This document shows, in pieces, positions 1 to 64,000 of a stretch of 64,000 nt of DNA. The position numbers and the translations under genes are program-made. The stretch is taken from positions 151,241-215,240 of the forward strand of contig JBNARJ010000003.1 in the NCBI GenBank assembly GCA_049719515.1. Reading direction: 5' to 3'. The stretch comes from Candidatus Saccharicenans sp. GTDB lineage: Bacteria > Acidobacteriota > Aminicenantia > Aminicenantales > Saccharicenantaceae. Position 1 is the first letter of the stretch. The number at the start of each line of letters is the position of its first letter. The notes below the pieces were generated by a model. The model saw only the letters and a program-made list of their open reading frames with translations, did not search any database and had not been told where the DNA came from.

Positions 1-830
1 GTGTCTCTTACTATCACTTCAATTTTTTTCTTAAGCTCTTCAGAAATTTCAGCCGGACAGCGGAAAATCTCCAGCGGTTTTTCCGGCCTATCCCAGACCC
101 ATTTGGCTTCGTATGAATAAATCGGGTTGGCCCCCTCCGGAAGCTGACTGTGGTCTATTTCCACAACCGGCAGAATTTCCAGCTCCGGATAATTTCCCAG
201 CACCCCGACGGTAAATTCCCGCCCGGTCAAAAACTCTTCCACAATTGACGGTTCATCATAAAGTCTTTTAATCTCGGCCACTTTCTGACGAAGCTGATTC
301 AGGCTGGTGACCACCGAATCATCTTTTATGCCCTTGCTCGAACCTTCGTAGAGAGGTTTGACGATGGCTGGAAGGGCCACCTCTTCCGGCAGATGTTTCT
401 CGTCCTCGACCACCCAGAAACGGGGGTTGCGAATTCCGTAATAGGAAAGTATTTCTTTGGCTCTTGATTTATCAAGGCAAATTCCCAGCGTCAGCGGGTC
501 AGAACCGGTATAGGGAATGTTCAGGACTTCACAGATTGTTGGAATGTGAGATTCGCGATTCGGCCCGAAAAGTCTTTCCGCTATGTTAAAAACCAGGTCA
601 GGCCTTTCCTGCCGGAGTTTTGGATAGGCTTCTTCATCGGCTTCAATCGGCACTACCCCGTGAAACTTTTGGAGCGCTTGCTGAACGGCAACGATAGTTT
701 CATCGCTATCACATTCAGCAAGCAAATCAGGTGGAGGTTCTTCTCCCTCTTCGATTTTTTCTTCGTGAGGGAAACGCATCAGGGCCTTGGACATGGCCTG
801 TTTCGAACTGAAAAGCAACGCGATTTTCAT
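1..830 (-). CDS. ddl: D-alanine--D-alanine ligase family ATP-grasp protein. Its C-terminus lies beyond the window edge at position 1
   Basis: Hand translation from the ATG at 830 gives MKIALLFSS..., with a Ddl-like C-terminal region (YSYEAKW...FRCPAEI) and an ATP-grasp core (IVKPLYEGSSKGI). The ORF is open through position 1. It is not in the supplied ORF track because it is truncated. Confidence 0.6.
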   Translation of the reverse strand, partial: MKIALLFSSKQAMSKALMRFPHEEKIEEGEEPPPDLLAECDSDETIVAVQQALQKFHGVVPIEADEEAYPKLRQERPDLVFNIAERLFGPNRESHIPTICEVLNIPYTGSDPLTLGICLDKSRAKEILSYYGIRNPRFWVVEDEKHLPEEVALPAIVKPLYEGSSKGIKDDSVVTSLNQLRQKVAEIKRLYDEPSIVEEFLTGREFTVGVLGNYPELEILPVVEIDHSQLPEGANPIYSYEAKWVWDRPEKPLEIFRCPAEISEELKKKIEVIVRD

Positions 831-1000
831 TTTTATTTCTCTTGTCTGTTCAAAATTTGTACAGTCATTCCCCCGTCAAATTTTTTAAATCGCTGCTTTC
901 AGTTTTTTTGCTTTTATCATTTTCAATTGTATATATACAGCTTTTTTTTATGATGTCAATAGTTTTTTTGGAAAAATATACTTTTTTTTGTATTTTTTTT

Positions 1001-1026
1001 TAAAAAAACCACTATCAGTGGTGGCG
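1001..1026 (-). terminator. Putative intrinsic terminator overlapping the atpD stop codon
   Basis: The minus-strand RNA reads CCACU-GAU-AGUGG followed by U7. The stem is short, but the U-tract is strong. It sits at the end of the V-ATPase operon. Confidence 0.35.
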
Positions 1027-1626
1027 AACTATCTCTTTCACCCGCATCAGCTGAACCTGGTAAGAACGTTCAATTTCTTCCAGCCGCGCGGAAATTGCCT
1101 TGATGGTTTCTTTTAGGTTAGGTATCAGAATGTATTCAAGAGCGTTGACTCGCCGGCGGGTGACCTCAATTTCGCCGGACAGCAGTTCCAGTTTTTTCCA
1201 GAGGCTGGCAAATTCCAAAAACTTGGGCAGCGCTTTTTCAAAATGTTTTATGGCCACATCGAGCTCGCTTTCCGTGTTGAGCAAGTCGTAACCGGAAAGT
1301 TCCACCCCGTCGAGCTCAAATTCCGGCACGGTCAGGTTTAACAGCCGCCCTTTTTCCAGTCTGAAAGCGAGGTCGCCGACCGGAACTGCCTCTTCCACTT
1401 CTTCAAGAGAATGCGACATCCTGACCACGGCCAGGGCACGGGTGATGACTTGCATTTCAGTCTGTATTTCCTGGCTCAGGACATTCATCTTTTTTGCTGC
1501 CTCGAGGAACTGACGCATCAATTCTTCGAGCTTATCTTTCAGCAGCTTGTGCCCTCTTTCGGCCAGAGTTAAGCGACGCTTGAGCCGCAGGAGCTCCATC
1601 CGGTTCGGGTTGACTTTTATTTTCAT
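1015..1626 (-). CDS. atpD: V/A-type ATP synthase subunit D
   Basis: 203 aa starting MKIKVNPNRMELLRLKRRL..., a coiled-coil central-stalk protein. It is the last gene of the A/V-ATPase operon. ATG at 1624-1626. Confidence 0.9.
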   Translation of the reverse strand: MKIKVNPNRMELLRLKRRLTLAERGHKLLKDKLEELMRQFLEAAKKMNVLSQEIQTEMQVITRALAVVRMSHSLEEVEEAVPVGDLAFRLEKGRLLNLTVPEFELDGVELSGYDLLNTESELDVAIKHFEKALPKFLEFASLWKKLELLSGEIEVTRRRVNALEYILIPNLKETIKAISARLEEIERSYQVQLMRVKEIVRHH

Positions 1627-1659
1627 CTCACGCCTCGTCGCTTTCTTTTATTTATAGGC

Positions 1660-3024
1660 TCAATAATATTTTTCCAAAAATTCCGGCCTCACTCTCTTCA
1701 GTTCTTTTTTGGGCAGCAACCGCAGAAGTTTCCAGCCGAGGTCTATGGTTTCCTCAATCGAGCGGGCTTCAAATTCGCCCTGCCGGACAAATTCCGTTTC
1801 AAACAGGTCGGCAAACTTGAGATAAACCCGGTCGAGGTCAGAAAGTGCCGCTTCACCGAGAATCAGAGCCAGTTCCCGGGCTTCCTTGCCGCGGGCATAG
1901 CAGGCAAAAAGCTGGTTGAGGACATCAGCGTGGTCTTCCCTGGTTTTGCCTGCGCCGATTCCTTTATCTTTCAACCGAGAAAGCGAGGGCAGAACATCTA
2001 TCGGCGGGTAGATGCCTTTGCGGTGAAGTTCGCGACTGAGGATGATCTGGCCCTCGGTAATGTAACCGGTAAGGTCCGGAATCGGGTGAGTCTTGTCATC
2101 TTCCGGCATGGTCAGGATGGGGATCATGGTGATTGACCCCTTCTTGCCTTTAATCCTTCCGGCCCTTTCATACATGGTGGCCAGGTCAGTATACAGATAC
2201 CCCGGATAACCGCGTCGGCCGGGAATTTCCTTGCGGGCGGCCGAAATTTCCCGCAGGGCTTCCGCGTAGAAGGTCATGTCCACCAGAATGACCAGCACGT
2301 GCATGTCGAGGTCAAAAGCCAGGTACTCCGCGCAGGTAAGTGCCAGGCGTGGAGTAGCAATTCTTTCGATGGCCGGTTCGTTGGCCAAATTCAAAAACAG
2401 AACCGCACGGTCGAGCGCCCCGGTGTTCCTAAAATCTTCAATAAAGAAGTTTGCCTCTTCAAAGGTGATGCCCATCGCGCCAAAGACAACGGCAAATTTT
2501 TCTTCTTTGCCCAGAACCCGGGCCTGGCGGGCAATCTGAGCGGCCAGCCTGGGATGAGGCAAACCACTGCCGGAGAAAATTGGCAGTTTCTGACCGCGCA
2601 CCAGCGGGTTCATCCCGTCAATGGAAGAAATACCGGTTTGAATAAACTCGGACGGATAATCTCGGGCATCCGGGTTGATGGGGCTGCCGTTTATATCAAG
2701 CCGCTTGCGGGCAATAATCTGCGGCCCGTTATCCCTCGGCTTACCGGAACCATCAAACACCCGGCCGATGATTTCTTCCGAAACTGGAAGTTCCTGCGAC
2801 CGGCCGAGAAACCGCACTCTGGATTTATCGATGTCCAGGCCAACCGTGCCTTCAAATACCTGAACCACCGCCTGGTCGGTGGAAACATCCAGCACGGTCC
2901 CGCGACGGATGTTGCCCTGGGAATCTTCTATTTCTACCAGCTCGTTGTATTTAACATCAGCAATTTTTTCGACAATTACCAGAGGCCCAACGATGTTTGA
3001 AACGGTTAAATATTCCTTGTGCAT
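1660..3024 (-). CDS. atpB: V/A-type ATP synthase subunit B
   Basis: Regulatory nucleotide-binding subunit with a conserved core (GPLVIVE...SGSGLPH...). The start is moved from GTG 3033 to ATG 3024, which has a GAGAGGG RBS 8 nt upstream. Confidence 0.92.
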
Positions 3025-3037
3025 GGTCATCACCCTC

Positions 3038-4783
3038 TCATAGCGATTTAAAAGAAGCGTCTATTTCTTTCTCCACGGCCAGCAGAACCTGCTCGTCCTC
3101 CGGCAGATATTTCATCTTGGCAATCTGCTCGCGCACCGGTAGGGCCACAATGTCGGCCAGCTCTTTTCCTTCATCCAGCGCCTGATTGGCTCTCCGATGA
3201 AAATGCAGAATCGCCCTGAGCATCAAGTATTGTTTCCGCAGGGAAGTGTAAGTGTCCTGCGGATGATAGGCATTCTGGTGCAAGAAATCTTCCCGAATCG
3301 ACCTGGCCGTTTCCAGAATCATTCTTTCCTTGAAAGAGAGCGACTCCACCCCGATTAACCTGGCTATTTCCTGAAGCTCCGACTCAAGCTCCAAAAGCTT
3401 CATGGCTTCCTGGCTCAGCTCGACAAAATCTTCTGCCACTTTTTCCGAAAAATATTTTTTGAGCGATTCCCGGTAAAGCGAGTAACTCTGCAGCCAGTTG
3501 ATGGCCGGGAAATGGCGCATGTTGGCCAGCCGGTCATCCAGAGCCCAGAACACCTTGACCACTTTCAGAGTGGCCTGGACCACCGGGTCAGACAGGTCGC
3601 CACCCGGCGGGCTGACCGCGCCGATCACGCTCAGCGCACCAACCCGTTCGTCAGAGCCGAGGCAGACCACCTTCCCGGCTCTTTCATAGAATTCAGCCAG
3701 ACGGCTGGCCAGGTAAGCCGGATAACCTTCATCGCCGGGCATTTCTTCCATTCGGCCGCCTATCTCTCTCAGAGCTTCAGCCCAGCGAGAAGAAGAATCC
3801 GCCATCAAAGCGACCGAATACCCCATATCTCTGAAATACTCGGCAATGGTCATTCCCGTGTAGATTGAAGCTTCGCGAGCGGCCACCGGCATGTTGGAGG
3901 TGTTGGCGATGATGATGGTTCTTTCGAGCAGCGGGCGTCCGGTGCTCGGGTCCTTTAATTCCGGGAAGCTAAGCAGCAGGTCGGCCACTTCGTTTCCCCG
4001 CTCACCGCAGGCCACATAAACTATTATTTGGGCATCAGACCATTTGGCCAGCTGATGCTGGACGACCGTTTTGCCGCTGCCGAACGGCCCGGGCACGCAG
4101 GCCGTGCCACCCTTGGCCAGCGGGAAAAGCGTATCAAGAATTCGCTGCCCGGTGACCAGAGGTTCGAGCGGCATCAGCCTCTCCTTAGATGGCCTCCGTT
4201 TACGCACCGGCCATACCTGAAAGAGGTTTAACTCTTTTTCTTCGCCCGTTTTACTCTTTACCCGGCAGACAACTTCTGTTACCTGAAATTCTCCTTCCTT
4301 AATGTCCACTATTTCACCTTCCACGCCCACCGGCACCATAATCCGGTGCTGGATAAGCGGGGTTTCCTGGACATAACCGATGATGTCGCCAGGAACGACT
4401 GCTTCGCCCTTTTTCTTTAGCGGCTTAAACTCCCATTTCTTTTCCCGTTTAAGGGCCGGAACTTCTATACCCCTCGAGACGAAATCACCGTGCTGGGCTC
4501 TGATGATATCAAGAGGTCTCTGAATACCGTCGTAAATCGAACCCAGAAGACCGGGGCCAAGCTCGACCGACAGGGGTTTTTCTGTAAGCAAAACCGGTTC
4601 ACCCGGGCCAACTCCGGTTGTATCTTCATAGACCTGGATGTAGGCCTGGTCGTTGTTAAGCTCAATTATTTCACCGATAAGGCCGAGACGGCCGACCTTC
4701 ACCATGTCATACATCTTGGCGCCGAGACACTCGGCGGCTACTACCAGCGGGCCGGCAACTCTTATAATCTTACCTTGTCTCAT
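3038..4783 (-). CDS. atpA: V/A-type ATP synthase catalytic subunit A
   Basis: Walker A motif GPFGSGKT and A-subunit non-homologous region. The start is moved to ATG 4783 ([14 protein letters not shown]...) with an AGGAAGG RBS. The ORF-track start at 4813 would overlap atpF by 44 nt. Confidence 0.92.
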
Positions 4784-5120
4784 GGTTCTTCCTTCCTCTG
4801 GAGAAAAGTGCATCCGAGCCGGTGGCTTTTATCGAAAGCTCGGACATGAATTTTTCTATGGCATCTGAAATTCCCCGGTAATCTGAAAAACCCATCCAGA
4901 CGGGGGAAAATTTCTGGCTGAGGGCAGACAGCTCGCTTCCGAGCTTTTCCATCCACTCTTCCTGAATAAGGCACAGGGCATACTTTTCGCTAACCACCTG
5001 GGCCAGCATTTCTCTGGCTTCTTCCACCGTGCCGGGTGAAAAAACAGTCAGCCCGAAAGCTTGAAGCGGCAGGAATAAATTCCTGTCACCAATCAGGGCT
5101 ATTTTGCTCTTTTCAGACAT
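4770..5120 (-). CDS. atpF: V/A-type ATP synthase subunit F
   Basis: 116 aa starting MSEKSKIALIGDRNLFLPLQAFG..., the typical small F subunit. Placed between C and A. Confidence 0.8.
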   Translation of the reverse strand: MSEKSKIALIGDRNLFLPLQAFGLTVFSPGTVEEAREMLAQVVSEKYALCLIQEEWMEKLGSELSALSQKFSPVWMGFSDYRGISDAIEKFMSELSIKATGSDALFSRGRKNHETR

Positions 5121-5901
5121 AGGTCTGAGTTATCCTTTCTTTGATGATGTTTTCCGGCAGGCCCAGCATCTTTCCCACCAGCACGAGGCGTACGAGCTTT
5201 AACTCCTGTTTTCTGGCCAGACCGTAAGCGAAAAGAATTTCCGGGCCAAAAGTTATCTGCCTGGCTTTTTTCAGAATCTCCATCAGCAGATTTTCCGCCT
5301 CTCTTTCGAAAACGATAAAGCTTTCCTGCGCCAGGAGAAAACTGACTCCCTGCTTCCAGACCTCGGCATAGGGATAAGCCCTGAGTGCCGAAGCAAAATC
5401 TTCAAGCGGAGTTTCCAGATGCTCTGAGAAAAACTTCCTTTCCAGGCTGCCGCCCGAAATAAAATTTTCTTCCAGACACGAAGCGGGTTTTTCTAAATAG
5501 CGACAACGCAGGAAAAGTTTCAGGTTGGAAAGGTCTATTTTTTTTGTTAAGTACTCTCGAATAAATAGGTTTTCTACCTTCGAGCCCATGGCTGAGGCCT
5601 GGGCCAGGTCCTCCAGCGCCCGGTAGAGGTCGAACTCTTCTTTTTCCAGAAAAAGCTCCTGCAAAGTAAAATCAAGCGCAATTCTTTCTTTTTTCAGCAC
5701 GCGGTCAAGCGCTTCCGGCGAGCCGGCCAGAAGCAGGTCTTCTCCGTATTTCCCGGCGTCAGAAATGATTTCCAGGGCTCTTTCCGGGCTTTCGGCCGAG
5801 GCCGCTTCGCGAAAAACCGGCTGCGGAATAAGATAGTTTTCGAGCGCTCTGATGCGGCCAACGGCAAAGGCATAATCTAAGGGAGGATGCTGACGCGCCA
5901 T
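5113..5901 (-). CDS. atpC: V/A-type ATP synthase subunit C
   Basis: 262 aa alpha-helical protein in the canonical position between E and F. ATG at 5899-5901. Confidence 0.75.
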   Translation of the reverse strand: MARQHPPLDYAFAVGRIRALENYLIPQPVFREAASAESPERALEIISDAGKYGEDLLLAGSPEALDRVLKKERIALDFTLQELFLEKEEFDLYRALEDLAQASAMGSKVENLFIREYLTKKIDLSNLKLFLRCRYLEKPASCLEENFISGGSLERKFFSEHLETPLEDFASALRAYPYAEVWKQGVSFLLAQESFIVFEREAENLLMEILKKARQITFGPEILFAYGLARKQELKLVRLVLVGKMLGLPENIIKERITQTYV

Positions 5902-5902
5902 T

Positions 5903-6319
5903 TTATATCTTTAACCACTCCACGATGTCGTTTTCTACTTCCGGCCCGAGTTCGGTCAGAAGCCGGTCTGCCGGAAGGACTTCTTCTTTGAGTCCCTCGC
6001 GGGATACGATTTTTTTCTTCAGGCGAGCCTTCTTTAACTCTTCAGTTTGGAGAGCCGCTCTCAGCACCCGGTCAATCAGCTCCCGCCTAATCTTCAGAAG
6101 TTCCATCCTTCGGCTCAGCTGGGCTTCAGTCAGAATTCGGCTGGCTTCCAGCCGTGCTTCAGCTTCAGCCTGTTTTAAAATTTCTGCTGCCTGAAGCCGC
6201 GCTTTTTCTTCTGCATCTTTCTTTATGGTTTCGGCTTTTTCTCGGGCTTCAGTCAGGATGGCCTGCACTTCAGCCTGAGCTTCCTGCTCTATTTTTTCCA
6301 GTATCTTTCCCAGGCTCAT
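5903..6319 (-). CDS. atpE: V/A-type ATP synthase subunit E
   Basis: MSLGKILEKIEQEAQAEVQAIL..., a charged coiled-coil peripheral-stalk protein. The start is moved to ATG 6319. The longer 6475 start would overlap the K subunit. Confidence 0.75.
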   Translation of the reverse strand: MSLGKILEKIEQEAQAEVQAILTEAREKAETIKKDAEEKARLQAAEILKQAEAEARLEASRILTEAQLSRRMELLKIRRELIDRVLRAALQTEELKKARLKKKIVSREGLKEEVLPADRLLTELGPEVENDIVEWLKI

Positions 6320-6336
6320 TTTCTTCTTTCTGGTTA

Positions 6337-6813
<477 letters not shown>

Positions 6814-6847
6814 CTACCTCCTGATTGAGTACGGTTCATTTTATTTA

Positions 6848-8764
6848 TTACCTGATAAACTCCACATATTTATTTTCTAATTTGAATGGCTTAAACGGCC
6901 GGCCGCCGGCCTGGTAAAACCGGGTGAAAAATTCCACAAATTGCAACCTCATCGAATGGACAAAGGCACCCAGAAAACCAATGGCCAGGTTAAACAGATG
7001 CCCGCCGATGAACCCCAGCACTCCGATTATCCAGCCGAGGACCGGAATTTTCCATACAATCTGCACGATGGAATTTACTACCATGGCAATGACGCCGGTA
7101 GAAAGCCCCAGGGCGAGAATTCTGGAATACGATAGTATATCGGCCATGTAACCAGAGATACCGTAAAGACCGTACAGGCCGCTAAAAACCCTGGCCACCG
7201 GATTCTTCGATTTGGAAGTGAACAGAACAATGCCTGCCGCCCCCAGCAGGGCTGAATAGCCAAGCCAGGGCTGTTTCAGAGCGAGATAACCAACCAGTGA
7301 GGGTAAAAGGATTATCCACCCACCTTTAACGGCAATGGCTCCCACTCTGTTTCCCTCGCGGTACTCTTTAACCAGGCTGAGAAACGTCGACAGAAGTACC
7401 TGGATGAACCCGAGAACCAGGGACAAAATCATGAAGGGAATCGGGTCTTTCAGCGGGTCGATGAGCAGCAGTGGCTTTATCGGAAAGCCTAACCAGCCCC
7501 CAACCAGAGTTCCAAACACCACGTTGGAAAGGCCGAGGTAAAGCATCAAACGCATGAACATTCTGGTGCCGCCCTGCGGTTTGGCCAGTTTGAGATAAAG
7601 AAGGCTCAGCAGGGCCACCAGAAGCCCGTAACCGCCTTCACTGACGCACAGCCCGACGAACACAAAAAAGAAAGGTGCCAGGTAAACAGTCGGGTCAATC
7701 GTCCCTGGCTGGGGCAAACCATACAGGCTGGTAATTATTTCAAAAGGTTTTAGAATTTCCGGATTTTCCAAAATGACGGGAGCCTGTTCCTGTTCTTCAG
7801 GCGACGGGTCACGAAGCGTCAGAAAAACCAGCTCCGAAAATTTATGAATTTTTTCCGCAAATCTTTCCGCATCGGCTGCCGGGACCCAACCGGTGAGCAG
7901 GCTGGTTTTTTCTGTCAGGCCGGCCAGGCTGGCCCCGGCCATTTTTTCTTTCTCGTTCAGCAGTACGTCGTAAACGGCCATCAGAGCCGGCCGGTGGACG
8001 GCAAAGCCGAGCAGTTCTTTTTCAAGTTTTAATACCCGTTCCTTTCTCTCTTCTTTCTTCTGGCCGAGCTCTTTAAGTAAATCTTCAACTTTTTCTCCAG
8101 CTTTAGCCCGGTTCAAGTACTGGCTCAAAACCAGAAAATTTGCTTTCAGCTCAGAAAATATTCTTTCCACATCGGCCCGCGCCGCCTCATGGTAAACAAT
8201 CATCAGCAGAACAGAATTCTTGCTTTGTTTGATAATTTCAACCGCCGCTTCCAGCTCCCGGACCTGCTCCAGGATGTGGCTGAGGTCAGCCGGCTGGACC
8301 TCCACCAGCTCTACCTGGCAGGTTCTCAGCCCGGTTAATTCTCTAAGCGGGATGGTCAGGACAGTTAAAGGTCGCAGGAAATCTTCTTCCTTTTCAACCT
8401 GTTTTATTTCCTGAAGGAGCTCATTCCGGTGAGCCTCAAGCTTTTCATAGTCTTCGACAATTTTTTGATAATTAAAATCGAGCAGAGCTTTCCTCAGGCT
8501 GGCCGAGTATTTTGGCTTCTGGGCCAGCAGTTTATCCAGCCCTTTCTTGGGCTCAGTTTCCGGCAGGCTGGTTATCACGTGGTTAAGGCGAGCCAGCCAT
8601 CTTTCATACTCAGAAAGGTCTGTTTCAGCCGGGGCTAATTTCCATTCTTCGTATGGCAAAGAATCGAGCTGGGCCAGCCCGATTTCCTGAAGATACGACA
8701 GAAAACCGTCGAGCTGGTCCCGGGGCACCAGGATTTCAAATCGCTTTACCGGAGAAATGGACAT
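6848..8764 (-). CDS. atpI: V/A-type ATP synthase subunit I (membrane a-subunit)
   Basis: About 640 aa with an N-terminal soluble coiled-coil half and a C-terminal polytopic membrane half. The ORF track begins at TTG 8770; an ATG lies at 8764, 2 nt after the H stop. Confidence 0.85.
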   Translation of the reverse strand: MSISPVKRFEILVPRDQLDGFLSYLQEIGLAQLDSLPYEEWKLAPAETDLSEYERWLARLNHVITSLPETEPKKGLDKLLAQKPKYSASLRKALLDFNYQKIVEDYEKLEAHRNELLQEIKQVEKEEDFLRPLTVLTIPLRELTGLRTCQVELVEVQPADLSHILEQVRELEAAVEIIKQSKNSVLLMIVYHEAARADVERIFSELKANFLVLSQYLNRAKAGEKVEDLLKELGQKKEERKERVLKLEKELLGFAVHRPALMAVYDVLLNEKEKMAGASLAGLTEKTSLLTGWVPAADAERFAEKIHKFSELVFLTLRDPSPEEQEQAPVILENPEILKPFEIITSLYGLPQPGTIDPTVYLAPFFFVFVGLCVSEGGYGLLVALLSLLYLKLAKPQGGTRMFMRLMLYLGLSNVVFGTLVGGWLGFPIKPLLLIDPLKDPIPFMILSLVLGFIQVLLSTFLSLVKEYREGNRVGAIAVKGGWIILLPSLVGYLALKQPWLGYSALLGAAGIVLFTSKSKNPVARVFSGLYGLYGISGYMADILSYSRILALGLSTGVIAMVVNSIVQIVWKIPVLGWIIGVLGFIGGHLFNLAIGFLGAFVHSMRLQFVEFFTRFYQAGGRPFKPFKLENKYVEFIR

Positions 8765-8766
8765 CT

Positions 8767-9153
8767 TCAACCTTCCCGTGAAGTCAACAACTGACGTAAT
8801 TTTTCTGCAGTCTTGCTTACAGCTTCTTCAAAATTAGCCTCGCCCTGTTTTAAAAGTGCCTGCTTTTCTTCCTCGGTTTGCTGTTTTATGGCGGCCGCCT
8901 CCGCTTCGGCTTTCTGGATGATTTCGCTTTTTATCCTCTCAGCCTCACGCCGCGCTTCAGATAGGATTTCTCTCTTCAATTGCTCAGCTTCTTCTCCTGC
9001 CTTCCGCAGAATTTCAGGAAAAGATTTCTGCCGGGCTTCTTCTACCAGCAACCTGGCTTTTTCCTCTGCTTCCCTTACCCTCTGCAGAGCCTGCCAGGCC
9101 GCGTTACTGCTTTCTTCCTGTTCTTTTCTTTCTTTTTCTTCCATGTTTATCAT
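8767..9153 (-). CDS. V/A-type ATP synthase subunit H/G-like small coiled-coil protein
   Basis: 128 aa, highly charged (E/K/R/A-rich) helical protein at the head of the operon, the position of subunit H/G in A-type operons. Confidence 0.6.
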   Translation of the reverse strand: MINMEEKERKEQEESSNAAWQALQRVREAEEKARLLVEEARQKSFPEILRKAGEEAEQLKREILSEARREAERIKSEIIQKAEAEAAAIKQQTEEEKQALLKQGEANFEEAVSKTAEKLRQLLTSREG

Positions 9154-9245
9154 CCAGAAGCAAAATAAGAAGATATATTATATCCAAAATTTCACCGAGC
9201 GAAACCTGCTCCGGGGTTAAGTTTCAAAAGAACGAACAGTCAACT

Positions 9246-10043
9246 TCAGGTCATAAGATTCGGGTAAAGATAATAGGCTTCCCCGGGCAGTTCTTTTTTC
9301 CGCCAGCGTTTCTCCAGGTGGTAAAGCTTGGAGCTGAATTCAACCGGCGGCAGGTTAAAAATCAAAAATGCACCGTGCCGGTCAAGAAGTTCAAGGAAAT
9401 GGTCAGATTGGGCACGGTCAAGGTGGACCACCAGATGCCCTTTCTTTTTTTTCATTTCTTTCAGCAGGTCCAAGAGCATCGTTTTCTGGTCTTCAGAAAA
9501 ATTTCGGTTGGACACATGAATCCACGTTAATTTTTGACTGATTTCAGCCAACTTTTCTTCCAGGTTTTGATGATGATAATAAACGAGCGTTACCCCGGAA
9601 GTTGAGATATTTCTTGAAAGCCTGGCCAGCCAGTCAAGGTCCAGCGCTCTTTCTCTGGAAGAAATAATTACCGAATTAAAGGACTTCAAATCGGTAAATA
9701 ATTCCTCCTGGCCGTTAAGATTTTTTTCTAACAGCAGATAAACTGGTCTTTTCTTCTTACGCAGTATCTCCGCCAGAAAGCTTAAACCGCGAAGGTCTTC
9801 GCGGACCGAATCAGAAGTATAAAAAGAAAAAGGAAAGCAGCTGAGCATTTCTATCTGCAGGTGGTCGAGCTTCCCGCTATCTACCAGGCTTATGGATACT
9901 TTCTTTCTGGCCGCTTCTTCCAGAATTTTCTGGAGCCCGGAAAATTCATACTGGTCATCACGGATAATCAGCCTCTGTCGGCGAAGCTCTCCCCGGCTCT
10001 GGCTTAAGGTCTCCAGCAGGTCCATGGTCCGTTCATATCTCAA
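9246..10043 (-). CDS. Hypothetical protein immediately upstream of the V-ATPase operon
   Basis: 265 aa ORF with no motif I recognise. The start is uncertain: TTG at 10043 or ATG at 10025. Confidence 0.45.
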   Translation of the reverse strand: MRYERTMDLLETLSQSRGELRRQRLIIRDDQYEFSGLQKILEEAARKKVSISLVDSGKLDHLQIEMLSCFPFSFYTSDSVREDLRGLSFLAEILRKKKRPVYLLLEKNLNGQEELFTDLKSFNSVIISSRERALDLDWLARLSRNISTSGVTLVYYHHQNLEEKLAEISQKLTWIHVSNRNFSEDQKTMLLDLLKEMKKKKGHLVVHLDRAQSDHFLELLDRHGAFLIFNLPPVEFSSKLYHLEKRWRKKELPGEAYYLYPNLMT

Positions 10044-10553
10044 GTTTTTTTATACATTAGCACCCGTTACCGGCCATGTCAACCAAGCGGAAAAGGAACG
10101 GTCCAGTTAATATTAGCTTGAGCAAATCAGAAGAAACTGCCTGAAGATAGTTCCTGTATTCAGCAAATCACTGGAACACACTTGTGAAGAGGATTACTAA
10201 TGGCCCCGGAACCTTCTGTCTTATCCTGGTTGTTTCGAAGACAAACCGGGCTGCTTCTTATCAGCCCGTGTATTACCAAAGATCTGGCTTATCACCAACC
10301 ACTGCCCAGAGAACCGGCATCTGAATAATCTTTTTTTTATTCAACGGACTTTTATTAAGCTCTCTACCAAAGAAGGCCTGAGGGAAAGAGGAAAATTCGG
10401 CAGGTTTCCCTGATCTAAGATGATTTTGGCTTTATTCTGTCGCCGTCCGGTTCTCATAAACCGGTTGAGTGAGGCTAAAACCTGCTGTATTATTTTAATA
10501 AGGTTAAATTTGAAAAAGGCTGCGTTTTTAAGAAATTCTCAGGAAAATAAGCT

Positions 10554-11273
10554 ATGACCAAGACAAAAGCTAAAACCAAAGAAGGCTGCCTGGTGCTTCT
10601 GTCCGGCGGGATAGACTCTACCACCGCGCTGTACTGGGCAAGACTTCGCTACCGTAAAGTTATTCCGGTAATTTTTTCCTACGGGCAGCGTCACCGAATA
10701 GAAGTCAAAATGGCCAGAAAAATCTGCCGTAAGCTGGGCCTGGAGCCAAGAATCATAAAAATCGACCTGCGCCAGATAGGGGGCTCGGCCCTGACTGACC
10801 GCACGGTTAAACTTCCTGAATTTAAAAATGACCGGGAAATAAAAAAAGGCCTGCCGGCCACTTATGTGCCTTTTCGCAACGGCATTTTCCTGTCGCTGGC
10901 CGCCGCTCTGGCCGAAACTCTGGGGCTTTACGACCTGGTCTGCGGGTTTAACGTTATCGATTCGCCCAACTACCCGGATACCACCGGCTCTTTTGTCAAA
11001 GCGGTCGAAAAGGCTATCAATGAAGGGACCGGTGCCAGGTATGGCCGAAAAAAGTTCCGCGTGCTGGCTCCTTTTCTTAAGATGAAAAAATCAGAAATAA
11101 TTTCCTACGGATTAGCCGTCGGGGCCGATTATTCTCATTCCATCACCTGCTATGCGGGCGAGGAAGTGCCCTGCGGGCGGTGTTCCGCCTGCCTGCTCAG
11201 AAAGAAAGCCTGGCAGGAAATCGGGCAGGAAGACCATCTTCTGGTGCGCCTCAGAAAGGAGGGGAAAATATGA
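10554..11273 (+). CDS. queC: 7-cyano-7-deazaguanine synthase
   Basis: LLSGGIDS PP-loop motif and a C-terminal Zn-binding Cys cluster (CYAGEEVPCGRCSAC). Confidence 0.92.
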   Translation: MTKTKAKTKEGCLVLLSGGIDSTTALYWARLRYRKVIPVIFSYGQRHRIEVKMARKICRKLGLEPRIIKIDLRQIGGSALTDRTVKLPEFKNDREIKKGLPATYVPFRNGIFLSLAAALAETLGLYDLVCGFNVIDSPNYPDTTGSFVKAVEKAINEGTGARYGRKKFRVLAPFLKMKKSEIISYGLAVGADYSHSITCYAGEEVPCGRCSACLLRKKAWQEIGQEDHLLVRLRKEGKI

Positions 11274-11614
11274 GCTGGAAGCTCCGGGTGAGAGACAAAT
11301 TTTCTGCGGCTCATTACCTGAGGGAATACCAGGGGAAATGCGAAAAATTGCACGGTCATACCTTTCAGGTCGAGGTGGAAATTACCGTGCGGGAGCTCGA
11401 TCGAACCGGGCTGGGAATCGACTTTACTGAAATAAAAAAAAGGCTGGCTCAAATCCTGCCCGACCACGCTCTGCTCAACGAGGTCTACGAGTTTAATCCC
11501 TCGGCGGAAAACCTGGCCCGAGAAATTTTCTGCCAGATGAAAAAATATTATCCGGTAACAGCCGTCACCGTCTGGGAATCCGAAGATGCCGCCGCTACCT
11601 ACACTGAAGATTAG
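11270..11614 (+). CDS. queD: 6-carboxy-5,6,7,8-tetrahydropterin synthase
   Basis: MSWKLRVRDKFSAAHYL...HGHTFQVEV, the PTPS fold with its Zn ligand set. Start is ATG 11270 (RBS AGGAGGGG), overlapping the queC stop in an ATGA arrangement. Confidence 0.9.
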   Translation: MSWKLRVRDKFSAAHYLREYQGKCEKLHGHTFQVEVEITVRELDRTGLGIDFTEIKKRLAQILPDHALLNEVYEFNPSAENLAREIFCQMKKYYPVTAVTVWESEDAAATYTED

Positions 11615-12215
11615 CGAAATATTTTTTTCGGCCGAAGGAGAAGGCCTTCGGCAGGGGGAGCCGACCATCTTCGTCCGGCTGAGCGGCTGTAATTTAAGGT
11701 GTTCTTTTTGCGATACAAAATATGCCTGGGCGGAAGGCCGGTCCATGACCGCCGGCCAAATTCTTAGTAAAATAGTAGGGATTAGGCACAAGCTTCCCGT
11801 GAGCTGGGTTTCCCTGACCGGGGGTGAACCGCTGCTGCAGGACATAGGACCGCTCGTGCGGATGCTCAGGAAATCAGGTTTCAGGGTGCAGGTGGAGACC
11901 AACGGCACCAAACCTCTGAATTTCAGAGTGGACTGGCTGACGGTCTCGCCCAAACCGCCGGCCTACAAAGTTTTCGCCGGCTTAAGGGTCAAAGCCAGAG
12001 AAGTCAAGCTGGTCGTCAGCCGTGAGCTTGACCTGCCCACCCTTAAAAAAATAAGGAAGATGTTCAGCCCGAAAACACCTCTTATTTTACAGCCGCAATC
12101 GGCCGCCGGCTGGAGCTACCGTAAGGCCTGGAAACTTTATCTGCAGGCCATAAAAGCCGGGGTTGAGAATATCCGCCTTTCCTGCCAGCTTCACAGAGTT
12201 TATGGTTTAAAGTAA
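11586..12215 (+). CDS. queE: 7-carboxy-7-deazaguanine synthase (radical SAM)
   Basis: IFFSAEGEGLRQGEPTIFVRLSGCNLRCSFCDTKYAW, the characteristic QueE CxxxCxxC variant. Confidence 0.88.
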   Translation: MPPLPTLKISEIFFSAEGEGLRQGEPTIFVRLSGCNLRCSFCDTKYAWAEGRSMTAGQILSKIVGIRHKLPVSWVSLTGGEPLLQDIGPLVRMLRKSGFRVQVETNGTKPLNFRVDWLTVSPKPPAYKVFAGLRVKAREVKLVVSRELDLPTLKKIRKMFSPKTPLILQPQSAAGWSYRKAWKLYLQAIKAGVENIRLSCQLHRVYGLK

Positions 12216-12489
12216 GCACGCGAAACGTCTCTGCCTGATCCGGCCAATTAGGCTTAATTTAAATTCGGTTATGAGTTAAATCAAGAAATGTTTTTACATC
12301 AGTAAATTTTGTTTTTTTAACTCGGCGCTTTTAAGGGTTGGAAGCGATCAGCCGAACAAATTTCAGAATCTAAGATTAAATTTTTAAAAATCGCAATGCT
12401 TCATTGAGCATACTTCACATTATTTTTCATTAAAAACACCCAAGATGTGGCTCGACCCATTATCTCAAGCCGGCCCGATAAAATTCCTG

Positions 12490-13704
12490 TCAGTAAAGCC
12501 GCTTCTGCTTTTTGAAAATATTACTTTTTTGGGTTATCCAAAAACCGGTTATGGCTGAGAAGATTACTTTATTTTTTACGGAAAAATAAGAAAAAATTTT
12601 CCGCAAGTCGAGAACTGCCTGCACGAAATATAAACAGGCCGGCGGCAAACAGATTTTTAAGATTTCAGACAAAAAACAGCCTTGTTTCCCGGGTCTGCTG
12701 ATGGCAGATTTTTTTTGGAAAAGTTGATGGCCGTTGCGGGTTAGATAAACGCCGAAGAAAATGGTCAGCGCGCCGAGCACCTGAAGCAAGGTAATTTTTT
12801 CTCCGAGAAAAAGGCAGGCTGAAAGCACGCCGAACACCGGGGTCAGGTTACTGTAGACGCCGGTCCTCGCTCCGCCAACTTTCTCTACCGACTTGTACCA
12901 AATCACAAAACCAAAAACCAGCGCCAAGGAAGCCGAATAAAGGAGCCCGGCCCACCCACCCGGAGTAACTTTTGAGAAGTCAGCTCGACTGAATTCCTTC
13001 CAGGCAAAAGGAAGGTAAAAAATGGTGCCGATGATGTTGGTCAGCCCGGCCAATTTAAGTGCCGACACGGTTTTAAGCACTGGCCTGGCAAAAATCGTAT
13101 AGAAAGCCCACATCAGGCCGGCCAGGAGAATCAGAAAAACTCCGCTGACCTCTGCTCCCTTAAGGTTAAACCCGTTGGGACGCCCCAGGATTATTCCGTA
13201 AAACCCAACCACCGACAGCAGAATGCCCAGCCAGCCAGTCCAGCGCAGGCGGTCAAAACCAAAAAGCGTGCTCAGCACGGCGATAAAAATTGGCGTCATG
13301 GCATTGCCCATGGATACCAGGGAAGCAGAGGTCCTGCTCAGGCCGGTGATGAAAAAAACCTGATAAAAAGTAATTCCGGTAAGTGCCAAAAAGATGACCC
13401 GCGGCCAGTCCTTCTGGCTGACTGAAAAACCTTCGCCGCTTTTCCAGATGAGAACTGAATAGAGCACAGCCGACACCAGGAACCGGCCGAGGTTAAAAGC
13501 ATGAGGCGGCATCTGGGAAAAAGACGTCTTGATAACCGTGACATTTGCTCCCCATACCATGGTGGTCAGCACCATCAGCAAGTCGGTCAGACCAAAAGCC
13601 GGAGGCTTATCGAGTGTGGCTGTATTGTTGTCGGTTATTTTCGAAAAATTAGCCACGGGCGAGAGATTTACTTCAGTATTTTTGTTTAAATTTTCTGAAC
13701 TCAT
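12490..13704 (-). CDS. EamA/DMT-family transporter
   Basis: Ten predicted TM helices with duplicated EamA-like halves. Confidence 0.8.
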   Translation of the reverse strand: MSSENLNKNTEVNLSPVANFSKITDNNTATLDKPPAFGLTDLLMVLTTMVWGANVTVIKTSFSQMPPHAFNLGRFLVSAVLYSVLIWKSGEGFSVSQKDWPRVIFLALTGITFYQVFFITGLSRTSASLVSMGNAMTPIFIAVLSTLFGFDRLRWTGWLGILLSVVGFYGIILGRPNGFNLKGAEVSGVFLILLAGLMWAFYTIFARPVLKTVSALKLAGLTNIIGTIFYLPFAWKEFSRADFSKVTPGGWAGLLYSASLALVFGFVIWYKSVEKVGGARTGVYSNLTPVFGVLSACLFLGEKITLLQVLGALTIFFGVYLTRNGHQLFQKKSAISRPGKQGCFLSEILKICLPPACLYFVQAVLDLRKIFSYFSVKNKVIFSAITGFWITQKSNIFKKQKRLY

Positions 13705-13910
13705 GGCCTGTTTGGTTATTTGTCTTGCGATTTAATACTTCCCTTTATTCAGGATAAACGCCGGACTTTCAAAATCTCCTGCCCACACATCCTGTTTCCA
13801 GGATAATCGCGGTCTTCCGGAAAACAGCGGGTTCTCCTGCAACCGCTTTTTCCGGTATAAATCTTCCTCCCGCATTTTTACGTTTTTTGGGCGGCAAGGA
13901 TGGGTTTACC

Positions 13911-14321
13911 TTATTCTCCGCGCGGGTAATGGGCTTCCACCGTAGATTTCAAACCGCCGCGCGGGGTGAATTCACCCCTGACGATGGCCTTTTTAGGCCG
14001 GCAGGCCCTTACGACATCTTCCAGGATGCGGTTGACCGCGTTTTCATAAAATATTCCCAGGTTACGGTAAGCCAGAATGTACATCTTGAGCGATTTAAGC
14101 TCGATGACCTTTTTATCGGGCACATACCAGATGGTTATTTTCCCGTAATCGGGCAGTCCGGTCTTCGGGCAAACTGAAGTGTATTCCGGAATTTCAACGG
14201 TAATTTCGTAATCAGGAAACTGATTGGGGAACGTCTGGATTTCTGGCAGCCTGGCTTTAAGGCCGGCCCGCGCCTCTTTCTCAGTATATTCTGGCCTGGT
14301 GGTCGATTTACTTTTCGCCAT
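13911..14321 (-). CDS. queF: NADPH-dependent 7-cyano-7-deazaguanine reductase (type I QueF)
   Basis: EYTSVCPKTGLPDY and ELKSLKMYI, the QueF Cys-nucleophile and E(S/L)K(S/L)hK(L/M)(Y/F) motifs. The start is moved from GTG 14342 to ATG 14321, which is preceded by AAGGUGAGAAGGAAA. Confidence 0.88.
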   Translation of the reverse strand: MAKSKSTTRPEYTEKEARAGLKARLPEIQTFPNQFPDYEITVEIPEYTSVCPKTGLPDYGKITIWYVPDKKVIELKSLKMYILAYRNLGIFYENAVNRILEDVVRACRPKKAIVRGEFTPRGGLKSTVEAHYPRGE

Positions 14322-14619
14322 TTTCCTTCTCACCTTTATCACAAGTAAATTTAATGATAGCTCAAAACACCGGACTCAGCAACCGGCCCGCTCGAGCACT
14401 TTCTCACCGGCCAGGACTTCTTGATTTTCACCCAGCTCCTCAGCCGCCTTTGTCTGCCCGCAGATTAAACCTTCTGCCGGCCAGACATATTTATTTTTAC
14501 GAGAGCAAAAAACGAAAACTGGCCACGAGGCCAGAAGACGCTCAGGGCAGGCGCAGTTATTTGAATTAAGATTAGCATGTTATTAGAATTTTAATGGTAG
14601 AAAAATGCGGGGGCGCTAA

Positions 14620-16401
14620 ATGAACTGGCTCAGGCTCTTTCCGCCCGAGAGTGAATCTGGTGGCGAGGCCTCGGCACCAGACGAACCCGGCCCGCTGACA
14701 AAAATTGACTGGCCCGGCTTCAACCGAGCCATTTTGTGGTCGGCTTTCTTCCATCTCATCATTTTTGTTCTTTTTTCTTTTACCACCGTCATCCGGCTGC
14801 CTTCTGCCCCGCCATCACCCTTAGCCTCAATTGAAAAAAGTGGGGCAAACGACCTGGAGCTTTTTTCTACGGCTCTTCAAGAGCTTACCAGGGATAAAGA
14901 CTGGCAGGAAAAACTTTCCCGTGTCCTTCCCACCCTGGAAGACAACAGGCTTCCAGAGCTACCGGAGCAATTCCGACTGCTCGAAGACAAAATTCCCGAC
15001 CGGGAGAAAGTTGAAATTTTTAAAAAGCTGCTTGAAGTCTATCTTACAGCTTCAACCTCAAATGAACCGGGCAGTGCTTCCGCGCCAACCGGCGCCAGCT
15101 CTTTCTTGTCTGGAGAAAACAATTTTCAGGTCAAATCCGGCGAGCGGGTGTTTCTCCGGCCTTCGGCCAGTCAGAAAGGTCAGGTTGAACTCTATGTTCT
15201 GGAAGCAAAAGCCAGCCATGAACTGGAAGCTCTTCAAAAAGCCGACAGCCTGCGTTCGGCCCCTGCTTTGATTGGGCCCGGGCAGAGCGTTAGGTTAAAC
15301 TTATCCGGTCATTACGCTGAAGTCCCGGCCGAATATTACTACCGACGTTCTCCGTTTGAAGAAATCCTGGCCCGCGGCTCTTACCTTTTTTCCATTGTAC
15401 GGGGCTTTCCGAAAGTTTCATCCGGAAAGGCCTCCGAAGAAGAAATAAAAAAGCCCCCGCTTCCACAAATATTTCCCCAGGGTGAATTTCAGGTTATTTA
15501 TTATGGTCAAGTTGAAATTCCCCTTGCCCGAACTGAAACTTGCCCAAAAGATGACAGGCCACCTCTGGACCTCAAACCAGAAGAATGGAACAAAAAGCTT
15601 GACGCTCTGATGGTTGACCCGGAAGAAATTCAGTTTGCCCGGTTTGAAAAAGATTATCTCCAGAAATACAGCTGGCAGGACGCGCGGCTGGCTCAATTCA
15701 CCAGGAATTTCATCAACTCCAACCTGAACGGAGTTTTCCTTGTTGAAGATGAATTCACCTCGGCTTTTGACAGCCTGGAAGAACTTTTCTACAAAAAAAC
15801 TATTTTTGAGAGAATGGCCGCTCTGGTAGAAAAACAGCCGCCTTCACCGGTCAGGGACGAGTTAATGTTTTGCCTGGCTTCCTCGCTCGACTTAGAGAGA
15901 AGGGTCATAACCCACTTAGAAAAGGCTTACCCTCAGGCCAGTGAAATATGCCTCAGAAAATATCCTCTGCCCCACGTTCATTATTCGCTTTCAAAAGCCT
16001 ATGTGCTCAAGAAGATGTATGAAGAATTGCTGGCTGAAATCAAAAGGTTGGGTTTTTATTCCTGGGACGAAGTTGAGAAAAAATATTTAGAAAAAGAACT
16101 GGCCATTTATCAGGTTCTGGCAGAAAGAGGCGGTCAAACCCGCGCCAGAGCCCTTTATGCCATTGGCCTTACTTACTGGGAAGAAGGCCAGGCCGACCAG
16201 GCCATCAAAACCTGGCAGCAGATTGAAGAAAAGGGCTGCCCGGATTATGTTTCCAGCCTGCTAAAAGTAATCAGAGAAGCGCCCTCGGCGACCATTTACA
16301 CTTACATCGACAACGAATTAAACTACCAAACCGCCAAAAACACAAAATATCTTTACCGCCGACAGCAGCAATTTCATAAATGGGCCAGACGCCGTTTCTG
16401 A
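14620..16401 (+). CDS. Hypothetical membrane-anchored protein
   Basis: 593 aa with one N-terminal TM helix (FFHLIIFVLFSFTTVI), a Pro/Ser-rich linker, and a C-terminal TPR-like helical segment. Confidence 0.6.
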   Translation: MNWLRLFPPESESGGEASAPDEPGPLTKIDWPGFNRAILWSAFFHLIIFVLFSFTTVIRLPSAPPSPLASIEKSGANDLELFSTALQELTRDKDWQEKLSRVLPTLEDNRLPELPEQFRLLEDKIPDREKVEIFKKLLEVYLTASTSNEPGSASAPTGASSFLSGENNFQVKSGERVFLRPSASQKGQVELYVLEAKASHELEALQKADSLRSAPALIGPGQSVRLNLSGHYAEVPAEYYYRRSPFEEILARGSYLFSIVRGFPKVSSGKASEEEIKKPPLPQIFPQGEFQVIYYGQVEIPLARTETCPKDDRPPLDLKPEEWNKKLDALMVDPEEIQFARFEKDYLQKYSWQDARLAQFTRNFINSNLNGVFLVEDEFTSAFDSLEELFYKKTIFERMAALVEKQPPSPVRDELMFCLASSLDLERRVITHLEKAYPQASEICLRKYPLPHVHYSLSKAYVLKKMYEELLAEIKRLGFYSWDEVEKKYLEKELAIYQVLAERGGQTRARALYAIGLTYWEEGQADQAIKTWQQIEEKGCPDYVSSLLKVIREAPSATIYTYIDNELNYQTAKNTKYLYRRQQQFHKWARRRF

Positions 16402-16491
16402 CTCGCCGCCAAAGCTACCGGGCTGTCTTGTCATCGGATAAATTTCCGTTAAAATAAGGGCGTTCCAATCCAACGCGGAGGAGGATGTTTC

Positions 16492-16695
16492 ATGTCGGAA
16501 TGCCGTGTGGAGAAAAATTTAAAGCGATGTAACTGTTCCTGGGAGCCCTGCCCGCGCAAGGGAGTTTGCTGCGAATGCCTGGCTTATCACTGGAACCATG
16601 GCGAACTTCCCGCCTGTTTGTTTCCGGATGATGTTGAAAAAACTTATGACCGCTCGCTGAAAAGATTCATCGAAACATACAAGAATAAAAAGTAG
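16492..16695 (+). CDS. Small cysteine-rich protein
   Basis: 67 aa with the pattern C-x-C-x5-C-x6-CC-x-C...C, and a strong GGAGGAGG RBS 7 nt upstream. Confidence 0.6.
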
Positions 16696-16924
16696 CCGGC
16701 CTTTTTAGCCCCGGGTTACGGTGTCAGGATTTCCCGAGCGAAGTCCATCTTCTTCCCGGTCAGCTTGAGTCAGGAAAAGTTTCAAAGCGGCTCCGGAGTC
16801 CTGGCTCTCGAGTCTGCCGGTCAATTTTTTCATTTCTGACCGGGACATAAAATGAGCCGGTCCGTAGCGGTGGTTTAAGGAAACTCCGGGCTGCCTCCTT
16901 CAAGAAACCTGCGTTCCCTCTTAA

Positions 16925-17353
16925 TCACGAGGTATGGTCGTGAATGATGCGCCAGCCTTCCGGAAATTTCTTTAAAATCAGAGTGAAAACCCCGCCTTTC
17001 TTCTCAGCCTTCACCTCGACTGACCAGCGACCCAGCGCGAGGGCGTGGCCGTTTCCCAGCATCTTGATTTCCAGGTCAGTAAAATCAAGCCGGCCCATGT
17101 TACCCTGGCCATAACTTTTGGAGTACCTCTCATAGAGGGTTTCCCAGCCTTTAACCCGGCGGTCCCCGGACTGGAAGGTCAGCTCATCAGAGTGCCAGTA
17201 ATAGGCCATGTACCCCTTCAGGTCTCCCTGATTCCAGGCCTCTTTCTGTTTTTCCAGCACGCTCAGGATTTCATCTTCCGGGCGGGTCTGGGGCACGGCC
17301 CGAGACCAGAATAAAAAGGTCAGGCAAAAAACGGTCATAAAAATTTTTTTCAT
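16925..17353 (-). CDS. Secreted NTF2-like (DUF4440/SnoaL-like) protein
   Basis: Signal peptide (MKKIFMTVFCLTFLFWSRAVP) and an NTF2-like core (YYWHSDELTFQSGD...WRIIHDH). The start is moved to ATG 17353, which has a GGAG RBS. Confidence 0.65.
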   Translation of the reverse strand: MKKIFMTVFCLTFLFWSRAVPQTRPEDEILSVLEKQKEAWNQGDLKGYMAYYWHSDELTFQSGDRRVKGWETLYERYSKSYGQGNMGRLDFTDLEIKMLGNGHALALGRWSVEVKAEKKGGVFTLILKKFPEGWRIIHDHTS

Positions 17354-17570
17354 CGTGTTACTCCGGCCAGGTTTGATTAACACAGACAGTTTACTTTTTC
17401 TCCGGGATTTTATAAAGTCGAAACCAGGAATTTTTAAGCGAGAACATATTCTGGTATACTGAAATTTCAGCCGGAGATTCCTGATAGATTTGCTGGCCAG
17501 CTCGCCAGCCGATTTGGTCAGGATAAGCTATTGGAATTATTCAGGATGGTCTGCTAAAAATGGAGAAAAA

Positions 17571-18506
17571 ATGACCAAAAAGAAATATCCCCATCTTTAC
17601 GGACCCGTGCCCAGCCGCCGGCTGGGTTACTCACTGGGGGTGGATTTGCTGCCTTTTAAAACCTGCACTCTGAACTGTGTTTACTGTCAGCTGGGTAAAA
17701 CACCGAAAACCACCATCCGCCGCCGGAAATTCTTTTCTGAAGAGCAGATTCTGCAAGAAATCGAAGATTTTCTGAAAAGCGGGGTCCGTGTTGATTTTAT
17801 TACCTTTTCCGGCTCTGGCGAACCGACTTTAAACCTTTCCATCGGGAGCCTGATCCGGAAAATAAAAAAAATAACCGGGAAGCCGGTGGCCGTACTAACC
17901 AACAGTACCCTGCTGACGCGCCGGGCCGTGCGCCGGGACCTGGAAGAAGCCGACGTGGTTGTCCCCTCGCTGGATGCGGCTGACCAGAAAACTTTTGAAA
18001 AAGTCAACCGCCCTCATCCCTCGCTGAAAGCTTCTGAAATCATTAAAGGTTTGGTCAGCTTCCGCCGGCAGTTTAAGGGTCAAATCTGGCTGGAAATTCT
18101 TTTGGTGCGAGGTCTCAACGATTCGCCGGCTCACCTGGAAAAATTAAAAAAGGCCGCAGACCGGATTAACCCGGACCGCATCCATCTCAACACGGTGGTC
18201 AGGCCACCGGCCGAAAAAACGGCCAGTCCGCTATCGGCTGATGAGCTTGAAAAAATCAAAGAATTTTTTGGGCCGAAGGCTGAAGTAATTGCCCGCTTTC
18301 ACCAGAAGGAACAGGAAAATGCTCCCGCAGACCTGGAACAGGCCATCCTGTCCATGGTAAGACGCCGCCCGGTCAGCCTCGATGACCTGGAACGGGCCGT
18401 CGGCCGCCCGAAACACGATTTGAGCCTTATCCTTCAGCAACTCACAGAGTCAAAAAAAATAAAAAAAGTGGAACATAACGGAATTGTTTTCTATGAGCCG
18501 GCCTGA
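17571..18506 (+). CDS. Radical SAM protein of an uncharacterised subfamily
   Basis: GPVPSRRLGYSLGVDL...CTLNCVYCQLG (CxxxCxxC) and a C-terminal winged-helix-like tail. The start is moved from TTG 17490 to ATG 17571, which has a GGAG RBS. Confidence 0.8.
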   Translation: MTKKKYPHLYGPVPSRRLGYSLGVDLLPFKTCTLNCVYCQLGKTPKTTIRRRKFFSEEQILQEIEDFLKSGVRVDFITFSGSGEPTLNLSIGSLIRKIKKITGKPVAVLTNSTLLTRRAVRRDLEEADVVVPSLDAADQKTFEKVNRPHPSLKASEIIKGLVSFRRQFKGQIWLEILLVRGLNDSPAHLEKLKKAADRINPDRIHLNTVVRPPAEKTASPLSADELEKIKEFFGPKAEVIARFHQKEQENAPADLEQAILSMVRRRPVSLDDLERAVGRPKHDLSLILQQLTESKKIKKVEHNGIVFYEPA

Positions 18507-18670
18507 ACATTTTTTGCTTGGAATTTTTTATTCTTTATGATATTTATATATCTAATTGTTCAGGGACTGACCGGTGCTAACAGAATACAGCGAATCCAAG
18601 GTCGAACCATTCTTTAATCCCGTTCAGGGGGCTTTTTTATAAAAAATCATTCGGAAAAAGGAGTATTTTT

Positions 18671-19636
18671 ATGTTTTTGAACACGCACTTTTCCAAGGCC
18701 AAAAAATACTGGTACATGGGGAAACTGTATGACTGGTCTGAGGGAATATTCCATCCGATGATGCATGCTCTCCACTACGGTACCTGCACCTTTGAAGGCA
18801 TCAGGGCCTACCCTACCGACAGGGGACCGGCCATTTTCCGGCTCAAAGAACATGTAGACCGGCTGTTCCATTCAGCTTCTGTCATCAAGATGAACGTGCC
18901 CTTCACCAAAGAAGAGGTTATGGAAGCCTGCAAGCTGGTGATAAGAGAGAACCAGCTGGAGAGCGCCTACATCCGTCCGCTGATGTTTTATTCCTACGGC
19001 AATCTCGGGCTGGTGCCCAAATTCTCTCCGGTCGAATTAATCATCGGAGCCTGGGAATGGGGCGCTTACCTGGGTGAAGCGGCTGAACGTGGCAGCAAGG
19101 CCTGCATCGTCCCGAAACGCCGCATACACAATTCCCAGCTTGACCTGTCAGCCAAGCTGGGCGGGGTTTATGTCCAGTCAACCATTAACGGCATAGCCGC
19201 CCGCGAGCACGGTTACGATGAGGCCATTTTCCTCAATTTAGAAGGACGCATCGCCGAAGGACCTGGAGAAAATATCTGCATAATCAAGGACGGCATCCTC
19301 AAGACGAATGACCGGACCGAATCAGTCCTTGAAGGAATAACCAGAACCACCCTGCTGGAAATCGCCCCGGAAATCGGGTTGAAACCGCAGATTGGCCCGA
19401 TTACCAAAGAGGAATTTTTCCAGGCAGACGAAGCCTTCTTCTGCGGCACGGCGGCTGAAGTTTCCCCCATCGTCATGGTTACTGACTTTTCTGAGGGATT
19501 TGACAGAGGAGTAGATTACAAGATTGGCGACGGCAAACCCGGGCCTCACACCAGCAAATTGAGGGAAATTTACCTGGACATTGTCAGGGGTAAACACCCA
19601 AAGTACGAGAAGTGGCTTTATTATGTGAACCGCTGA
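18671..19636 (+). CDS. ilvE: Branched-chain amino acid aminotransferase (class IV PLP)
   Basis: GTCTFEGIRAY...; class IV aminotransferase fold; AAGGAG RBS 7 nt upstream. Confidence 0.9.
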   Translation: MFLNTHFSKAKKYWYMGKLYDWSEGIFHPMMHALHYGTCTFEGIRAYPTDRGPAIFRLKEHVDRLFHSASVIKMNVPFTKEEVMEACKLVIRENQLESAYIRPLMFYSYGNLGLVPKFSPVELIIGAWEWGAYLGEAAERGSKACIVPKRRIHNSQLDLSAKLGGVYVQSTINGIAAREHGYDEAIFLNLEGRIAEGPGENICIIKDGILKTNDRTESVLEGITRTTLLEIAPEIGLKPQIGPITKEEFFQADEAFFCGTAAEVSPIVMVTDFSEGFDRGVDYKIGDGKPGPHTSKLREIYLDIVRGKHPKYEKWLYYVNR

Positions 19637-20015
19637 AGCCTTGGAAGAGAAACCTGCTTCGAATTCAGCATTTTTATAAGCGGGTGTCGTTTCCTTTTGT
19701 GGAAGCAGCCATAAAATTATGGCAAAAAAAAGCAGGTTATTTTAACCCTCCGACCTCAGATGAAGTTTATGTTCCAAGTAGAGACGGCTGTCCAATTTTC
19801 TATGTATCAAGCCAATCACGCCTGATTAAAATCTTTTTAAATAACCAATTTATTAATTAAACTTTTTGAAGCAACTTCAGACCCGGAGCCATGCTGCTCT
19901 CATCCTGCCGATGAAAAAGCCAGATGCCCTTTCAGGTGAAAATCAAACCGGGAAAAAAGCGATGGCTGAATATGCCCTGTGCTCAACATACTTATAATCT
20001 GGTAAAACAATTTTC

Positions 20016-20049
20016 GCTCTGCCTCCATTTCAGACAGAGCTGTTTTTTT
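20016..20049 (+). terminator. Possible intrinsic terminator about 400 nt downstream of ilvE
   Basis: GCUCUG-13 nt loop-CAGAGC followed by UGUUUUUUU. The loop is long, so confidence is low. Confidence 0.3.
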
Positions 20050-20207
20050 ATTTTTTCAGACCTCTATAAATTTGCCAATTTTAAAACTTTAGTAATAATC
20101 TGCTTGTGCTGCTGAGCACCATTCATAGAAGGTTTTTTAAAAAAAAGTTATAATTCAACCGGCAGATAAATATGATAAGCATCAAGCTTTCTTGCAAGGG
20201 GTAAAAC

Positions 20208-22343
20208 ATGGACTTCAAACCTGGCCAATTAAAAAGACAATTTTTAGCGGTTTTAATATTGCTTGTTTCTTTTCTCACGACTTTTTCTCTGCTCGAGGCG
20301 CAGAATTTTCTTTCCGGCCTTGAAGAAAAACAAAACTACCGGAGCAAAAGAATTTCTTCTTACGACCCAACTGGCGGAAATCGCGATGCTCTGACCATTG
20401 CTCCGGGTCAGACGGCCCTGCTGGCCGAAATAAAAGGGCCGGCCGCCATCCACCATATGTGGATGACCGTCGCGGGAGAACCATTCTACGGCCGAAAGCT
20501 GGTTCTTCGGATTTACTGGGATGGGGAGGATTCTCCCTCGGTGGAAGCCCCTCTCGGTGATTTCTTTGGTGTGGGACACGGTCTTAACCGCAACCTGATT
20601 TCCCTGCCGATTGTACGTTCCTCAGAGGGCCGTGCTCTGAACTGTTACTGGTACATGCCTTTCCGCTGGTCAGCCAGGATAACCATAACCAATGAGGGAA
20701 CCCGGCCGGTGGGTTCTTTTTATTATCATATCGACTACCGCGAGCTTGATGATTTACCGCCCGATGCTCTTTATTTTCACGCCCAGTACCGCCAGGAAAT
20801 GCCCTGCGAGCCAGGCCGCAACTACCTGATTCTCGAGGCCGTCGGCCGCGGACATTATGCGGGCTGTAACCTGAGTGTCCTTCAGCAGTCCATCGGCTGG
20901 TGGGGCGAGGGAGATGATATGATTTTCATTGATGGTGAAGAGACTCCTTCCCTGCACGGTACCGGCAGTGAAGACTATTTTTCTGATGCCTGGGGCATGA
21001 GGGAAGGACAGTACCTTTACTACGGCTGTCCGCTTCAGGAAGAAGACTTTCAGATGGGCGCCAAGGCGACCGTTTTCCGTTTTCATCTGCCCGACCCGAT
21101 TACTTTTTTTAAATCAATCCGGGTAACCATTGAACACGGACACGCCAACGACCGTTCGGACTATTACAGCTCGGTGGCTTACTGGTACCAGACCGAACCG
21201 CACAAACCATTTCCACCCCTGCCGGCGGTGGACAGACGTCTGCCCTATGCCCTTGAAACACCTGACAATTTCGTCCAGCCGGGCTGGATAAAGGTTGAAA
21301 ACGAACAGGGCGAAGAAATTGTTTTCCTGGACCGGGTTAATAACGTAAAACTTTCAGGCCAACAGTTGAGCTATTTGCTCACTCCTTTTTATGACCAGAA
21401 TGGACAGAGGTATCCGGTGATCAACACGGAAAACGCTTCCCCGGGCACCAGACTGAAGCTGAAAGTTAAGGCCGGCTGGCGGGATGTCTACGACCTGCAA
21501 ATCTACTACCTTAAAGGCCCGGCGGCCGGCAACTGGTCTGTCTTCCAGGAAAAACCGGCTCCGGCCGAAGCCAGAGGGGAAGGCCAAAACTCAGAAACCG
21601 AACAGAAGCAGGCCGATGGCCAGGGACAGGTTCAGGAGAAACCTTCTGACGTTAAGCCTGCCCCTGAACTTATCAACCTCGGCCTTATAAACGGCTTTGC
21701 CCCGGAAATGATGATTGATTCGGTAAAAATCAAGAGCCTTGAACTCTCAACTGAAGAAACTGAACTTATCCTGGAAGCAACCGGAAAAGATTCCCGGTCT
21801 TCCGGCTTTAACCTCGGCCTGGTGGCCGTCAGCCCTGTGCCGGGCCAGCAAAATTATGCTCTTGACTGGTATGTGATCGGTCCGTTTGAAGCCCCAGACA
21901 TGAGTTATCTATCAGTGCCATATCCGCCTGAACAGGAACTGGCCCTCAACAAGAGCTATCCGGGTAAAAACGGTCAGCAGGTCACCTGGAAGCAAGTCAA
22001 AGCCAGTTCATCGGGCTATGTGCCCCTCAACCAACTTCTCCAACCTAATGAAAAGGCAGTAGCTTATGGATTAACCTATCTTTATTCTCCAGAAGAACGA
22101 GAGGCTTTGCTTCTTTTGGGAAGCGACGACGGGGTAAAGCTGTGGGTAAACGACGCCCTGGTTCATACCAACCCGGCTTACCGCGGTGCCTATCCTGACC
22201 AGGATAAAGTAAAGGTTCACCTGCAGGCTGGCTGGAATAAAATTCTGGTCAAGGTTTTGCAGGGTGCCGGCGGCTGGGGATACTACCTCAGGATTCCAGA
22301 CCCGGGGAAAGAATATCGGTGGAGCATTAAGCCAACCAAATAA
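20208..22343 (+). CDS. Glycoside hydrolase family 172 (DUF2961) protein with a C-terminal beta-sandwich extension
   Basis: Signal peptide, a DUF2961 core (RISSYDPTGGNRD...HHMWM...), a Q/E-rich linker, then about 250 aa of lectin/PA14-like sequence (GSDDGVKLWVNDALV). Confidence 0.8.
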   Translation: MDFKPGQLKRQFLAVLILLVSFLTTFSLLEAQNFLSGLEEKQNYRSKRISSYDPTGGNRDALTIAPGQTALLAEIKGPAAIHHMWMTVAGEPFYGRKLVLRIYWDGEDSPSVEAPLGDFFGVGHGLNRNLISLPIVRSSEGRALNCYWYMPFRWSARITITNEGTRPVGSFYYHIDYRELDDLPPDALYFHAQYRQEMPCEPGRNYLILEAVGRGHYAGCNLSVLQQSIGWWGEGDDMIFIDGEETPSLHGTGSEDYFSDAWGMREGQYLYYGCPLQEEDFQMGAKATVFRFHLPDPITFFKSIRVTIEHGHANDRSDYYSSVAYWYQTEPHKPFPPLPAVDRRLPYALETPDNFVQPGWIKVENEQGEEIVFLDRVNNVKLSGQQLSYLLTPFYDQNGQRYPVINTENASPGTRLKLKVKAGWRDVYDLQIYYLKGPAAGNWSVFQEKPAPAEARGEGQNSETEQKQADGQGQVQEKPSDVKPAPELINLGLINGFAPEMMIDSVKIKSLELSTEETELILEATGKDSRSSGFNLGLVAVSPVPGQQNYALDWYVIGPFEAPDMSYLSVPYPPEQELALNKSYPGKNGQQVTWKQVKASSSGYVPLNQLLQPNEKAVAYGLTYLYSPEEREALLLLGSDDGVKLWVNDALVHTNPAYRGAYPDQDKVKVHLQAGWNKILVKVLQGAGGWGYYLRIPDPGKEYRWSIKPTK

Positions 22344-22349
22344 ATAATT

Positions 22350-23759
22350 TTATTTTAAAACTTCATCAGCTTTGGCCTTGATTATTTCAAGCGCCTGGCG
22401 CACATGCCGTTCTTCAGTTGTGCGCTGCCCAACAACCAGCCGCAAAGTATATTTTCCGTTTAAAGTGGTATGCGTCAGGAATACCCGGCCAGTACTGTTT
22501 ATGGCTTCGAGCAACCTCTGGTTAAGCGCATTAAGTTCTTCTTCCGGCCGTCCGTCATTGAGCCGGAAGCAGACCAGGCTGAAATAAACGGGGGCCAGGA
22601 TTTCAAACCTCCGGTCCTGTTTGAGTTCATCACGGAAAAGCTCGGCTAAATGTATGTGCCTGCGGATAATTTTCTTGATCCCTTCCACGCCGTAATCGCG
22701 GATGACAAACCAAAGCTTGAGGGCGCGGAAGCGGCGGCCGAGCTGAATCCCCCAGTCTCGAAAGTTCTTCACCACGGCATCCACTCCGGTCTTCAGGTAC
22801 TCGGGATGGATTTCAAAAGTCCTGGTTAATTGCCGCGCATCCCGGACAAAAAAGGCTGAACAATCAAAATTGGTCAACATCCATTTGTGCGGGTTAAAAA
22901 CCAGAGAATCGGCATATTCCACACCTTCCAGAACCCAGCGCTTTTCAGGCAGAATGGCCGCTGTGCCGGCATAGGCCGCATCCACATGCAACCATACCCC
23001 GTATTTGCGGCAAATTTCACCGATGGGCTTCAAAGGGTCCACCGCACCGGAGGAGGTGGTGCCGACGGTGGCCACCACACAGGCCGGCCGATAACCGGCT
23101 CTTAAATCTGCCTCTATGGCCTTTTCCAGCTCCCCGGGTATCATGGCAAATTCATCATCCACCGGGATGTAGACCAGGTTTTTCTTTCCGAAACCGGCAA
23201 TTTTCGCCCCCTTTTCCACGCTTGAATGGGCCTCGCGGGAAGCATAAACCCGAAGAACTCCGGAAAATCCTTGCTCGTTGACCGTTTGTCCGGTGGCTTT
23301 CTCCCTGGCGGCCAGAAGCGCGCAGAGAGTTGCGGTGGAAGCGGTGTCCTGGATAACGCCTGCATAGCCATCCGGCAGCCCGATCATCTGGCGCAGCCAA
23401 TCCATGACCACTTCTTCCAGCTCAGTGGCTGAAGGAGAAGTCTGCCAGACCATGCCCTGGATGCCCAACCCGGCCGAAAGCAGCTCTCCAAGTATCGAAG
23501 CCGGGCTGTTATTGGAGGGGAAATAGGCAAACCAGCCGGGGTGCTGCCAGTGGGTCAGGCCGGGCACGATGATTTTTTCAAAATCTTCCATTATCCGGTC
23601 GAGGCCCTCCGGGTGAAGAGGTGGAGAAGCAGGAAGCTGTGATTTTATTTCGCCGGGCTTAACGGTTGATTTTACCGGGTAATTTTCCACTTTTTCCAAA
23701 TAATCTGCTATCCAATCAATCAACTGGTAGCCATATTTTCGAAATTCTTCCTTTTTCAT
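22350..23759 (-). CDS. Pyridoxal-dependent (group II) amino-acid decarboxylase
   Basis: Aromatic-L-amino-acid/tyrosine decarboxylase family with the NPHKWMLTNFDCSAFFVRD PLP-lysine region. GGAGG RBS. Confidence 0.88.
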   Translation of the reverse strand: MKKEEFRKYGYQLIDWIADYLEKVENYPVKSTVKPGEIKSQLPASPPLHPEGLDRIMEDFEKIIVPGLTHWQHPGWFAYFPSNNSPASILGELLSAGLGIQGMVWQTSPSATELEEVVMDWLRQMIGLPDGYAGVIQDTASTATLCALLAAREKATGQTVNEQGFSGVLRVYASREAHSSVEKGAKIAGFGKKNLVYIPVDDEFAMIPGELEKAIEADLRAGYRPACVVATVGTTSSGAVDPLKPIGEICRKYGVWLHVDAAYAGTAAILPEKRWVLEGVEYADSLVFNPHKWMLTNFDCSAFFVRDARQLTRTFEIHPEYLKTGVDAVVKNFRDWGIQLGRRFRALKLWFVIRDYGVEGIKKIIRRHIHLAELFRDELKQDRRFEILAPVYFSLVCFRLNDGRPEEELNALNQRLLEAINSTGRVFLTHTTLNGKYTLRLVVGQRTTEERHVRQALEIIKAKADEVLK

Positions 23760-23968
23760 GGTTCATTCCTCCAATTTTCAGGGCCGATTTATAAGATTTT
23801 AAGCCCTTTTATGGCCATTTTGAGCTCCAACGTAAGAATTCTAACACCAGAGGCTGCTATTTTTAAAGCATTTTTGCTCAAAATTGAACCATAAGCTGCT
23901 TTTTAGTGAGTCATTTATTCACCCTGGGTTGATTTTTTCCGTAATATTCAAAAAAAAGATGATTTTCC

Positions 23969-23997
23969 TTGACTTCATAAAATTAATATGGTATAAT
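23969..23997 (+). promoter_or_regulatory. Near-consensus sigma70 promoter (TTGACT-17-TATAAT)
   Basis: -35 TTGACT at 23969-23974, an exact 17 nt spacer, and -10 TATAAT at 23992-23997. No plus-strand CDS lies downstream. Confidence 0.55.
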
Positions 23998-24004
23998 TAT
24001 AAAT

Positions 24005-24239
24005 GTAGTTGGCGAGAGGGAAAAATAAATTTAATCAAGAATTCGGTTGCTTGTATTTTGGTATTTTCTTAAAATTCCTGAAAATTTTCTCAAAACAGAA
24101 ACCAATTTCTTTTTAGGCAGTTAATAATATTGGAAAAGAAAAAAGGTTTCTGGCATGTTTAAACTAAAAGGCCTCCTTCCTTAATCCTCCTTTCTTTGCC
24201 CTTCACCTCAGGCCCTGCTTTCCCCGGCAGGGCTTTTTT
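24005..24239 (+). ncRNA. Candidate small non-coding RNA (promoter-to-terminator unit, about 235 nt)
   Basis: It is bounded by the consensus promoter and the intrinsic terminator. The largest ORF inside is 9 codons. The 3' half is a pyrimidine-rich tract carrying two CCUCC motifs (aggCCUCCuuccuuaauCCUCCuuucuuugccc). Confidence 0.4.
24211..24239 (+). terminator. Rho-independent terminator
   Basis: GGCCCUGC-uuucccc-GGCAGGGC (8 bp GC-rich stem) followed by UUUUUU. Confidence 0.65.
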
Positions 24240-24484
24240 CGGCTGATCGGGATTATTCGTGGATACCTATGGAATTTATTTCTACGGACGTGGAAAGCCG
24301 AGCTTAAATATTAGATGGCCTGCTCCATCAGTTGTAATCCATAGATTTTTATCAAATTAACCGGTTATCCAATCATCGCCAGCCTCAGTTTACCAGGGCA
24401 TATCTATCTGTAGAAAATGTTATTTTCTAAAACCTCTTTGTAGTCTTTTTGATTTTCTGGCTGGCAAAAAATTACAAACCCTTT

Positions 24485-25828
24485 TCAGGCAGAAGTCTTT
24501 TCAATTTTTTCTTTTCTGTAATAGTAGACGTAAATTGATTCCATAAGCGCGCCGGCGGTTACCAGCCCGAGAAGGAAAACGGGCAAATTCAGCGCCAGAA
24601 GCCCGAACACTAAGGTAGCAAAGAAATCACGGCGCAGGGCAAAAGCCAGTTTGGCCGCCAGGCGGTCGGCCAGAGAAACGTCTTTTTTGCTCTGCCCCTG
24701 AGCTTCCACCTGCTTGGCCACCAAATATATTTTGTTCCCGATTCCGGCCTTTTTGGTCAGGTGGTAAAGGTTAAAATAATACCAGCTGACCGAACCTAAA
24801 AAGAGGCCAAGCATCCATAAAAAAATTGAGTTTCCTGTGTTCCGGTATAAGCCAATGGCCAGAGCGCTGAAAAATAAAATATAAGTCAGGGCGTCAAAAA
24901 TTACATCAAGCAGCCCGCCCTTTTCTGAAGTCTGGTAAGTCAGCCTGGCCACTTCACCATCGCAGCCGTCGAAAATGCTGGAAAACTCAAAAAGAAACCC
25001 GCCGGCTAAAAAATGCCAGTAATTCTTACCGGAAGCGCAAAAAGCGGCGGCGGATATGCCAATCAGAAAATTAATCAGGGAAAGCAGGCTTGGTTTTACC
25101 CGAAGCGGAGCCAGGAAACGCGTGAAAAATAAAGACACCCGACGGTTAAAATGGCGGGCGATAAAACCATCCTGCGGTTTTCTGGCGCTGGCCAGTAACA
25201 TTTTTATGGCTTTTTTCCTGGCCTCGGGTGAGTTAATCTTTATTAACCAGCCAGATAGCAGCCTGACAATTTCGGCCGAGCGGTGTTCGATGAGCCAGGC
25301 CGTCAGCTTTTCTTCATCTGGCTGACCGTGGCCATTTTCCCAGGCTTCCGTTAAAACTGGCCAGACATCTGACGGGCAAAAGGCCAGGTCCAAACCGGAT
25401 GGCCTCTGGTTGGCTGGTTGTGTTTCATCTGCGGTAAAAATCAGCGGCCGGTTTGTATCTGATTTTGTCTCTTTAATAAAGTCAAAGACCTTTTCCGAAA
25501 GAACCAGGTCACCGGAAAGCAGCCAGAACCCTCGTTCAGAGATTATCGGGTTGAGGGGGCTGATATTTTCATCATTCTTGCCACAAGCTGGCGTAAGATA
25601 TGTCAGCTTAATCCCACGCGCTTCAATTCTTTTTTCACTCGCCACTGACTGAACAAGCTCTTCTTCTCGGGTATCACCCTGCGCGAGCAGGATAATATTT
25701 TTTAAACCGGCCTGAGCAGCCACCAGCACGAGTCTCATGATAACCGACAAACCGAGTATTTCAACGCGGGAATGGTCTTTTAAAATGATAACAGCCGTGC
25801 TACTCAATGGCTTCACTTCTCCTTTCAT
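24485..25828 (-). CDS. CDP-alcohol phosphatidyltransferase family protein with an N-terminal nucleotidyltransferase-like domain (IPCT/DIPPS-like architecture)
   Basis: The C-terminal membrane domain matches the CDP-OH-P-transferase signature D-G-x2-A-R-x8-G-x3-D-x3-D exactly (DGCDGEVARLTYQTSEKGGLLDVIFD). An N-terminal soluble domain of about 230 aa resembles a MobA/NTP-transferase fold but lacks a canonical Gly-rich loop. Confidence 0.8.
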   Translation of the reverse strand: MKGEVKPLSSTAVIILKDHSRVEILGLSVIMRLVLVAAQAGLKNIILLAQGDTREEELVQSVASEKRIEARGIKLTYLTPACGKNDENISPLNPIISERGFWLLSGDLVLSEKVFDFIKETKSDTNRPLIFTADETQPANQRPSGLDLAFCPSDVWPVLTEAWENGHGQPDEEKLTAWLIEHRSAEIVRLLSGWLIKINSPEARKKAIKMLLASARKPQDGFIARHFNRRVSLFFTRFLAPLRVKPSLLSLINFLIGISAAAFCASGKNYWHFLAGGFLFEFSSIFDGCDGEVARLTYQTSEKGGLLDVIFDALTYILFFSALAIGLYRNTGNSIFLWMLGLFLGSVSWYYFNLYHLTKKAGIGNKIYLVAKQVEAQGQSKKDVSLADRLAAKLAFALRRDFFATLVFGLLALNLPVFLLGLVTAGALMESIYVYYYRKEKIEKTSA

Positions 25829-26823
25829 CGTTCAGATTTTATTTTCACCCTGCCTATCAAAACAATCAATAAAGTCAGGGCGGCAAAACAAAGCTTTCGA
25901 GCCCGGCGCACCAGACCAATGCTCAGCCCGGCGGCCGCCGGATAGCCAACCGTCATGGCGGCCAGCAGATTGGCACCCTCGGCTGCCCCCCACTGGCCGG
26001 GAATGATAAAAAAGGCGGTGTTGATAACCACCACAAAGGCTGAAATAAAAAGCACCTTGATCAAATCTACAGGAAGACCAAGAGCTTTAATGATAACCAG
26101 AACTTCCAGCGCCCCCAGAAGCCGGGCCATCACGTGCAGGGTCAAAGCCAGGATAAGTTTGGCCGGAGAATGTTTGAACAGAAGGCGCATGTTAGCATCA
26201 AGAGCTTTTATCATATCCTCTTTTTCCAAAAACCATTTTTCCAGCCTCGGTGATAAATGGCTTAATTTGGCAAAAACTTTGTGTGTTCCACGGAATTGCA
26301 GGGCAAAAAGAGCCACCACCCCGACAATGGTAACCGAAAGAACCACCAGAGAAGAAATTTTCATTCCTTCCGGGATTTTAAGATAGATTAAAGAAATCAA
26401 AAGACTGCCCGCCAGGTAGATAAAAGAAGCAGCGTATTCAATGGTCTTGTCAAATACCACTCCAGGAATACCTTCATGCAGAGGAGAATGCTTTTTGATG
26501 ATGACCGCCCGGGCGGCCTCCCCGCCAAAATTGGCTGTCGGGAGCAGGGTGTTAAAGCCATCCGCCAGAATCTTGGCCCTAAATAAGGCCAGCAGCGGCA
26601 CTCTCTGAAAAGCCCCCTGAATGATTGACCAGGCCAATGCCTGAAGAAAAAGCCAGCCGAAGGCAATCAGACAGCAGACAGCAAACCACCAGCCCACCCG
26701 AGAAAGGTTGCCCAGGGTCTCCTGAAGGCCAACCCTGTAAATCAGCAGGGCAAAAAGCAGCAGGCCAAGAAAAATGGATATTAATTGAAGCCTATTCTTC
26801 TTATGTCTATCCATTCTGTTCAT
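25825..26823 (-). CDS. Flippase-like UPF0104 membrane protein (lysyl-PG-synthase TM-domain family)
   Basis: 332 aa with 8 predicted TM helices. Its stop overlaps the downstream start by 4 nt. Confidence 0.75.
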   Translation of the reverse strand: MNRMDRHKKNRLQLISIFLGLLLFALLIYRVGLQETLGNLSRVGWWFAVCCLIAFGWLFLQALAWSIIQGAFQRVPLLALFRAKILADGFNTLLPTANFGGEAARAVIIKKHSPLHEGIPGVVFDKTIEYAASFIYLAGSLLISLIYLKIPEGMKISSLVVLSVTIVGVVALFALQFRGTHKVFAKLSHLSPRLEKWFLEKEDMIKALDANMRLLFKHSPAKLILALTLHVMARLLGALEVLVIIKALGLPVDLIKVLFISAFVVVINTAFFIIPGQWGAAEGANLLAAMTVGYPAAAGLSIGLVRRARKLCFAALTLLIVLIGRVKIKSER

Positions 26824-27128
26824 CCACTGCGGCTTATTTGAATATTATCTCCAACCGGCTTACTTTTTTTTACTCTATCTTTAATACCTTTAGCTTTCAA
26901 GCAGGCACAGTTCAGAAACCTATTAATAAAAAGCAATCATTAACAACCGTAACTTTTTTCAGCATTCTACCAGATGTCCTCCAGCCTCGAAAATAAAGCC
27001 TGATCTCTTTTTTCCTCAACTCCCGGGCCGTATCTTCTGCCGCGAAAAGCGCCCGTATGTTCCAGGCATTAAAATTATCTCTGCCTGCCTTTTCATCTTC
27101 CGGCCCGAAAAATCCTTTTTCCCTCAGC

Positions 27129-28811
27129 TTAAATATTTAATTTAAGCCCGAGGTAGAAACGCTTTTCATGCTGGGTGTCTTCAAAGTCATGAATTATGCC
27201 CCACCTTTTAACCCATTCTAACCTGGATTCAACAGCTAAGCCTGTCCCTTTAATCCTATACTGCACCCCCAGCCCGTAATGCCATCTTGAATCCCTTAAA
27301 GGGGAATCGTCAAGCAGGTCATTTTGAAAACGGTCACGCCCCTGAATAGAATAATAATAAAAATAATTCAAAAACGCCTGAAAACGGAGCGGGTCATATG
27401 CCAGCTCGACCAGGCTTTTTAAAGCTGGTCCGAAAGCGTAATAATAGCCATAATACTGGAGCGTTGTCTTCATCCCCCGGATGTCATGGTCAACCGAATA
27501 TTTATTCAGCGGAAGAGAATTTATCAGGCCGAAGCTCAGATAACCTTCACCCCGAAAATGGAACTGCCACGGCCGGGCAAAATAAGCATAATCAAAAACA
27601 GGTCCCAGGATATGGGCAGCTCCCAATTTATCCCGAAAATCGCGCGGCAGCTCAAAATGGAAATCCTCCGTCTGGTCTATTGAAACTTTTCCGGCGTCAT
27701 AATCCGTAACCGGCCTTTTTATGTAAACTTCAAGCGAAGACCCCAGCCCAACAAAATAGCTGTACCCCCGGTGCTCATCGGAAATGTCTTGGGCAAACCA
27801 GCCGAAAGGTACTATCTTGGCCAGCAGATTAAACTCCTCTCTTTCCCGCCCGTGATACATCATCTCCAAATCAAGCTGGCTGAAGACAGGCCGGTTAAAT
27901 TTTTCTCTTATTTTTCCCGGAATTCCATATTCCTCCCTGGTGATAATCCTGGAATTAAAACTTACATCCAGATTACCAACCCCCTGGCTGCTGCTTGAGG
28001 TGGGCGAATGCCGATAGCCCAGGAAGAAAAACACATCCTGAACCTTCGGGTTGTAAGCATGAAAGTAAGGCGGCACAGCTCGTTTTCGGTCAAACCAGCC
28101 GTTAATCTTCATAAAAGGATTAAACCAGGAAAGCAACCGGACATAGCGATTGGGTGAATTAGTTAAATATTGCCCCAGCTGAAACCAGGCTTCCCCGATG
28201 GGAATGCCTCCCAGGCCGGTCATGATATTGTCATTGGTGGAAATAACCTCCCGCCACTCGACAAAAAATTCCCAGCCCAGAGAACCGCCGATTGAATAAA
28301 GAGCTGACTGCCACCAGTCGAGGTTGTTACTCCTGGCAAATTCGTAATAAATCATTCCGGCTAACGAATGCCGCCAGTTGAGCCCAAAGTCATTCGAGTC
28401 AAACCGCTGTGCTTCAAAGGTAAAAAACCGCCTCTTCTGGTCATGCCAGGTAAACTGATATTGCCAGTCCTCAATGAATTTGCTGTATTTTATGTTGTAA
28501 TTTATTCCCGAGTAAGCAAAAAGGCCAAAAAACTCTAAAAAAGCTCTCCATCTGTGCTGCGGTGGCTGGCTTATCTTTTGGAACTTTGCCGGGTCCGTGA
28601 TAAACGGACCGTCAGCAAAGGGAGAGCCGAGGGAAAAATTCAGGCCGGTCAAGGCCCTGCCAACTGGTTGTTGCTTGAGTGCCGACAGGCGGAGAGAAAA
28701 ATTGGCGATAAAAGAATCAATTTCAGCCGGCTTTTCCTTTTTCTGGTCGGCATACACATTCAAGGCGAGGAATAGCGCCAGCAAGGTGATTAAAATAAGC
28801 GTTTTTCTCAT
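27129..28811 (-). CDS. Secreted or outer-membrane Trp/Tyr-rich protein of unknown function
   Basis: Signal peptide (MRKTLILITLLALFLALNVYA) and a high aromatic content with alternating patterns that suggest a beta-rich fold. ATG 28811 is preferred over TTG 28829. Confidence 0.6.
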   Translation of the reverse strand: MRKTLILITLLALFLALNVYADQKKEKPAEIDSFIANFSLRLSALKQQPVGRALTGLNFSLGSPFADGPFITDPAKFQKISQPPQHRWRAFLEFFGLFAYSGINYNIKYSKFIEDWQYQFTWHDQKRRFFTFEAQRFDSNDFGLNWRHSLAGMIYYEFARSNNLDWWQSALYSIGGSLGWEFFVEWREVISTNDNIMTGLGGIPIGEAWFQLGQYLTNSPNRYVRLLSWFNPFMKINGWFDRKRAVPPYFHAYNPKVQDVFFFLGYRHSPTSSSSQGVGNLDVSFNSRIITREEYGIPGKIREKFNRPVFSQLDLEMMYHGREREEFNLLAKIVPFGWFAQDISDEHRGYSYFVGLGSSLEVYIKRPVTDYDAGKVSIDQTEDFHFELPRDFRDKLGAAHILGPVFDYAYFARPWQFHFRGEGYLSFGLINSLPLNKYSVDHDIRGMKTTLQYYGYYYAFGPALKSLVELAYDPLRFQAFLNYFYYYSIQGRDRFQNDLLDDSPLRDSRWHYGLGVQYRIKGTGLAVESRLEWVKRWGIIHDFEDTQHEKRFYLGLKLNI

Positions 28812-29111
28812 TTTCGTGCTTTTTATCAATAAAATTATACAACTTTATGCTTTTATTTTTATGTTTTTATCGTAATTTCCCCATAATTAGTCTGTAAATA
28901 TTAATACTCATTTCGCCCTCTGTCAAAGGGACGGGTCAATTTTGTTTTTGAAAGATCACCGGCTGGCCTCCTGAAAAATTCCGGGTTACGCCCCAGGGAA
29001 AATACAGACGGGAGAAACCGGGCTTCTTCCTCATTTATCTTTTATCTTTTTAACTTAACATTTTTGTTTATTAACTTTTTAATTCGGTTGACTCGGAGAA
29101 AAGATATGATA

Positions 29112-29275
29112 AACTTATGCTCCAGGGTTTAAGCAGGGAAGTCCGTGCGAAACGGACACAGCCCCCGCTACTGTAATCGGCGACAAATCCCTGAAAAAGC
29201 CACTGCCGGTGACGGTGGGAAGGCCAGGGAGGAGGAAGACCCGAGAGTCAGGATACCTGCCTTAGACCTGCTGGC
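29112..29275 (+). promoter_or_regulatory. Cobalamin (AdoCbl) riboswitch
   Basis: Contains ...GCUCCAGGG...AGCAGGGAAG...GCCCCCGCUACUGUAAUCGG...GCCACUG...GGGAAGGCC...AGUCAGGAUACCUGCC (B12 box). It lies in the 5' leader of the TonB-dependent receptor gene. Confidence 0.85.
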
Positions 29276-29354
29276 CCATCTTTTCTTCGGGCGGAAGAGA
29301 AGATGAAATGTCTGGCCACAAAAACTTCAAAAAAGCGGGGGGAAAGGAGTAAAC

Positions 29355-31304
29355 ATGGTAAAAAGCCTTTCTGCCCGTTTCTGCCTTTTCCTCATTTTAT
29401 TGTTTTCTTATTCCATCCTGTTCGGTGCAGTGGAGGATGACCAGTTCAAGGAAGAAAAAATCCATCACGAAATCGTGGTAACAGCCACCAGGCTGGAAAC
29501 GCCAGTCAAAGAAACTGCTTCCAGCGTATCCGTTTTAAACATCGACCCGCTTACCCGGCTTAAATGCACCAGGCCGGAAACCGTTTTCTCCCAGGTCCCG
29601 GGTGTTTTTTACGCCCAGGCCGGGCCGGCTGGTGGAGCCGGTTCTCTTCTGCTTCGCGGCGGAAATTCCGAGCATACTCTGTTCATGATTGACGGGGTGG
29701 AGGTCAACGACCCGATTGCTCCCGCCCGGTCTTTTAATTTCAACTTGTTTAACCTGGCCCTGGTGGAACGGCTGGAAGTCCTCCGCGGGCCGCAGAGCAC
29801 GCTATACGGTTCTGATGCCCTGGCCGGGGTGGTAAATTTAGTCAGTTCGGAACCAGCTTCCAACCATTCGGAGCTCTTAATCTCCGCCGGAACGTTAAAA
29901 ACCTGGCAGGGCACCTTTTACCTGGCCCGGAGGGTAAAAAATCTCGCCTGTGAACTTGAATTAAATTCTTACGCCACCTCCGGTGTTTCTGCCGCCAGCA
30001 GATATTACGAGGGCAATAAAGAGCCCGATGGATTCTCTCAGCAAAGCTTCGCCTTCAAGGCCAGATACCAGGCCAGCCCTGACTTTTCTTTTAGCTGGCA
30101 GGTTCGGGGACTGCTCTCTGAGGCCGACCTTGATGCCTTTGGCGGGCCATATGGTGATGACCCAAACTTCAAGCAGAAAACTTCATTTGCCTTCCAGCGG
30201 GCTGAGTTCAACTTCTTTCTTTTCGGACATCGCTGGGAACAAAAGTTGATTTTCGGACTGGAAACCAGCCGGAGGAAAAATCAAAACGACCCGGATGAAA
30301 GCCATCTCGGGGAAAGCGAAAGAGCGGCTTATCACGGTAATTTCTTCAAGCTCGACTGGCAGAATAACCTTTTTCTCTCCAGAACACAGGCGGTAATTTT
30401 CGGGCTGGAGCTAAAAGAAGAATCCGCTCATTCAGAAGACTTCTATACCGGCCCTTTCGGTTCTTACGAAAGCCTCTTCCCTAAGAAAAAAGCCGGGCTG
30501 CTGGGCTTTTACCTGCAAGACCAGTGGAAGCCAGCCTCTGGCCTGTCACTGACTTCCGGACTGCGCCTTGACCGGCATCGGGAATTTGGAATGGCTCTGA
30601 CTTACCGGCTGGCCGCCCTTTATTCCTGGCCGAACCAAAGATGGAGAATAAAAGCCACGGCGGGCTCGGGTTTTAAAGCTCCATCCCTCTACCAGCTATA
30701 CGCTCCTGACAGTGCCTTCGGCCCTATCGGCAATAAAAATCTCAGACCAGAAAAAAATTTCGGTTGGGACATCGGGTTTGAGCACGATTTGGGCCACGAC
30801 CTGTCATTCAGCCTGACTTATTTTGAAAACCGATACCGTAACCTCATTCAATTTTATTTCGGTAGTGGCTATGAAAACCTCGGCCGGGCTCTAACCCGCG
30901 GGTTAGAAGCTTCCCTGAGCTTCAGACCATTCCAGGCTCTCTCGGCCGAGGGGGGCTGGACCTGGCTCAGGGCGCTCGACCTGGACCATGACGAACAACT
31001 GGTCCGGCGCCCGGCCCACAGTGGTTTCCTAAACTTCGCCTGGGTAGAAAAGAAATTTCGCCTGGGCTTGGAAATCAATTATGTCGGCGCAAGGATTGAC
31101 CTCAACTACTCAACCTATCCGGTTGCCCGGGTTAAACTTCCGGCCTGTTTTTTAACCAGCATCGACCTCCGCTACGACCTCAACCGGAAGTTTGAGGTTC
31201 TGTTTGTGATAAACAACCTGTTCAACGTCAGGTATGAACTTGTTTATGGCTACGGTCAGCCAGGCACTACAATTTCCACCGGTTTTAGATTAAAATTGTC
31301 ATAG
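29355..31304 (+). CDS. btuB: TonB-dependent outer-membrane receptor, BtuB-like
   Basis: Signal peptide, plug-domain TonB-box region (IVVTATRLETP), and a C-terminal beta-barrel ending in an aromatic residue. It is controlled by the cobalamin riboswitch. Confidence 0.8.
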   Translation: MVKSLSARFCLFLILLFSYSILFGAVEDDQFKEEKIHHEIVVTATRLETPVKETASSVSVLNIDPLTRLKCTRPETVFSQVPGVFYAQAGPAGGAGSLLLRGGNSEHTLFMIDGVEVNDPIAPARSFNFNLFNLALVERLEVLRGPQSTLYGSDALAGVVNLVSSEPASNHSELLISAGTLKTWQGTFYLARRVKNLACELELNSYATSGVSAASRYYEGNKEPDGFSQQSFAFKARYQASPDFSFSWQVRGLLSEADLDAFGGPYGDDPNFKQKTSFAFQRAEFNFFLFGHRWEQKLIFGLETSRRKNQNDPDESHLGESERAAYHGNFFKLDWQNNLFLSRTQAVIFGLELKEESAHSEDFYTGPFGSYESLFPKKKAGLLGFYLQDQWKPASGLSLTSGLRLDRHREFGMALTYRLAALYSWPNQRWRIKATAGSGFKAPSLYQLYAPDSAFGPIGNKNLRPEKNFGWDIGFEHDLGHDLSFSLTYFENRYRNLIQFYFGSGYENLGRALTRGLEASLSFRPFQALSAEGGWTWLRALDLDHDEQLVRRPAHSGFLNFAWVEKKFRLGLEINYVGARIDLNYSTYPVARVKLPACFLTSIDLRYDLNRKFEVLFVINNLFNVRYELVYGYGQPGTTISTGFRLKLS

Positions 31305-31377
31305 CCCTGCTGGCTAATTTCGGACAAATCATCCGAAAGCAAGTAGAAAGAGAAATTAGTCAGGCCGGAGTTATTAT

Positions 31378-34065
31378 ATGGAAGCCATAGAAACTCTTGA
31401 TAAGATATTTAAACCGCAGCGCATTGCTCTGGTCGGGGTAAGCCCTAACCCGAAAAGCGTCTCCGGGAAAATTCTGTCTAACCTCATTACCGGCGGGTTC
31501 CGGGGCGTTGTTTACCCGGTAAATCCGGCGGTAGAAGCCGTCATGGGTATTCCCTGTTTCCCTTCGGTCAAAGATTTGCCAAAAACACCTGACCTGGCCG
31601 TCATTACGGCCCCTGCTCCTCAGGTGCCAAAGTTGGTGGCTGAGTGCGGCCAGGCTGGCATCCTTGGCATCATTATAATTTCCGCCGGTTTTAGAGAAAC
31701 CGGTCCTCAGGGCCGGGCTTTAGAACAACAAATCCTCGAAGAAAAAAAGAAGTACCCGGGGATGCGCATCCTGGGCCCCAACTGCCTCGGGGTCATCTCG
31801 CCCGGCTTCCAGCTCAACGCCAGCTTTGCCGCTTCCATGCCGCTCAACGGCCACATTGCTTTCATTTCTCAGTCAGGTGCCCTTTGCACCTCCATCCTCG
31901 ACTGGTCCCTGGAAGAAAAAATCGGCTTTTCCTATTTTGTATCCATCGGTAATGCTATAGACATAGATTTTGGCGACCTGATTGACTATTTCGGTGAAGA
32001 CGAAAACACCAAATCAATTTTGCTTTACATAGAATCAATCTCAAACCCAAGGCGCTTTATGTCGGCGGCTCGCGCCTATGCCCGTACCAAACCCATAATT
32101 GCTTATAAGGCCGGGCGGTTTCCAGAATCAGCCGAGGCTGCTTCCTCTCACACTGGCGCCCTCGCCTCAGAAGATGCCATCTACGATGCGGCTTTTAAGA
32201 GAGCCGGCATGGCCCGGGTGTTTGAAATCAGCGAAATGTTCGACGTGGCCGAACTGATTGGCCGCCATAAAATTCCCAAGGGTCCACGCCTGGTCATTGT
32301 CACTAACGCCGGCGGCCCGGGGGTGATGGCCTCCGACGCTTTGATTGAAGCCGGAGGCCAGCTGGCTGAACTTGCGCCTCAGACGATTGAAGTTTTGAAT
32401 CAGGCTTTGCCGCCGGCCTGGTCACACGGCAATCCGGTTGATGTCCTGGGCGATGCCAAGTCGAAGACAGTGGCCAAAGCGGTTAATGCCGTCTTAAACG
32501 ACCCAAACACAGATGCTGTCCTCCTGATTATTACCCCCCAGGCCATGACCAACCCCCCAGGTATCGCCAAAGAAATCATCCCCCTGGCGGCTGAAACGCA
32601 AAAGCCCATCCTGGCTGCCTTCCTGGGTGGCCCGAGCATGCGTGAGGCGGTTAAACTGATGAACGAGGCCGGCCTACCAACTTACACCACGCCGGAACAG
32701 GCGGTGCGCGCCTTCATGATTCTGGTCAACTACGCCCGCAACTTAGAAGACCTCTATGAAACTCCGCGGGAAATCTCGGTAGAATTCCCGGTTGAAAGAG
32801 AAAAAATTCGCCAGGAAATAATTCCCATTTTGAAAAACGGGCCAGAAATCTTAGATGAACAAACTTCCAAAAAAATTCTGGAAGCCTACGGCATCCCCAC
32901 CACCCTACCGCGGGTTGCCCGAACGAAAGAAGAAGCGGTGACCATCAGCCGGGAAATTGGATTTCCGGTCGTGCTTAAAATTTACTCACCAGACATCCCT
33001 CACAAAACCGACGTCGGCGGGGTGGCGCTCGACCTGGAAGATGAGCACATGGTGGAAGTGGCTTTTGAGCGCATGATGAATTCCGTCAAAGAAAAAGCTC
33101 CTGCAGCCCGGATAGAAGGTGTAACCGTCCAGAAAATGGTCAGGCTAAAAGATTCCATAGAAATGATTCTGGGAAGCAAGAAAGACCCTACTTTTGGAGC
33201 GGTCATCATGGTTGGCTCGGGCGGAGTAACCACCGAGGTGCTCGGCGACCGTTCACTCTGCTTCCCGCCCCTCAACGAAAGGTTGGCCCGCCGGTTGCTT
33301 GAACAGCTAAAAACCTGGCCGCTTCTTAAAGGTTACCGGGGCCGGCCTGGAGTCAACATAGACAGGCTGGTTGAAATAATCATCCGTTTTTCTTATCTGG
33401 TAGCTGATTACCCGGAGATTAAAGAAATCGACATCAATCCGCTGCTGGCCGGTGCTTCCGGCGCGGTGGCGCTCGATGCCCGGATTGTGGTCGACCGCAC
33501 GGTTGAGCCGGGTAAGGCCAGGCCGTATGAACACCTGGTGCTCAGGCCTTATCCGGAAGAATTTATACGCAAGGCCACCATGCGCGACGGTACCGAGATA
33601 ACCCTTCGCCCGATTCGGCCTGAAGATGAACCGCTCTGGCTGGAGCTCCTGGGAAGCTGTTCCAAAGAAACCATCTACTCTCGCTTTAGATATTTCTTCT
33701 TCTGGCAATCCCATGAGGTGGCTTCCAGATACTGTTACATCGATTATGACCGGGAAATGGCCATCGTGGCGGAAATCCAGGAAGGAAACAAAAAGAAAAT
33801 CCTGGGCATCGGGCGGTTGACCGCTGACCCGACCAGGACGGTGGCCGAATACGCCGTTTTGGTGCAGGACAACTGGCAGAACAAGGGGCTGGGCGGCCTG
33901 CTCACCGATTACTGCACCGAAATTGCCCGGGCCTGGGGCGTTAAAAAAATCGTCGCCTACACCACAACGGATAACCCGCGCATGATTGCCGTGTTTAAAA
34001 AGCGAAATTTTGAAATACGGCAGGACCCGGATTCAACTCTGGTGGAAATTCAAAAGATTTTGTAA
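31378..34065 (+). CDS. Pat/PatZ-like protein lysine acetyltransferase (NDP-forming acyl-CoA synthetase domains fused to a GNAT domain)
   Basis: 895 aa with an N-terminal CoA-binding domain (IALVGVSPNPKSVSGKI), succinyl-CoA-synthetase-like and ATP-grasp domains, and a C-terminal GNAT domain. Confidence 0.85.
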   Translation: MEAIETLDKIFKPQRIALVGVSPNPKSVSGKILSNLITGGFRGVVYPVNPAVEAVMGIPCFPSVKDLPKTPDLAVITAPAPQVPKLVAECGQAGILGIIIISAGFRETGPQGRALEQQILEEKKKYPGMRILGPNCLGVISPGFQLNASFAASMPLNGHIAFISQSGALCTSILDWSLEEKIGFSYFVSIGNAIDIDFGDLIDYFGEDENTKSILLYIESISNPRRFMSAARAYARTKPIIAYKAGRFPESAEAASSHTGALASEDAIYDAAFKRAGMARVFEISEMFDVAELIGRHKIPKGPRLVIVTNAGGPGVMASDALIEAGGQLAELAPQTIEVLNQALPPAWSHGNPVDVLGDAKSKTVAKAVNAVLNDPNTDAVLLIITPQAMTNPPGIAKEIIPLAAETQKPILAAFLGGPSMREAVKLMNEAGLPTYTTPEQAVRAFMILVNYARNLEDLYETPREISVEFPVEREKIRQEIIPILKNGPEILDEQTSKKILEAYGIPTTLPRVARTKEEAVTISREIGFPVVLKIYSPDIPHKTDVGGVALDLEDEHMVEVAFERMMNSVKEKAPAARIEGVTVQKMVRLKDSIEMILGSKKDPTFGAVIMVGSGGVTTEVLGDRSLCFPPLNERLARRLLEQLKTWPLLKGYRGRPGVNIDRLVEIIIRFSYLVADYPEIKEIDINPLLAGASGAVALDARIVVDRTVEPGKARPYEHLVLRPYPEEFIRKATMRDGTEITLRPIRPEDEPLWLELLGSCSKETIYSRFRYFFFWQSHEVASRYCYIDYDREMAIVAEIQEGNKKKILGIGRLTADPTRTVAEYAVLVQDNWQNKGLGGLLTDYCTEIARAWGVKKIVAYTTTDNPRMIAVFKKRNFEIRQDPDSTLVEIQKIL

Positions 34066-34454
34066 ACATCACTGACAGGCAGTCAGTATAACTAAACTTC
34101 AAAGATTCAGCTCAGTGAATTTATGTTCTGCCTTCAGTTCTTGCCAGGATGTCTGCAGTTAAAGCTCCTTGACCAAAGGCCGGGCTGATACATAACTGAC
34201 AAAAACAAAATTCAGGTCAAAATGTTTTTCCGAATAAATGTTTGTGCACGGTCGCTGCATGCTTTCGGGCAGATTATGAACTTCAGGCATTGCAATTTCT
34301 AAAAGAGCGGCTGTTATGTCTGAATCAGCGCTCTAAAATTTATCCTGGCCAGCTTTCTCCAATCCGTGGAGATAAAAAAATTAGCCGTTCTTTCTATTCG
34401 AAATTTTTTATAGCATAGACTGCTCTTCCATAATTTGCTATAAATAGAAACGTT

Positions 34455-35717
34455 ATGACAGCCAAAAAATTTAGAAAACTCATCAACTGGGCTCCCGTAT
34501 TTCTTTTCAGCTGCTTTCTTTCTCTGGCCACTTTAAGGCTGCCGGCTCAGACTCAGGATGAAGGGAAAATGAGCCTGAGTTTTACCGGTTATGTTAAAAC
34601 CGACCTTATCTATGACACGCGGCAAACGGTCAGCATCCGTGAAGGGCATTTTCTGCTCTACCCTAAGGACCGGCTGCTGGATGTGGAAGGGAAAGATTTA
34701 AATGCCAAGGATACTTTTCACATACTCTCCATCCAGACCAGGCTGGCCCTTAAAGCCACCGGACCGAAAGCTTTCGGGGCAGCCACTTCCGCCTATGTGG
34801 AAGGAGAATTTTTCGGTCACTCCGAAGGCGATATTAACGGCTTCAGGTTGAGACATGCTTACCTGAAGCTCAGCTGGCCAAAGACCGAGCTGATGATCGG
34901 TCAGTTCTGGCACCCGATGTTCATAACAGAAAGTTACCCGGAAGTAATTTCTTTCAACACCGGCGCGCCTTTCGAGCCATTCTCCCGCGCTCCGCAGGTG
35001 CGCCTCACCTGGACTGAAAAGAAATTATCGTTTTCCGTGACCGCTCTTTCTCAGAGAGACTTTGCTTCAACCGGGCCGGAAGGAGTCAGCACGGTTTATA
35101 TTCGCAATGCCGCTTTTCCGGAGATAGATTTCAAAGCGGCTTATGCCGGAAAAGACTGGCTGTTCGGGGCAGGCGTCAATTCTCTGAAAATTGTTCCCCG
35201 CCTGGTCACTTATGCAGGCTATCAAGCCGATGAATCTGTCACTTCGCTGGCCGGTTACTTTTTTGGCCGTTTTAAAACCGAACTGCTGACCTTTAAAGCA
35301 CAGGCGGTTTACGGTGGTAACCTTCACCATCTGACCATGCTCGGCGGTTACGGAGTTACGGGAATTGCTGACTACACCTCTCTCAGATGGGAATACGCTC
35401 CCATTAACACGAGCTCAGCCTGGCTTGAAATCCAGACGAACGGGAGCCAGTGGCAGGCCGGGCTTTTTGGCGGTTACAGTAAAAATTATGGAGCCAGGCA
35501 GGAAATTACCGGCTCAATCTACAGCCGGGGAGACCTCATCGACCATCTGTTCCGGCTGGCGCCGCGTTTGGTATTAAATTCCGGCAAAATCCGCTTCGCC
35601 CAGGAAATCGAGCTAACCTCGGCCGCTTACGGCCACCGCGACCAGAAAGCCCGGGTCATTCCTGACCGCACGGTTACCAACGTCCGTTTTCTTTTCGCGG
35701 CCTACTACTTTTTCTGA
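34455..35717 (+). CDS. Putative outer-membrane beta-barrel protein (porin-like)
   Basis: Signal peptide, an alternating amphipathic pattern, and the C-terminal ...FAAYYFF signature of OMPs. Confidence 0.55.
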   Translation: MTAKKFRKLINWAPVFLFSCFLSLATLRLPAQTQDEGKMSLSFTGYVKTDLIYDTRQTVSIREGHFLLYPKDRLLDVEGKDLNAKDTFHILSIQTRLALKATGPKAFGAATSAYVEGEFFGHSEGDINGFRLRHAYLKLSWPKTELMIGQFWHPMFITESYPEVISFNTGAPFEPFSRAPQVRLTWTEKKLSFSVTALSQRDFASTGPEGVSTVYIRNAAFPEIDFKAAYAGKDWLFGAGVNSLKIVPRLVTYAGYQADESVTSLAGYFFGRFKTELLTFKAQAVYGGNLHHLTMLGGYGVTGIADYTSLRWEYAPINTSSAWLEIQTNGSQWQAGLFGGYSKNYGARQEITGSIYSRGDLIDHLFRLAPRLVLNSGKIRFAQEIELTSAAYGHRDQKARVIPDRTVTNVRFLFAAYYFF

Positions 35718-36128
35718 TCAATTCACGCGTTCTTAACGTCCGGAAATTCAGAGTTGATTAAATTCCGAAGCCGACTGGATGAAATAACAAACAAGAGCTG
35801 CTTTTGCTTCTTATCCTGTATGGCTCATCCGGCATATCTCGTGTGGCAGAAGTGGTTGGTAAGCGCGGCCGCTGAAGCCTGAGGATAAATGCCTTACCAA
35901 TAAATCACCCGGCCTTAAAAGATTCCAAGAGTCTGGCGGGCTGATGCTCAGGCCATTCCATTTAACATCTATCGGCACAGCCGGGTCTGCTTTTTAAAAT
36001 CAATGACTTTTTCCACATCCCCCAGAAAAATCCTTAAGATTCTCTTCTGTTGACCAATTCAGCTTAAGCAAAGACTGAACTTCGCGGCCGGACAGCCTGG
36101 CTGGCCAGAAATTTTCCCCGGGCAGAAC

Positions 36129-36158
36129 AAAAAAAGGGGGCAGCTTTACCTGCCCCCT
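36129..36158 (-). terminator. Rho-independent terminator downstream of the kbl-like gene
   Basis: The minus-strand RNA reads GGGGGCAG-guaaag-CUGCCCCC followed by UUUUUUU. Confidence 0.65.
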
Positions 36159-36206
36159 TCTCCGAATTTTTCCTGCTTCCTAATTATGGTCAATCATCGG
36201 CCGCTT

Positions 36207-37454
36207 TTACATTCCGTACATCTCAATGATTTCCTGCTTTGTCTTGTGCAGGATGTTGAACTTCTTGCCAACCTTTATAAAAGCATCAAGGGCTTTATCC
36301 AGATGGTGGATTTCATGGGCGGCAGAAATCTGCGTCCTGATCCGTGCCTGCCCCTGGGGCACAACCGGGAAGAAGAAACCGATGGCATAAATGCCCTCTT
36401 CATAAAGAGCCTTGGAAAACTCCTGCGCCAGCCTGGCGTTGAACAGCATTATGGGGACAATCGGTGTGTCACCTTCTTTCAGGATGAACCCGGCTTCTGT
36501 CAGACCCTTTCGCCAGTATTCGGTATTTTTTTCCAGCTTGTCGCGGCGCTCGGTGGTGGCCGATAAAATTTCCAGCACCTTCAGCACGGCTCCCACGATA
36601 ACCGGCGCGATCGTGTTGGAGAAAAGATAGGGACGAGCTTTCTGCCGGCACATCTCGACTGTTTCCGCCCGGCCGGAAACGCAGCCGCCGGTGGCACCGC
36701 CCAGAGCTTTACCGAAAGTTGTCGTGATGATGTCAATCTTGCCCATGACGCCGTATTTTTCATGCGTGCCGCGACCCGTCTTGCCGATGAAACCGGTAGC
36801 ATGGGAATCATCCACCAGGAGCATGGCGTTGTACTTCTCGCACAACTCGACCATTTTGTCCAGCCTGGCCGTGTCGCCGTCCATGGAAAAAACACCATCG
36901 GTCACCACCAGCCTCAGCCGTTTGTCCTGGTACATCTGCAGCTTCTGCTCCAGGTGCTCCATGTCCGAATGTTTGTACGTGTCGTGCATGGCACTGCACA
37001 GCCTGATGCCGTCTATCAGAGAAGCATGCACCAGACGGTCCGAGATGATAACATCGTCCTTAGTCAGGATGGCTTCAAACACACCGGCGTTGGCATCCAT
37101 GCAGGAGGGAAAAAGAATCGTATCCTCTGTGCCGAGAAATTCCGTAACTTTCTTTTCCAGTTCTTTGTGGATATCCTGGGTGCCGCAGATAAAGCGCACC
37201 GAAGACATGCCAAAACCTCGGGTCTCCAGGGTTTCGTGGGCCGCCCTGATTACTTCCGGGTGGCTCGACAGCCCGAGGTAATTGTTGGCACACATGTTGA
37301 TGACTTTTTTCAAAGAAGAACCTGCGGGAAATTCAACCTCTATATCGGCTGCCTGGGGGGAGTGGATAAACCGTTCCTCTTTAAAAAGGCCGGCCTCTTT
37401 CAGGGCCTTTAACTGGTCCTGATACAATTGCCTGACATTATCCGGAAAAGCCAT
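36207..37454 (-). CDS. kbl: Alpha-oxoamine synthase, Kbl-type (glycine C-acetyltransferase/2-amino-3-ketobutyrate CoA ligase-like)
   Basis: Collinear with E. coli Kbl from recall (CANNYLGL, DGVFSMDG, PLP-lysine TFGKALGGATGG, PYLFSN, GFFFPVVPQGQARIRTQ). Perfect AAAGGAGG RBS. Confidence 0.85.
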   Translation of the reverse strand: MAFPDNVRQLYQDQLKALKEAGLFKEERFIHSPQAADIEVEFPAGSSLKKVINMCANNYLGLSSHPEVIRAAHETLETRGFGMSSVRFICGTQDIHKELEKKVTEFLGTEDTILFPSCMDANAGVFEAILTKDDVIISDRLVHASLIDGIRLCSAMHDTYKHSDMEHLEQKLQMYQDKRLRLVVTDGVFSMDGDTARLDKMVELCEKYNAMLLVDDSHATGFIGKTGRGTHEKYGVMGKIDIITTTFGKALGGATGGCVSGRAETVEMCRQKARPYLFSNTIAPVIVGAVLKVLEILSATTERRDKLEKNTEYWRKGLTEAGFILKEGDTPIVPIMLFNARLAQEFSKALYEEGIYAIGFFFPVVPQGQARIRTQISAAHEIHHLDKALDAFIKVGKKFNILHKTKQEIIEMYGM

Positions 37455-37520
37455 AGTTTCCTCCTTTCTATGGTTCTGCCGCCTGGCTGGAATTCTTTCC
37501 GGTCAAGCGGAATTTCTTGC

Positions 37521-37769
37521 TCAGGCTTTGGTAAATTCCCGGACCAGTTCGGCAATCTTGTTAACCGAATCAAAAGCTTCGGGCGTGGCTTTTTCATCAG
37601 GTATCTGGATGTTGTACTTGTTCTCCAGGAACCTCTTCAGGGAAACCATGGAAAAAGAGTCCACAATCCCGCCGGAAATCAGTGGTGTGTCATAGGTAAT
37701 GGGGTCCGAGTCCGGTTCAAGATACTCATTGATGATGTAATTCTTGATTACTTCTTTCAATTCATCCAT
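37521..37769 (-). CDS. Acyl carrier protein
   Basis: 82 aa with the phosphopantetheine-attachment motif GGIVDSFSMVSL. AAGGAG RBS. Confidence 0.85.
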   Translation of the reverse strand: MDELKEVIKNYIINEYLEPDSDPITYDTPLISGGIVDSFSMVSLKRFLENKYNIQIPDEKATPEAFDSVNKIAELVREFTKA

Positions 37770-37823
37770 CGTTACACTCCTTTTTATTAATTTTTATTCA
37801 ACCTGACTATTTTTTCAACCACT

Positions 37824-39527
37824 TCAATCATTTTCCAGGGTCGAGGTATCGCCTATTTCCTCTCCCCATTCCTTGGCATGAAGGATTCGTCTCATGATTT
37901 TGCCGCTTCTGGTTTTGGGCAGAGCATCGATGAACTCTATTTCCTGGGGCATGGCCAGAGGAGACAGCTTCTTGCGGATAAAGTTCATGATATCAAGCTC
38001 CAAATCCTTGGAAGGAGTAAAACCGGGCTTCAAAGTGACAAAGGCTTTGACGACTTCCATGTTAATCGGGTCCGGTTTGCTGACCACGGCCGACTCGGCT
38101 ACCGCCGGGTGCTCCAGCAGGGCCGACTCCACTTCAAACGGGCTCACCAGGTGGCCGCCCGTGTTTATAACATCATCATCCCTTCCGACAAACCAGAAAT
38201 AGCCTTCTTTATCTATGCGGGCCCGGTCGCCGGTCAGGTACCAGCCGTTCCGGAATTTGTTCCTGTAAGCTTCTTCGTTGTTCCAGTAAGTTCTCATCAT
38301 TGATGGCCAGCCGGGCTTTAGACCGATCAGCCCGATTCGCCCCGGCTCCGGGTAAGGCTCGTGATTATTCGGGTTCAAAACGGTGGCCGTTATGCCAGGA
38401 AACGGCCGTCCCATTGAACCCGGCTTAACCGGCATGCCCGGGAAGTTGGTTATGACAATGCAACCCGTTTCCGTCTGCCAGTAGGTATCGTGGAAAGGTT
38501 TGCCGAAAACTCGAATGGACCAGTTTACCGCTTCCGGGTTCAACGGCTCGCCGACGCTGGCCAGGTGTCTTAACGAGGACAGGTCGAACTTCTTTATTAT
38601 TTCATCCCCGGCTTTCATCAGCGACCGGATAGCCGTTGGTGCCGTATACCAGACGGTCACCCGGTGTTTTTCGATAAACCTGTACCAGGCTTCCGCCGAA
38701 AAGCCGCTGTCCAGCACACACTGGGTAACCCCCAGGCTGAACGGGCCGATTATGCCATAAGATGTGCCGGTAACCCAGCCCGGGTCAGCCGTGCACCAGT
38801 AGATGTCATCATCTCTTAAATCCAGAACCCATTTGGCCGTCAGATACTGAGAAATCAAAGAGTAATGCACATGCTGCACTCCCTTGGGCATTCCGGTCGT
38901 GCCCGAAGTATAATGCAGCACGGAGGGGGTTTCAGCATAGGTGGGATAAACGGGATAATCCTCCACCTTTTCTGACCCTTCCATGGAAAAGCCGACTTCT
39001 CTTTCCTGAAGCGGTGTCTTCCCATCATAATCAACGATTATGATATGCCTGAGGTGAGGCAGGCGGTCTCTTATTTTTCTGACCTTGGCCACATGTTTTT
39101 TTTGCGTGAAAATGGTGGAAGTCTGAGCATTTTCCAGACGAACAAAAAGAGATTCTTCGCCGAAGGCAGAAAAAAGAGGCTGAACAATGGCTCCGGTTTT
39201 GAGAATTCCCAGAAACCCGATATAGAGTTCCGGCACGCGGTCCATAAACAGACAAACTCTTTCGCCCGCTTTAACACCGAGGTCAGTCAGGAAGCGGGCC
39301 ACCGTGTTGGAATAAAGGCGAACATCGTTGTAGGTAAAAACTTTCTTTTCGCCTGTAAACCCTTCCCAGATTAAAGCCACTTTTTCCGCTTTTCCTAACT
39401 GACAGATGCGGTCCGAGCAATACCAGCCGATGTTGATGACCTGGCCGGGTTGATAACCGAGCTCCTGCTCGGAAATGGCCCAGGAAAAATTTTTTACTCT
39501 TTCTTCGTAAGAACCGAAATTTGACAT
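37824..39527 (-). CDS. Acs-family adenylate-forming acyl-CoA/acyl-ACP synthetase (acetyl/propionyl-CoA synthetase-like)
   Basis: YTSGTTGMPKG; WYLTGD...GRDDDVINTGGHLVSPFEVE; C-terminal SGKIMRR. GGGGAGG RBS. Confidence 0.8.
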   Translation of the reverse strand: MSNFGSYEERVKNFSWAISEQELGYQPGQVINIGWYCSDRICQLGKAEKVALIWEGFTGEKKVFTYNDVRLYSNTVARFLTDLGVKAGERVCLFMDRVPELYIGFLGILKTGAIVQPLFSAFGEESLFVRLENAQTSTIFTQKKHVAKVRKIRDRLPHLRHIIIVDYDGKTPLQEREVGFSMEGSEKVEDYPVYPTYAETPSVLHYTSGTTGMPKGVQHVHYSLISQYLTAKWVLDLRDDDIYWCTADPGWVTGTSYGIIGPFSLGVTQCVLDSGFSAEAWYRFIEKHRVTVWYTAPTAIRSLMKAGDEIIKKFDLSSLRHLASVGEPLNPEAVNWSIRVFGKPFHDTYWQTETGCIVITNFPGMPVKPGSMGRPFPGITATVLNPNNHEPYPEPGRIGLIGLKPGWPSMMRTYWNNEEAYRNKFRNGWYLTGDRARIDKEGYFWFVGRDDDVINTGGHLVSPFEVESALLEHPAVAESAVVSKPDPINMEVVKAFVTLKPGFTPSKDLELDIMNFIRKKLSPLAMPQEIEFIDALPKTRSGKIMRRILHAKEWGEEIGDTSTLEND

Positions 39528-39541
39528 GGCACCTCCCCGTT

Positions 39542-39916
39542 TTATTTCTCTAAAATTACGATGGCCACAGCATATGTTTTAAGATGAGACAGCGAAACAT
39601 GAGCCCGGCTCAATCCCTTGCTTTCGAAAATCTCCTTCGCCCGCCCGAATAACTCAAGCACCGGTTGACCTGTTTCCAGGTTGCGAATTTCAACCTCAGA
39701 AAATTTAACCCCTCCGCTCCAGCCGGTACCCAGAGCTTTCATAAAAGCTTCCTTGGCCGCAAACCGGGCAGCATAATGCAGAGCCGGAGAATGCTTGCTC
39801 TCACAATAAGCTATCTCCAGGCTGGTAAAAAGTTTCTCTTTCAGGCCAGGCGTTCTTTTCAGCTTTTCTTCGACCCGGTCCACTTCAATAAGGTCTACGC
39901 CAATCCCCGAAATCAA
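39542..39916 (-). CDS. acpS: Holo-[acyl-carrier-protein] synthase (4'-phosphopantetheinyl transferase)
   Basis: (M)ISGIGVDLIEVDRV...AAKEAFMKALGTG. TTG start with an AGGAGG RBS 5 nt upstream. Confidence 0.85.
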   Translation of the reverse strand: MISGIGVDLIEVDRVEEKLKRTPGLKEKLFTSLEIAYCESKHSPALHYAARFAAKEAFMKALGTGWSGGVKFSEVEIRNLETGQPVLELFGRAKEIFESKGLSRAHVSLSHLKTYAVAIVILEK

Positions 39917-40036
39917 ACAGCCTCCTGCGCTTGCCCAATAATATTCTGCATTCTTATTTTTAACCGCTCTGAACCTCAGAGCAAAAGCTATTATAGAAAA
40001 AACCTGATAAATGTCAAAACGATGAATTTTAAAATG

Positions 40037-40597
40037 TCAGCCAAGATGGTCAATCAATATTTTGAGACCAATTAATATGAGAATAACGCCACCGGCCACC
40101 TCTGCTCGGCGGCCAAAGACTTTTCCAAGAAGCGGCCCCACTCGGCTGGAGGCGACCGTCAGAGAAAAAGCCATCAGCCCGATGACCACGCTAACCAACC
40201 AGATGTTGATCCCCAGCACGGGAAGGCTGAGTCCGGTAGCCAGGGCATCCTGACTGGTAGCCAGGGCCAAAACAATTAAAGACCAGCCTCTGGTCGGGTC
40301 TTGTGCGTTGAACCTCTCTTCATCTTTTTTAAATGATTCTCTTATCATGCGCAAGCCAATCAGCAGGAGCAGCCCGAAAGCTATCCAGTGGTCATACTCC
40401 GCCACCAGCCTCAATAAATTTTCTCCGACAAACCAGCCGATGACCGGCATGATGAACTGAAACACCCCGAAATGCAGCGCCAGCCTGAAAGTCTGTCTTC
40501 TGTTAAGACCGTTAAGATAGCAGGCCAGCCCAATGGTCACCGCCATGGCATCAAGAGCTAAAGCCACGGCTATTCCGAGTAAAATAAGGACCTTCAT
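40037..40597 (-). CDS. mntP: Manganese efflux pump MntP
   Basis: 186 aa with 6 TM helices and the DAMAV motif of the MntP/YebN family. Confidence 0.85.
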   Translation of the reverse strand: MKVLILLGIAVALALDAMAVTIGLACYLNGLNRRQTFRLALHFGVFQFIMPVIGWFVGENLLRLVAEYDHWIAFGLLLLIGLRMIRESFKKDEERFNAQDPTRGWSLIVLALATSQDALATGLSLPVLGINIWLVSVVIGLMAFSLTVASSRVGPLLGKVFGRRAEVAGGVILILIGLKILIDHLG

Positions 40598-40949
40598 CTG
40601 ATAACCTTTTCAAGTTTTAAGATTATACCAGAAAGCCTTCCCGTTTGCTTTCCCTAAAGGTGGAACCTTAAGTTTTCATGAATTGTAAAGCGGCGAATTT
40701 AAGTTTAGTTTCCGGTTGAAAATTTCCGCTTTCTTTAGCCCTGCCCGGCCTTGATTTTTTATCAACTAATTTATTTTTTATGGCGGGAAGACATTCTCGC
40801 AAAATTTGGCTCGATTTCCCATGACCCACCTTTATTTATCCATCTTCAAATTTATTTCAGTCAGGTCAATAACTACCAGGATAAAATCCGGCCGACCAGT
40901 GGCATCTCATTCTTACCTAAATTAATCTTTAAGAGTATAATTTTTTTCC

Positions 40950-43673
40950 ATGGAAGAAAAAATCATCCTGCGCGGCGTCCGGGTTCACAACCTGAAGAAT
41001 ATAGACCTGGACCTGCCCGTCGGAAAACTCATCGTCATCACCGGGCTGAGCGGTTCGGGCAAATCTTCTCTCGCTTTTGATACCCTGTATGCCGAGGGTC
41101 AGCGCCGGTACCTGGAATCGCTTTCCTCATACGCTCGCCAGTTTCTGGAAAGGATGGACAAACCAGAGGCTGACCTCATCGAAGGCCTGCCGCCGGCCAT
41201 CGCCATCCAGCAAAAAGCTCCGGCTCGCAACCCGCGCTCAACCGTTTCTACCGTCACAGAAATATACGATTATCTCCGTGTGCTCTATGCTCGTCTCGGA
41301 ACCATCCACTGCCTGAACTGTGGACAGCCGGTCATTCGTGACACAATAGATTCTATGGCTGATACCCTTCTTAAATTGCCTGCCGGAGAGAAAATTTACA
41401 TCACTTTTACCGCATCTGAGGCAAAAAAAATTTCAGAGCTAAAGAAGGAAGGTTTTCTCAAAGCTTATGGCCAGGGGAAAATCCTGGATCTTGAAGAAAT
41501 AAGAACCGGCGGCCGGGCGGCTGACCCCCTGGAAATCCTGGTCGACCATCTGTCGCTCGACCCGGAAGACCGAGAGAGGCTGGTCGATTCCTTAGAAATA
41601 GGTTTAAAAAAGGGCGATGGGCGGGTAAACGTCCATACTGCCTCTTCGAAAACTTTCCATTTTTCCGAACACTTGGGGTGCAAGATCTGCCACCTTACTT
41701 ATGAAGAGCCAACCCCGAACCTTCTTTCTTTCAACAGCCCGCAGGGAGCCTGCCCGGTCTGCCACGGGTTTGGCGACCTGGCCGTTCTGGATGAAGACCG
41801 GATTATACCGGATAAAAATAAGTCTCTGGAAGAAGGGGCGGTCGAGCCCTGGACCAAGCCGGCTTCTCGAGGTCTGCTCCGCGAATTACTGCGAGAAGCC
41901 CGGAAAAGGCACATCCCGACTGATGTTCCATTTTCTCGCCTCACGCCGGAACAGCAGCGCTTTGTCCTTGATGGCGGAGACGGCTACTACGGGGTTAAAG
42001 GATTCTTTGAATGGCTTGAAAGCAAAAAATACAAGGTTCAGGTTCGGGTGATGCTCAGCCGTTATAGAAAATATGTCCCCTGTCCGGCATGCGGTCATAC
42101 GAGGCTCAATCGCCAGGCTCTGGCCGTAAAAATAGCCGGAAAATCCATCGGTGATTTTAACGCCATGACCGTGGCCGAAGCTCTCAATTTTATCGAAAGC
42201 TTAAATCTTTCGTCTTATCAGCAAAAAATTGCCGAAAAACTCATCCAGGAAATCAGCAACCGGCTGAAATTCCTTTTGGAAGTCGGGCTGGATTACCTGA
42301 CGCTTGACCGCCTGACTTTCACCCTGAGCGGTGGTGAAGCCCAGCGCATCAACCTGGCAGCCGCGCTGAGCGCTTCGCTGGTAGGCACCATGTTTGTGCT
42401 CGATGAACCTTCGATTGGGCTTCATCCAAGAGACAATCACCGCCTGATTAACATTCTGCGCCGCCTGCAGGACATTGGCAACACCGTCGTGGTGGTGGAA
42501 CATGACCCGGAAATCATCAGAGAAGCCGATTACCTGATAGACCTCGGCCCGGGAGCCGGAGAACACGGAGGCCAGGTAATTTACGCCGGACCGATGGAAA
42601 GCTTTCTAAAAAACAGCTCTTCTCTTACTGCCCGCTATTTACGTGAAGAAATTTCTGTTCCCTGTCCGGGGCATAGGCGACAGCCACGCGGCTTTATAAT
42701 CATCAAGGGGGCGCGCAAACACAATCTTAAAAATTTGGACCTGAAAATCCCTCTCGGCAACCTGGTGTGCATCACGGGAGTTTCTGGCTCCGGTAAAAGC
42801 ACCCTGGTGGAAGAAATCATCTATCGCGGGCTTAACGGCGAAGCTGCCGATGCTTTTGACACCATAGAAACCACTCAAAAACTTGACCGGGTAATCATGG
42901 TTGACCAGTCACCGCTCAGCACTTCTCCGCGCTCCATACCGGCTACCTACACCAAAGCCCTCGACGGTATAAGAGAAGTTTTTGCCAGCACGCGGGAAGC
43001 AAGAAGCCTGGGCTATAAACCCGGGCATTTTTCTTTCAACACGAGCCGCGGACAGTGTCCGGACTGCCAGGGGGCCGGGTTTAAGGAAATCGAGATGCAG
43101 TTTCTGAGCGACGTGGTTCTGACCTGCGAGACCTGCGGCGGAAAGCGCTACAAGCCAGAAATCCTGGAAATAAAGTACCGGGGCAAGAACATCCATGAAG
43201 TTTTGCAGATGAGCATCACAGAAGCCCTCGATTTCTTTTCTGACCGTGAAGATATAGTCAGGAGGCTAAAGCCGCTGGCTGAAGTGGGACTGGGCTACTT
43301 AAGGCTCGGCCAGCCGACCACCACCCTGTCCGGTGGAGAGCTGCAGAGAATCAAGCTGGGCTATTATCTGAGCCACGAGAGGGGTCGGCATCTTCTCTAT
43401 TTATTTGACGAACCAACTGTCGGTCTTCATCTTGATGATGTGCGGCTGCTGCTAAACTGCTTTCACAATCTGGTCGATAGAGGACACAGCCTGGTGGTTA
43501 TTGAGCATAACCTGGAAATGATCAAGAATGCCGATTATGTGATAGACCTCGGGCCGGAAGGCGGAGAAAGAGGTGGTTACCTGGTTGCCCAGGGAACACC
43601 GGAGGAGGTGGCTCAAACTCCAGGTTCCATCACCGGTCAATACCTCAGAAAAGCCTTGAAGATGGCTAAGTAA
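40950..43673 (+). CDS. uvrA: Excinuclease ABC subunit A
   Basis: 907 aa with two ABC ATPase modules ([10 protein letters not shown] and [10 protein letters not shown]) and Zn-finger Cys pairs. Confidence 0.95.
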
Positions 43674-44130
43674 GTTTTATCTGGCGCCGGCCATAATCAG
43701 AATAATCAGGCGTCAGGCGGGGGTATTCCTCATCCATCAGCGGGGAAGAAATCATGAAGTCGGCGGAGGAACGGTTGCAGGCCACGGGGATATTCCAGAC
43801 CACCGCTATCCTTAACAGGGCTTTCACATCAGGGTCATGGGGCAAAGGTTCCAGCGGGTCCCAGAAGAAAATCAGAAAATCTATCTGCCCTTCAGCTATC
43901 TTGGCTCCGACCTGCTGGTCCCCGCCCAGCGGGCCGCTTTTCAGAATGTTAACTTCCAGTCCCAGCTCTTTTCTTAAAAGAGTGCCGGTCGTCCCGGTAG
44001 CCCAGAGCTCGTGTTTGGAGAGCAACTGGTGGTTGAACTTAACCCATTCTAAAAGGTCTGGTTTTTTGTTGTCATGGGCCACCAGGGCAATCCTTTTCCT
44101 TTTTCCCATTTTTGTCACGGTTGATTTCAT
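43666..44130 (-). CDS. mgsA: Methylglyoxal synthase
   Basis: [10 protein letters not shown]...ATGTTG...GPLGGDQQ...DPDVKALLR, collinear with MgsA. Its 3' end overlaps the uvrA 3' end by 8 nt (convergent). Confidence 0.9.
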
Positions 44131-44258
44131 TGGCCACTCCTGTTCATATTTTCTCAGAAGTAAGCGACTAAATAAAGGGCGTCAAAAAGCCAATAATTTT
44201 TCATTATTGATACTGTCAGCCGCCAGGGCAACCAAGCCTTTCGGCAGGGAGGCCAGAT

Positions 44259-44987
44259 ATGGGTGAAGAAATCGGGAAAATTTTTCAGTTTCAGACCAGG
44301 TACCAGAGAGAAATTTATTCCCAGGGTTATCTTGAGTGGCAGCAAAAAATTGACAGACTTAAATCACAGCTGGCCGATAAAACAATAAAACTTCCTCAGC
44401 CTGAGGTTAAAGACGGGCTGCCGGTTTTTCAGGTCATCAACAGCAGGCGAAGCCGCCGCGAGTTTGGCCGAAAACCCGTTCCGCTGGGGTTTGTCTCTCA
44501 GGTCATCTGGGCCGCTTCCGGCATCTCTTTTCGCAAAGATGGTTTCTTCCTCAAAACCGCCCCTTCGGCCGGAGCACTCTACCCGGTTGAGACTTACCTT
44601 TCAGCCCAGTTAGTAGATGGCCTGGAAGCCGGGCTTTATCATTATCAGGCGGAAAACCATTCACTGCAAATGAAATATGCAGGCCATTTTGGCCAGGTCC
44701 TGGCCAGCTCGGCCCTCAACCAGGATTTCCTGGCCGAGGCCGGCTTTATTCTTCTGTTCACGGCTGTCTTTTCCAGAGCCAGCTGGAAGTATGGTGACCG
44801 CAGCTTCCGTTATATTTACCTGGATGCCGGACATGCGGCTCAAAACGCCGCCCTGGCGGCGGTATCCTGCGGGCTGGCAAGCTGCCCGGTGGCTGCCTTT
44901 TTTGACGATGAAATAAACTACATCCTCGACCTGAACCCGGCCCGGGAAGGAATTCTCTATCTCATGGCTTTTGGCTTTCCTGCCTGA
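44259..44987 (+). CDS. SagB-type dehydrogenase domain protein (nitroreductase superfamily)
   Basis: 242 aa with the SagB/ThcOx-like nitroreductase core (RRSRREF...SAGALYP...YLDAGHAAQN). Confidence 0.75.
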   Translation: MGEEIGKIFQFQTRYQREIYSQGYLEWQQKIDRLKSQLADKTIKLPQPEVKDGLPVFQVINSRRSRREFGRKPVPLGFVSQVIWAASGISFRKDGFFLKTAPSAGALYPVETYLSAQLVDGLEAGLYHYQAENHSLQMKYAGHFGQVLASSALNQDFLAEAGFILLFTAVFSRASWKYGDRSFRYIYLDAGHAAQNAALAAVSCGLASCPVAAFFDDEINYILDLNPAREGILYLMAFGFPA

Positions 44988-45087
44988 GCACGATCACCCG
45001 CCAGAAAACCAGGCTTTTTCGCTTAGTTACCTGAACAGAGCCGGGAAAATTTAATAAACTTTTAACTGCTCGTTTTTCAGGCAGCCA

Positions 45088-46371
45088 TCACAACACAACT
45101 TTTTTCTTACCCCACTTGAGCTTCATGGTCAGCACCCGGTCGGTGGAGAAAATCTTGGTCGTCCAGTAGAGGAGCACCGCCACAAACAGGAAATTGTAAA
45201 CAATCCCCAGGTAAACCATGTTCAGGTGTCCGAACATGATGTTGGTCATGGCAAAGAACGGGTGGGAAAAGGGAATAGCCAGGACGAGCAATTTGGCCGG
45301 AAGAGACATGGTGTTCACATCAGCAAACAGACTGATAAAATAGGGTATCATGACGATGAACACCAGAGGAACGGAAAGGCTCTGTGCCGTCCGATAATCT
45401 TCTGCCAGAACCCCCAGCACGGTGGCCAGGGCCAGTGCGCAGAGGATGGTCAGAAACAGAGAAATGCCAAACAGAATGTAGCCCTGGGTGTTGATAGTCA
45501 GGCCAAGCTGTTTCATCAACGGAGCCACTCCGCTCAAAGCCTGGCCCAGGTCTGCTTCAGAAAAAGTAAAGGCTTTCCGGAAACCTAACATGTAGATGGC
45601 CGCCGAGAGCAAGCCCACCACGGCGGCGGCCAGCATCTTGGCCATGACGATTGAAGTTCTGGAAATCGGCACGGTCAGCAATGTTTCCAGCGTTTTGTTC
45701 TGTTTTTCCATGGCAATGGCCGTAATGACCATCTGAGCCGAGTACATGATGATCATCATCAGGATAACCGGCAGGATGAAGTTCTGGGCGGTCATCGCGT
45801 TGAGAACCATGGAAGCAGAACCCTCGGCCTGCTTGTCTCTGACCACCACATATTCTTTATTTTTAATCGGGGCTTTCAGCAGTTTTGGGTCTACCCCCGG
45901 TATCTTATTTTTAATAAATTCGTTCGACAGGTATTCGTTGGTAGAATTCAGAAGTATCTTTACCACTTCGGTTTTGGTGCGGCCCGCAATGGAAACACCT
46001 CGGAGAAAGGCGTAGGTTTCCACTTCAACCGGCTGCAGGTTAGTGGCGCGTTCCCCAAATCCCTCGGGGATGACCACCAGCAGGTCAAGCGGACTCTGGC
46101 GAACTTCGTCCACCACCCGGTTCTTGTCACCCGATTTCTCTTCAATGATAAAATTGGCCGCGTTTAGGGCTCCGATCAGGTTGCGTGATACCGGAGAGCG
46201 GTCGAGGTCGAGCACGGCCACTTTCTGCTTGGCCATGGCTTTTTTCATCTCTGACCTGGTGATGTTCCCGATGAAGTTGAAAATCACCAGGATAAAAACC
46301 AGAGAGATGATTAACTGTTTATTCAAAAGCTCCCGGATTTCTTTAACCAGAAGATGGGTAAAGTTTTTCAT
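45088..46371 (-). CDS. ABC-2 family transporter permease
   Basis: 427 aa with one N-terminal TM helix, a large periplasmic loop, and a C-terminal 6-TM ABC-2 domain. It overlaps the ATPase gene in an ATGA arrangement. Confidence 0.75.
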   Translation of the reverse strand: MKNFTHLLVKEIRELLNKQLIISLVFILVIFNFIGNITRSEMKKAMAKQKVAVLDLDRSPVSRNLIGALNAANFIIEEKSGDKNRVVDEVRQSPLDLLVVIPEGFGERATNLQPVEVETYAFLRGVSIAGRTKTEVVKILLNSTNEYLSNEFIKNKIPGVDPKLLKAPIKNKEYVVVRDKQAEGSASMVLNAMTAQNFILPVILMMIIMYSAQMVITAIAMEKQNKTLETLLTVPISRTSIVMAKMLAAAVVGLLSAAIYMLGFRKAFTFSEADLGQALSGVAPLMKQLGLTINTQGYILFGISLFLTILCALALATVLGVLAEDYRTAQSLSVPLVFIVMIPYFISLFADVNTMSLPAKLLVLAIPFSHPFFAMTNIMFGHLNMVYLGIVYNFLFVAVLLYWTTKIFSTDRVLTMKLKWGKKKVVL

Positions 46372-47090
46372 CTTACGGCACTCCTGAAAACGATTTCTAA
46401 ATTAGAAGCCTGGTATTTTTCTTTCAGGGATGAAGGGGTTCCGCTATCGAGGATAAGCCCGCGGTCGATAAGGGCCACCCGGTCTGAAAGAAACTCAACT
46501 TCCAGCATGTTATGAGAAGAGAGCAGCACTGACACTCCTTCCTTGGTAAAGCTCTTAATCATTTCCCGAACTTCCAGCGAATTGATTACATCCAGCCCGG
46601 AAGTCGGCTCATCAAGAATGGCCAGCGCCGGCTTAGTCATCAGGGCGCGGGCCAAAAGTAATTTACGGGTCATTCCCTTGCTGTATGTGCCAACTTTATC
46701 TTTAAGTCTCTCGCCCAGGCCGCAAATCCGCTCGGCTCGTTCGACAAACTCCCTCACCTGCGATTCATCCCTGGAGTAAAACCTGGCCATGAAATTCAGG
46801 TAGTCAATGCCCTTCATGTTGCGGTAAGCGCCGGCTTCTTCGGGCAGGTAACTGATGTGTTCTCGGAATTTCTCCGGGTTCTTTTTCAAGTCATAGCCCA
46901 TAAAGCTGACCCGGCCATCAGTCGGGGTCAGCAGCGTGGCGATTATCCTCAGAGTGGTCGTCTTGCCTGCGCCGTTCGGGCCAATCAGGCCAAAAATTTC
47001 GCCCTCTTCTACCTTGAAACTGATTCCCCGGAGAGCTTCGAGGCTTCCATACCTTTTTTTCAAATCCTGAACTTCAAGAACAACGCCCAT
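46368..47090 (-). CDS. ABC transporter ATP-binding protein
   Basis: Walker A GPNGAGKTT, signature LSGG-like, and Walker B ILDEPT. Confidence 0.9.
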   Translation of the reverse strand: MGVVLEVQDLKKRYGSLEALRGISFKVEEGEIFGLIGPNGAGKTTTLRIIATLLTPTDGRVSFMGYDLKKNPEKFREHISYLPEEAGAYRNMKGIDYLNFMARFYSRDESQVREFVERAERICGLGERLKDKVGTYSKGMTRKLLLARALMTKPALAILDEPTSGLDVINSLEVREMIKSFTKEGVSVLLSSHNMLEVEFLSDRVALIDRGLILDSGTPSSLKEKYQASNLEIVFRSAVR

Positions 47091-47140
47091 CAGAGCCTCC
47101 TACATATTTTTTTCATTTATACGAATTATACAAAGAAAAG

Positions 47141-47788
47141 TTATGTATGGAAACATTTACTTTCCTGGCTGTCTTCTGCTGCCATCCTGTAATCAAACTC
47201 ATCTTTTCCAACTATGCCGCCAGAGATAATCAGAGACATGGCTTCCTGGACTGACCAGGATAAAAGCCGCAACTCATCTTCCCTGGCTATTACGGTAAAA
47301 CCGGTAGTAACATTGGGGGCGGTGGGAATGAATAATTTAACAAGATTTTCACCGGTCTTTTTATCCTTTATTCTTCCGGTAACAAACCCGACCGACCACA
47401 GACCCGGACGGAACTGTTCCACCAGGGCGACCTGCTGAAAAACCTGTTTTTCGGGCAGGGCAAGAGCCAGGCCGAGCTGTTTGCCCAGGTTATAGACCGT
47501 TTTTATCAGCGGAATTTTTTCCATCACTTTTTCTACCAGCCAAAACAACCGTTTTCCCGTCCAGTTAGAAGCCAGCAGGCCCAGAAGATAAAGCGAAATA
47601 AGAACTATAAGAATTCCCAGGCCGGGCACACGGTAGCCAAGGTAGCTTTCGATGGGTGAAGCCACTTTCAGGTCGATATATACATAGATAAACTTGATTA
47701 CTATGTAGCTCAGGTAAAGCGGAATAAGGGCCAAGAATCCCCGGAAAATATTTCTCTTCAGATTATGGAAAATGCTCTTAAAGTTCAT
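47141..47788 (-). CDS. DUF502 membrane protein
   Basis: 215 aa with two N-terminal TM helices and the DUF502 core. AGGAGG RBS. Confidence 0.8.
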   Translation of the reverse strand: MNFKSIFHNLKRNIFRGFLALIPLYLSYIVIKFIYVYIDLKVASPIESYLGYRVPGLGILIVLISLYLLGLLASNWTGKRLFWLVEKVMEKIPLIKTVYNLGKQLGLALALPEKQVFQQVALVEQFRPGLWSVGFVTGRIKDKKTGENLVKLFIPTAPNVTTGFTVIAREDELRLLSWSVQEAMSLIISGGIVGKDEFDYRMAAEDSQESKCFHT

Positions 47789-48063
47789 CCCTTGCCTCCT
47801 GTAATAAAGAAAAAGATACCGAAATTACCTCTTGGTTGTAAGCAGATAATTAACTACCAAGATTAACCAAACCGGCCTAAAAAATCGAGGACCATGATAA
47901 CTTACGGAGAGAAAATACGGCAAGCCCTGGCCACCGGCCAAGGTCAACCCGGAAATTCATCTCTCCTGCCTGGTAACTGAACGGGCCCATCTTCAGCCCA
48001 AGCTGGACTTTAATTTTACGGAATTTTACGGCCGTTCTTTTGTGGTTTTAGCAGGTAAACCGA

Positions 48064-48741
48064 TCACTTCAGGCGGCTTTCTACCACTTTCCAGTTAATG
48101 TTCTTGAAGAAGGCCTCTACATAGTCAGCTTTCTTCAGCCCGTAGTCGGTGATAAAAGCATGTTCAAAAACATCCATGACGAGCAGCGGCTCTCCACCCG
48201 CGGGGTGGCCGCTGTCGTGTTCGTTAATCCAGAAATTTATCAGACGGCCGGTCAGCCGGTCCTGGTACAAAACCACCCAGCCAATGCCCCTCATGGTGCC
48301 CATCGCTTTGAATTCTTTTTCCCAGAGTTCGTAGCTGCCGAAGTTCTCGGTGATCTTCTGATACAGTCGGCCCCCGGGAGACAGAGTTTCCTTACCACCC
48401 AGGTTTTCAAAATAATACTCGTGAAGCCTCAGGCCGTTCCATTCCCAGCCGAGCCGACGTTTGAGCTCGGCAAATTCCGGCGTTCCCGCTTTACCATCTT
48501 TAACCATCTGGGCAAGAATCTCCAGAAGCCTGTTGGTGTTGTTCACATAACCCTGGTAAAGCTGAAAATGGTTTCTGAGCAGGGTGTCGCTAAAACCCGG
48601 CAGTCCGATTAACCCGGAATAATCCTTTGCCTGATAACTCATACTTTTCCCTCCTCCAATAAATTTTGCTTTAATCCCCAGCTTTAAGGGCAGGCTTAAC
48701 CCCAGCCCGCCAAGTGAATGGAGAAAAGCCCTTCTTTTCAT
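48064..48741 (-). CDS. sod: Fe/Mn superoxide dismutase with a Tat signal peptide
   Basis: MKRRAFLHSLGG (twin-arginine motif) and the C-terminal SOD signature DVFEHAFITDYG...NW. The start is moved to ATG 48741, which has a GGGAGGGGAGG RBS. Confidence 0.88.
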   Translation of the reverse strand: MKRRAFLHSLGGLGLSLPLKLGIKAKFIGGGKSMSYQAKDYSGLIGLPGFSDTLLRNHFQLYQGYVNNTNRLLEILAQMVKDGKAGTPEFAELKRRLGWEWNGLRLHEYYFENLGGKETLSPGGRLYQKITENFGSYELWEKEFKAMGTMRGIGWVVLYQDRLTGRLINFWINEHDSGHPAGGEPLLVMDVFEHAFITDYGLKKADYVEAFFKNINWKVVESRLK

Positions 48742-48793
48742 ATCCTCCCCTCCCATAATTCATCTTCCGGCTGAACAGAATAGCCTGGCAAAT

Positions 48794-49846
48794 TTATTTT
48801 TTGCTTTCCTTGCTGTCTTCCTGCTCCTCGTTCAACAGGCCAACTTTTAACCTGATTTCCCGGTCGATCTGGTCAGCCAGTTCCTTGTTTTCTTTGAGCA
48901 ACTTCTTGACGTTTTCCCGGCCCTGACCCAGTCTTTCGCCCTTGTATGAATACCAGGTGCCGGTCTTTTCCAGGATACCGTACTGCAGGCCACAGTCCAC
49001 CAGGTCTCCTTCCCGCGATATGCCTTCGCCGAAAATAATGTCAAACTGCGCTTCCCGGAAAGGAGGAGCCAGTTTGTTTTTAACCACTTTGACTTTCACC
49101 CGGCTGCCCACCACTTCTTCCCCTTCCTTGATAGCCGCCAGCTTGCGCACATCAATTCTCAAAGAGGCATAGAATTTAAGCGCCCGACCGCCGGTGGTGG
49201 TTTCCGGAGAGCCAACAAACACCCCGATTTTTTCTCTGATCTGGTTAATAAAGATAAAGCAGGTTTTAGAACGGCTGACGATGGCCGTCAGCTTTCGCAG
49301 GGCCTGGGACATCAGCCGGGCCTGCAAACCCATGTGGGCATCACCCATTTCGCCCTCAAGTTCGGCCTTGGGCACCAGCGCGGCCACCGAATCCACCACG
49401 ATGACGTCCACCGCCCCGCTGCGCACCAGGACCTCGGCAATCTCCAGAGCCTGTTCACCATAATCAGGCTGGGAAATTAAAAGTTCATCTATGTTGATGC
49501 CCAGCTTGGCAGCATAGTTGGGGTCCAGGGCATGCTCGGCATCGATGAAAGCCGCCTGCCCTCCTCTTTTCTGAGCTTCGGCAATCACGTGCAGAGCCAG
49601 CGTGGTCTTTCCGGTGGCTTCGGGGCCAAAGATTTCGATGACTCTGCCCCGCGGGAAACCACCTATTCCCAGGCTCAAATCAAAAGAGATGGACCCTGTT
49701 GGTATCACCTCGGCCTTAACGGCCGCTTCTTTCTGGCCCAGCTTCATAACGGCACCTTTGCCAAACTGCTTTTCTATCTGGGAGAGGGCCGCATCAAGAG
49801 CTTTGGTCCGGGAAACCTGTTTCTGTTCAGTTTCATCTGGTTTCAT
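48794..49846 (-). CDS. recA: Recombinase A
   Basis: [15 protein letters not shown] and the full RecA core. GGAGG RBS. Confidence 0.95.
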
Positions 49847-50006
49847 CCCAATCCTCCAGTTCCTGGCTCTGAACCATCAAAGCCATAAAATTTAAAACTG
49901 CAAGTTTTAGTTACTCATCAAATTTATTTTATTCAATCCTTTTTTCCGTTAGAACATTTAAAATATCAGGCAATTTCTGCTGTCGCTTTGCCCAGCTCAG
50001 GCCAGT

Positions 50007-51638
50007 TTAAATCATGCCCACTATTCTTCCCTCATCATCAACATCAATCTTTTCGGCCTGGGGTGCCTTTGGTAAACCCGGCATGGTCATTATATCACCA
50101 CACAGAATGACGACAAAACCCGCACCGGCACTCAGCGAAGCATCGGTAACCGTCAGAGTCCAGCCGCGGGGCCGGCCGAGTTTCTTGGAATCATCAGACA
50201 GCGAGGCCTGCGTCTTGGCAATACACACGGGCAGCTCGCCAAAACCCAGTTTCTCAAACCGCTCTATCTTCTTGCGAGCTGCCGTTTCTACTTTTATACC
50301 ATCTGCACCATAAATTTTCTGAGCAATCGTTTCCACTTTGGTCAGGATGGGGGCTTCCACCGGGTAGAGAAAATCAAAACGAGCCTGGTCTTCTTCAATC
50401 GCTTTTATCACCTGCCCGGCCAGTTCCTGGCCGCCGGCACCGCCCTGATTATAAACATCGCTCAGCGCAAAGCGCACACCCTCAGATTTGACCAGGTTTG
50501 TCCAGGTTTCAATCTCCGATTTATGGTCGCCAGGGAATAAATTCAGCGCGACCACAAACGGAACCCCAAAAATCTTCAGGTTTTCGATATGTTTCCTCAG
50601 GTTATCGAAGCCCGTTTCCACGGCGGCCGGGGCTTCTTTGGACAGCTCATCTAACTTCACCCCACCATGATACTTGAGGGCCCTCAGGGTAGAAACCAGC
50701 ACGCAGGCATCCGGCGGCGGAACCTGCCCGGTGCGCACCACAATGTCAAAGAATTTTTCCGCCCCGAGGTCTGAAGCAAACCCTGTTTCGGTCACCACAT
50801 AATCAGCCAGGCTCAGAGCCAGCCTGGTGGCCACGATGGAGTTTGTTCCGTGAGCAATGTTGGCAAAAGGTCCACCGTGGATGAAAGCCGGTGTGCCTTC
50901 AAGCGTCTGCACCAGGTTCGGTTTCAGGGCATCTTTTAAAAGGGCGGTCATCGCCCCGTCGGCCTTGATGTCGCGAGCCAGGACGGGTTTGCCGTCAACC
51001 GTGTATCCGATCAAAATATTCCCAACTCTTCGCTTCAAATCCTTCAAATCTGATGATAGGCACAGAATGGCCATCACTTCTGAAGCGGCGGTTATGTCAA
51101 AACCTGTTTCCCGGGCAAACCCCTGGAAAGTCTCATCTACCCCAATTATTATCTGCCGCAGGGCGCGGTCATTCATATCAAGCACTCTTTTCCAGGTAAC
51201 GTTGCGACCGTCAAGCAACCCCCCGGGTCCGTCAAAATGAATTCGGTTATCAACCATGGCGGCTAACAGGTTGTGGGCCGAAGTAACAGCATGGATGTCG
51301 CCGGTAAAATGCAGGTTTATTTCTTCTCTGGGGACGACCATGGCCTTGCCACCGCCAGTAGCTCCGCCTTTGATGCCAAACACTGGCCCCAGAGAAGGTT
51401 CCCTGAGAGCCAGGCAGGCCTTCTTGCCCAGTCGACGGAAGGCATCAGACAAACCGATGGCCGTTGTCGTCTTGCCTTCGCCCGCCGGTGTGGGCGTCAT
51501 GGCCGTGACCATTATTAATTTGCCTCTTTTTTCTGAAACAAGAGGCTGATAGTTGACCTTGGCTTTAAAGCGTCCGTAATATTCGAGGTATTCTTCGGGA
51601 ATACCCAGCTGGCCGGCGATTTCATTTATCGGGCGCAT
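50007..51638 (-). CDS. fhs: Formate--tetrahydrofolate ligase
   Basis: PTPAGEGKTTTAIGL and FTHFS family length. The start is moved to ATG 51638, which has an AAGGAGGUG RBS. Confidence 0.93.
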   Translation of the reverse strand: MRPINEIAGQLGIPEEYLEYYGRFKAKVNYQPLVSEKRGKLIMVTAMTPTPAGEGKTTTAIGLSDAFRRLGKKACLALREPSLGPVFGIKGGATGGGKAMVVPREEINLHFTGDIHAVTSAHNLLAAMVDNRIHFDGPGGLLDGRNVTWKRVLDMNDRALRQIIIGVDETFQGFARETGFDITAASEVMAILCLSSDLKDLKRRVGNILIGYTVDGKPVLARDIKADGAMTALLKDALKPNLVQTLEGTPAFIHGGPFANIAHGTNSIVATRLALSLADYVVTETGFASDLGAEKFFDIVVRTGQVPPPDACVLVSTLRALKYHGGVKLDELSKEAPAAVETGFDNLRKHIENLKIFGVPFVVALNLFPGDHKSEIETWTNLVKSEGVRFALSDVYNQGGAGGQELAGQVIKAIEEDQARFDFLYPVEAPILTKVETIAQKIYGADGIKVETAARKKIERFEKLGFGELPVCIAKTQASLSDDSKKLGRPRGWTLTVTDASLSAGAGFVVILCGDIMTMPGLPKAPQAEKIDVDDEGRIVGMI

Positions 51639-51702
51639 CCATTCACCTCCTTGCATTAGCATTTAACCAGAAATGCAATTTCTCTTCAACCGAAATTTTT
51701 CT

Positions 51703-52443
51703 TCAGCTGCGGCAGAAGTTGACGCTGTAAAAATGTGCCTGGTATTTCTCAATCAGCCCCTCATCAGCAAAGCTGTAATAACAATTGTTTCCGATGATGA
51801 TATGGTCAAGCACCCGAATCTGCATCACGGCACAGGCAAAAACCAGGTCCCTGGTGATTTCCCGGTCGCAGGTGGAAGGTGATGGGTCACCTGAAGGATG
51901 GTTGTGCACAAAAATAAGGTTGGCCGCTTCATATTTAAGAGCCTGCTTGATAACCTCCCGCGGATAAACCGCGCTGGAATCTACTGTGCCTTCAAAGAGT
52001 GTTTTTTCTTCCAGAATCTGGTTCTTGGTGTTTAAGAACAGCACCTTAAAAACTTCGACTTTAAGGTCGCGTAAACTGTAATAAAGATAATCAAAGACTT
52101 CTCGCGAAGACTTACAGACCGGCCTTTTGATGATGCAATCTTTTAAATAACGTCTGGCCACTTCATGCACGAGCTTCAGGCCAAAAATGTTCTTGGGCCC
52201 GATGCCCTTGATTTTCTGCAGGTCGATCGGGTCGGCTTCCATCACGCCGCGAAAAGTTTTGAACTCTTTAAGTGCCAGACGGGCGGCTTCCCGGCAGTCT
52301 TTCCTGGGTGTGCCGAGGGTTAAAAGCAGCTCAACTATTTCATAATCAAGAAAGCCGGCCAACCCGCCCTTTAAAAATTTTTCTCTTAACCTCTGGCGGT
52401 GCCCCTCGCAGGCCAGTTTAATTTCCTCCGCCGGTTGGCTCAT
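51703..52443 (-). CDS. radC: RadC-family JAB-domain protein
   Basis: HhH N-terminal region and JAMM motif IFVHNHPSGDPSPS. Confidence 0.88.
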   Translation of the reverse strand: MSQPAEEIKLACEGHRQRLREKFLKGGLAGFLDYEIVELLLTLGTPRKDCREAARLALKEFKTFRGVMEADPIDLQKIKGIGPKNIFGLKLVHEVARRYLKDCIIKRPVCKSSREVFDYLYYSLRDLKVEVFKVLFLNTKNQILEEKTLFEGTVDSSAVYPREVIKQALKYEAANLIFVHNHPSGDPSPSTCDREITRDLVFACAVMQIRVLDHIIIGNNCYYSFADEGLIEKYQAHFYSVNFCRS

Positions 52444-52571
52444 GATGAACGCTCCGTATTCAAGATAAGATTTCTTTAGAATTAAAGGTGCTGGCTATCA
52501 CCTAAAAAGACGAAAGAACACTCTTTTTTTTCCCAGCGGAGGGTCAGATTTTCCGAACTCTTTTTTCCGCC

Positions 52572-54350
52572 CTATTCCTGATAGAGCCTGTCTATCACCG
52601 GTTTGTATTTTTCTTCGACAATCTTCCGTCTTACCTTAAGAGTTGGAGTCAGCTCGCCGGATTCCAGCTCAAAATCTTTCGGCAGGATGGCAATTTTTTT
52701 AATCCTTTCATAGGAAGCCAGATGGGGCGTCAGCCGGTCAATTTCCTGCATCATAAATTCAAAAATTTCCGGCCTGGAGACGAGTTCCTGGCGGTCAGCG
52801 TAGACAATTCCTTTTTCTTTAGCATAAGCTTCCAGCTTATCAAAATCCGGGACAACCAGCGCGGAGACAAACTTTCGGCCGTTGCCCACAACCACCGCGT
52901 TGGCAATGTAAGGGCTGGTTTTGATGGTATTTTCAATGGGCTGCGGTGCCACATTTTTACCGCCGGCCGTGACGATGATATCCTTCTTCCGGTCAGTAAT
53001 CACCAGGTAACCATCTTTATCCAGATAACCGATGTCTCCAGTTTTAAACCAGCCATCTTCAAAAGCTTCGCGGGTTTCTTCTTCTTTTTTAAAATAGCCT
53101 TTCATGACGTTGGGGCCCCGCACCCAGATTTCACCATCCGGGGCAAATTTTACTTCCTCGCCCGGCAGCACTTTGCCCACCGTGCCAAACCTGAAATCAT
53201 TTAGGGTGTTTAGCGAAATGACCGGCGAGGTCTCGGTCAGCCCGTAGCCTTCGATGATGATGATGCCCATCGCCAGAAAGAATTCAGCAATGTCTCTGGA
53301 AAGCGGAGCGCCTCCAGAAACAAAAAACCGTACCCGGCCGCCCGTCTTTTCAACAATTTTGGAAAAAACCACCCGGTAAGCCAGCCGGTAACGCAGTTTC
53401 AGCCACCAGGAAGCCTTTTCCTTGTTCATCCTTTTCTGGGCCATCTTGCGTCCGACTTTCAGCGCCCAGAAAAATATTTTTTTCTTCAGGGTTGAGGAAG
53501 ACAAAACATTATCAATTACCCGGGCATAGAATTTGTCGAACAGCCGGGGAACGCTGACCATGATGGTCGGCCGGACTTCGACCAGGTTTTGCGCCACCGT
53601 ATCGACACTCTCCGCATAGGCGATGGTCGCTCCGACGTAAATCCAGGCAAAAGTGCACATCCTTTCCAGCACATGAGACAGGGGCAGGAAGCTGAGGGCC
53701 GTATCCCGGTCAGTGTATTCGACCACTGACCGTAAAGTCTGGATGTTGTTTACCAGGTTATAATGGGTGAGCATGGCCCCTTTCGGAATGCCGGTCGTGC
53801 CCGAGGTGTAGATGATGGTCGCCAGGTCGTCTCGCCCCAGGCTGAGGGCAATTTTATCAAACTCTTCAGGATTCTTTTTGTTATATTCTTCTCCAGCCCT
53901 TTCCACTTCTGACAGGAGCAGAACTCCTTCCGGGGCGGGCTGGTCAATGATGATGAATTTCTCTATTCCCTTTATTTCCTGTTTTATTTGCGCCACCTTT
54001 TGCCACATGGCCTCATTAGAGCAGACCAGAATCCTGGCCTCCGAATCATTGACGATGTATTTTATCTGCTCCGGCATAAGTGAGGTATAAATGGGCACGG
54101 TCACTCCACCCAAACAGATGTTGGCCAGGTCGACCATGACCCACTCGGGCCTGTTTTCCGAAAGAATGATCAATTTATCCCCTTTTTTCTGACCGAGGGT
54201 TCGCAGCCCGGAAGAAATATTTCTGACTCTTCGACTAAATTCTGCCGTAGAAATTGGCTGATACTTCCCCTGCTTTTTGACCAGCATCAGGGCTTCTTTC
54301 TGATAAACTTTTTCGGTGTTGAGAAACACCTTGGCCAGTGTATCAATCAT
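52572..54350 (-). CDS. Long-chain fatty-acid--CoA ligase (AMP-dependent synthetase)
   Basis: YTSGTTGIPKG; C-terminal GWFKTGDIGYLDKDGYLVITDRKKD. Confidence 0.85.
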   Translation of the reverse strand: MIDTLAKVFLNTEKVYQKEALMLVKKQGKYQPISTAEFSRRVRNISSGLRTLGQKKGDKLIILSENRPEWVMVDLANICLGGVTVPIYTSLMPEQIKYIVNDSEARILVCSNEAMWQKVAQIKQEIKGIEKFIIIDQPAPEGVLLLSEVERAGEEYNKKNPEEFDKIALSLGRDDLATIIYTSGTTGIPKGAMLTHYNLVNNIQTLRSVVEYTDRDTALSFLPLSHVLERMCTFAWIYVGATIAYAESVDTVAQNLVEVRPTIMVSVPRLFDKFYARVIDNVLSSSTLKKKIFFWALKVGRKMAQKRMNKEKASWWLKLRYRLAYRVVFSKIVEKTGGRVRFFVSGGAPLSRDIAEFFLAMGIIIIEGYGLTETSPVISLNTLNDFRFGTVGKVLPGEEVKFAPDGEIWVRGPNVMKGYFKKEEETREAFEDGWFKTGDIGYLDKDGYLVITDRKKDIIVTAGGKNVAPQPIENTIKTSPYIANAVVVGNGRKFVSALVVPDFDKLEAYAKEKGIVYADRQELVSRPEIFEFMMQEIDRLTPHLASYERIKKIAILPKDFELESGELTPTLKVRRKIVEEKYKPVIDRLYQE

Positions 54351-54373
54351 TCTTCCTCTCCTTTCTTTTCAGG

Positions 54374-54859
54374 CTATTGATGTCTGGCTTCATGCTGCAA
54401 AAGCCACTTCTTTCGCCAGAGGCCACCGCCAAACCCCACCAGCCGGCCGTCGCTTCCCACCACCCGATGACAGGGTATGATGATAACTATTGGATTTCTG
54501 TGATTGGCCTGTCCGACCGCCCGGCTGGCCCCCGGCCGGCCGCAGGCCCGAGCAATCTCACCATAACTCCTGGTCTGGCCGTAAGGAATTTTTTGAAGCT
54601 CGGCCCAAACTCTTTTCTGAAAGGGAGTGCCCTGCAGGTTGAGCTTGACGGAAAAGTTCCTCCTCTGCCCGGAAAAATACTCGTCCAGCTGCTTCCAGGC
54701 TTCTTTCAACGGCTCAGGGGCCTCTTCCGGCTTAAGCCCGGCCTCCGGCTCGCCCCCGGCTTTTCGGTAATTGGCCGGCAAAAAAGAACAGCCCTGCAGC
54801 CCCTCCCGGTCACCTCTTAATTCTATAATTCCTATCGGAGAATGATAATATAATTTCAT
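54374..54859 (-). CDS. ogt: Methylated-DNA--protein-cysteine methyltransferase
   Basis: Active-site motif IPCHRVV and a helix-turn-helix DNA-binding region. Confidence 0.88.
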   Translation of the reverse strand: MKLYYHSPIGIIELRGDREGLQGCSFLPANYRKAGGEPEAGLKPEEAPEPLKEAWKQLDEYFSGQRRNFSVKLNLQGTPFQKRVWAELQKIPYGQTRSYGEIARACGRPGASRAVGQANHRNPIVIIIPCHRVVGSDGRLVGFGGGLWRKKWLLQHEARHQ

Positions 54860-54877
54860 TTTTCTCCGCCCGCCGCA

Positions 54878-55636
54878 CTATTCTTTTATCCTCACCCAGA
54901 TCCTGGTCAGGCCGCGGTCGTTTTCAAACCTCAATTCGAAAACGTCCGGATAGGCCTTAAACAGCTGCGATAATTGCCGGTATCCGTAGGTCCGGGGGTC
55001 AAACCCCGGGTCTAACTGCCGGAGGTAAAAACCGATGGTGCTGAGCTTGGCCCAGCCATCTTCATCGGTGGCCATATCAACCGCCGCTTTCAGAAGGGGA
55101 AGCGGGTCGTAGCCCCGCTGCTTTTGTTCTTCGGCCGGTTTTTCTCCACCGCTTTTGCGTTTTCTTTCCCGCTCCTTTTCTCTCAGGCCAAGGTTTTCAG
55201 TATAGATAAACACATTGCAGGCATTGACAAAGGCCTTGGGAGTAGTTCTTTTCCCGATACCCATAACAAAAAAGCCTGCTTCCCTTATCCTGGTGGCTAA
55301 CCTGGTGTAATCCGAGTCGCTGGATACTATGCAGAAGCCATCCACCAGGCGGCTGTGGAGAATATCCATGGCATCGATAATCAGCGCGCTGTCGGTGGCG
55401 TTCTTCCCCACGGTGTAGCGAAACTGCTGGACCGGCTGAATGGCGTTTTCATGCAGGGCTTTTTTCCAGCCGGCCATGTTCACCGTTGTCCAGTCGCCGT
55501 AGATTCTTCTTATGGTAATAAGTCCGTATTTGCCCACCTCAGCCAGTATCTCGCTGATCAGCGAGGGCTGGGCATTATCCCCGTCTATCAGGAGTGCAAT
55601 TTTTCGGCTTTTTTCTTCAGAATAGCTTTCGATCAT
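54878..55636 (-). CDS. NYN-domain (LabA-like) protein with a C-terminal OST-HTH/LOTUS domain
   Basis: N-terminal NYN/PIN-like segment (IALLIDGDN...IVSSDSDYTRL) and a C-terminal LOTUS-like segment of about 70 aa. Confidence 0.8.
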   Translation of the reverse strand: MIESYSEEKSRKIALLIDGDNAQPSLISEILAEVGKYGLITIRRIYGDWTTVNMAGWKKALHENAIQPVQQFRYTVGKNATDSALIIDAMDILHSRLVDGFCIVSSDSDYTRLATRIREAGFFVMGIGKRTTPKAFVNACNVFIYTENLGLREKERERKRKSGGEKPAEEQKQRGYDPLPLLKAAVDMATDEDGWAKLSTIGFYLRQLDPGFDPRTYGYRQLSQLFKAYPDVFELRFENDRGLTRIWVRIKE

Positions 55637-55770
55637 TTTTGCCTTCTTCTTTCATTCATTTTTATTATTCTTATTTAATTTGTCATCATTTTTTTATATT
55701 ATTACACATCTGGGCAGAATTAATCAAAACCTGGAGAGGTTTGTAAACTGCTTTAAGGGCAAAGATTGAG

Positions 55771-56403
55771 ATGAGTTTTACCGCTATCTCTTTTTTGGTC
55801 TGCACGGCTCTTTCCGCCATTTCGGCCGTCGTTTCTGAGGTGCGCGGGCAAAAGTGGCTGGCCTATGCTTTTAGGCCCTTGACCATCGCCTTTATGATTG
55901 GCTTCTTGCTGGAAACGAGGCCGGCCTCCTTTTACCGGCAGGCCATACTGGCCGCGCTGGTTTTTTCCCTGCTCGGAGACACGATGATGATGCTCAAAAA
56001 AAAGAAGTTCGCTGCCGGAATGTTTTTCTTCCTTTTAACCCAAATCGCCCTGGCGGTGGCCTTTTTCTCACGGTTAACTCCCGGATTTTTACTCTGGCCC
56101 GTTTTCCCCTTGCTCGGCCTGGCGGCATTTGTCCTGTGGCTGACCTGGAAAAACCTCGGCCAGTACAGAATTCCTGCTCTGGTCTACCTGATGGCCATCC
56201 TGACCATGTCTCGCTTAGCACTGGAAATGCCCCACCAGCTTCCCGGTCTGAAACCCTGGTTGGCGGCGGCCGGAGCCGTTTTTTTCCTGCTGTCAGATTC
56301 ATTCCTGGCTGTCAACCGCTTCTTCCGGTCTTTTAAGGCCGCTCAGGCTTTAATTCTCTCAACCTTCTATTCTGCCCTGATTCTGATAACCTTTTCAGTC
56401 TGA
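55771..56403 (+). CDS. YhhN-family membrane protein (lysoplasmalogenase-like)
   Basis: 210 aa with 7-8 TM helices matching the YhhN pattern. Confidence 0.75.
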   Translation: MSFTAISFLVCTALSAISAVVSEVRGQKWLAYAFRPLTIAFMIGFLLETRPASFYRQAILAALVFSLLGDTMMMLKKKKFAAGMFFFLLTQIALAVAFFSRLTPGFLLWPVFPLLGLAAFVLWLTWKNLGQYRIPALVYLMAILTMSRLALEMPHQLPGLKPWLAAAGAVFFLLSDSFLAVNRFFRSFKAAQALILSTFYSALILITFSV

Positions 56404-56498
56404 TGATTAATCTTAAAGGCCCATTATTTTCACCCCTTTCGGTGATTGAAGTCTGCCGGTTAAACGGGTGTAATTATTTATTTTGAAGGAGATGGAAG

Positions 56499-59321
56499 AT
56501 GGAACTGCATCTTCAAACTTTAATCGACAGCATCAGTGATGCCATCGTGGCCACCGACACGGAGGGCCGGGTTATCATCTGGAACCCGGCGGCTGAAAAA
56601 ATGTTCGGCTACAAAAAGAAAGAGGCTCTCGGAAAAAACATTGATATGCTAATCGGTGGCCCGGAAGGGAAGAAGGCGCGGCAGATTACCAGCAAAATCC
56701 TCAGCCGAAAGATGACTAATGTTATCGCCACCCGCTACGCCAAGGATGGCCGGCCGATTACAGTCAGTATCTCGGCCTCCCCCGTGCTGTACAAGCAATA
56801 CCTGATTGGCGGCATTGCCGTTTATAAAGACATCTCCGACCTTATTAAAAAAGACAGGCAGCTTGAGCACACTAACCGCCTGCTGCGGGCCATAAGCACC
56901 ATCAACCAGACCATCATCCAGGAAAAAAATCCCGAAAATCTCCTAAAGCTCTCGGCCGAGAACCTGGCCGAACACGGCAATTATGACCTCATTCAGTTCA
57001 TCCTGGTGGACGACAGGCTAAAGCCCGTGGCCTTCCTCGGTCACGGACCCAAAAAACTTTTAAAGAGATTTCCGCCCTGCGCGGAAAAAGTGCTTAAAGC
57101 CAGACGGTCACTTTTTATCCCGGAAATCGCCAGCAGCCGTCTGTGCCAAACCTGTCAAAAACATCTGGGAAGGGGCTGGGCCGCCACTTTTCTGCTCGAG
57201 CACAATAAAGAGATTTTTGGGGTAATGCACGTGGGCAATGCCCGCGATGTTTTCGACCAGTCGAGTGAAATAAAGCTGCTGGAAGAAATATCTGCCGACC
57301 TGGGCTATGCTCTCTATTCGATAAAAAAAGAAAGGGAGAAAAAACAAGCTGAAAAAGAAATCAAGCATCTGCAGCAATTTTACCAGACTATTATCACCAG
57401 CCTGGCTGAAGGTGTGGCCGTAGAAGACGCCAGCGGAATGATTACCTTTGCCAACCCTTCTCTGGAAAATCTGCTCGGTTATAAAAAGGGAGAATTGCTG
57501 GGAAAACACTGGAGCGTCTTTATCGCTGAAGATGAGGTCGAGCGAATAAAAGAAAAGACCAGCAGAAGGAAAACCAAAACCCAGGAGCAGTATGAAACAA
57601 GGCTGAAAACCAAGAATGGCCGGTTTATACCGGCGCTGATTCATGCCCGTTCTTTATATTCAGGCAAAAAATTTGCGGGCGTGGTGTCGGTCATCACGGA
57701 TATTTCAGAGCTGAAAAAAATCCAGGAGGCGCTGAAGATTTCCAGAGACGAAGCTCTGGCGGCCAGCAAGGCGAAGAGCGAATTTCTGGCCAACATGAGC
57801 CATGAAATACGCACTCCAATGAACGGAATCATCGGCATGATAGAGCTGGCCCTGCAGACCGAGCTAACAGAGGAACAGAGACAATTCCTGACCGCGGCCC
57901 GCGCTTCCGCTGAGTCTCTCTTGACCATCCTCAACGACATCCTGGACTTTTCCAAAATTGAGGCCCGGATGATTGAGCTGATACCGGCTGAATTCAGGCT
58001 GCACGATTCCCTGACGGAAATCGTGGCCACCCTGGCCCTTACCGCCCACAAAAAAGGCCTTGAGCTCTTGTGCCATGTGCCTCCATCTCTGCCGGAAAGA
58101 GTGGTCGGAGACCTCAACCGGCTTCGCCAGATAATTCTCAACCTGGTCAGCAATGCCATTAAATTCACCGAAAAAGGCGAGGTGGTGGTGGAGGTAAAAG
58201 AAGAATCGCGGACGGACAAAGAAATCTTTCTCCACTTTACCGTCAGAGATACAGGCATAGGCATTCCCGCGGATAAGCTTGAATCAATTTTCCAGCCTTT
58301 TGTCCAGGCCGATGCCTCTCTCACCAGAAAATACGGGGGCACCGGCCTGGGCCTGGCCATCACTTCCCAGCTGGTCAGCCTGATGGGTGGGAAAATCTGG
58401 GTTGAAAGCGAAGTGGGAAAGGGCAGCACCTTTCATTTCACCGTCAGGCTGGGTTTGCCAGAGAAAGCGCAGGAAAAAGTTCTCCCCAGCACCCTTTCGG
58501 CCCTTCACGGGCTTAAAGTTCTGGTAGTGGATGACAACAGCACAAACCGGCTTATCCTTAAAGAAATGCTCCAGAGCTGGAAAATGAAACCCGTGGAAGC
58601 AGCCAACGGTCCGATGGCTCTTTCTCTCCTTCAATCTGCAAAACATGAACCATTTGGTCTGCTTATCGTCGACCTGTCCATGCCTGAAATGGACGGTTTC
58701 ACTTTGATAGAAAACATCAAGCGCCTGGAGTTAGCCAAGGAGGCACCAATCATCATCTTGACTTCGGCTGACCGGGTGGGCGATTTCCAGAAGGCCAAAG
58801 AATATGGAGCATCCGCTTACCTGGTAAAGCCTATCCGGCCTTCGGACCTGCTCGACACCATCATGGCCATCAAAGGCTCCGCTGAGCTGGGGAAAAAGCT
58901 GGCCGAGCCAATAACCGAGCAAACTCTGCCTGAACTTAGAGCCAGGTACAAAATTCTGCTGGCAGAAGATAATCCGATAAACCAGAAGGTTGCCCTTCAT
59001 CTGCTCCAGAAAAGAGGCCATACCGTCGTGGTGGTGGAAAACGGGCAGCAGGTTCTGGAAAAAATTAAAACGGAGGACTTTGACCTGGTTCTGATGGATG
59101 TTCAGATGCCCGTGATGAATGGTTTCGAAGCGACACAAAAAATCCGGGAACTGGAAAAGGACACCGGTCATCATCTGCCAGTCGTAGCCATGACGGCTCA
59201 CGCCATGAAAGGCGACCGGGAGAAATGCCTGGAAGCCGGCATGGATGACTACGTTTCCAAGCCGCTCTACCCGGAAGAACTTTACAGAGTTATTGAACGA
59301 GCCGTAAAACATAAAAAATAA
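56499..59321 (+). CDS. Hybrid sensor histidine kinase with PAS and GAF-like sensors, HisKA/HATPase, and two receiver domains
   Basis: PAS (IIWNPAAEKMFGY), H-box SHEIRTPMNGIIGM, G-boxes, and two REC domains (VVDDNSTNR... and LLAEDNPINQ...). Confidence 0.9.
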   Translation: MELHLQTLIDSISDAIVATDTEGRVIIWNPAAEKMFGYKKKEALGKNIDMLIGGPEGKKARQITSKILSRKMTNVIATRYAKDGRPITVSISASPVLYKQYLIGGIAVYKDISDLIKKDRQLEHTNRLLRAISTINQTIIQEKNPENLLKLSAENLAEHGNYDLIQFILVDDRLKPVAFLGHGPKKLLKRFPPCAEKVLKARRSLFIPEIASSRLCQTCQKHLGRGWAATFLLEHNKEIFGVMHVGNARDVFDQSSEIKLLEEISADLGYALYSIKKEREKKQAEKEIKHLQQFYQTIITSLAEGVAVEDASGMITFANPSLENLLGYKKGELLGKHWSVFIAEDEVERIKEKTSRRKTKTQEQYETRLKTKNGRFIPALIHARSLYSGKKFAGVVSVITDISELKKIQEALKISRDEALAASKAKSEFLANMSHEIRTPMNGIIGMIELALQTELTEEQRQFLTAARASAESLLTILNDILDFSKIEARMIELIPAEFRLHDSLTEIVATLALTAHKKGLELLCHVPPSLPERVVGDLNRLRQIILNLVSNAIKFTEKGEVVVEVKEESRTDKEIFLHFTVRDTGIGIPADKLESIFQPFVQADASLTRKYGGTGLGLAITSQLVSLMGGKIWVESEVGKGSTFHFTVRLGLPEKAQEKVLPSTLSALHGLKVLVVDDNSTNRLILKEMLQSWKMKPVEAANGPMALSLLQSAKHEPFGLLIVDLSMPEMDGFTLIENIKRLELAKEAPIIILTSADRVGDFQKAKEYGASAYLVKPIRPSDLLDTIMAIKGSAELGKKLAEPITEQTLPELRARYKILLAEDNPINQKVALHLLQKRGHTVVVVENGQQVLEKIKTEDFDLVLMDVQMPVMNGFEATQKIRELEKDTGHHLPVVAMTAHAMKGDREKCLEAGMDDYVSKPLYPEELYRVIERAVKHKK

Positions 59322-59346
59322 AATTTTAGGTTGAGGTTAGGGTAAG

Positions 59347-60357
59347 ATGAAAATCAAACTGGAAGAAAAAAGCCCCCTGCCAGGCAAATTTTCTATCCTG
59401 ATTGCCGAAGATGACCCTCTGGCCCGCAGGATGTTAGACAAGAGGTTACAGGAGTGGGGCTTTAAAGTGCTCAAGGCTGAAGACGGGAAAAAAGCCCTGG
59501 AAATTCTCAGGCAGCCCGAGGTCAGAATCGCCATCCTCGATTGGATGATGCCTGGCCTGGAAGGGCCGGAAATCTGCCAGAAATTGAGACATCTCAAAAA
59601 ACCAAAATATACCTATGTTATCTTAATCACCGCCAGAGACACCTCCTATGACATAATCCAGGGGTTGGAAGCCGGGGCAGACGATTACATGGCCAAACCG
59701 ATAAATTTTCTCGAGCTCAGAGCGCGCCTGCAGGCTGCTCTCCGCATACTTGACCTGGAAGACCACCTGATCAAAACCCAGAAAAAACTCCTGAAACTGG
59801 CCACGGTAGACAGTCTGACCGGAGCCTGGAACCGCCGAACGATTTTAAATTTCATAAAAGAAGAACTCGAAAGATACCGGCGCGAGAACAAACCCCTCGG
59901 CCTGCTGATGGTTGACCTCGACAATTTCAAGACGATTAACGACACATTTGGCCATCAAGCCGGCGACGCGGTCCTCAAAAACATCGTCAGGATGTTGAAG
60001 AAGAACCTTCGCCCGTATGACAAAATCGGTCGCTACGGTGGAGATGAACTGCTGATCATCCTGCCCAACAGCAACATTTTTAACACGGGGATTATTGCCA
60101 GCCGGCTCCTGGAATATATCAGAAAAAGCAAGATAGATTTCCGGCACAAAGCCACCCTCTCGGCCACTCTATCCATGGGCGGGGTTTCCACCGACTCTTT
60201 AGCCGAGCCGAACTTAGAAAAACTAATCAGAACGGCCGACCGCGCCCTTTACCTGGCCAAGAAACTTGGCCGAGACCGGGTCATCCTTTTTGGCGATTCG
60301 GTAAAAGAAAAAACAAAGGAGAAAAAGCATGCCCGAAAAGAAAAAACCTCAAGCTGA
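59347..60357 (+). CDS. Response regulator with a GGDEF diguanylate-cyclase domain (signature reads GGDEL)
   Basis: REC domain (ILIAEDDPLARR...D at ILDWMMPG) followed by a GGDEF domain with RYGGDELLI. Confidence 0.88.
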   Translation: MKIKLEEKSPLPGKFSILIAEDDPLARRMLDKRLQEWGFKVLKAEDGKKALEILRQPEVRIAILDWMMPGLEGPEICQKLRHLKKPKYTYVILITARDTSYDIIQGLEAGADDYMAKPINFLELRARLQAALRILDLEDHLIKTQKKLLKLATVDSLTGAWNRRTILNFIKEELERYRRENKPLGLLMVDLDNFKTINDTFGHQAGDAVLKNIVRMLKKNLRPYDKIGRYGGDELLIILPNSNIFNTGIIASRLLEYIRKSKIDFRHKATLSATLSMGGVSTDSLAEPNLEKLIRTADRALYLAKKLGRDRVILFGDSVKEKTKEKKHARKEKTSS

Positions 60358-60688
60358 ACAGGCCAAACCACCGATTGACCGAAAAGAAGTTTTGGAGAGA
60401 ATTGGCGGGGACGAAGATTTTCTCGGTGAGCTCATCCAGATTTACCGGCAGGAATTCGATGAAAAAATCGAGGTCTTATCCCGCGCCATAGAAGAAAAAA
60501 ACTACCAGCTCATCAGAGAAGCAGGCCACTCCCTCAAAGGAGCTTCCGCCAACCTGAGCCTGCCCGCCCTGCGGGAAGCGGCCTGGGAAATGGAAATGGC
60601 CGGAAAGGAGCAAAACCTGGAGCAAGCACGCCAGGCCCTGGAAAAGCTTAAGAAAGAATACAAAAGGCTGGTTGAATACCTCGGTTAG
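60329..60688 (+). CDS. Hpt (histidine phosphotransfer) domain protein
   Basis: HSLKGASANLSL Hpt motif. Its start overlaps the last 29 nt of the upstream GGDEF gene. Confidence 0.8.
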   Translation: MPEKKKPQAEQAKPPIDRKEVLERIGGDEDFLGELIQIYRQEFDEKIEVLSRAIEEKNYQLIREAGHSLKGASANLSLPALREAAWEMEMAGKEQNLEQARQALEKLKKEYKRLVEYLG

Positions 60689-60728
60689 AAAGAAACTGTA
60701 CTTGCTGCCCGACGGCCTCATTTCGCCT

Positions 60729-61070
60729 TTAACTCCGAACGAAGTGCGGGACCTCAGGCGGTATTTCTAAGCTCAGTTCGACCAGTCCCCTCTTTTCCCC
60801 GCCCGCCGTCCAGCAACTCTGAAAAATAATCTTTTTCTGACCGTTTTTTTCAATGGTGTAGACATTTGGCTGACCTGTTTCGAGTATCTGTTTGATTTTG
60901 GCTGCCGATTCCGCTCGATGACAGGCAAAAATATTCTTCCCGACCAGTTCTTTCCCGCCTTCAGCGGCAAACACCTCGGCTGCTTTTTGGTTGAGGTAAA
61001 TTATTCGGCCTTCCAGGTCAGTTATGGTAATGGCTCCGACAAATTCCTCAATCCAGTCGAGACTTTCCAT
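60729..61070 (-). CDS. Stand-alone PAS-domain protein
   Basis: 113 aa PAS fold (ITITDLEGRIIYLNQKAAEVF...). GGAG RBS. Confidence 0.7.
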   Translation of the reverse strand: MESLDWIEEFVGAITITDLEGRIIYLNQKAAEVFAAEGGKELVGKNIFACHRAESAAKIKQILETGQPNVYTIEKNGQKKIIFQSCWTAGGEKRGLVELSLEIPPEVPHFVRS

Positions 61071-61331
61071 GCCCTTTCTCCTTTTCTTGCTCTTTGAGAC
61101 TTTATTTTATATTAATCTGCCGCCACATGAGAGATTATTAAATGGCACAAAATAATTTATTTTGGATGAAAAAGTTTTTGATGTTCTTCATCAGAGCACT
61201 GTCCGCAAAAACTGGTCTCATTTTTGATAACATCATCTAATTCGGCAAGAAAACGATGGACAGCTTTCTCTTTTTCTTGATAACATAGGAAAAAATTTTT
61301 TTATTTTCGGTCAGGAGGCAAGGAAATAAAA

Positions 61332-62687
61332 ATGGCTCAAAAAGAAAAAGCCCGGTTTCCCAAAACCTTCTGGACGGCCAACACCGTTGAACTTTTCGAG
61401 CGAGCTGCCTATTATTCCATGGCTTCCTTCATGGTCATCTACCTGAAAGAAGTCCTCGGCATGGCGCCCACTTTTGCCACATTTCTTAACGGGTCTCTGC
61501 TCTGGGGGCTTATTTATTTTATGCCCATCCTCTCCGGAACTCTGGCTGATAAATATGGTTATAAACGTTCGTTGAGCCTGTCTTTCATCATGCTCTTTTT
61601 CGGTTACCTTATCCTGGGAAACGTTCAAAAATTCTGGCCCGCCCTGGCCGGAAAAAACTTAACCAGCAATTACACCCTGCCGGTGGTCCTGGCCATCATC
61701 CTGATTGGCCTTGGTGGCTCCATCGTCAAGCCCTGTATTGCTGGCACGGTACAAAAAACTGCCGGGGCCTACGCGACGCTTGGCTTCGGCATTTTCTACA
61801 TGGTGATAAACATCGGCTCGATAACCGGTCGTGGGGTTTCTTATTTCATCAGAACGAGGTTCGGGCTGCCAGCGATATTTAGCTACGCTTCTACGGTTTT
61901 TGTCTTCCTGGGACTCCTGGTCGTGCTCTTCCTCTACCGGGAACCTGAATACGTCAACGACGGGTTAAAAGATGGTCAGGTGGCCAGGGAAAAAACACTC
62001 CGGGAAGCCATCCTCGGAATTTTCATCGTCCTGAGCAATCTGAAATTTGCTTTCTTTTTAATCGTCATCGCTCTTTTCTGGTTCCTTTACGTCCAGCTCT
62101 ACAATCTCATTCCCCTGTTCTTGCGGCACATTGACCCAAATGCGCCGGTCGAGCTGTACACCCTGGCCAACCCCCTGATGATTGTTTGCTTTCAGTTGTT
62201 GATCACCAGACTGGTCAAAAAATGGACACCGGTTAAATCCATCATGTTCGGCGTCGGCGTGACCACGGCGGGCATGCTGCTGAACATTTTCCCGGTGCTC
62301 CTTTTCTCCGACATCAAGCAGAAAGTTTCTCTGGCCGGCCTGGCCGTGCCGGTGGCCGGAGTTTTCCTTCTGGTGAGCATCGCTTCCATGGCGGTAGGAG
62401 AGATGATGGCTTCGCCGCGAATTTACGAGTACATCGGCCGGATTGCGCCCAAAGGAGAAGAGGGGCTTTACTTAGGGTATGCTAACCTGCCCGTGGCCAT
62501 CGGCAGCATTTTGGGCGGGCCACTCGGCGGGGCGCTTTACCAGAAATATATTGCCACTCCGCTGCAAAATGCCCTCCAGCCCAGCTACATAATTATCTGG
62601 GCTACCATTGCTTTCCTGGGCGTGTGCTCCATGGCCGGCCTGGCCATCTACGACCGGCTGGTAGTCAAACCCTCAAAAACTAACTGA
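61332..62687 (+). CDS. Proton-dependent oligopeptide transporter (POT/PTR2 family, MFS)
   Basis: ELFERAAYYSMASFMVIYL matches the POT ExxERFxYY motif. About 12 TM helices. Confidence 0.85.
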   Translation: MAQKEKARFPKTFWTANTVELFERAAYYSMASFMVIYLKEVLGMAPTFATFLNGSLLWGLIYFMPILSGTLADKYGYKRSLSLSFIMLFFGYLILGNVQKFWPALAGKNLTSNYTLPVVLAIILIGLGGSIVKPCIAGTVQKTAGAYATLGFGIFYMVINIGSITGRGVSYFIRTRFGLPAIFSYASTVFVFLGLLVVLFLYREPEYVNDGLKDGQVAREKTLREAILGIFIVLSNLKFAFFLIVIALFWFLYVQLYNLIPLFLRHIDPNAPVELYTLANPLMIVCFQLLITRLVKKWTPVKSIMFGVGVTTAGMLLNIFPVLLFSDIKQKVSLAGLAVPVAGVFLLVSIASMAVGEMMASPRIYEYIGRIAPKGEEGLYLGYANLPVAIGSILGGPLGGALYQKYIATPLQNALQPSYIIIWATIAFLGVCSMAGLAIYDRLVVKPSKTN

Positions 62688-62878
62688 AAGAATGCAAAAA
62701 AGCTTTCGGCTATTATTCTGTTAGAAGATGATGATTTATTTTTGCCTGACGGTAATTCCTGAAAAAACCATGGCCCTGGCCCAAAAGTTTCTGCATTTTA
62801 ATCTTAATTTTAAGAAGCGGGTCAGGTTCCCATCTCAGCCAAAAATAATTTTGACTCGCCCGCTCATTATGAGAAAAA

Positions 62879-64000
62879 TTAATTTCCGAAGCGTGGGTTG
62901 ACCACTCCGGCGTAAATAGAACCGAAAGTGTAGCTAATACCGAGAGAAACACCGTAGCTGTAAGCGGTGGCCAGGGCTTTTCTTTGCAGCAGAATATCTT
63001 CCAGGCTCAGGTTTCCCTTGGCCAGGTAGACCTGGTCGTTAATCTTAGAAAAGCGGCCGGAAAACCCAACGGAAAATCCTCTGTACAGCCTGAGGTTTAA
63101 ATTGGTGGAAAACACCAGGTGATTTTTGCTGAAATCATGGAAATAATGGAAGCCTTCCAGAGCGGCACTGATGTTTCCCCACGGTTCTTTCATCTCAAAA
63201 GTCACAGATAACGTTTCACCCAGCAGACTTTCTTTTGTTTTATCATAAATAGTTTCATCGTAGTAAAAATTAAAATTATAACCCACCCGGTAAAGCACCC
63301 GGAGCTGTCTCCTGGTTGATTCGGAATAGGGGAAAAAATTGTACTCCACGGCCGGTGCCGGATTTATAGCCAATTTTATGTTGTTATAAGTGGAAGACCC
63401 CAGCCCGAACCAGCCACCGACTGACCAGTGGTCATTTAAGGCAAAGACCAGCAGAGAAGAAAGTCCGTAACTGTTCTGGTTGGAGGTGATGGTTTCAGTT
63501 ACCCCGTCCTGGTCAACCTTGTAGGCACTGCGGTTTAAGTTTCCGGACAGGCCGGTCCGAAACTTAACTTTTTCTGTAACTCGGTTGGCACTCAGGTTGC
63601 TGTGCAGCGAAAGGAAATTTTTAGTCTGCTCGCCTGAAAGGCTGCCGGACATCCCCAGGCTAAAAACCCAGAAGTTCCAGGGGTCTTCAACCTCCGGCGG
63701 GGGAATCCTTTTTTCAAAATCTATCTTCAAGTAATCTCCCAGGTCAGTTTTCGTCAGGTAAGGGACCAGGCCCAACTTCAGTACCCTTACCAGCCCTCGC
63801 CTTTCCACATCGGCCGAGTAGGTTCTTTCAGCCACGTACTTTAGAGTGTTATGAATATCGTAAAAATTATTACGCCCGATAAAATTCAATGTGTATTCAC
63901 GGCCGCCATCAGCCGTGGCCTGGATGGTGATCAGCACGTGAACGTCAGCTTCTGTTCTTTCCCGGACGAAATTGACAAAAGTAATTTCCTGGCGAATGTA
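62879..64000 (-). CDS. Putative outer-membrane beta-barrel protein. Its N-terminus lies beyond the window edge at position 64000
   Basis: The reading frame stays open from 63937 to the window edge. Alternating hydrophobic, Gly/Ser/Asn/Tyr-rich beta-strand-like sequence ending ...PRFGN. Confidence 0.5.
   Translation of the reverse strand, partial: YIRQEITFVNFVRERTEADVHVLITIQATADGGREYTLNFIGRNNFYDIHNTLKYVAERTYSADVERRGLVRVLKLGLVPYLTKTDLGDYLKIDFEKRIPPPEVEDPWNFWVFSLGMSGSLSGEQTKNFLSLHSNLSANRVTEKVKFRTGLSGNLNRSAYKVDQDGVTETITSNQNSYGLSSLLVFALNDHWSVGGWFGLGSSTYNNIKLAINPAPAVEYNFFPYSESTRRQLRVLYRVGYNFNFYYDETIYDKTKESLLGETLSVTFEMKEPWGNISAALEGFHYFHDFSKNHLVFSTNLNLRLYRGFSVGFSGRFSKINDQVYLAKGNLSLEDILLQRKALATAYSYGVSLGISYTFGSIYAGVVNPRFGN

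Follow-up and report, generated by a model that had tools for sequence, protein, structure and literature searches.

A candidate dual-function, anti-Shine-Dalgarno-type small RNA family in the uncultured Aminicenantes

The Aminicenantes (candidate phylum OP8) are widespread, uncultured bacteria of anoxic sediments, aquifers and digesters, and to our knowledge no regulatory RNA has been described in them so far. The 64-kb stretch of Candidatus Saccharicenans DNA analysed here, which we call the window, raises the question of whether they have one. Between two minus-strand genes, a promoter-like sequence and a terminator-like hairpin frame a pyrimidine-rich segment on the plus strand, and an initial annotation proposed that this is a stand-alone regulatory RNA without any ORF, acting through its CCUCC motifs. 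Here, we ask whether positions 23969-24239 form a real unit, what it would do, and which other explanations fit its conservation.

The surroundings of the unit are as first described. The gap of 725 bp is confirmed by the coordinates of the flanking minus-strand ORFs (22350-23759 and 24485-25828), and some 5 kb are indeed free of plus-strand genes, the next features on that strand being a cobalamin riboswitch at 29108 and then an ORF at 29355. The gene downstream of the unit (24485-25828) is convergent. The divergent gene on the other side encodes a decarboxylase-like protein that matches no NCBIfam equivalog at or above its cut-off; its close relatives are named aromatic-L-amino-acid decarboxylase in their source records. 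A search of the window for tRNA and tmRNA genes found none. The features of the locus are collected in Table 1.

Table 1. Features of the plus-strand unit and its divergent neighbour (window coordinates)
Feature	Position	Strand	Basis or remark
A-tract, UP element-like, just 5' of the -35 hexamer	23950-23958	+	Sequence reading; same position A-rich in relatives
Sigma70-type promoter: -35 TTGACT 23969-23974, 17-nt spacer, extended -10 TGgTATAAT 23989-23997	23969-23997	+	11/12 matches
Conserved 5' end of the predicted long transcript, with G-run '5' box' GUAGUUGGCGAGAGGGAAAAA (box 24011-24025)	24005-24025	+	Conserved in L001, L159, L161 and L002-L004
AT-rich spacer	24026-24097	+	Neither sequence nor length conserved; 20-350 nt in relatives
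ECF-sigma-type promoter-like site, degenerate: GAAAC 24098-24102, 16-nt spacer, AGTT 24119-24122	24098-24122	+	Family consensus GCAAC-N17-CGTA
ATTGGA, homologue of the family (T/A)nTGGAG/TGAG block	24129-24134	+	At predicted short-transcript start
Remnant short ORF ATG..TAA, MFKLKGLLP*, 9 codons	24155-24184	+	Truncated homologue of the family ORF
CCUCC motif 1, within the short ORF	24172-24176	+	Sequence; CUCCUU invariant in the family
CCUCC motif 2 (CCUCCUUUCU), just 3' of the stop codon	24186-24190	+	Sequence
Conserved C-rich tract UUGCCCUUCACC, at the position of the family's AUCCAUCCCC	24196-24207	+	Conservation
Intrinsic terminator: 10-pair hairpin 24210-24219/24226-24235 plus U6 24234-24239	24210-24239	+	-17.2 kcal/mol, z = -3.1
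PLP-dependent aromatic-L-amino-acid-decarboxylase-like gene, divergent	22350-23759	-	Pfam PF00282, 6e-118

The -35 of the sigma70-type promoter had been called perfect. The 17-nt spacer and TATAAT stand, but TTGACT agrees with the -35 consensus at five of six positions and is therefore not perfect. The TG of the extended -10 lies at 23989-23990, and transcription is predicted to start near 24004. On both strands of the whole window only two sites reach 11/12 matches or better, and the other one lacks the TG extension; under Markov-chain resampling, 0.03 such 11/12 plus TG sites are expected per window. The pattern cTTGnn-17-TGnTATAAT is kept in 50 of 53 related units.

These related units define a family. 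Some 30 genome loci linked to the decarboxylase share the unit, as do 73 loci from metagenomes, and all of these are Aminicenantes-like. The metagenome set was gathered independently of the decarboxylase, with a DNA pattern drawn from the element only, which returned 78 loci; in 73, the ECF-type promoter described below is present. The shared order runs from the sigma70 promoter and 5' G-run box through a non-conserved spacer to the ECF-type promoter GCAAC-N17-CGTA, and on to a Shine-Dalgarno sequence with ATG, an ORF leading into the first CCUCC, a C/U-rich and G-poor stretch, and a co-varying hairpin. The proposal of a stand-alone plus-strand transcription unit gains from this comparison, as the promoter, 5' end, CU-rich 3' part and hairpin are found in the same order and at the same positions in relatives, even where the decarboxylases share only 63-70% identity, and whether or not a same-strand gene follows. 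A profile search with nhmmer found exactly one copy per locus and per window. Where loci were ascertained via the element alone, 60 out of 62 carry the divergent aromatic-amino-acid-decarboxylase-like gene. The parts of the unit, their conservation and strand, the maintenance of the ORF and the decarboxylase linkage are established in silico.

The family corresponds to no known RNA in the collections that we searched. With the Rfam 15 covariance models, the check suggested at the outset, the cobalamin riboswitch at 29108 was the only match in the window. Within 23700-24550, allowing E up to 10, the best E was at least 0.13 and all hits lay far below the gathering threshold (suhB/mmgR, 15.4 against 41). 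Seven family representatives gave cobalamin matches only, and a literature search found no publication matching the family. Judged by its sequences, this is a previously undescribed RNA family, spread across uncultured Aminicenantes.

Inside the unit, at 24098-24122, lies a second promoter-like site that was absent from the initial annotation. The family copies show the architecture of ECF-type promoters, in which AAC and CGT/GTT boxes flank a spacer whose length is fixed (16-17 nt) while its sequence varies. The -35 box is GCAAC in 53 of 55 copies and the spacer measures 17 nt in 52 of 55, while the -10 box is CGTA in 41 of 55 and CGTT, AGTT, TGTT or GGTT in the rest (46 of 55 for CGTA and CGTT together). 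Information content is high at both boxes and approximately zero across the spacer. The subclade of the window (L159, L161) has a 16-nt spacer, and the window's own GAAAC-16-AGTT is a weaker match. We assign the ECF type solely by motif architecture. No GCAAC-N17-CGTA[TA] occurs elsewhere in the window, and across 1.58 Mb of loci only two sites with the ECF motif fall outside the elements, about the number expected by chance, with no regulon seen.

At the 3' end, the GC stem and U6 terminator of the initial annotation are present, and the stem, with its core GCCCUGC/GCAGGGC at 24212-24218/24227-24233, extends to 10 pairs. The output of a consensus terminator scanner omitted this hairpin (24210-24235). 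Comparison with relatives, another of the suggested checks, showed compensatory changes in 10 of 13 hairpin pairs across the family. In the Saccharicenans clade the stem is invariant, the loop is variable and the hairpin is a canonical U-tract terminator; most family hairpins lack the U tract. The hairpin is oriented, since its G-U wobble pairs work on the plus strand only and the opposite strand gives a weaker fold (-14.1 kcal/mol) without a T tract. We also considered a minus-strand reading, in which GGAGG would serve as the ribosome-binding site (RBS) of small ORFs or the region would be a long decarboxylase leader. No minus-strand ORF is conserved, and both promoters, the ORF, the wobble pairs and the U tract all belong to the plus strand.

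Beyond the hairpin, little structure is predicted. The whole transcript folds no more stably than its shuffled versions (z = -0.59 and -0.68), nor does the short isoform, and a 6S-like or riboswitch-like global fold is therefore unsupported. The 5' box, whose family-wide form is A(A)AGGGGAA, is Shine-Dalgarno-like, yet no start codon follows it. A closing helix between this G-run box and the 3' CU-rich tract is persuasive by eye, and we retain it merely as an idea: cognate and non-cognate pairs gave -17.6 and -17.3 kcal/mol in one comparison and -14.8 and -15.0 kcal/mol in a second (p = 0.65), and the predicted masking was weak (0.20 versus 0.12).

The description of the unit as ORF-less does not survive the comparison with its family. 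Of 55 unique copies, 54 have an ATG ORF running through the first CCUCC, where 17 would be expected (28 of 28 against 7.2 in an earlier set), and 36 of these 54 have a Shine-Dalgarno-like TGGAG/TGAG 4-9 nt 5' of the ATG. This sequence belongs to the (T/A)nTGGAG/TGAG block of Table 1; in the window, the start codon downstream of the block is deleted. The window lacks the 17 nt that carry the ATG in L159, L001 and L161, and the 9 codons that are left, without a good Shine-Dalgarno sequence, share frame and stop with the 18-codon ORFs of L159 (MSKEIVASGIFKTKPLLS) and L161 (MLKEDRSSGMFLLIFLPY). The TAA of the remnant is an invariant column in the Saccharicenans clade, and throughout the family the stop, TAA or TGA, keeps a constant position. 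Indels within the ORF restore the frame (L048 versus L043, and L159 and the window versus other Saccharicenans). The family thus appears to have the conserved short ORF of a dual-function sRNA, of which the window keeps only a 9-codon remnant. The statement that nothing longer than 9 codons is present holds for ATG starts; for TTG starts there are ORFs of 35 aa (24009-24116) and 25 aa (24047-24124). We rejected these as genes, as they lie in the non-conserved spacer and are themselves not conserved.

What the ORF preserves seems to be nucleotides. Codon-position entropies of 0.57/0.55/0.47 show no excess at the third position; conserved codons are frozen at synonymous sites, and variable codons differ at positions 1 and 2. 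CUCCUU does not vary, synonymous sites included, and encodes LL, PP or SF depending on the clade. Fixed at synonymous sites and read in three frames, the CCUCC is therefore conserved as RNA sequence and not as peptide, and these same observations give no sign of purifying selection on the peptide. A Pfam search with the short-ORF peptides found no match.

Both CCUCC motifs reported for the 3' part were found (Table 1). From the first of them to the hairpin, the 55 units average 35.5% C and 7.6% G, and nucleotide conservation continues beyond the stop codon as far as the hairpin. RNAalifold predicts the CCUCC stretch to be single-stranded, and partition-function calculations leave it about 0.6 unpaired in both isoforms. 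It thus has the look of the conserved, unpaired C-rich seed, complementary to GGAGG, of an anti-Shine-Dalgarno sRNA. We also considered a DNA direct-repeat operator for the two CCTCCTTTT repeats; we find this less probable, since the ORF containing them is maintained and is flanked by a promoter and by a hairpin with strand-specific wobble pairs.

Our best reading, held tentatively and by analogy, is that the unit is a dual-function anti-Shine-Dalgarno-type riboregulator, comparable with the CcsR/NfeR 'cuckoo' RNAs. That the window's plus-strand segment 23969-24239 is a genuine small RNA gene with its own transcription is likewise plausible on the sequence evidence, though short of a confident call. 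In silico, its promoter and terminator are independent of the flanking genes, as in trans-acting anti-Shine-Dalgarno sRNAs. From the conserved parts we infer transcription, the use of both promoters, translation, base-pairing and targets. The strong sigma70 promoter would give a transcript of about 236 nt that ends at the intrinsic terminator, and in the family the internal ECF-sigma-type promoter, degenerate in the window, would give a stress-inducible isoform of about 110-170 nt. Both would share as their core the C/U-rich, G-poor stretch, which is unstructured, contains two CCUCC motifs and a C-rich tract, and lies just 5' of the stable hairpin. By mimicking the anti-Shine-Dalgarno of 16S rRNA, the CCUCC tracts could pair with GGAGG-type RBSs and block translation initiation, as in RNAs of the CcsR/NfeR and RoxS/RsaE type; motif and layout together suggest such RBS occlusion. 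The family's short ORF, with its Shine-Dalgarno sequence, would be translated through motif 1, so that ribosome transit and base-pairing compete for the same nucleotides, which would make this a dual-function or translation-gated RNA. With the ORF start removed by the 17-nt deletion and 9 codons remaining, RNA function probably dominates in the window's copy.

The targets are less readily suggested. Since any CCUCC tract pairs with any strong Shine-Dalgarno sequence, complementarity alone proves little. The decarboxylase mRNA gave no signal as a specific target and was set aside: in duplex energy the RNA does not favour its cognate decarboxylase start region (-22.6 versus -22.7 kcal/mol, p = 0.6), and among 50 such regions in the window this one comes only 16th. 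Several observations stand against a dual-function anti-Shine-Dalgarno riboregulator. The maintained ORF could mean that the function really lies in the peptide or in the act of being translated; a general anti-Shine-Dalgarno mechanism leaves the tight linkage to an enzyme gene unexplained; the internal promoter of the window is off consensus (GAAAC, AGTT); the whole transcript folds no better than shuffled sequences; most family hairpins have no U tract; and the seeds, unlike those of the cuckoo RNAs, are not presented in hairpin loops.

The closest parallel that we know is provided by CcsR1-4/NfeR1 (Rfam alpha-r14) of Rhodobacter and Sinorhizobium, which carry CCUCCUCCC anti-Shine-Dalgarno seeds beside a small-protein gene, have alternative-sigma and sigma70 promoters and silence their targets by RBS occlusion (PMC8034643, PMC10746234). 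Shared with CcsR/NfeR and its DUF1127 gene ccaF1 are repeated unpaired seeds (CCUCCUCCC there, CCUCC here), a small-protein ORF in the same transcription unit, a Rho-independent terminator, and an alternative-sigma promoter in addition to a sigma70 promoter. The seeds of CcsR/NfeR, however, sit in hairpin loops downstream of the ORF, whereas here they form a linear unstructured tract whose first seed is inside the ORF. There is no sequence or Rfam match between the two, the phylum is different, no DUF1127 domain occurs here, and a single copy next to a decarboxylase takes the place of tandem siblings.

Other systems share single aspects of the unit. RoxS/RsaE of the Firmicutes are stand-alone sRNAs with unpaired C-rich regions that target G-rich Shine-Dalgarno sequences and with a 3' terminator hairpin; their seeds are CCCC/UCCC in loops, in contrast to the CCUCC seeds here, and our family differs further in its lack of an Rfam match, in its ORF overlapping a seed and in its two promoters. 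In dual-function sRNAs with an ORF that overlaps the pairing region (AzuCR/AzuC and Spot 42/SpfP, and also SgrS/SgrT and RNAIII/hld), one short transcript provides a peptide and a regulatory seed, and translation and pairing compete; both functions are experimental in those RNAs, whereas here both are proposed from sequence and the peptide is apparently unconstrained. The ECF (sigmaE)-dependent sRNAs MicA, RybB and MicL have AAC-N16/17-CGT-type promoters. The likeness to them is that of a small RNA with an ECF-type promoter, by motif only here and degenerate in the window; they are Hfq-dependent, enterobacterial, directed at specific outer-membrane-protein or lpp targets, and without an ORF. 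In the leader-peptide attenuators pheL, mgtL/mgtP and tnaC, a short ORF rich in Phe, Pro or Leu codons lies just 5' of a stable hairpin, and the GFNID of the long-family peptide resembles the WFNID of TnaC. Unlike these attenuators, the family has no obligatory same-strand gene downstream and no antiterminator, and the gene linked to it is divergent.

Two rival explanations build on the ORF. The unit could be a small-protein gene, an mRNA for a peptide of 15-35 aa whose N-terminus is basic and whose C-terminus is rich in Leu, Phe and Pro in the long family (..LLFxPPFFxGFxI[DN]PLxx*), and the window would hold a decaying pseudogene of it without a start. The excess of ORFs over expectation, the properly spaced Shine-Dalgarno-like sequences, the frame-restoring indels, the stop held in place and a peptide motif recurring in about 50 long-family copies all favour this, as does the 17-nt start deletion in the window. 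It has to contend with the lack of a third-position excess, the frozen synonymous sites and the reading of the same nucleotides in three frames by different clades, with peptides that range from 9 to 43 aa and are alike across clades only as CU-rich DNA dictates, with conservation past the stop to the hairpin, and with the missing Pfam family. The window's promoter, CU-rich tract and terminator, moreover, are intact though its ORF start is lost, and we consider a small-protein gene unlikely. We rate as quite improbable a cis-acting leader or attenuator, in which translation of the ORF, either across the rut-like tract, rich in C and poor in G, or as far as the hairpin, sets read-through into cobalamin-riboswitch/TonB-receptor or transporter genes; a three-gene insertion would have orphaned the leader in the window. 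A same-strand cobalamin riboswitch does lie 100-530 nt downstream in 27 of 50 loci, and many other loci have same-strand transporter-like ORFs. Most family hairpins lack a U tract, the stop codon of the long family is a near-constant 12-15 nt from the hairpin, the composition of the tract resembles that of Rho loading sites, and the Pro-Pro and Phe codons recall the mgtL, mgtP and pheL leaders. Against a leader, the unit is kept with convergent genes downstream in the window, L159, L013, L023 and L058; 19 of the 27 riboswitch-linked loci have a promoter-like site of their own between hairpin and riboswitch; and Saccharicenans copies finish in a canonical U-tract terminator. An adjacent same-strand gene is not a constant feature, the window's first plus-strand gene being 5 kb away and 23 of 50 copies lacking a riboswitch gene, and no downstream gene is linked nearly as tightly as the divergent decarboxylase (60 of 62). 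RNAalifold gave the terminal hairpin only, with no alternative antiterminator pairing, and we found no mutually exclusive terminator and antiterminator: by eye, the local hairpins CUCC:GGAG and GGGA:UCCC are out of register between clades.

Other explanations concern the way in which the tract acts, or deny that it acts at all. The RNA might be a ribosome-gated trans-regulator, in which transit or stalling of ribosomes on the Pro-Pro, Phe and Leu-rich ORF sets access to the seed; we regard this as very unlikely. Stalling could then depend on the supply of aromatic amino acids or proline, on EF-P activity or on a TnaC-like ligand arrest, and through the RNA the state of translation or of amino acids would be signalled in trans to the divergent decarboxylase, or to translation at large, with the sigma70 and ECF promoters yielding isoforms with and without the 5' box that differ in activity. 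Poorer still are the prospects of a decoy or sponge. In that case the CCUCCUUUCU tracts would imitate the 16S rRNA 3' tail and sequester a protein or RNA by which this tail is normally recognised; nucleases or toxins, factors for initiation or ribosome maturation, and pyrimidine-tract binders are examples, and recruitment of 30S subunits might be aided by the 5' G-run box. The usual 3' end of 16S rRNA agrees with the CCUCCUUUCU tract, and the 5' box, Shine-Dalgarno-like but with no start codon after it, is reminiscent of STAB-SD stabilisers. One source gives CCUCC as the core of the 16S tail (PMC6288834). The two or three repeats of the C-rich tract also suit a sponge, and the very strong promoter with its UP-like A-tract suggests high abundance. 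The case is one of analogy only, the data do not separate a sponge from ordinary base-pairing, and a sponge leaves the maintained ORF and the decarboxylase linkage unexplained. Finally, promoter-like and terminator-like sequences might have met by chance in an AT-rich intergenic region without forming a functional unit. Promoter-like sites in the region overall are close to chance frequency (5 in a consensus scan versus 3.2 expected), but the extended site itself is far rarer than that, the layout is kept in genomes whose decarboxylases have diverged and the hairpin co-varies. On these conservation data, chance is effectively refuted.

Through this locus, the Aminicenantes gain an RNA family that is well defined and numbers more than 100 copies. 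It offers testable parts, namely promoters of two sigma classes, a maintained ORF, seeds, a co-varying hairpin and a near-invariant partner gene. The family is a candidate for Rfam and for small-ORF catalogues, and it marks a gene that has been missed in annotations of Aminicenantes. If the anti-Shine-Dalgarno mechanism is true, the 'cuckoo RNA plus small ORF' design would have arisen independently outside the Proteobacteria, and the seed of this RNA, lying inside a translated frame, would inform how translation and riboregulation compete on dual-function RNAs.

The initial annotation had proposed a stand-alone RNA gene at 23969-24239 (+), and its setting, a 725 bp gap between the minus-strand ORFs 22350-23759 and 24485-25828, is borne out. 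The sigma70 promoter has the reported 17 nt spacer and TATAAT, although its -35 element, described as perfect, matches the consensus at five of six positions. It is directly preceded by an A-tract, and transcription is predicted to start near 24004. Of just two sites in the 64-kb window that score at least 11/12, this promoter alone carries the TG extension; 0.03 such extended sites are expected under Markov resampling of the window. An extended -10 sigma70 promoter is found in 50 of 53 family copies. The sole 12/12 consensus in the window, TTGACA-16-TATAAT at 40017-39989 (-), sits upstream of a holo-ACP-synthase-like ORF (39542-39916) and resembles a normal, strong mRNA promoter.

Features of the RNA unit and the downstream receptor locus, in window coordinates
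Feature	Position	Strand	Remark
sigma70 promoter TTGACT-17 nt-TATAAT	23969-23997	+	11/12; extended -10, TG 2 bases before -10
Internal ECF-type promoter-like site GAAAC-16-AGTT	24098-24122	+	weak version of family consensus
Remnant short ORF MFKLKGLLP*, 9 codons	24155-24184	+	ATG start
CCUCC motif 1	24172-24176	+	sequence
CCUCC motif 2	24186-24190	+	sequence
Cobalamin riboswitch RF00174	29108-29278	+	Rfam, 107.8 bits; precedes TonB-dependent receptor gene
TonB-dependent receptor gene	29355-31304	+

The terminator also stands: some 205 nt after the predicted start, the reported GC stem extends to a 10-pair hairpin, AGGCCCUGCU-UUCCCC-GGCAGGGCUU (-17.2 kcal/mol, z = -3.1), followed by T6; on the opposite strand the fold is weaker and a T tract is missing. 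The U tract is shared by most Saccharicenans copies and absent from most family hairpins. For 18 sequences of the long family (copies with a Leu/Phe/Pro-rich peptide C-terminus), RNAalifold predicts the terminal hairpin as the only structure, and 10 of its 13 pairs show compensatory changes. Wobble pairs exceed C-A mismatches (13 versus 5 in the long family, 10 versus 0 in the Saccharicenans clade), which identifies the plus strand as the RNA.

Related loci were gathered through the divergent gene 22350-23759 (-), and the DNA upstream of it was read in the orientation of the window. This gene encodes a PLP-dependent group II decarboxylase (PF00282, 6e-118) for which NCBIfam has no specific equivalog; an identical protein occurs in a metagenome-assembled Candidatus Saccharicenans, and close relatives are named aromatic-L-amino-acid decarboxylase. 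The best genome loci are from Saccharicenans or Aminicenantes. The single-copy unit proved to be conserved in close and distant relatives, in about 30 of 71 decarboxylase loci with sufficient upstream DNA, and was not found in decarboxylase loci labelled as other phyla. Close relatives (loci L001, L002, L003, L034, L004 and L159-L175; decarboxylases 84-93% identical) share the promoter cTTGnn-17-TGGTATAAT, the 5' end GUUGUyGGsAAGGGGAAA, and a 3' part CCUCCUUyUyyUAA-yCCCUCCUUUCyUUGCCCUUCACCC followed by GCCCUGC-loop-GCAGGGC and U's, with an unalignable spacer between. In distant Aminicenantes (63-70% identical, from AT-rich to GC-rich genomes), the order of parts is unchanged.

The unit has been lost in a few Aminicenantes lineages (L005, L012 and L176/L177). 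The GC-rich L005 retains the sigma70 promoter and 5' G-run box upstream of its decarboxylase gene and lacks the ECF promoter, short ORF, CU-rich tract and hairpin; transcription from the retained promoter would directly enter the promoter region of a cobalamin riboswitch. L176 (560-905) and L177 belong to the Saccharicenans clade (decarboxylase 83% identical), and their TonB-receptor and decarboxylase genes lie only about 308 nt apart.

Family anatomy was described from 55 unique copies. At 12-25 nt past the predicted start comes a G-run box, A(A)AGGGGAA, that looks like a Shine-Dalgarno sequence with no start codon after it. The following spacer (20-350 nt) shows no conservation across the family and is dispensable, since the box and the ECF-type -35 are only some 20 nt apart in locus L085. 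Two TTG-start ORFs in the window spacer, 24009-24116 (35 aa) and 24047-24124 (25 aa), both on the plus strand, contradict the statement that nothing longer than nine codons is present, but the lack of spacer conservation in the nearest relatives makes it very unlikely that they are genes; the nine-codon ATG ORF is the meaningful one. STAB-SD elements are a type of 5' stabiliser, and the box could be a similar element rather than a seed mask. Masking of the seeds by the box in the long isoform has no covariation support and only a weak thermodynamic signal.

The internal promoter-like site reads GCAAC in 53 of the 55 copies, with a spacer of exactly 17 nt in 52 (16 nt in the nearest relatives L159 and L161, as in the window), and a -10 of CGTA in 41 and otherwise CGTT, AGTT, TGTT or GGTT (Saccharicenans clade). 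Each position of the two boxes carries about 2 bits of information and the spacer between them next to none, the signature of a promoter, not of RNA structure. ECF sigma factors recognise AAC...CGT/GTT, which the site fits. Both reported CCUCC motifs are present, and across the family they are joined by a third C-rich box, AUCCAUCCCC (UUGCCCUUCACC in Saccharicenans), in a tract with 35.5% C and 7.6% G.

In the family, an ATG whose ORF enters the first CCUCC stands 4-9 nt after a conserved nTGGAG/TGAG block. Counting ATG-start ORFs that read at least 5 nt into this motif and stop within the unit, we found one in 28/28 genome-derived copies (7.2 expected) and 54/55 unique copies (17 expected), with expectations from shuffling the purine-rich upstream part only. 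Frame-shifting indels are compensated (L048 versus L043; L159 and the window versus other Saccharicenans copies) and the stop, TAA or TGA, is kept in place, so selection maintains the ORF. Such maintenance agrees with a small-protein gene whose copy in the window is decaying; there, 17 nt present in L159, L001 and L161, among them the ancestral start (..AAGAUGAGCAAAGAAAUUGUU..), have been deleted, and an internal ATG, also in L161, leaves nine codons with the ancestral frame and stop. We consider the small-protein reading unlikely given the frozen synonymous sites, frame switching and conservation past the stop codon. The long-family Leu-Leu codons are invariably CUC CUU, though outside the search pattern, while variable codons differ at positions 1 and 2; codon-position entropies are 0.57/0.55/0.47 (31 unique long-family sequences). 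Depending on the clade, CCUCCUU encodes Leu-Leu, Pro-Pro or Ser-Phe, and the peptides, spanning 9-43 aa, have no Pfam match. The peptide sequence is not visibly under selection; we read the CU-rich motifs as constrained at the RNA level, with predicted selection for translation of the region.

A role as translation-coupled leader of the B12-uptake genes downstream would agree with the base composition, with hairpins that lack a U tract and with the constant stop-to-hairpin distance (12-15 nt). It is rather improbable, however, because the unit persists ahead of convergent genes, promoters intervene, and linkage to the divergent gene is far tighter. A cobalamin riboswitch follows on the same strand, 100-530 nt away, in only 27 of 50 units, with a promoter-like site between in 19 of the 27; in the window, an insertion of three minus-strand genes (24485-28829) separates the unit from the riboswitch/TonB pair. 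By contrast, scanning the metagenome collection with the element-only pattern CCTCCTTTTN{14,15}ATRRATN{17,18}YATCCCC gave 78 loci (73 with the ECF-type promoter), and the decarboxylase is divergently upstream in 60 of the 62 loci whose upstream DNA spans 700 nt or more, its ATG a median 244 nt from the -10 element; in L085 (2700-3000) and L088 another divergent gene replaces it. A decoy for a factor recognising the 16S 3' tail seems improbable, and chance co-occurrence of promoter-like and terminator-like sequences can effectively be ruled out.

Other features accompany the decarboxylase. A GH172/DUF2961 gene (20208-22343, +) is convergent with it and has a class IV aminotransferase gene on its far side; both are syntenic across the Saccharicenans clade, giving a block of TonB receptor, RNA unit, decarboxylase, GH172 and aminotransferase. 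The decarboxylase mRNA 5' UTR contains a hairpin with an A-rich loop (window ~23795-23825 (-), equivalent positions in L159-L173), whose stem varies yet stays paired (GGGC/GCCC, CGGGC/GCCCG, GGAGG/CCUCC, CAGG/CCUG); it may regulate in cis or serve as a docking site for an sRNA.

We tentatively favour a dual-function, anti-Shine-Dalgarno-type riboregulator, given the layout (own promoter, unstructured C-rich tract against GGAGG, 3' hairpin) and the nearest precedent, the CcsR/NfeR 'cuckoo' RNAs, whose CCUCCUCCC anti-Shine-Dalgarno seeds silence targets at the ribosome-binding site and which likewise adjoin a small-protein ORF and combine alternative-sigma and sigma70 promoters (PMC8034643, PMC10746234). 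The anti-Shine-Dalgarno role put forward initially thus agrees with the layout of such base-pairing sRNAs, but no target was found: the start region of the decarboxylase gene shows no cognate preference in duplex energy and ranks 16th of 50 in the window target ranking. In the suggested Rfam scan the interval matches no family, the cobalamin riboswitch being the window's sole match, and seven family representatives gave cobalamin hits only; we found no literature on Aminicenantes small RNAs. As a riboregulator, the CCUCC seeds would pair with Shine-Dalgarno sequences of target mRNAs and occlude their ribosome-binding sites, the first seed would be contested between pairing and ribosomes on the short ORF, and the window copy, its ORF start lost, would act mainly as RNA. 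The unit represents a new RNA family, one whose general type, the sRNAs or dual-function RNAs that carry anti-Shine-Dalgarno seeds, is already known, and its natural loss in L176/L177 could act as a comparative 'knock-out'.

Follow-up and report, generated by a model that had tools for sequence, protein, structure and literature searches.

A stretch of 64,000 nucleotides from Candidatus Saccharicenans (the window) carries a gene for a membrane transferase beside one for a flippase-like protein, which raises the question of what the two make together, where their activated substrate comes from and whether a neighbouring gene for an exported protein belongs with them. The three ORFs, of 447, 332 and 560 aa and all on the minus strand, were found where a preliminary description had placed them (Table 1). 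The translational coupling that it had claimed for the first two was read directly at the junction, ...GAA CGA TGA AAG G, which holds a 4-nt ATGA overlap; in relatives the two genes likewise overlap, by 4 or 11 nt. The locus is centred on a two-gene membrane module, made up of a flippase-like protein and, coupled to it, a phospho-alcohol transferase with a dead nucleotide-activating domain.

Table 1. Features of the locus (positions in the window)
Feature	Position	Strand	Basis
447-aa fusion protein (pseudo-IPCT + six-TM CDP-alcohol phosphotransferase, DIPPS/AF2299 type)	24485..25828	minus	
N-domain, residues 1-215: NTase fold homologous to IPCT, without catalytic signatures	25184..25828	minus	
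Juxtamembrane linker + six-TM catalytic domain, residues 216-447 + stop codon	24485..25183	minus	
CDP-alcohol phosphotransferase signature D287xxD290G291xxA294R295x8G304xxxD308xxxD312	24893..24970	minus	read directly
332-aa PplT/UPF0104 protein (MprF flippase-domain family)	25825..26823	minus	PF03706, TIGR00374
ATGA stop/start overlap, PplT gene/transferase gene	25825..25828	minus	
DUF3943 outer-membrane protein, 560 aa (566 aa to 28829)	27129..28811/28829	minus	
Non-coding gap, 725 bp, 35% GC, at the GT4 position of relatives	23760..24484	none	

The transferase domain

The CDP-OH_P_transf family (PF01066) matches residues 246-357 of the 447-aa protein with 49.1 bits (Pfam cutoff 22). The phosphotransferase motif noted earlier is complete, and its eight signature residues are invariant across 26 homologues. 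As in class I enzymes of this family, the signature lies on TM2-TM3 of a six-TM core fold; the helices of the model run over residues 222-242, 246-266, 270-297, 302-331, 335-361, 400-412 and 416-446. Positions D220-G221, N228-R229-x2-S232 and R399-R400-D401 are common to this protein and the true IPCT::CDP-AP fusions.

Among the NCBIfam models, the IPCT/DIPPS equivalog NF041135 scored 98.3 bits, on residues 193-348 only and against a cutoff of 580, followed by archaetidylinositol-phosphate synthase (NF040950, 51.6 against 180), PIP synthase (NF045883, 30.1 against 170), PssA (TIGR00473, 28.5 against 107) and PgsA (TIGR00560, 19.7 against 109.1). The C-domain is DIPPS/AF2299-like by these scores, and the firm clustering with the housekeeping enzymes PgsA and PssA that the preliminary description had named as the case against itself did not occur. 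The sequence directly places the 447-aa protein in the DIPPS/AF2299 subfamily, as a CDP-alcohol phosphotransferase with six TM helices that is catalytically intact. At the end of TM4, the RxxR-like positions of most type-A proteins, the group to which the window belongs, read HxxK in the window's own sublineage, so the acceptor may differ there.

A comparable architecture is that of AF2299 from Archaeoglobus fulgidus (PDB 4O6M/4O6N), in which a non-canonical cytidylyltransferase-like N-domain sits on a six-TM CDP-AP (PMC4634129). In the 447-aa protein, too, an N-terminal cytosolic domain resembling a cytidylyltransferase is packed against a six-TM CDP-AP. AF2299 was matched by phmmer with an E value of 3e-17, including the TM5 'RDF' segment, and the predicted model matched 4o6n/4o6m over both domains in Foldseek (3e-11 to 6.5e-11; target-normalised TM-score 0.69-0.70). 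However, identity is ~18%, the N-domain of the window protein is longer (about 215 residues), and AF2299 is archaeal, binds CDP-glycerol and has no reported PplT partnership.

The inactive N-terminal domain

The preliminary description had assigned an NTP-transferase-like fold without a Gly-rich loop to the N-terminal half, and had asked for a structural comparison with IPCT/DIPPS-type enzymes. That comparison revealed an NTase fold homologous to inositol-1-phosphate cytidylyltransferase (IPCT), not an unrelated one, and G.G[STK]R was indeed absent from the first 60 residues. Relative to IPCTs, a 13-residue deletion takes out GxGSR, a further ~27-30 residues are deleted, and the xDH, DTG and WLDVDD motifs are lost, so that neither the GxG(T/S)R...K signature nor the acidic metal/substrate motifs of an active cytidylyltransferase are left. 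With GxGSR, the acidic motifs and ~27 other residues gone, the domain cannot be an active IPCT. What is left is a pseudo-enzyme, an IPCT-type NTase that has degenerated and lost its nucleotide-binding signatures but keeps the fold. Sequence searches with the isolated N-domain gave no matches.

The same losses set the protein apart from the A. fulgidus IPCT/DIPPS (AF0263; PDB 4MND), an enzyme of di-myo-inositol-phosphate synthesis. Bifunctional enzymes of this kind turn CDP-inositol and inositol-1-phosphate into di-myo-inositol-phosphate phosphate. The window protein further differs in its score, far below the IPCT/DIPPS cutoff, in a conserved cytoplasmic insertion of ~35 residues between TM4 and TM5, in being coupled to PplT, which true fusions rarely are, and in a host that is not a hyperthermophile-type DIP producer.

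The PplT/UPF0104 partner

The 332-aa protein is a full-length member of the PplT/UPF0104 family, with 97 bits to LPG_synthase_TM (PF03706, residues 14-314; Pfam cutoff 33.4) and 52.4 bits to TIGR00374 (cutoff 43.2); its score for the hopanoid-associated HpnL subfamily (TIGR03476), 128.7 bits, is below the cutoff of 195.65. It thus shares the PF03706/TIGR00374 family with the flippase domain of MprF, with PplT (YbhN) of E. coli and with the UPF0104 protein of the Pseudomonas aeruginosa gpgSDF operon (GT4, deacetylase and UPF0104), all precedents for UPF0104 partners of lipid head-group enzymes. Lipid flipping has been demonstrated experimentally for MprF only, and stand-alone UPF0104 proteins are not proven flippases. 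Like these, the 332-aa protein shares its operon with a predicted polar-lipid head-group enzyme and, in relatives, with a GT4. The partner here is a CDP-alcohol phosphotransferase; those of the known cases are aminoacyl-PG synthases or glycosyltransferases.

Across two samples, dN/dS was 0.02 for PplT and 0.05 for the catalytic C-domain of the transferase, which places both genes under purifying selection; the N-domain, at 0.45, evolves faster than the rest of its protein.

Related loci and history of the operon

In 68 related loci, the pseudo-NTase transferase subfamily almost always adjoins PplT (31 of 34 loci of types A, B and the delta/L053 group), which was adjacent in none of 7 other short-N-domain loci and in just 2 of 17 true IPCT::CDP-AP fusions. 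The gene immediately upstream of the transferase encodes PplT in 13 of 13 type-A loci and in 13 of 15 type-B loci; the latter also hold an IPCT (15/15) and often an inositol-phosphate synthase (MIPS, 7/15). Gene fusions join the same functions: an IPCT::PplT protein of 584 aa, and an NTase+CDP-AP+PplT protein of 808 aa in a Saprospiraceae MAG. The partner NTases of the related loci are IPCT-like, with the N-terminal part of IPCT/DIPPS as best NCBIfam match and 4jd0 and 2xme as best PDB matches. No IPCT or MIPS was found within 10 kb of the 14 type-A loci.

A neighbour-joining tree of the catalytic domain grouped type A as monophyletic (100/100), A with locus L010 (92/100) and A with B (99/100); therefore, type A falls inside type B, which is linked to IPCT. 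The window cluster and type-B clusters also have neighbours in common, a Kbl-like/ACP/Acs block and an 895-aa acetyl-CoA synthetase, which supports the orthology of these loci. The transferase/PplT pair probably descends from an operon with the order MIPS, active IPCT (separate from PplT or fused to it), PplT and transferase, and the ancestral donor would therefore have been CDP-inositol. The operon of the Saccharicenans clade appears to have lost IPCT and MIPS and to have gained a GT4. The suggestion that the cytidylyltransferase step is supplied in trans gains strong indirect support, as sister loci have an active IPCT beside or fused to UPF0104, often with MIPS.

A similar gene set has been described in Bacteroides vulgatus and Prevotella, where an 'alternative' inositol-lipid cluster of NTP transferase, CDP-alcohol phosphatidyltransferase, HAD hydrolase and MIPS, neighboured by an LPG synthase-annotated gene, was predicted and is biochemically unconfirmed (Heaver et al. 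2022, PMC9246714). Five deltaproteobacterial loci, one (L051) recognised with Pfam and four similar ones by HMM, combine pseudoNTase::CDP-AP with HAD, NTase, MIPS and PplT, except that PplT was not found in one of them (L056). Aminicenantes type-B loci have this set minus HAD, with MIPS and NTase, and type-D loci have MIPS, NTase and HAD. The likeness, drawn at the level of gene sets, would lie in a CDP-inositol donor and a UPF0104 partner. The window itself has only the CDP-AP and its UPF0104 (LPG synthase-annotated) neighbour, with no MIPS, NTP transferase or HAD anywhere in its 64 kb.

These relatives also bear on the view that the transferase makes a compatible solute, joining CDP-inositol or CDP-glycerol to a soluble polyol phosphate in the manner of DIPP synthase, with PplT merely anchoring or organising enzymes at the membrane; di-myo-inositol phosphate or a glycero-phospho-inositol-like osmolyte would be the products. 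Soluble-substrate enzymes, IPCT/DIPPS and AF2299, supply both the nearest solved structures and the best-scoring NCBIfam model; the protein has the JM1 N-R-x-x-S and TM5 R-R-D positions in common with true IPCT::CDP-AP fusions; and type-B and type-D loci hold a full DIP gene set (MIPS, IPCT and DIPPS-like protein, plus the HAD phosphatase in type D). MIPS and IPCT-DIPPS of cold subsurface bacteria have been read as DIP synthesis (10.1101/536078). Furthermore, the six-TM architecture found in the model correlates with soluble acceptors, and DIPPS and AF2299, the two structurally characterised relatives, use soluble substrates (PMC4634129); for a lipid product, therefore, either the donor would have to be a lipid or the acceptor a lipid without precedent. 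On the other hand, PplT is nearly constant beside the pseudo-NTase subfamily, gene fusions included, yet rare beside the true fusions; so strongly constrained a member of a lipid-translocator family is hard to square with a cytoplasmic solute; and Bacteroidetes that have the analogous cluster alone make inositol phosphoceramide lipids (PMC9246714). A solute product is considered unlikely.

Loss of a GT4 gene

A GT4 glycosyltransferase gene is present in 13 of the 14 type-A loci at the position of the gap, the window being the sole type-A locus that lacks it. The preliminary description had not seen this absence. No GT4 remnant was detected by tblastn in 23760..24484, in which 23760-24239 is homologous to the intergenic region upstream of a decarboxylase in L006, the closest relative of the window's lineage (68% DNA match), and 24240-24484 is lineage-specific filler. 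The same GT4-less gap occurs in L068, a deposited contig identical to the window, and in L067, a contig of another sample with 94.7% identity; since this relative shares it, the arrangement is stable. The gene was probably deleted in the window's lineage after it had joined the operon in the Saccharicenans clade.

This loss and the faster evolution of the N-domain could suggest that the pair, deprived of MIPS, IPCT and GT4, is becoming a pseudogene with no current function. Both ORFs are intact, however, the catalytic motif is complete, dN/dS is low for catalytic domain and PplT in both samples, and the GT4-less layout is stable, which makes decay extremely improbable.

The GT4 of the relatives, which has PimA and, over its full length, MshA among its best PDB matches, is relevant to another possibility, in which the transferase acts as a PIP- or PGP-synthase-like enzyme on CDP-DAG and a soluble polyol phosphate, and the GT4 works like PimA on phosphatidylinositol. 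As CDP-DAG is a universal lipid donor, no cytidylyltransferase would be needed in type-A genomes, in keeping with the lack of IPCT and MIPS near their loci. The pgsA1-pimA arrangement of mycobacteria mirrors such a transferase and GT4. Unlike mycobacterial PgsA1 (PIP synthase) with PimA, the window protein has no GT4 beside it and a DIPPS-type JM1: its juxtamembrane helix carries the N-R-x-x-S of DIPPS/AF2299, where the donor pocket formed by this region is small and hydrophilic, as opposed to the hydrophobic groove of PIP synthase. Together with scores far below the cutoffs for all four phospholipid synthase models and the nesting of type A inside type B, this leaves use of CDP-DAG quite unlikely.

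The DUF3943 neighbour

The 560-aa protein is an outer-membrane beta-barrel of the DUF3943 family, the HMM assignment called for earlier giving 81.1 bits to PF13084 on residues 142-225 (gathering cutoff 27). It has a signal peptide and is aromatic-rich, as described, with 18.4% W+Y+F compared with 10-14% in its neighbours.

Its proposed membership of the operon did not hold up. In that proposal, the protein and the two inner-membrane proteins would deliver or modify a lipid at the outer membrane, which fits a barrel with a conserved polar helical domain, the common strand and 305-bp spacing of the DUF3943 and PplT genes with no clear terminator between them, and the same arrangement in L006 (78% identity). 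Nevertheless, DUF3943 adjoins the cluster only in the window's lineage (L068) and L006; it is not adjacent in the other 12 type-A loci with the upstream flank covered, nor in any type-B locus, a tally in which the first gene on L067 was not identified. Another Saccharicenans genome has its DUF3943 ortholog >10 kb from the cluster on the same 341-kb contig, and a promoter-like site lies between the DUF3943 and PplT genes. A three-gene operon is therefore very unlikely, and the DUF3943 protein, though a neighbour in the same orientation, is probably outside the transferase/PplT system.

Proposed function

The most likely role of the module is to make a lipid head group of the inositol type and to flip it. 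A CDP-inositol-type head-group transferase working with a lipid translocator, and with the cytidylyltransferase supplied in trans, is given about an even chance of being correct. A soluble CDP-alcohol, most likely CDP-inositol, would come from a cytidylyltransferase encoded elsewhere; at the cytoplasmic membrane face the transferase would pass the phospho-alcohol to an acceptor at or in the membrane; and PplT would move the polar lipid product to the outer leaflet. The dead IPCT domain may be retained as a structural scaffold or docking surface. Relatives would glycosylate the translocated lipid afterwards, which the window's lineage would not do. Against this reading count the absence of IPCT, MIPS, HAD and GT4 from the 64-kb window, and a Bacteroidetes 'alternative' pathway that is itself only predicted. 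The module of Saccharicenans (Aminicenantes) is a stripped-down form of a recognisable but little-studied pathway.

Organization of the locus

The 332-aa and 447-aa ORFs, encoding the UPF0104/LPG_synthase_TM protein PplT (of the MprF flippase-domain family) and the transferase, share four bases, read directly as ATGA, which upholds the overlap of both genes proposed in the preliminary description. No credible ORF was found in the 35% GC gap downstream of the 447-aa ORF, and the 593-aa ORF was matched by no Pfam or NCBIfam model at the applied thresholds. An NCBI protein from a Candidatus Saccharicenans MAG has the same sequence as the 560-aa protein, and a 14-kb deposited contig (GCA_049717495.1) showed 100% identity across 6.6 kb of the window; these identities place the organism in the Aminicenantes.

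Features of the window, with coordinates relative to its start
Feature	Coordinates	Strand	Remark	Basis
560/566-aa ORF (DUF3943)	28811/28829..27129	-		ORF call + Pfam
332-aa ORF, LPG_synthase_TM	26823..25825	-		ORF call + Pfam
447-aa ORF, CDP-OH_P_transf at residues 246-357	25828..24485	-		ORF call + Pfam
Cytoplasmic end of TM4, transferase residues 355-359	~24752-24766
Unrelated filler	24240-24484
Region aligning with L006	24239-23760
Candidate small RNA, ~240 nt	~23969-24242	+
GC hairpin	24210-24235
Group II PLP-dependent decarboxylase	23759..22350		beyond 725-bp gap	Pfam
593-aa ORF	14620-16401	+
895-aa synthetase/acetyltransferase	31378-34065	+
420-aa protein	34455-35717	+
Four-gene AcpS/ligase/ACP/synthase block	36207-39916	-

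An intact catalytic half

The signature D287xxD290G291xxA294R295x8G304xxxD308xxxD312 was complete in the 447-aa protein and invariant across 26 homologs. The best solved sequence relatives were the A. fulgidus inositol-1-phosphate cytidylyltransferase/di-myo-inositol-phosphate (DIP) synthase (IPCT/DIPPS; 4mnd, 1.8e-19) and then AF2299 (4o6m, 3e-17), with which the transferase shares the architecture of a cytidylyltransferase-like domain followed by a CDP-alcohol phosphotransferase (CDP-AP); both alignments begin around residue 193, in the linker/juxtamembrane helix. IPCT/DIPPS was also the top NCBIfam model, at 98 bits versus an equivalog cutoff of 580, and the lower scores of archaetidylinositol-phosphate synthase (52), PIP synthase (30), PssA (28) and PgsA (20 bits) were all far under their cutoffs. 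Therefore, the transferase does not cluster with the housekeeping enzymes PgsA and PssA, a placement that would have counted against the preliminary description, nor is it a member of the PIP synthases. The juxtamembrane motif N228-R229-x2-S232 is common to DIPPS, AF2299 and true IPCT::CDP-AP fusions, and is absent in PIP synthase. In DIPPS and AF2299, the donor pocket made by this region is small and hydrophilic (PMC4634129).

A degenerate N-terminal domain

Searches by sequence alone failed to identify the N-domain (residues 1-215): neither Pfam nor NCBIfam gave a match, a 17-sequence profile of the domain found nothing significant among PDB sequences, and phmmer against 1.84 billion representative proteins returned only 11 matches, consisting of nine fusions of the same kind (435-473 aa) and two short fragments. 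Its identity came only from structure prediction and profile-profile comparison, which matched it to the IPCT-like enzymes adjoining the loci of relatives (probability 97.6%, E 4.8e-12, 179 columns).

Sugar-nucleotidyltransferases and IPCT bind the NTP phosphates through a Gly-rich loop with Arg/Lys, and the metal through acidic residues. When the N-domain was aligned with active IPCTs, a 13-residue deletion just past strand 1 was found to take out the GxGSR loop, the next Lys also being lost, and a deletion of 27-30 residues to remove the VDxR...DDVTKV...IGK segment. Variable residues stand in place of the xDH, DTG and WLDVDD motifs, and the Asp of the xDH position, kept in the window protein, is E, N, G or R in other family members. 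Since the loop, the Lys and the acidic motifs are missing, the N-domain is, by its sequence, a pseudo-enzyme of IPCT type, and the degenerate NTase-like domain without a Gly-rich loop envisaged in the preliminary description is confirmed at its nucleotide-binding residues. Because of the low equivalog score and the absence of an active IPCT, the transferase is not an IPCT/DIPPS equivalog.

Related loci and their gene content

For comparison, 68 loci were gathered and typed by tblastn and with HMMs built in this analysis. Type A comprises 14 loci from Saccharicenans and other Aminicenantes, with 38-95% identity to the window protein and the gene order PplT, transferase, GT4 glycosyltransferase; PplT was present in all 13 loci having that flank, and GT4 in 13 of 14, the window being the exception. 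Type B (15 loci, 28-40% identity to the window protein) was found in other Aminicenantes, Acidobacteriota and a few other bins. Its transferases retain the dead N-domain, and in 15/15 loci an NTase lies directly upstream, either free (267 aa in locus L010) or fused to PplT (584 aa in L004 and L005). These NTases had the N-terminal part of IPCT/DIPPS as best NCBIfam match and 4jd0 and 2xme as best PDB matches, with GxGSR present, and on these matches are classed as IPCT-like. PplT was detected in 13/15 type-B loci, and inositol-3-phosphate synthase (MIPS) immediately upstream in 7/15.

Type C consists of 17 true IPCT::CDP-AP fusions, in which G.G[STK]R was found in 12; the remainder were three loop variants (GDGGR, GKGER, GKSSR) and two sequences that were cut or mis-started. 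PplT was nearby in just two of the 17. One of these, from a Saprospiraceae MAG (L043:9269-11695, +), is an 808-aa triple fusion of NTase, CDP-AP and LPG_synthase_TM with the near-canonical loop GKSSR, a Rosetta-stone protein that by its domain content physically links the three predicted activities. A deltaproteobacterial group contains five loci, of which L051 reads pseudoNTase::CDP-AP, HAD, NTase, PplT, MIPS by Pfam; the other four match this gene set by HMM, with no PplT detectable in L056. In three MAG loci (L032:6472-7658; L060:10519-10930; L016:499-1793), MIPS or the transferase was broken across frames, which may reflect either pseudogenes or indel errors of sequencing.

Where TM4 ends on the cytoplasmic side, most type-A proteins carry R-Y-T-R, which resembles RxxR, the acceptor-phosphate motif of PIP synthase, with putative positional equivalence. 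In the window protein and the two relatives nearest to it, H-L-T-K, H-L-S-K or H-F-S-K is found instead; two of these three sequences are GT4-less, and H-L-S-K belongs to the GT4-bearing relative L006. A change of acceptor in the sub-clade of the window is possible from these residues.

Evolutionary history and selection

In a neighbour-joining tree of the catalytic domain, type A was monophyletic (100/100), the type-B locus L010 was its sister (92/100), and types A and B formed one clade (99/100). The same neighbours, namely a block encoding an oxoamine synthase of Kbl type, an ACP and an Acs-like ligase, plus the 895-aa ADP-forming acetyl-CoA synthetase/acetyltransferase, adjoin the cluster in the window and, among type B, in L004 and L026, and therefore these loci are orthologous. 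The simplest history would be that the IPCT domain of an IPCT::CDP-AP fusion was inactivated and replaced by an independently encoded IPCT, in many cases joined to PplT, that IPCT and MIPS then left the operon in the Saccharicenans branch, which acquired GT4, and that GT4 was deleted in the window lineage.

Nei-Gojobori dN/dS between the window and its 94.7%-identical relative, a single pair with small counts, was 0.02 for PplT, 0.05 for the catalytic domain and 0.45 for the dead N-domain. These values point to strong constraint on PplT and the catalytic module, and to a pseudo-domain that is relaxed yet not neutral, as would be expected of a scaffold.

The GT4 gap

No GT4 pseudogene was found by tblastn in the 725-bp gap (E>1). 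Beyond a stretch of unrelated filler next to the transferase gene, the gap aligns with the intergenic region downstream of GT4 in L006, and the alignment indicates a clean deletion of GT4 in the window lineage, with no remnant. The GT4-less arrangement recurs in the 94.7%-identical contig, which comes from another sample.

The gap also holds a candidate small RNA, with a near-consensus promoter (TTGACT-17-TATAAT with TG, 11/12) on the same strand and, about 210 nt past it, a GC hairpin followed by a U-run and preceded by a C/U-rich stretch with repeated CCUCC. The best-conserved intergenic parts in L006 were the promoter hexamers and a 3' block of ~95 nt. Rfam gave no small-RNA family for the gap, only a single chance microRNA match (E 0.16), and, the terminator hairpin apart, folding showed no sign of stability (z -0.26).

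The DUF3943 protein and other neighbours

In the model of the 560-aa protein (30 homologs, pLDDT 83.7), a signal peptide and a disordered linker lead into the helical DUF3943 domain (residues 74-240), which is followed by a C-terminal outer-membrane beta-barrel (residues 259-559). The preliminary description had counted this protein in the operon, a membership that is improbable from the gene context of the related loci, where DUF3943 is not a conserved partner. Many polar residues of the helical domain are invariant across the 30 homologs (E114, D115, W116, Q125, R128, D138, N140, N145, W146, H148, E181, E185, W186, S191, D194, T198 and E207), and this pattern points to catalysis or ligand binding more than to a passive plug.

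The four-gene block encodes AcpS (124 aa), the Acs-like AMP ligase (567 aa), an ACP (82 aa) whose best match, under cutoff, was the ornithine-lipid ACP model, and the Kbl-like alpha-oxoamine synthase (415 aa). In L004 and L026, synthase, ACP and ligase directly adjoin the MIPS-IPCT::PplT-transferase cluster, with a second oxoamine synthase paralog present and AcpS not detected. A dedicated ACP beside an oxoamine synthase is reminiscent of amino-lipid or sphingoid-base pathways. Sphingolipid synthesis by this block, leading to an inositol phosphoceramide, was considered and set aside on NCBIfam scores: the synthase exceeded the cutoff for glycine C-acetyltransferase and the ligase that for an acetate-CoA ligase, both being far under the serine palmitoyltransferase cutoffs. 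The synthase, ACP and ligase were used solely as a synteny marker.

The 895-aa protein, which joins alpha and beta parts of the synthetase to a C-terminal GNAT/Pat-like domain, is syntenic in L004, L006 and L026. The 420-aa protein starts with a signal peptide, ends in ...AAYYFF and is 74% conserved in L006; it had no Pfam or NCBIfam match and is probably an outer-membrane barrel or porin.

Discussion

The locus encodes an intact DIPPS/AF2299-type CDP-AP that carries a dead IPCT domain and is tightly coupled to PplT. Its donor would be a soluble CDP-alcohol, ancestrally CDP-inositol, as suggested by MIPS and IPCT as operon partners in the sister group and by the DIPPS-type N-R-x-x-S motif. HMM scans found no cytidylyltransferase (IPCT) within the 64-kb window; the enzyme would be encoded elsewhere, or else the donor would have changed.

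The likelier product would be a membrane lipid, translocated by PplT. A CDP-inositol-type transferase making such a lipid is consistent with the pseudo-NTase subfamily being nearly always paired or fused with PplT, unlike the true DIP-type fusions, and with the examples of MprF, gpgSDF and the clsB-ybhN operon, in which UPF0104 proteins accompany enzymes of lipid head groups; moreover, Bacteroidetes with only an analogous cluster make inositol phosphoceramide (PMC9246714). However, both characterised structural relatives, DIPPS and AF2299, take soluble substrates, and the acceptors of six-TM CDP-APs have so far all been soluble (PMC4634129). As this weighs against a lipid, we regard the case for the lipid module as evenly balanced; a DIP-like solute, to which soluble substrates would be suited and the pairing with PplT less so, is unlikely, and a CDP-DAG-dependent phospholipid synthase, the kind of enzyme whose PgsA and PssA models scored so low, is less likely still.

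A joint reading that goes further than the lipid module, and that we consider speculative and unlikely, makes PplT an obligate subunit of the pseudo-IPCT CDP-APs. PplT would furnish the lipid-acceptor site missing from six-TM CDP-APs, in the manner of the additional TM helices in eukaryotic choline/ethanolamine phosphotransferases, and would then flip the product, and a separate, PplT-tethered active IPCT would dock on the dead domain. The result would be a Kennedy-type pathway in which CDP-inositol and a membrane lipid yield inositol or glyco-inositol lipids. If true, this pathway would occur widely among Aminicenantes and other Acidobacteriota, as well as in Deltaproteobacteria and Bacteroidota, and would differ from the PIP route of mycobacteria and from the synthesis of DIP as a solute.

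Bacterial inositol lipids are rare, and to our knowledge CDP-diacylglycerol/PIP is the sole biochemically established route to them. For gut Bacteroidetes, a second route based on CDP-inositol exists as a prediction that has never been demonstrated (PMC9246714): Heaver et al. predicted an 'alternative inositol-lipid cluster' in Bacteroides vulgatus and Prevotella, beside which an LPG synthase-annotated neighbour was noted. The gene content of that cluster is that of the deltaproteobacterial group, and the window transferase belongs with it to one broad system. Within the literature searched, the new elements are the explicit recognition of the dead IPCT domain on the transferase of this system, the near-obligate pairing and fusion of the latter with PplT, and a subclade linked to GT4 and lacking IPCT, the window being a still more reduced example.

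The transferase of the predicted route falls in a coherent subfamily whose cytidylyltransferase domain is dead and which accompanies UPF0104/PplT, gene fusions included, in several uncultured phyla. The domain history would be a tidy case of a pseudo-enzyme domain kept after another gene had taken over its activity. The message for the window is modest: this is a pared-down member, and its substrate supply would have to come from elsewhere in the genome. The locus and its relatives are among the clearest genetic contexts in which to test stand-alone UPF0104 'flippases', and they define a small gene set for heterologous reconstitution (MIPS, IPCT, PplT and transferase, to which GT4 or HAD may be added). 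They would be of use chiefly for putting to the test the CDP-inositol pathway and what stand-alone UPF0104 proteins do.

Follow-up and report, generated by a model that had tools for sequence, protein, structure and literature searches.

A recurrent Acs-ACP-Kbl gene cassette suggests a carrier-tethered glycine C-acetyltransferase route

Introduction

The ATP-dependent acetylation of a carrier-protein thiol from free acetate is known from CitC (EC 6.2.1.22) and MadH (EC 6.2.1.35), which serve citrate lyase and malonate decarboxylase, and this precedent tells us that acetyl-ACP can serve as a dedicated metabolic intermediate. Both enzymes come from protein families unrelated to those of the gene cassette described here, their carriers bear 2'-(5''-phosphoribosyl)-3'-dephospho-CoA instead of phosphopantetheine, and their acetyl group primes a lyase or a decarboxylase, whereas in the cassette it would enter a condensation.

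Closer in gene content is the AasR-AcpR-SPT system of Caulobacter, Sphingomonas and E. coli B, for which it was experimentally proven that the cognate ACP is the sole acceptor of the acyl group from the synthetase and that the alpha-oxoamine synthase (AOS) prefers acyl-ACP, the acyl group being thereby channelled away from CoA metabolism (PMC9386255). In the cassette as well, the gene for a dedicated small ACP lies with those for an AOS and for an ANL enzyme that annotation calls an acyl-CoA synthetase. However, its synthetase is of the AcsA type, with an acetate pocket, rather than FadD-like and long-chain; its AOS belongs to the Kbl family (glycine-using, reversible and without decarboxylation) and not to SPT; its ACP is no relative of AcpR; and the predicted product is a primary metabolite instead of a sphingoid base. 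In our best reading the cassette would be a short-chain analogue of AasR-AcpR-SPT.

Two other known systems resemble the cassette in part. The Tdh-Kbl pathway (kbl-tdh in E. coli; tdh-kbl in Cupriavidus necator, PMC9814548) has 2-amino-3-oxobutanoate as its intermediate, as predicted for the cassette, but canonically works with free CoA and acetyl-CoA, without a carrier protein or an acetate-activating enzyme. D-alanylation by DltA-DltC-DltB combines an adenylating enzyme, a carrier protein and an MBOAT (PMC9338922, PMC11035591). In it, as proposed for the cassette, a stand-alone adenylating enzyme loads a small carrier made holo by AcpS, but the predicted cargo of the cassette is acetate and not D-alanine, and the acceptor in our window (the whole 64-kb stretch of DNA analysed) is a soluble PLP-dependent C-acetyltransferase instead of a membrane O-acyltransferase. 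In the literature we found neither a prior description of the cassette nor experiments on any of its members.

Organization and distribution of the cassette

The genes for AcpS, an Acs-like enzyme, an ACP and an AOS are four co-oriented minus-strand ORFs, whose predicted limits proved exact. They are separated by gaps of 14 nt (acpS/Acs-like), 54 nt (Acs-like/ACP) and 66 nt (ACP/AOS), and each start is preceded at 5-7 nt by a ribosome-binding site of the AGGAGG, GGAGG or AAGGAG type. A consensus promoter on the acpS side and a clean terminator after the AOS gene bound the set. The former, a candidate sigma-70-type promoter (TTGACA-16 nt-TATAAT; 39990..40017, minus strand) in the mntP-acpS intergenic region 5' of acpS, was called by a consensus scan, as a pattern match alone, in a region with 10 promoter-like sites against 5.1 expected, among which it is the sole perfect one (12/12). 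The intrinsic terminator (36129..36157, minus strand) ends the operon with an 8-bp GC-rich stem, a 6-nt loop and a U7 tract, read as GGGGGCAG-GUAAAG-CUGCCCCC-U7; RNA folding of the 91-nt terminator region gave a minimum free energy of -30.9 kcal/mol (z = -2.5).

The gene-neighbourhood search proposed with the original prediction revealed that acs-ACP-kbl triads recur elsewhere: a scan of species-representative genomes returned at least 585 species-level ACP loci. The cassette-bearing genomes number in the hundreds and are mainly those of uncultured anaerobes. Synteny was counted in the best 80 of these at least 585 loci, all from other species and spread over Aminicenantes, Bacteroidales, Zixibacteria and Delongbacteria, within the subset assessable for each gene: Acs lies immediately 5' of ACP in 75 of 76 and Kbl immediately 3' of it in 77 of 77, with median gaps of 63 nt (Acs-ACP) and 12 nt (ACP-Kbl1). 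This arrangement is far above chance expectation, the grouping is confirmed as real, and the view of the stand-alone ACP as a true partner dedicated to the cassette is likewise supported. One exception (L042) reads acpS-ACP-Kbl1, with no intervening Acs.

Across phyla, identity amounts to 72-97% for Acs, 72-99% for ACP and 79-99% for Kbl1, going down to 44-84% for AcpS, and a tree of Acs and Kbl1 tracks taxonomy. The high identity of the triad and the match between tree and taxonomy therefore argue for purifying selection and not for recent transfer.

The encoded proteins

The first gene, acpS (39542..39916, minus strand), starts with TTG and encodes a 124-aa holo-[acyl-carrier-protein] synthase, which matches PF01648 and passes TIGR00516 (94.5 bits; cutoff 59.8). 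Its product presumably equips the cassette ACP with a phosphopantetheine arm; the housekeeping ACP is possibly a substrate too. The embedding of acpS in the operon, which had been regarded as unusual, is in fact frequent (5' of Acs in 59 of 70 related loci, with just the 44-84% identity given above), although the gene is not an obligatory member.

The second gene (37824..39527, minus strand) encodes a 567-aa AMP-forming adenylating enzyme of the AcsA type, 'GHL' subtype, which passes NF003313 'acetate--CoA ligase' (770.7 bits; cutoff 729). It is in the same length class as the short AcsA-type acetyl-CoA synthetases subject to Pat/AcuA-type lysine acetylation, and scores 571 bits against one of them, the 572-aa 9g79. 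The acetate-pocket equivalents Trp414, W309-V310-T311 and V386 are retained, so that the short-chain specificity foreseen for this enzyme found support. Also retained are the equivalents of the catalytic and acetylatable Lys609, whose motif is the target of Pat-type regulators, and of Arg584, which contacts the 3'-phosphate of CoA in the Acs of S. enterica; because of both, acetyl-CoA synthesis by the cassette enzyme is still conceivable. The Arg191 position aligned unreliably. A departure from 9g79-type AcsA concerns Arg526, which in CoA-using Acs stabilises the conformation that forms the CoA thioester (PMC10455477): the closest solved AcsA still has Arg, whereas Leu occupies this position in 78 of 78 cassette orthologs. 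Another is the dedicated ACP that follows the enzyme as its proposed thiol acceptor. We propose it as an acetate:[ACP] ligase.

The carrier protein (37521..37769, minus strand) has 82 aa, a pI of 4.4 and 13 ACP-family HMM matches, all of them sub-cutoff. Its phosphopantetheine site is Ser38, within a GGIVDSFS motif that is invariant in 88 of 88 sequences, and half of the ACP residues are invariant among cassette loci. In an AF2 model (pLDDT 86.5), Ser38 sits at the start of helix II. The closest folds are DltC, PltL, PigG and the partner of glycine:[carrier protein] ligase, the top PDB match being the DltC chain of the DltB-DltC complex 6bug. DltC, PltL and PigG each receive their cargo from a stand-alone adenylating enzyme, and this resemblance favours the view that the Acs-like enzyme loads the ACP, for which we propose the role of an acetyl carrier.

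The last gene (36207..37454, minus strand) encodes Kbl1, a 415-aa cassette paralog of glycine C-acetyltransferase, or 2-amino-3-ketobutyrate CoA ligase, which like canonical Kbls passes the TIGR01822 equivalog 'glycine C-acetyltransferase' (587.1 bits; cutoff 493). As expected, the AOS is much nearer to Kbl than to Spt, and the same applies to CqsA: Kbl1 scores 452-481 bits against solved Kbl structures and about 247 against SPT, and remains far under the cutoffs of the SPT models (240-330 bits; cutoffs 500-670) and of the CqsA-type model (195; cutoff 428). Kbl1 forms a distinct subfamily, set apart from canonical Kbls, the co-resident Kbl2 among them, by some 35 positions fixed within the subfamily, by an inserted FPxG and by a conserved tail at the C-terminus. 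Canonical Kbl2 (610-676 bits) adjoins the cassette in 30 of the 52 long loci (at least 12 kb), overlapping acpS in some of them, and comes with tdh in many genomes; this, together with its distinct sequence, argues that Kbl1 is non-redundant. The use of acetyl-ACP and holo-ACP by Kbl1 is our proposal from sequence comparison, and its residues gave no sign of lost CoA binding or of a gained ACP-docking surface. In public annotation, both Kbl1 and the Acs-like enzyme carry the names of ordinary CoA-dependent activities.

Genomic context

In tblastn searches of the 64-kb window, two SDR-type and one Zn-type threonine dehydrogenases (TDHs) found no match; a second Kbl, SatP and a further ACP are likewise absent from it. 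The predicted lack of tdh thus holds for the window but not for the cassette family, where TDH is linked in several lineages. An SDR-type TDH lies directly 5' of the cassette in Zixibacteria (L032, L045) and directly 3' in L072, and a Zn-type Tdh directly 5' in L089-L092, the two types being non-homologous. The threonine dehydrogenase gene of the present genome is either outside the window or absent. A tdh and an acpP elsewhere, once thought to speak against the prediction, would not refute it, since many genomes have tdh and canonical kbl beside the cassette. In addition, a SatP acetate channel follows Kbl1 in 28 of 67 loci and ilvDBN adjoins one cassette variant, while no reductase, N-acyltransferase or other lipid-tailoring gene is conserved near the cassettes.

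At lower coordinates in our window, a gene for a Pat-type protein (31378..34065, plus strand) combines ADP-forming acyl-CoA-synthetase-like domains (TIGR02717, 542 bits, N-terminal part) with a C-terminal GNAT domain ('acetyltransferase Pat', residues 734-881). Such genes occur near the cassette in 15 of the 52 long loci, and by analogy with Pat and Acs of Salmonella the protein is a candidate for controlling the Acs-like enzyme through lysine acetylation.

The same modules are also found with other acceptors. GHL-Acs (65% identity, same signatures) and a related ACP (47-53%) stand directly 5' of an MBOAT O-acyltransferase in L088, L093 and L098, an arrangement that follows the DltA-DltC-DltB logic with acetate and speaks for an acetyl-ACP. 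In L094, a 60%-identical ACP precedes a hexapeptide acetyltransferase, a pairing judged from the ACP and the downstream gene only.

Possible functions

The explanation that we favour, with a probability of roughly 0.55, is that a Kbl paralog dependent on acetyl-ACP works with an acetyl carrier and an acetate:[ACP] ligase at the node of acetate plus glycine, 2-amino-3-oxobutanoate and threonine. AcpS would turn the 82-aa apo-carrier into its holo form; the AcsA-type enzyme would adenylate acetate and move the acetyl group to the phosphopantetheine thiol of the carrier rather than to CoA, or more readily than to CoA; and Kbl1 would interconvert acetyl-ACP plus glycine and 2-amino-3-oxobutanoate plus holo-ACP, with threonine dehydrogenase, encoded in or near the cassette in some lineages, joining 2-amino-3-oxobutanoate to threonine. 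The dedicated carrier would provide a private thioester pool, shared neither with acetyl-CoA/CoA nor with the canonical, CoA-dependent Kbl2, a rationale that experiments have established for AasR-AcpR-SPT. This suggests that a step of ordinary metabolism could draw on protein-bound acetyl groups and not on coenzyme A.

From the observed gene identities, synteny, subfamily signatures and contextual links we infer that the Acs-like enzyme loads the ACP, that Kbl1 uses acetyl-ACP, and in which direction the flux runs. The acetyl-ACP reading is favoured by the strict Acs-ACP-Kbl1 synteny across phyla and the strong constraint on the triad, by the universal Leu for Arg526, by the frequent acpS within the operon, by the TDH and SatP links to the substrate node and by the AasR-AcpR-SPT precedent (PMC9386255), whose logic it matches; a carrier-tethered glycine C-acetyltransferase route, broadly as originally predicted, is the best account of the comparative data. 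It is weakened by the locus without Acs between acpS and ACP, and by the scores of the Acs-like enzyme and Kbl1, both above curated NCBI equivalog cutoffs for CoA-dependent activities. We lean slightly towards the condensing direction, from acetate and glycine through 2-amino-3-oxobutanoate to threonine, because the ligase is AMP-forming, the channel is of the acetate-uptake type, a Pat-type regulator is present and ilvDBN genes lie beside one variant.

Those equivalog scores suit ordinary CoA-dependent metabolism, a possible though rather unlikely alternative in which Acs would make acetyl-CoA, Kbl1 would be a normal 2-amino-3-ketobutyrate CoA ligase of threonine catabolism or acetate assimilation, and ACP and acpS would be merely co-transcribed. 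The conserved acetate pocket, Lys609 and Arg584 agree with it, Pat-type regulators and SatP are classical partners of CoA-forming Acs, and Tdh-Kbl is an established CoA-dependent pathway. However, it leaves unexplained the near-constant position of a half-invariant ACP between both enzymes, the canonical Kbl2 beside Kbl1 in many genomes, the universal change of Arg526 to Leu and the presence of the same Acs subtype with a related ACP near MBOAT O-acyltransferases. Under CoA-dependent metabolism, the ACP could be a regulatory or scaffolding protein, or the acetyl acceptor of another pathway.

An unlikely course is the catabolic one, a sub-variant of the favoured explanation rather than an independent model. 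Threonine would be converted to 2-amino-3-oxobutanoate, which Kbl1 and holo-ACP would split into glycine and acetyl-ACP; the AMP-forming enzyme, working backwards to make acetate and ATP from acetyl-ACP, AMP and PPi, would conserve energy at substrate level on a private carrier, and SatP would export the acetate. It is in line with TDH genes in or beside the cassette and with a catabolic Kbl2 that is co-oriented and overlaps acpS in some loci; SatP-type channels could probably run either way, and an AMP-forming Acs of Syntrophus aciditrophicus reportedly runs backwards for ATP synthesis. Nevertheless, no energetic gain is evident over Kbl2 followed by an ADP-forming acetyl-CoA synthetase or Pta-Ack. 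Acetate activation is the better match for control by a Pat-type protein and for a transporter of the 'uptake' type, and ilvDBN beside one variant hints at anabolism.

A specialised product (a small aminoketone, a pyrazine-type signal or an aminolipid, made on the carrier in a CqsA/LqsA-like or sphingolipid-like manner) is very improbable: the synthetase-ACP-AOS layout is common to sphingolipid cassettes (PMC9386255), 2-amino-3-oxobutanoate spontaneously decarboxylates to aminoacetone, a pyrazine precursor (PMC9814548), and the window lacks tdh, but the SPT and CqsA-type scores, the Trp restricting the acyl pocket to acetate, a neighbourhood of TDH, Kbl2 and acetate channel instead of lipid-tailoring genes, and the occurrence in at least 585 species of a core gene set under vertical inheritance and strong constraint, better suited to primary metabolism, do not support the sphingolipid, aminolipid or CqsA readings, nor a signalling molecule as the product.

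Between the Pat-type gene and the cassette, a conserved neighbour (34455..35717, plus strand) encodes a 420-aa outer-membrane protein without Pfam or NCBIfam matches, possibly linked to the cassette. Homologs with 40-75% identity accompany the cassette in 23 of the 52 long loci, both in Aminicenantes and in Bacteroidales.

Organisation and conservation of the cassette

In the window, four minus-strand genes occupy exactly the positions given in the original prediction: acpS (39916..39542, an ORF of 124 aa), an Acs-like AMP-binding enzyme (39527..37824, 567 aa), a carrier protein or ACP (37769..37521, 82 aa) and an alpha-oxoamine synthase (AOS) of the class-II aminotransferase fold (37454..36207, 415 aa), here called Kbl1. 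The intergenic gaps measure 14, 54 and 66 nt, and a good Shine-Dalgarno sequence precedes the start of each of the four genes. Upstream of acpS, a pattern match to the sigma-70 consensus (12/12) is found at 40017..39990, and the cassette is closed by a terminator made up of the stem-loop GGGGGCAG/CUGCCCCC followed by U7 (36157..36129). Farther upstream lie mntP, for manganese efflux (40037-40597, minus strand), and uvrA (40950-43673, plus strand), a flank that is kept only within the Saccharicenans clade (L008-L021 among the related loci from other genomes, which carry the handles L002-L099) and therefore lies outside the cassette.

A scan with the ACP alignment, covering one genome per GTDB species, yielded at least 585 confirmed ACP loci, and the synteny of the best 80 of these was surveyed by tblastn with the window proteins. 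Among these best 80 loci, the Acs gene is directly upstream of the ACP in 75 of the 76 that could be assessed and a Kbl gene is directly downstream in all 77; the Acs-ACP-Kbl triad recurs across phyla. The suggestion from loci L002-L007 that acpS stands outside the cassette was rejected, as 59 of the 70 assessable loci in the same survey carry it upstream. Median gaps along the cassette are 32, 63 and 12 nt, the last two corresponding to Acs-ACP and ACP-Kbl1. One short contig, L042, departs from the pattern: acpS, ACP and Kbl1 follow each other at 5471-7614, acpS and ACP standing only about 270 nt apart, which leaves no Acs gene where it is usually found.

The hosts belong to Aminicenantes, Bacteroidales (including Prolixibacteraceae and metagenome-assembled genomes, or MAGs, labelled Draconibacterium), Zixibacteria, Delongbacteria, Holophagales and others. 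Between phyla, identity is about 72-84% for Acs, ACP and Kbl, and about 50% for AcpS. The tree of concatenated Acs and Kbl1 sequences separates Aminicenantes cleanly from Bacteroidales, which rules out recent horizontal transfer as the source of the roughly 80% identity between phyla and therefore points to a unit that is passed on vertically under strong purifying selection. Some oddly labelled MAGs, assigned to "Eubacteriales" (L021, L023, L028, L046, L073) or to "Alphaproteobacteria" and "Hyphomicrobiales" (L030, L072), nest in the Aminicenantes and Bacteroidales clades of this tree and have the synteny of those clades; they are probably mislabelled bins.

The four proteins

AcpS matches TIGR00516 (94.5 bits, cutoff 59.8) and PF01648 and, with its 124 aa, has the size of a single-domain phosphopantetheinyl transferase of about 120 aa.

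The Acs-like enzyme scores above the cutoff of the acetate--CoA ligase model NF003313, of the PRK04319 type (770.7 bits, cutoff 729), and the solved structure nearest to it is that of a 572-aa acetyl-CoA synthetase (9g79, 571 bits). The ANL motif with the catalytic A10 lysine, PKTRSGKIMRR, is kept in 76 of 78 orthologs, together with DPGWVTG (77/78), [AS]SVGEP (78/78) and DTYWQTETG, with Trp in 65 of the orthologs and Phe in 12. Alignment to the Acs of S. enterica shows that the motif of the catalytic and acetylatable Lys609 is retained, as are the equivalents of the residues that restrict the pocket to acetate (W309-V310-T311, V386 and W414), to which the motifs DPGWVTG, [AS]SVGEP and DTYWQTETG belong. 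The enzyme differs at a site linked to coenzyme A: Arg191, Arg526 and Arg584 form a conserved triad with an implied role in CoA binding and in stabilising the thioester-forming conformation of Acs (PMC10455477). The equivalent of Arg526, which is Arg in 9g79 ("GER") and in the S. enterica enzyme ("GHR"), is Leu ("GGHL" or "AGHL") in 78 of 78 cassette orthologs, a subtype that we call the GHL-type Acs. Arg584 is retained and the Arg191 region has no reliable alignment, so that the full triad is not present in the aligned enzyme.

With a pI of 4.4, the 82-aa protein is acidic; its GGIVDSFS motif is invariant in 88 of 88 sequences, with Ser38 as the phosphopantetheine serine. In its AlphaFold (AF2) model (pLDDT 86.5), three long helices (3-16, 38-52 and 69-80) form a carrier-protein bundle, with Ser38 at the N-terminus of helix II, so that the predicted structure combines the type II carrier-protein fold with the DSx motif. 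Foldseek matches the model to DltC, PltL, PigG and ACPs with a probability of 1.00. The best of its matches, DltC, PltL, PigG and the carrier that partners a glycine:[carrier protein] ligase, are all charged directly by stand-alone adenylating enzymes and differ in this from the ACPs of fatty acid synthases. A housekeeping AcpP was rejected (TIGR00517, 33.4 bits vs a cutoff of 70.45), and helix II, SFSMVSLKRFLENKY, contains Lys and Arg in place of the acidic recognition helix of AcpP. Its HMM matches are to carrier-protein models only, all under their curated cutoffs, the best being ACP_for_OlsHI (67 bits vs a cutoff of 130). A role in ornithine lipids was dropped, given that this match is under the cutoff and that the OlsH paper reports OlsH to require neither ACP nor CoA. 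In a library of 1.8 billion proteins, the clusters (at 50% identity) that match the protein at E <=1e-10 number only about 60.

The synthase had been judged closer to Kbl than to serine palmitoyltransferase (SPT), and the HMMs agree, since it passes the Kbl cutoffs (TIGR01822, 587.1 bits, cutoff 493; NF005394, 583.3 bits, cutoff 460) and misses those of SPT (330, 287 and 240 bits vs equivalog cutoffs of 640, 500 and 670), of CqsA/LqsA (NF005526, 194.6 bits vs 428) and, by far, of BioF and ALAS. Solved Kbls (7bxp, 7v58, 3tqx and 1fc4) match it with 452-481 bits, against about 247 bits for SPT. The active-site motifs TTFGKALGG, DDSHATGF and VHAS, with the PLP-binding lysine and the His and Asp residues, align with their equivalents in solved Kbls, and in all Kbl1 sequences Val, not the canonical Asn, precedes the PLP-stacking His. 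About 35 positions separate Kbl1 from canonical Kbls and are fixed within 71 distinct orthologs, the window copy included; among the distinctive features are an FPxG insertion, a change of Lys to Gln in the VVPKGQARIR loop and a conserved C-terminal tail of about 13 residues, with the sequence ILGKTKQEIIExYGM. Because of these fixed differences, and because a canonical Kbl stands alongside in many genomes, we regard Kbl1 as a specialised, non-redundant paralog.

Threonine and acetate genes beside the cassette in relatives

The canonical paralog, Kbl2 (396-409 aa, 610-676 bits), is near the cassette in 30 of the 52 related loci of at least 12 kb (hereafter, long loci), either just upstream of acpS, which it sometimes overlaps, or just downstream of Kbl1. 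Threonine dehydrogenases (TDHs) of the SDR type, with 330-430 bits to solved TDHs, are encoded directly upstream of acpS in two Zixibacteria (L032 and L045), directly downstream of Kbl1 in L072, divergently from Kbl2 in L081, and a few kb off the cassette in L002-L007 and others. In a lineage with an ACP of 56% identity, the TDH is of the classical Zn-dependent kind (536 bits, cutoff 380), and its gene stands immediately before Acs-ACP-Kbl1-Kbl2. Within the flanks examined, a TDH in or adjoining the cassette is found in only 7 of the 52 long loci. That two non-homologous TDH types occur at the same cassette is good evidence that Kbl1 handles 2-amino-3-oxobutanoate. In contigs L089-L092 (for instance, L089 at 3955-14247), the row of Zn-type Tdh, Acs, ACP, Kbl1 and Kbl2 continues on that strand with ilvD, ilvB and ilvN, which might point to an anabolic connection leading from threonine to isoleucine. 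Neither type of TDH, nor Kbl2, nor the SatP acetate channel described below was found within the 64-kb window, and this genome has the minimal four-gene form of the cassette; the original statement that no tdh is present holds for the window but not for these relatives.

Two further neighbours relate to acetate. In 28 of 67 loci, Kbl1 is followed by the gene for a SatP/AceTr acetate channel (272 bits, cutoff 50). A Pat-type protein of 895 aa, with domains like those of ADP-forming acyl-CoA synthetases and a C-terminal GNAT domain, is encoded in the window at 31378-34065 (plus strand), and has homologs no more than a few kb from the cassette in 15 of the 52 long loci, from Aminicenantes and Bacteroidales. 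Lysine acetylation by this protein could be a means of controlling the Acs-like enzyme.

The Acs-ACP pair with other acyltransferases

We followed more distant relatives of the ACP, with 47-60% identity, to the contigs that carry them. In three of these (L088, L093 and L098) an Acs of the same subtype and an ACP are followed by an O-acyltransferase of the MBOAT family (PF03062). The L098 row of Acs, 83-aa ACP and MBOAT, at 6016-9483, is inside a polysaccharide-synthesis cluster, and its Acs is 65% identical to that of the window and carries DTYWQTETG, DPGWVTG, GGHL and PKTRSGK; the L098 genes show frameshifts typical of long-read assembly errors. The MBOAT identity comes from a large homology search, in which homologs are named AlgI/DltB-like in their sources, and a sequence search of the PDB with the N-terminal fragment of the MBOAT found nothing. 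In the short contig L094 (140-1223), the gene for a hexapeptide-repeat O-acetyltransferase lies about 350 nt downstream of an ACP with 60% identity, and a 38-residue fragment upstream of this ACP could not be identified as Acs. In L096 the ACP precedes a divergent Kbl1 that keeps the signatures of the subfamily. The context of another MBOAT homolog, L099, was not counted, as its AMP-binding enzyme is 25% identical and lacks the signatures. From the contexts of L088, L093 and L098, the GHL-type Acs and its ACP therefore behave as a module for at least two kinds of acyl-transferring enzymes, Kbl1 and MBOAT. By analogy, Acs-ACP-MBOAT is apparently a Dlt-like system built around acetate as its predicted cargo.

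A proposed acetyl-ACP route and its direction

The explanation that we favour is an acetyl-ACP route. AcpS would convert the carrier to its holo form, the Acs-like enzyme would adenylate acetate and then acetylate the carrier, and Kbl1 would interconvert acetyl-ACP and glycine with 2-amino-3-oxobutanoate and holo-ACP, a TDH, where present, tying this intermediate to threonine. Such a private thioester pool would be kept apart from the canonical, CoA-dependent Kbl2 next door. A bolder reading, to which we give a probability of roughly 0.3, is that acetyl-ACP in place of acetyl-CoA serves as the working acetyl thioester of a widespread, hitherto unrecognised two-gene module for loading acetate, made up of GHL-type Acs and a DltC-like carrier. 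In the Kbl1 cassette this pool, charged by ATP, would allow the normally catabolic Kbl reaction to be driven toward threonine from acetate and glycine. In the sister clusters, the module would give acetyl groups to envelope-polysaccharide-modifying MBOATs and, possibly, to hexapeptide O-acetyltransferases. Against the acetyl-ACP model, the Acs-like enzyme and Kbl1 both pass equivalog cutoffs for ordinary CoA-dependent activities, Arg584 is retained, and L042 has no Acs between acpS and ACP.

The experimentally established analogue is AasR-AcpR-SPT, in which an enzyme annotated as acyl-CoA synthetase acylates its cognate ACP and cannot acylate CoA, and the oxoamine synthase prefers acyl-ACP; its authors argue that the acyl group is in this way diverted from CoA-dependent catabolism (PMC9386255). 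The cassette would work like this system and like DltA-DltC-DltB, with acetate as predicted cargo, without being a member of either: its AOS is of the Kbl family, its synthetase of the AcsA family and its ACP of its own family. Membership of the AasR-AcpR-SPT type was rejected, since the synthetase has the acetate pocket of an Acs-type enzyme and is not FadD-like and long-chain, and the three-gene logic is all that is shared; for sphingolipid, sulfonolipid and CqsA systems every HMM is far under its cutoff. We would classify the cassette as a short-chain, primary-metabolic version of the principle of a specialised ACP with an oxoamine synthase. Comparative evidence supports the core of the original prediction, a carrier-tethered glycine C-acyltransferase route, but not its extensions to aminolipids, signals and sphingolipids.

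As for direction, the co-orientation of the cassette with the catabolic Kbl2 and TDH would fit threonine breakdown, with the acetyl group leaving as acetate, equally well. Four features incline us slightly toward condensation of acetate and glycine to give threonine: the ligase is AMP-forming, the acetate channel is of the uptake type, there is a candidate regulator of the Pat type, and ilvD-ilvB-ilvN lie next to one variant.

If acetyl-ACP is indeed the working thioester, a central step of amino acid and acetate metabolism, which textbooks assign to coenzyme A, would run on a dedicated carrier protein in hundreds of species. These are abundant anaerobes, most of them uncultured: Zixibacteria, Delongbacteria, and the Aminicenantes and Bacteroidales found in sediments and digesters. 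The idea of an oxoamine synthase fed from a private pool of acyl-ACP would then extend from sphingolipid synthesis to the two-carbon unit and primary metabolism. The pair of GHL-type Acs and ACP would be a portable acetyl-donor module with a bearing on the O-acetylation of bacterial envelope polymers, and would be a missing acetyl donor for a class of O-acyltransferase systems. Public databases annotate the cassette genes as acetate--CoA ligase, acyl carrier protein and glycine C-acetyltransferase; in that case the first and last of these automatic names would give the wrong substrates, and acetate, glycine and threonine would be put on wrong routes wherever the metabolism of these lineages is reconstructed. 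In the full-text literature, nothing relevant was found on an Acs-ACP-Kbl triad or an acetyl-ACP-dependent Kbl, or on acetate-loading ANL enzymes with dedicated carriers.

Other neighbouring genes

In the gaps of 2-4 kb of the Bacteroidales and Aminicenantes loci no further conserved genes were found, the content there being variable (MFS, thioredoxin-like, PKD/T9SS and unknown proteins). Rfam revealed no riboswitch or leader RNA on the cassette, its sole match in the window being a cobalamin riboswitch (RF00174, 107.8 bits; 29108-29278, plus strand). This RNA is directly upstream of the gene for a TonB-dependent receptor (29355-31304, plus strand) that is BtuB-like and under the curated cutoff (256 vs 599 bits). 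An outer-membrane-type protein of 420 aa, with a signal peptide and C-terminal aromatic residues, is encoded at 34455-35717 (plus strand) and has no match in Pfam or NCBIfam. Its homologs, with 40-75% identity, are near the cassette in 23 of the 52 long loci, from two phyla, and it may be a dedicated porin.
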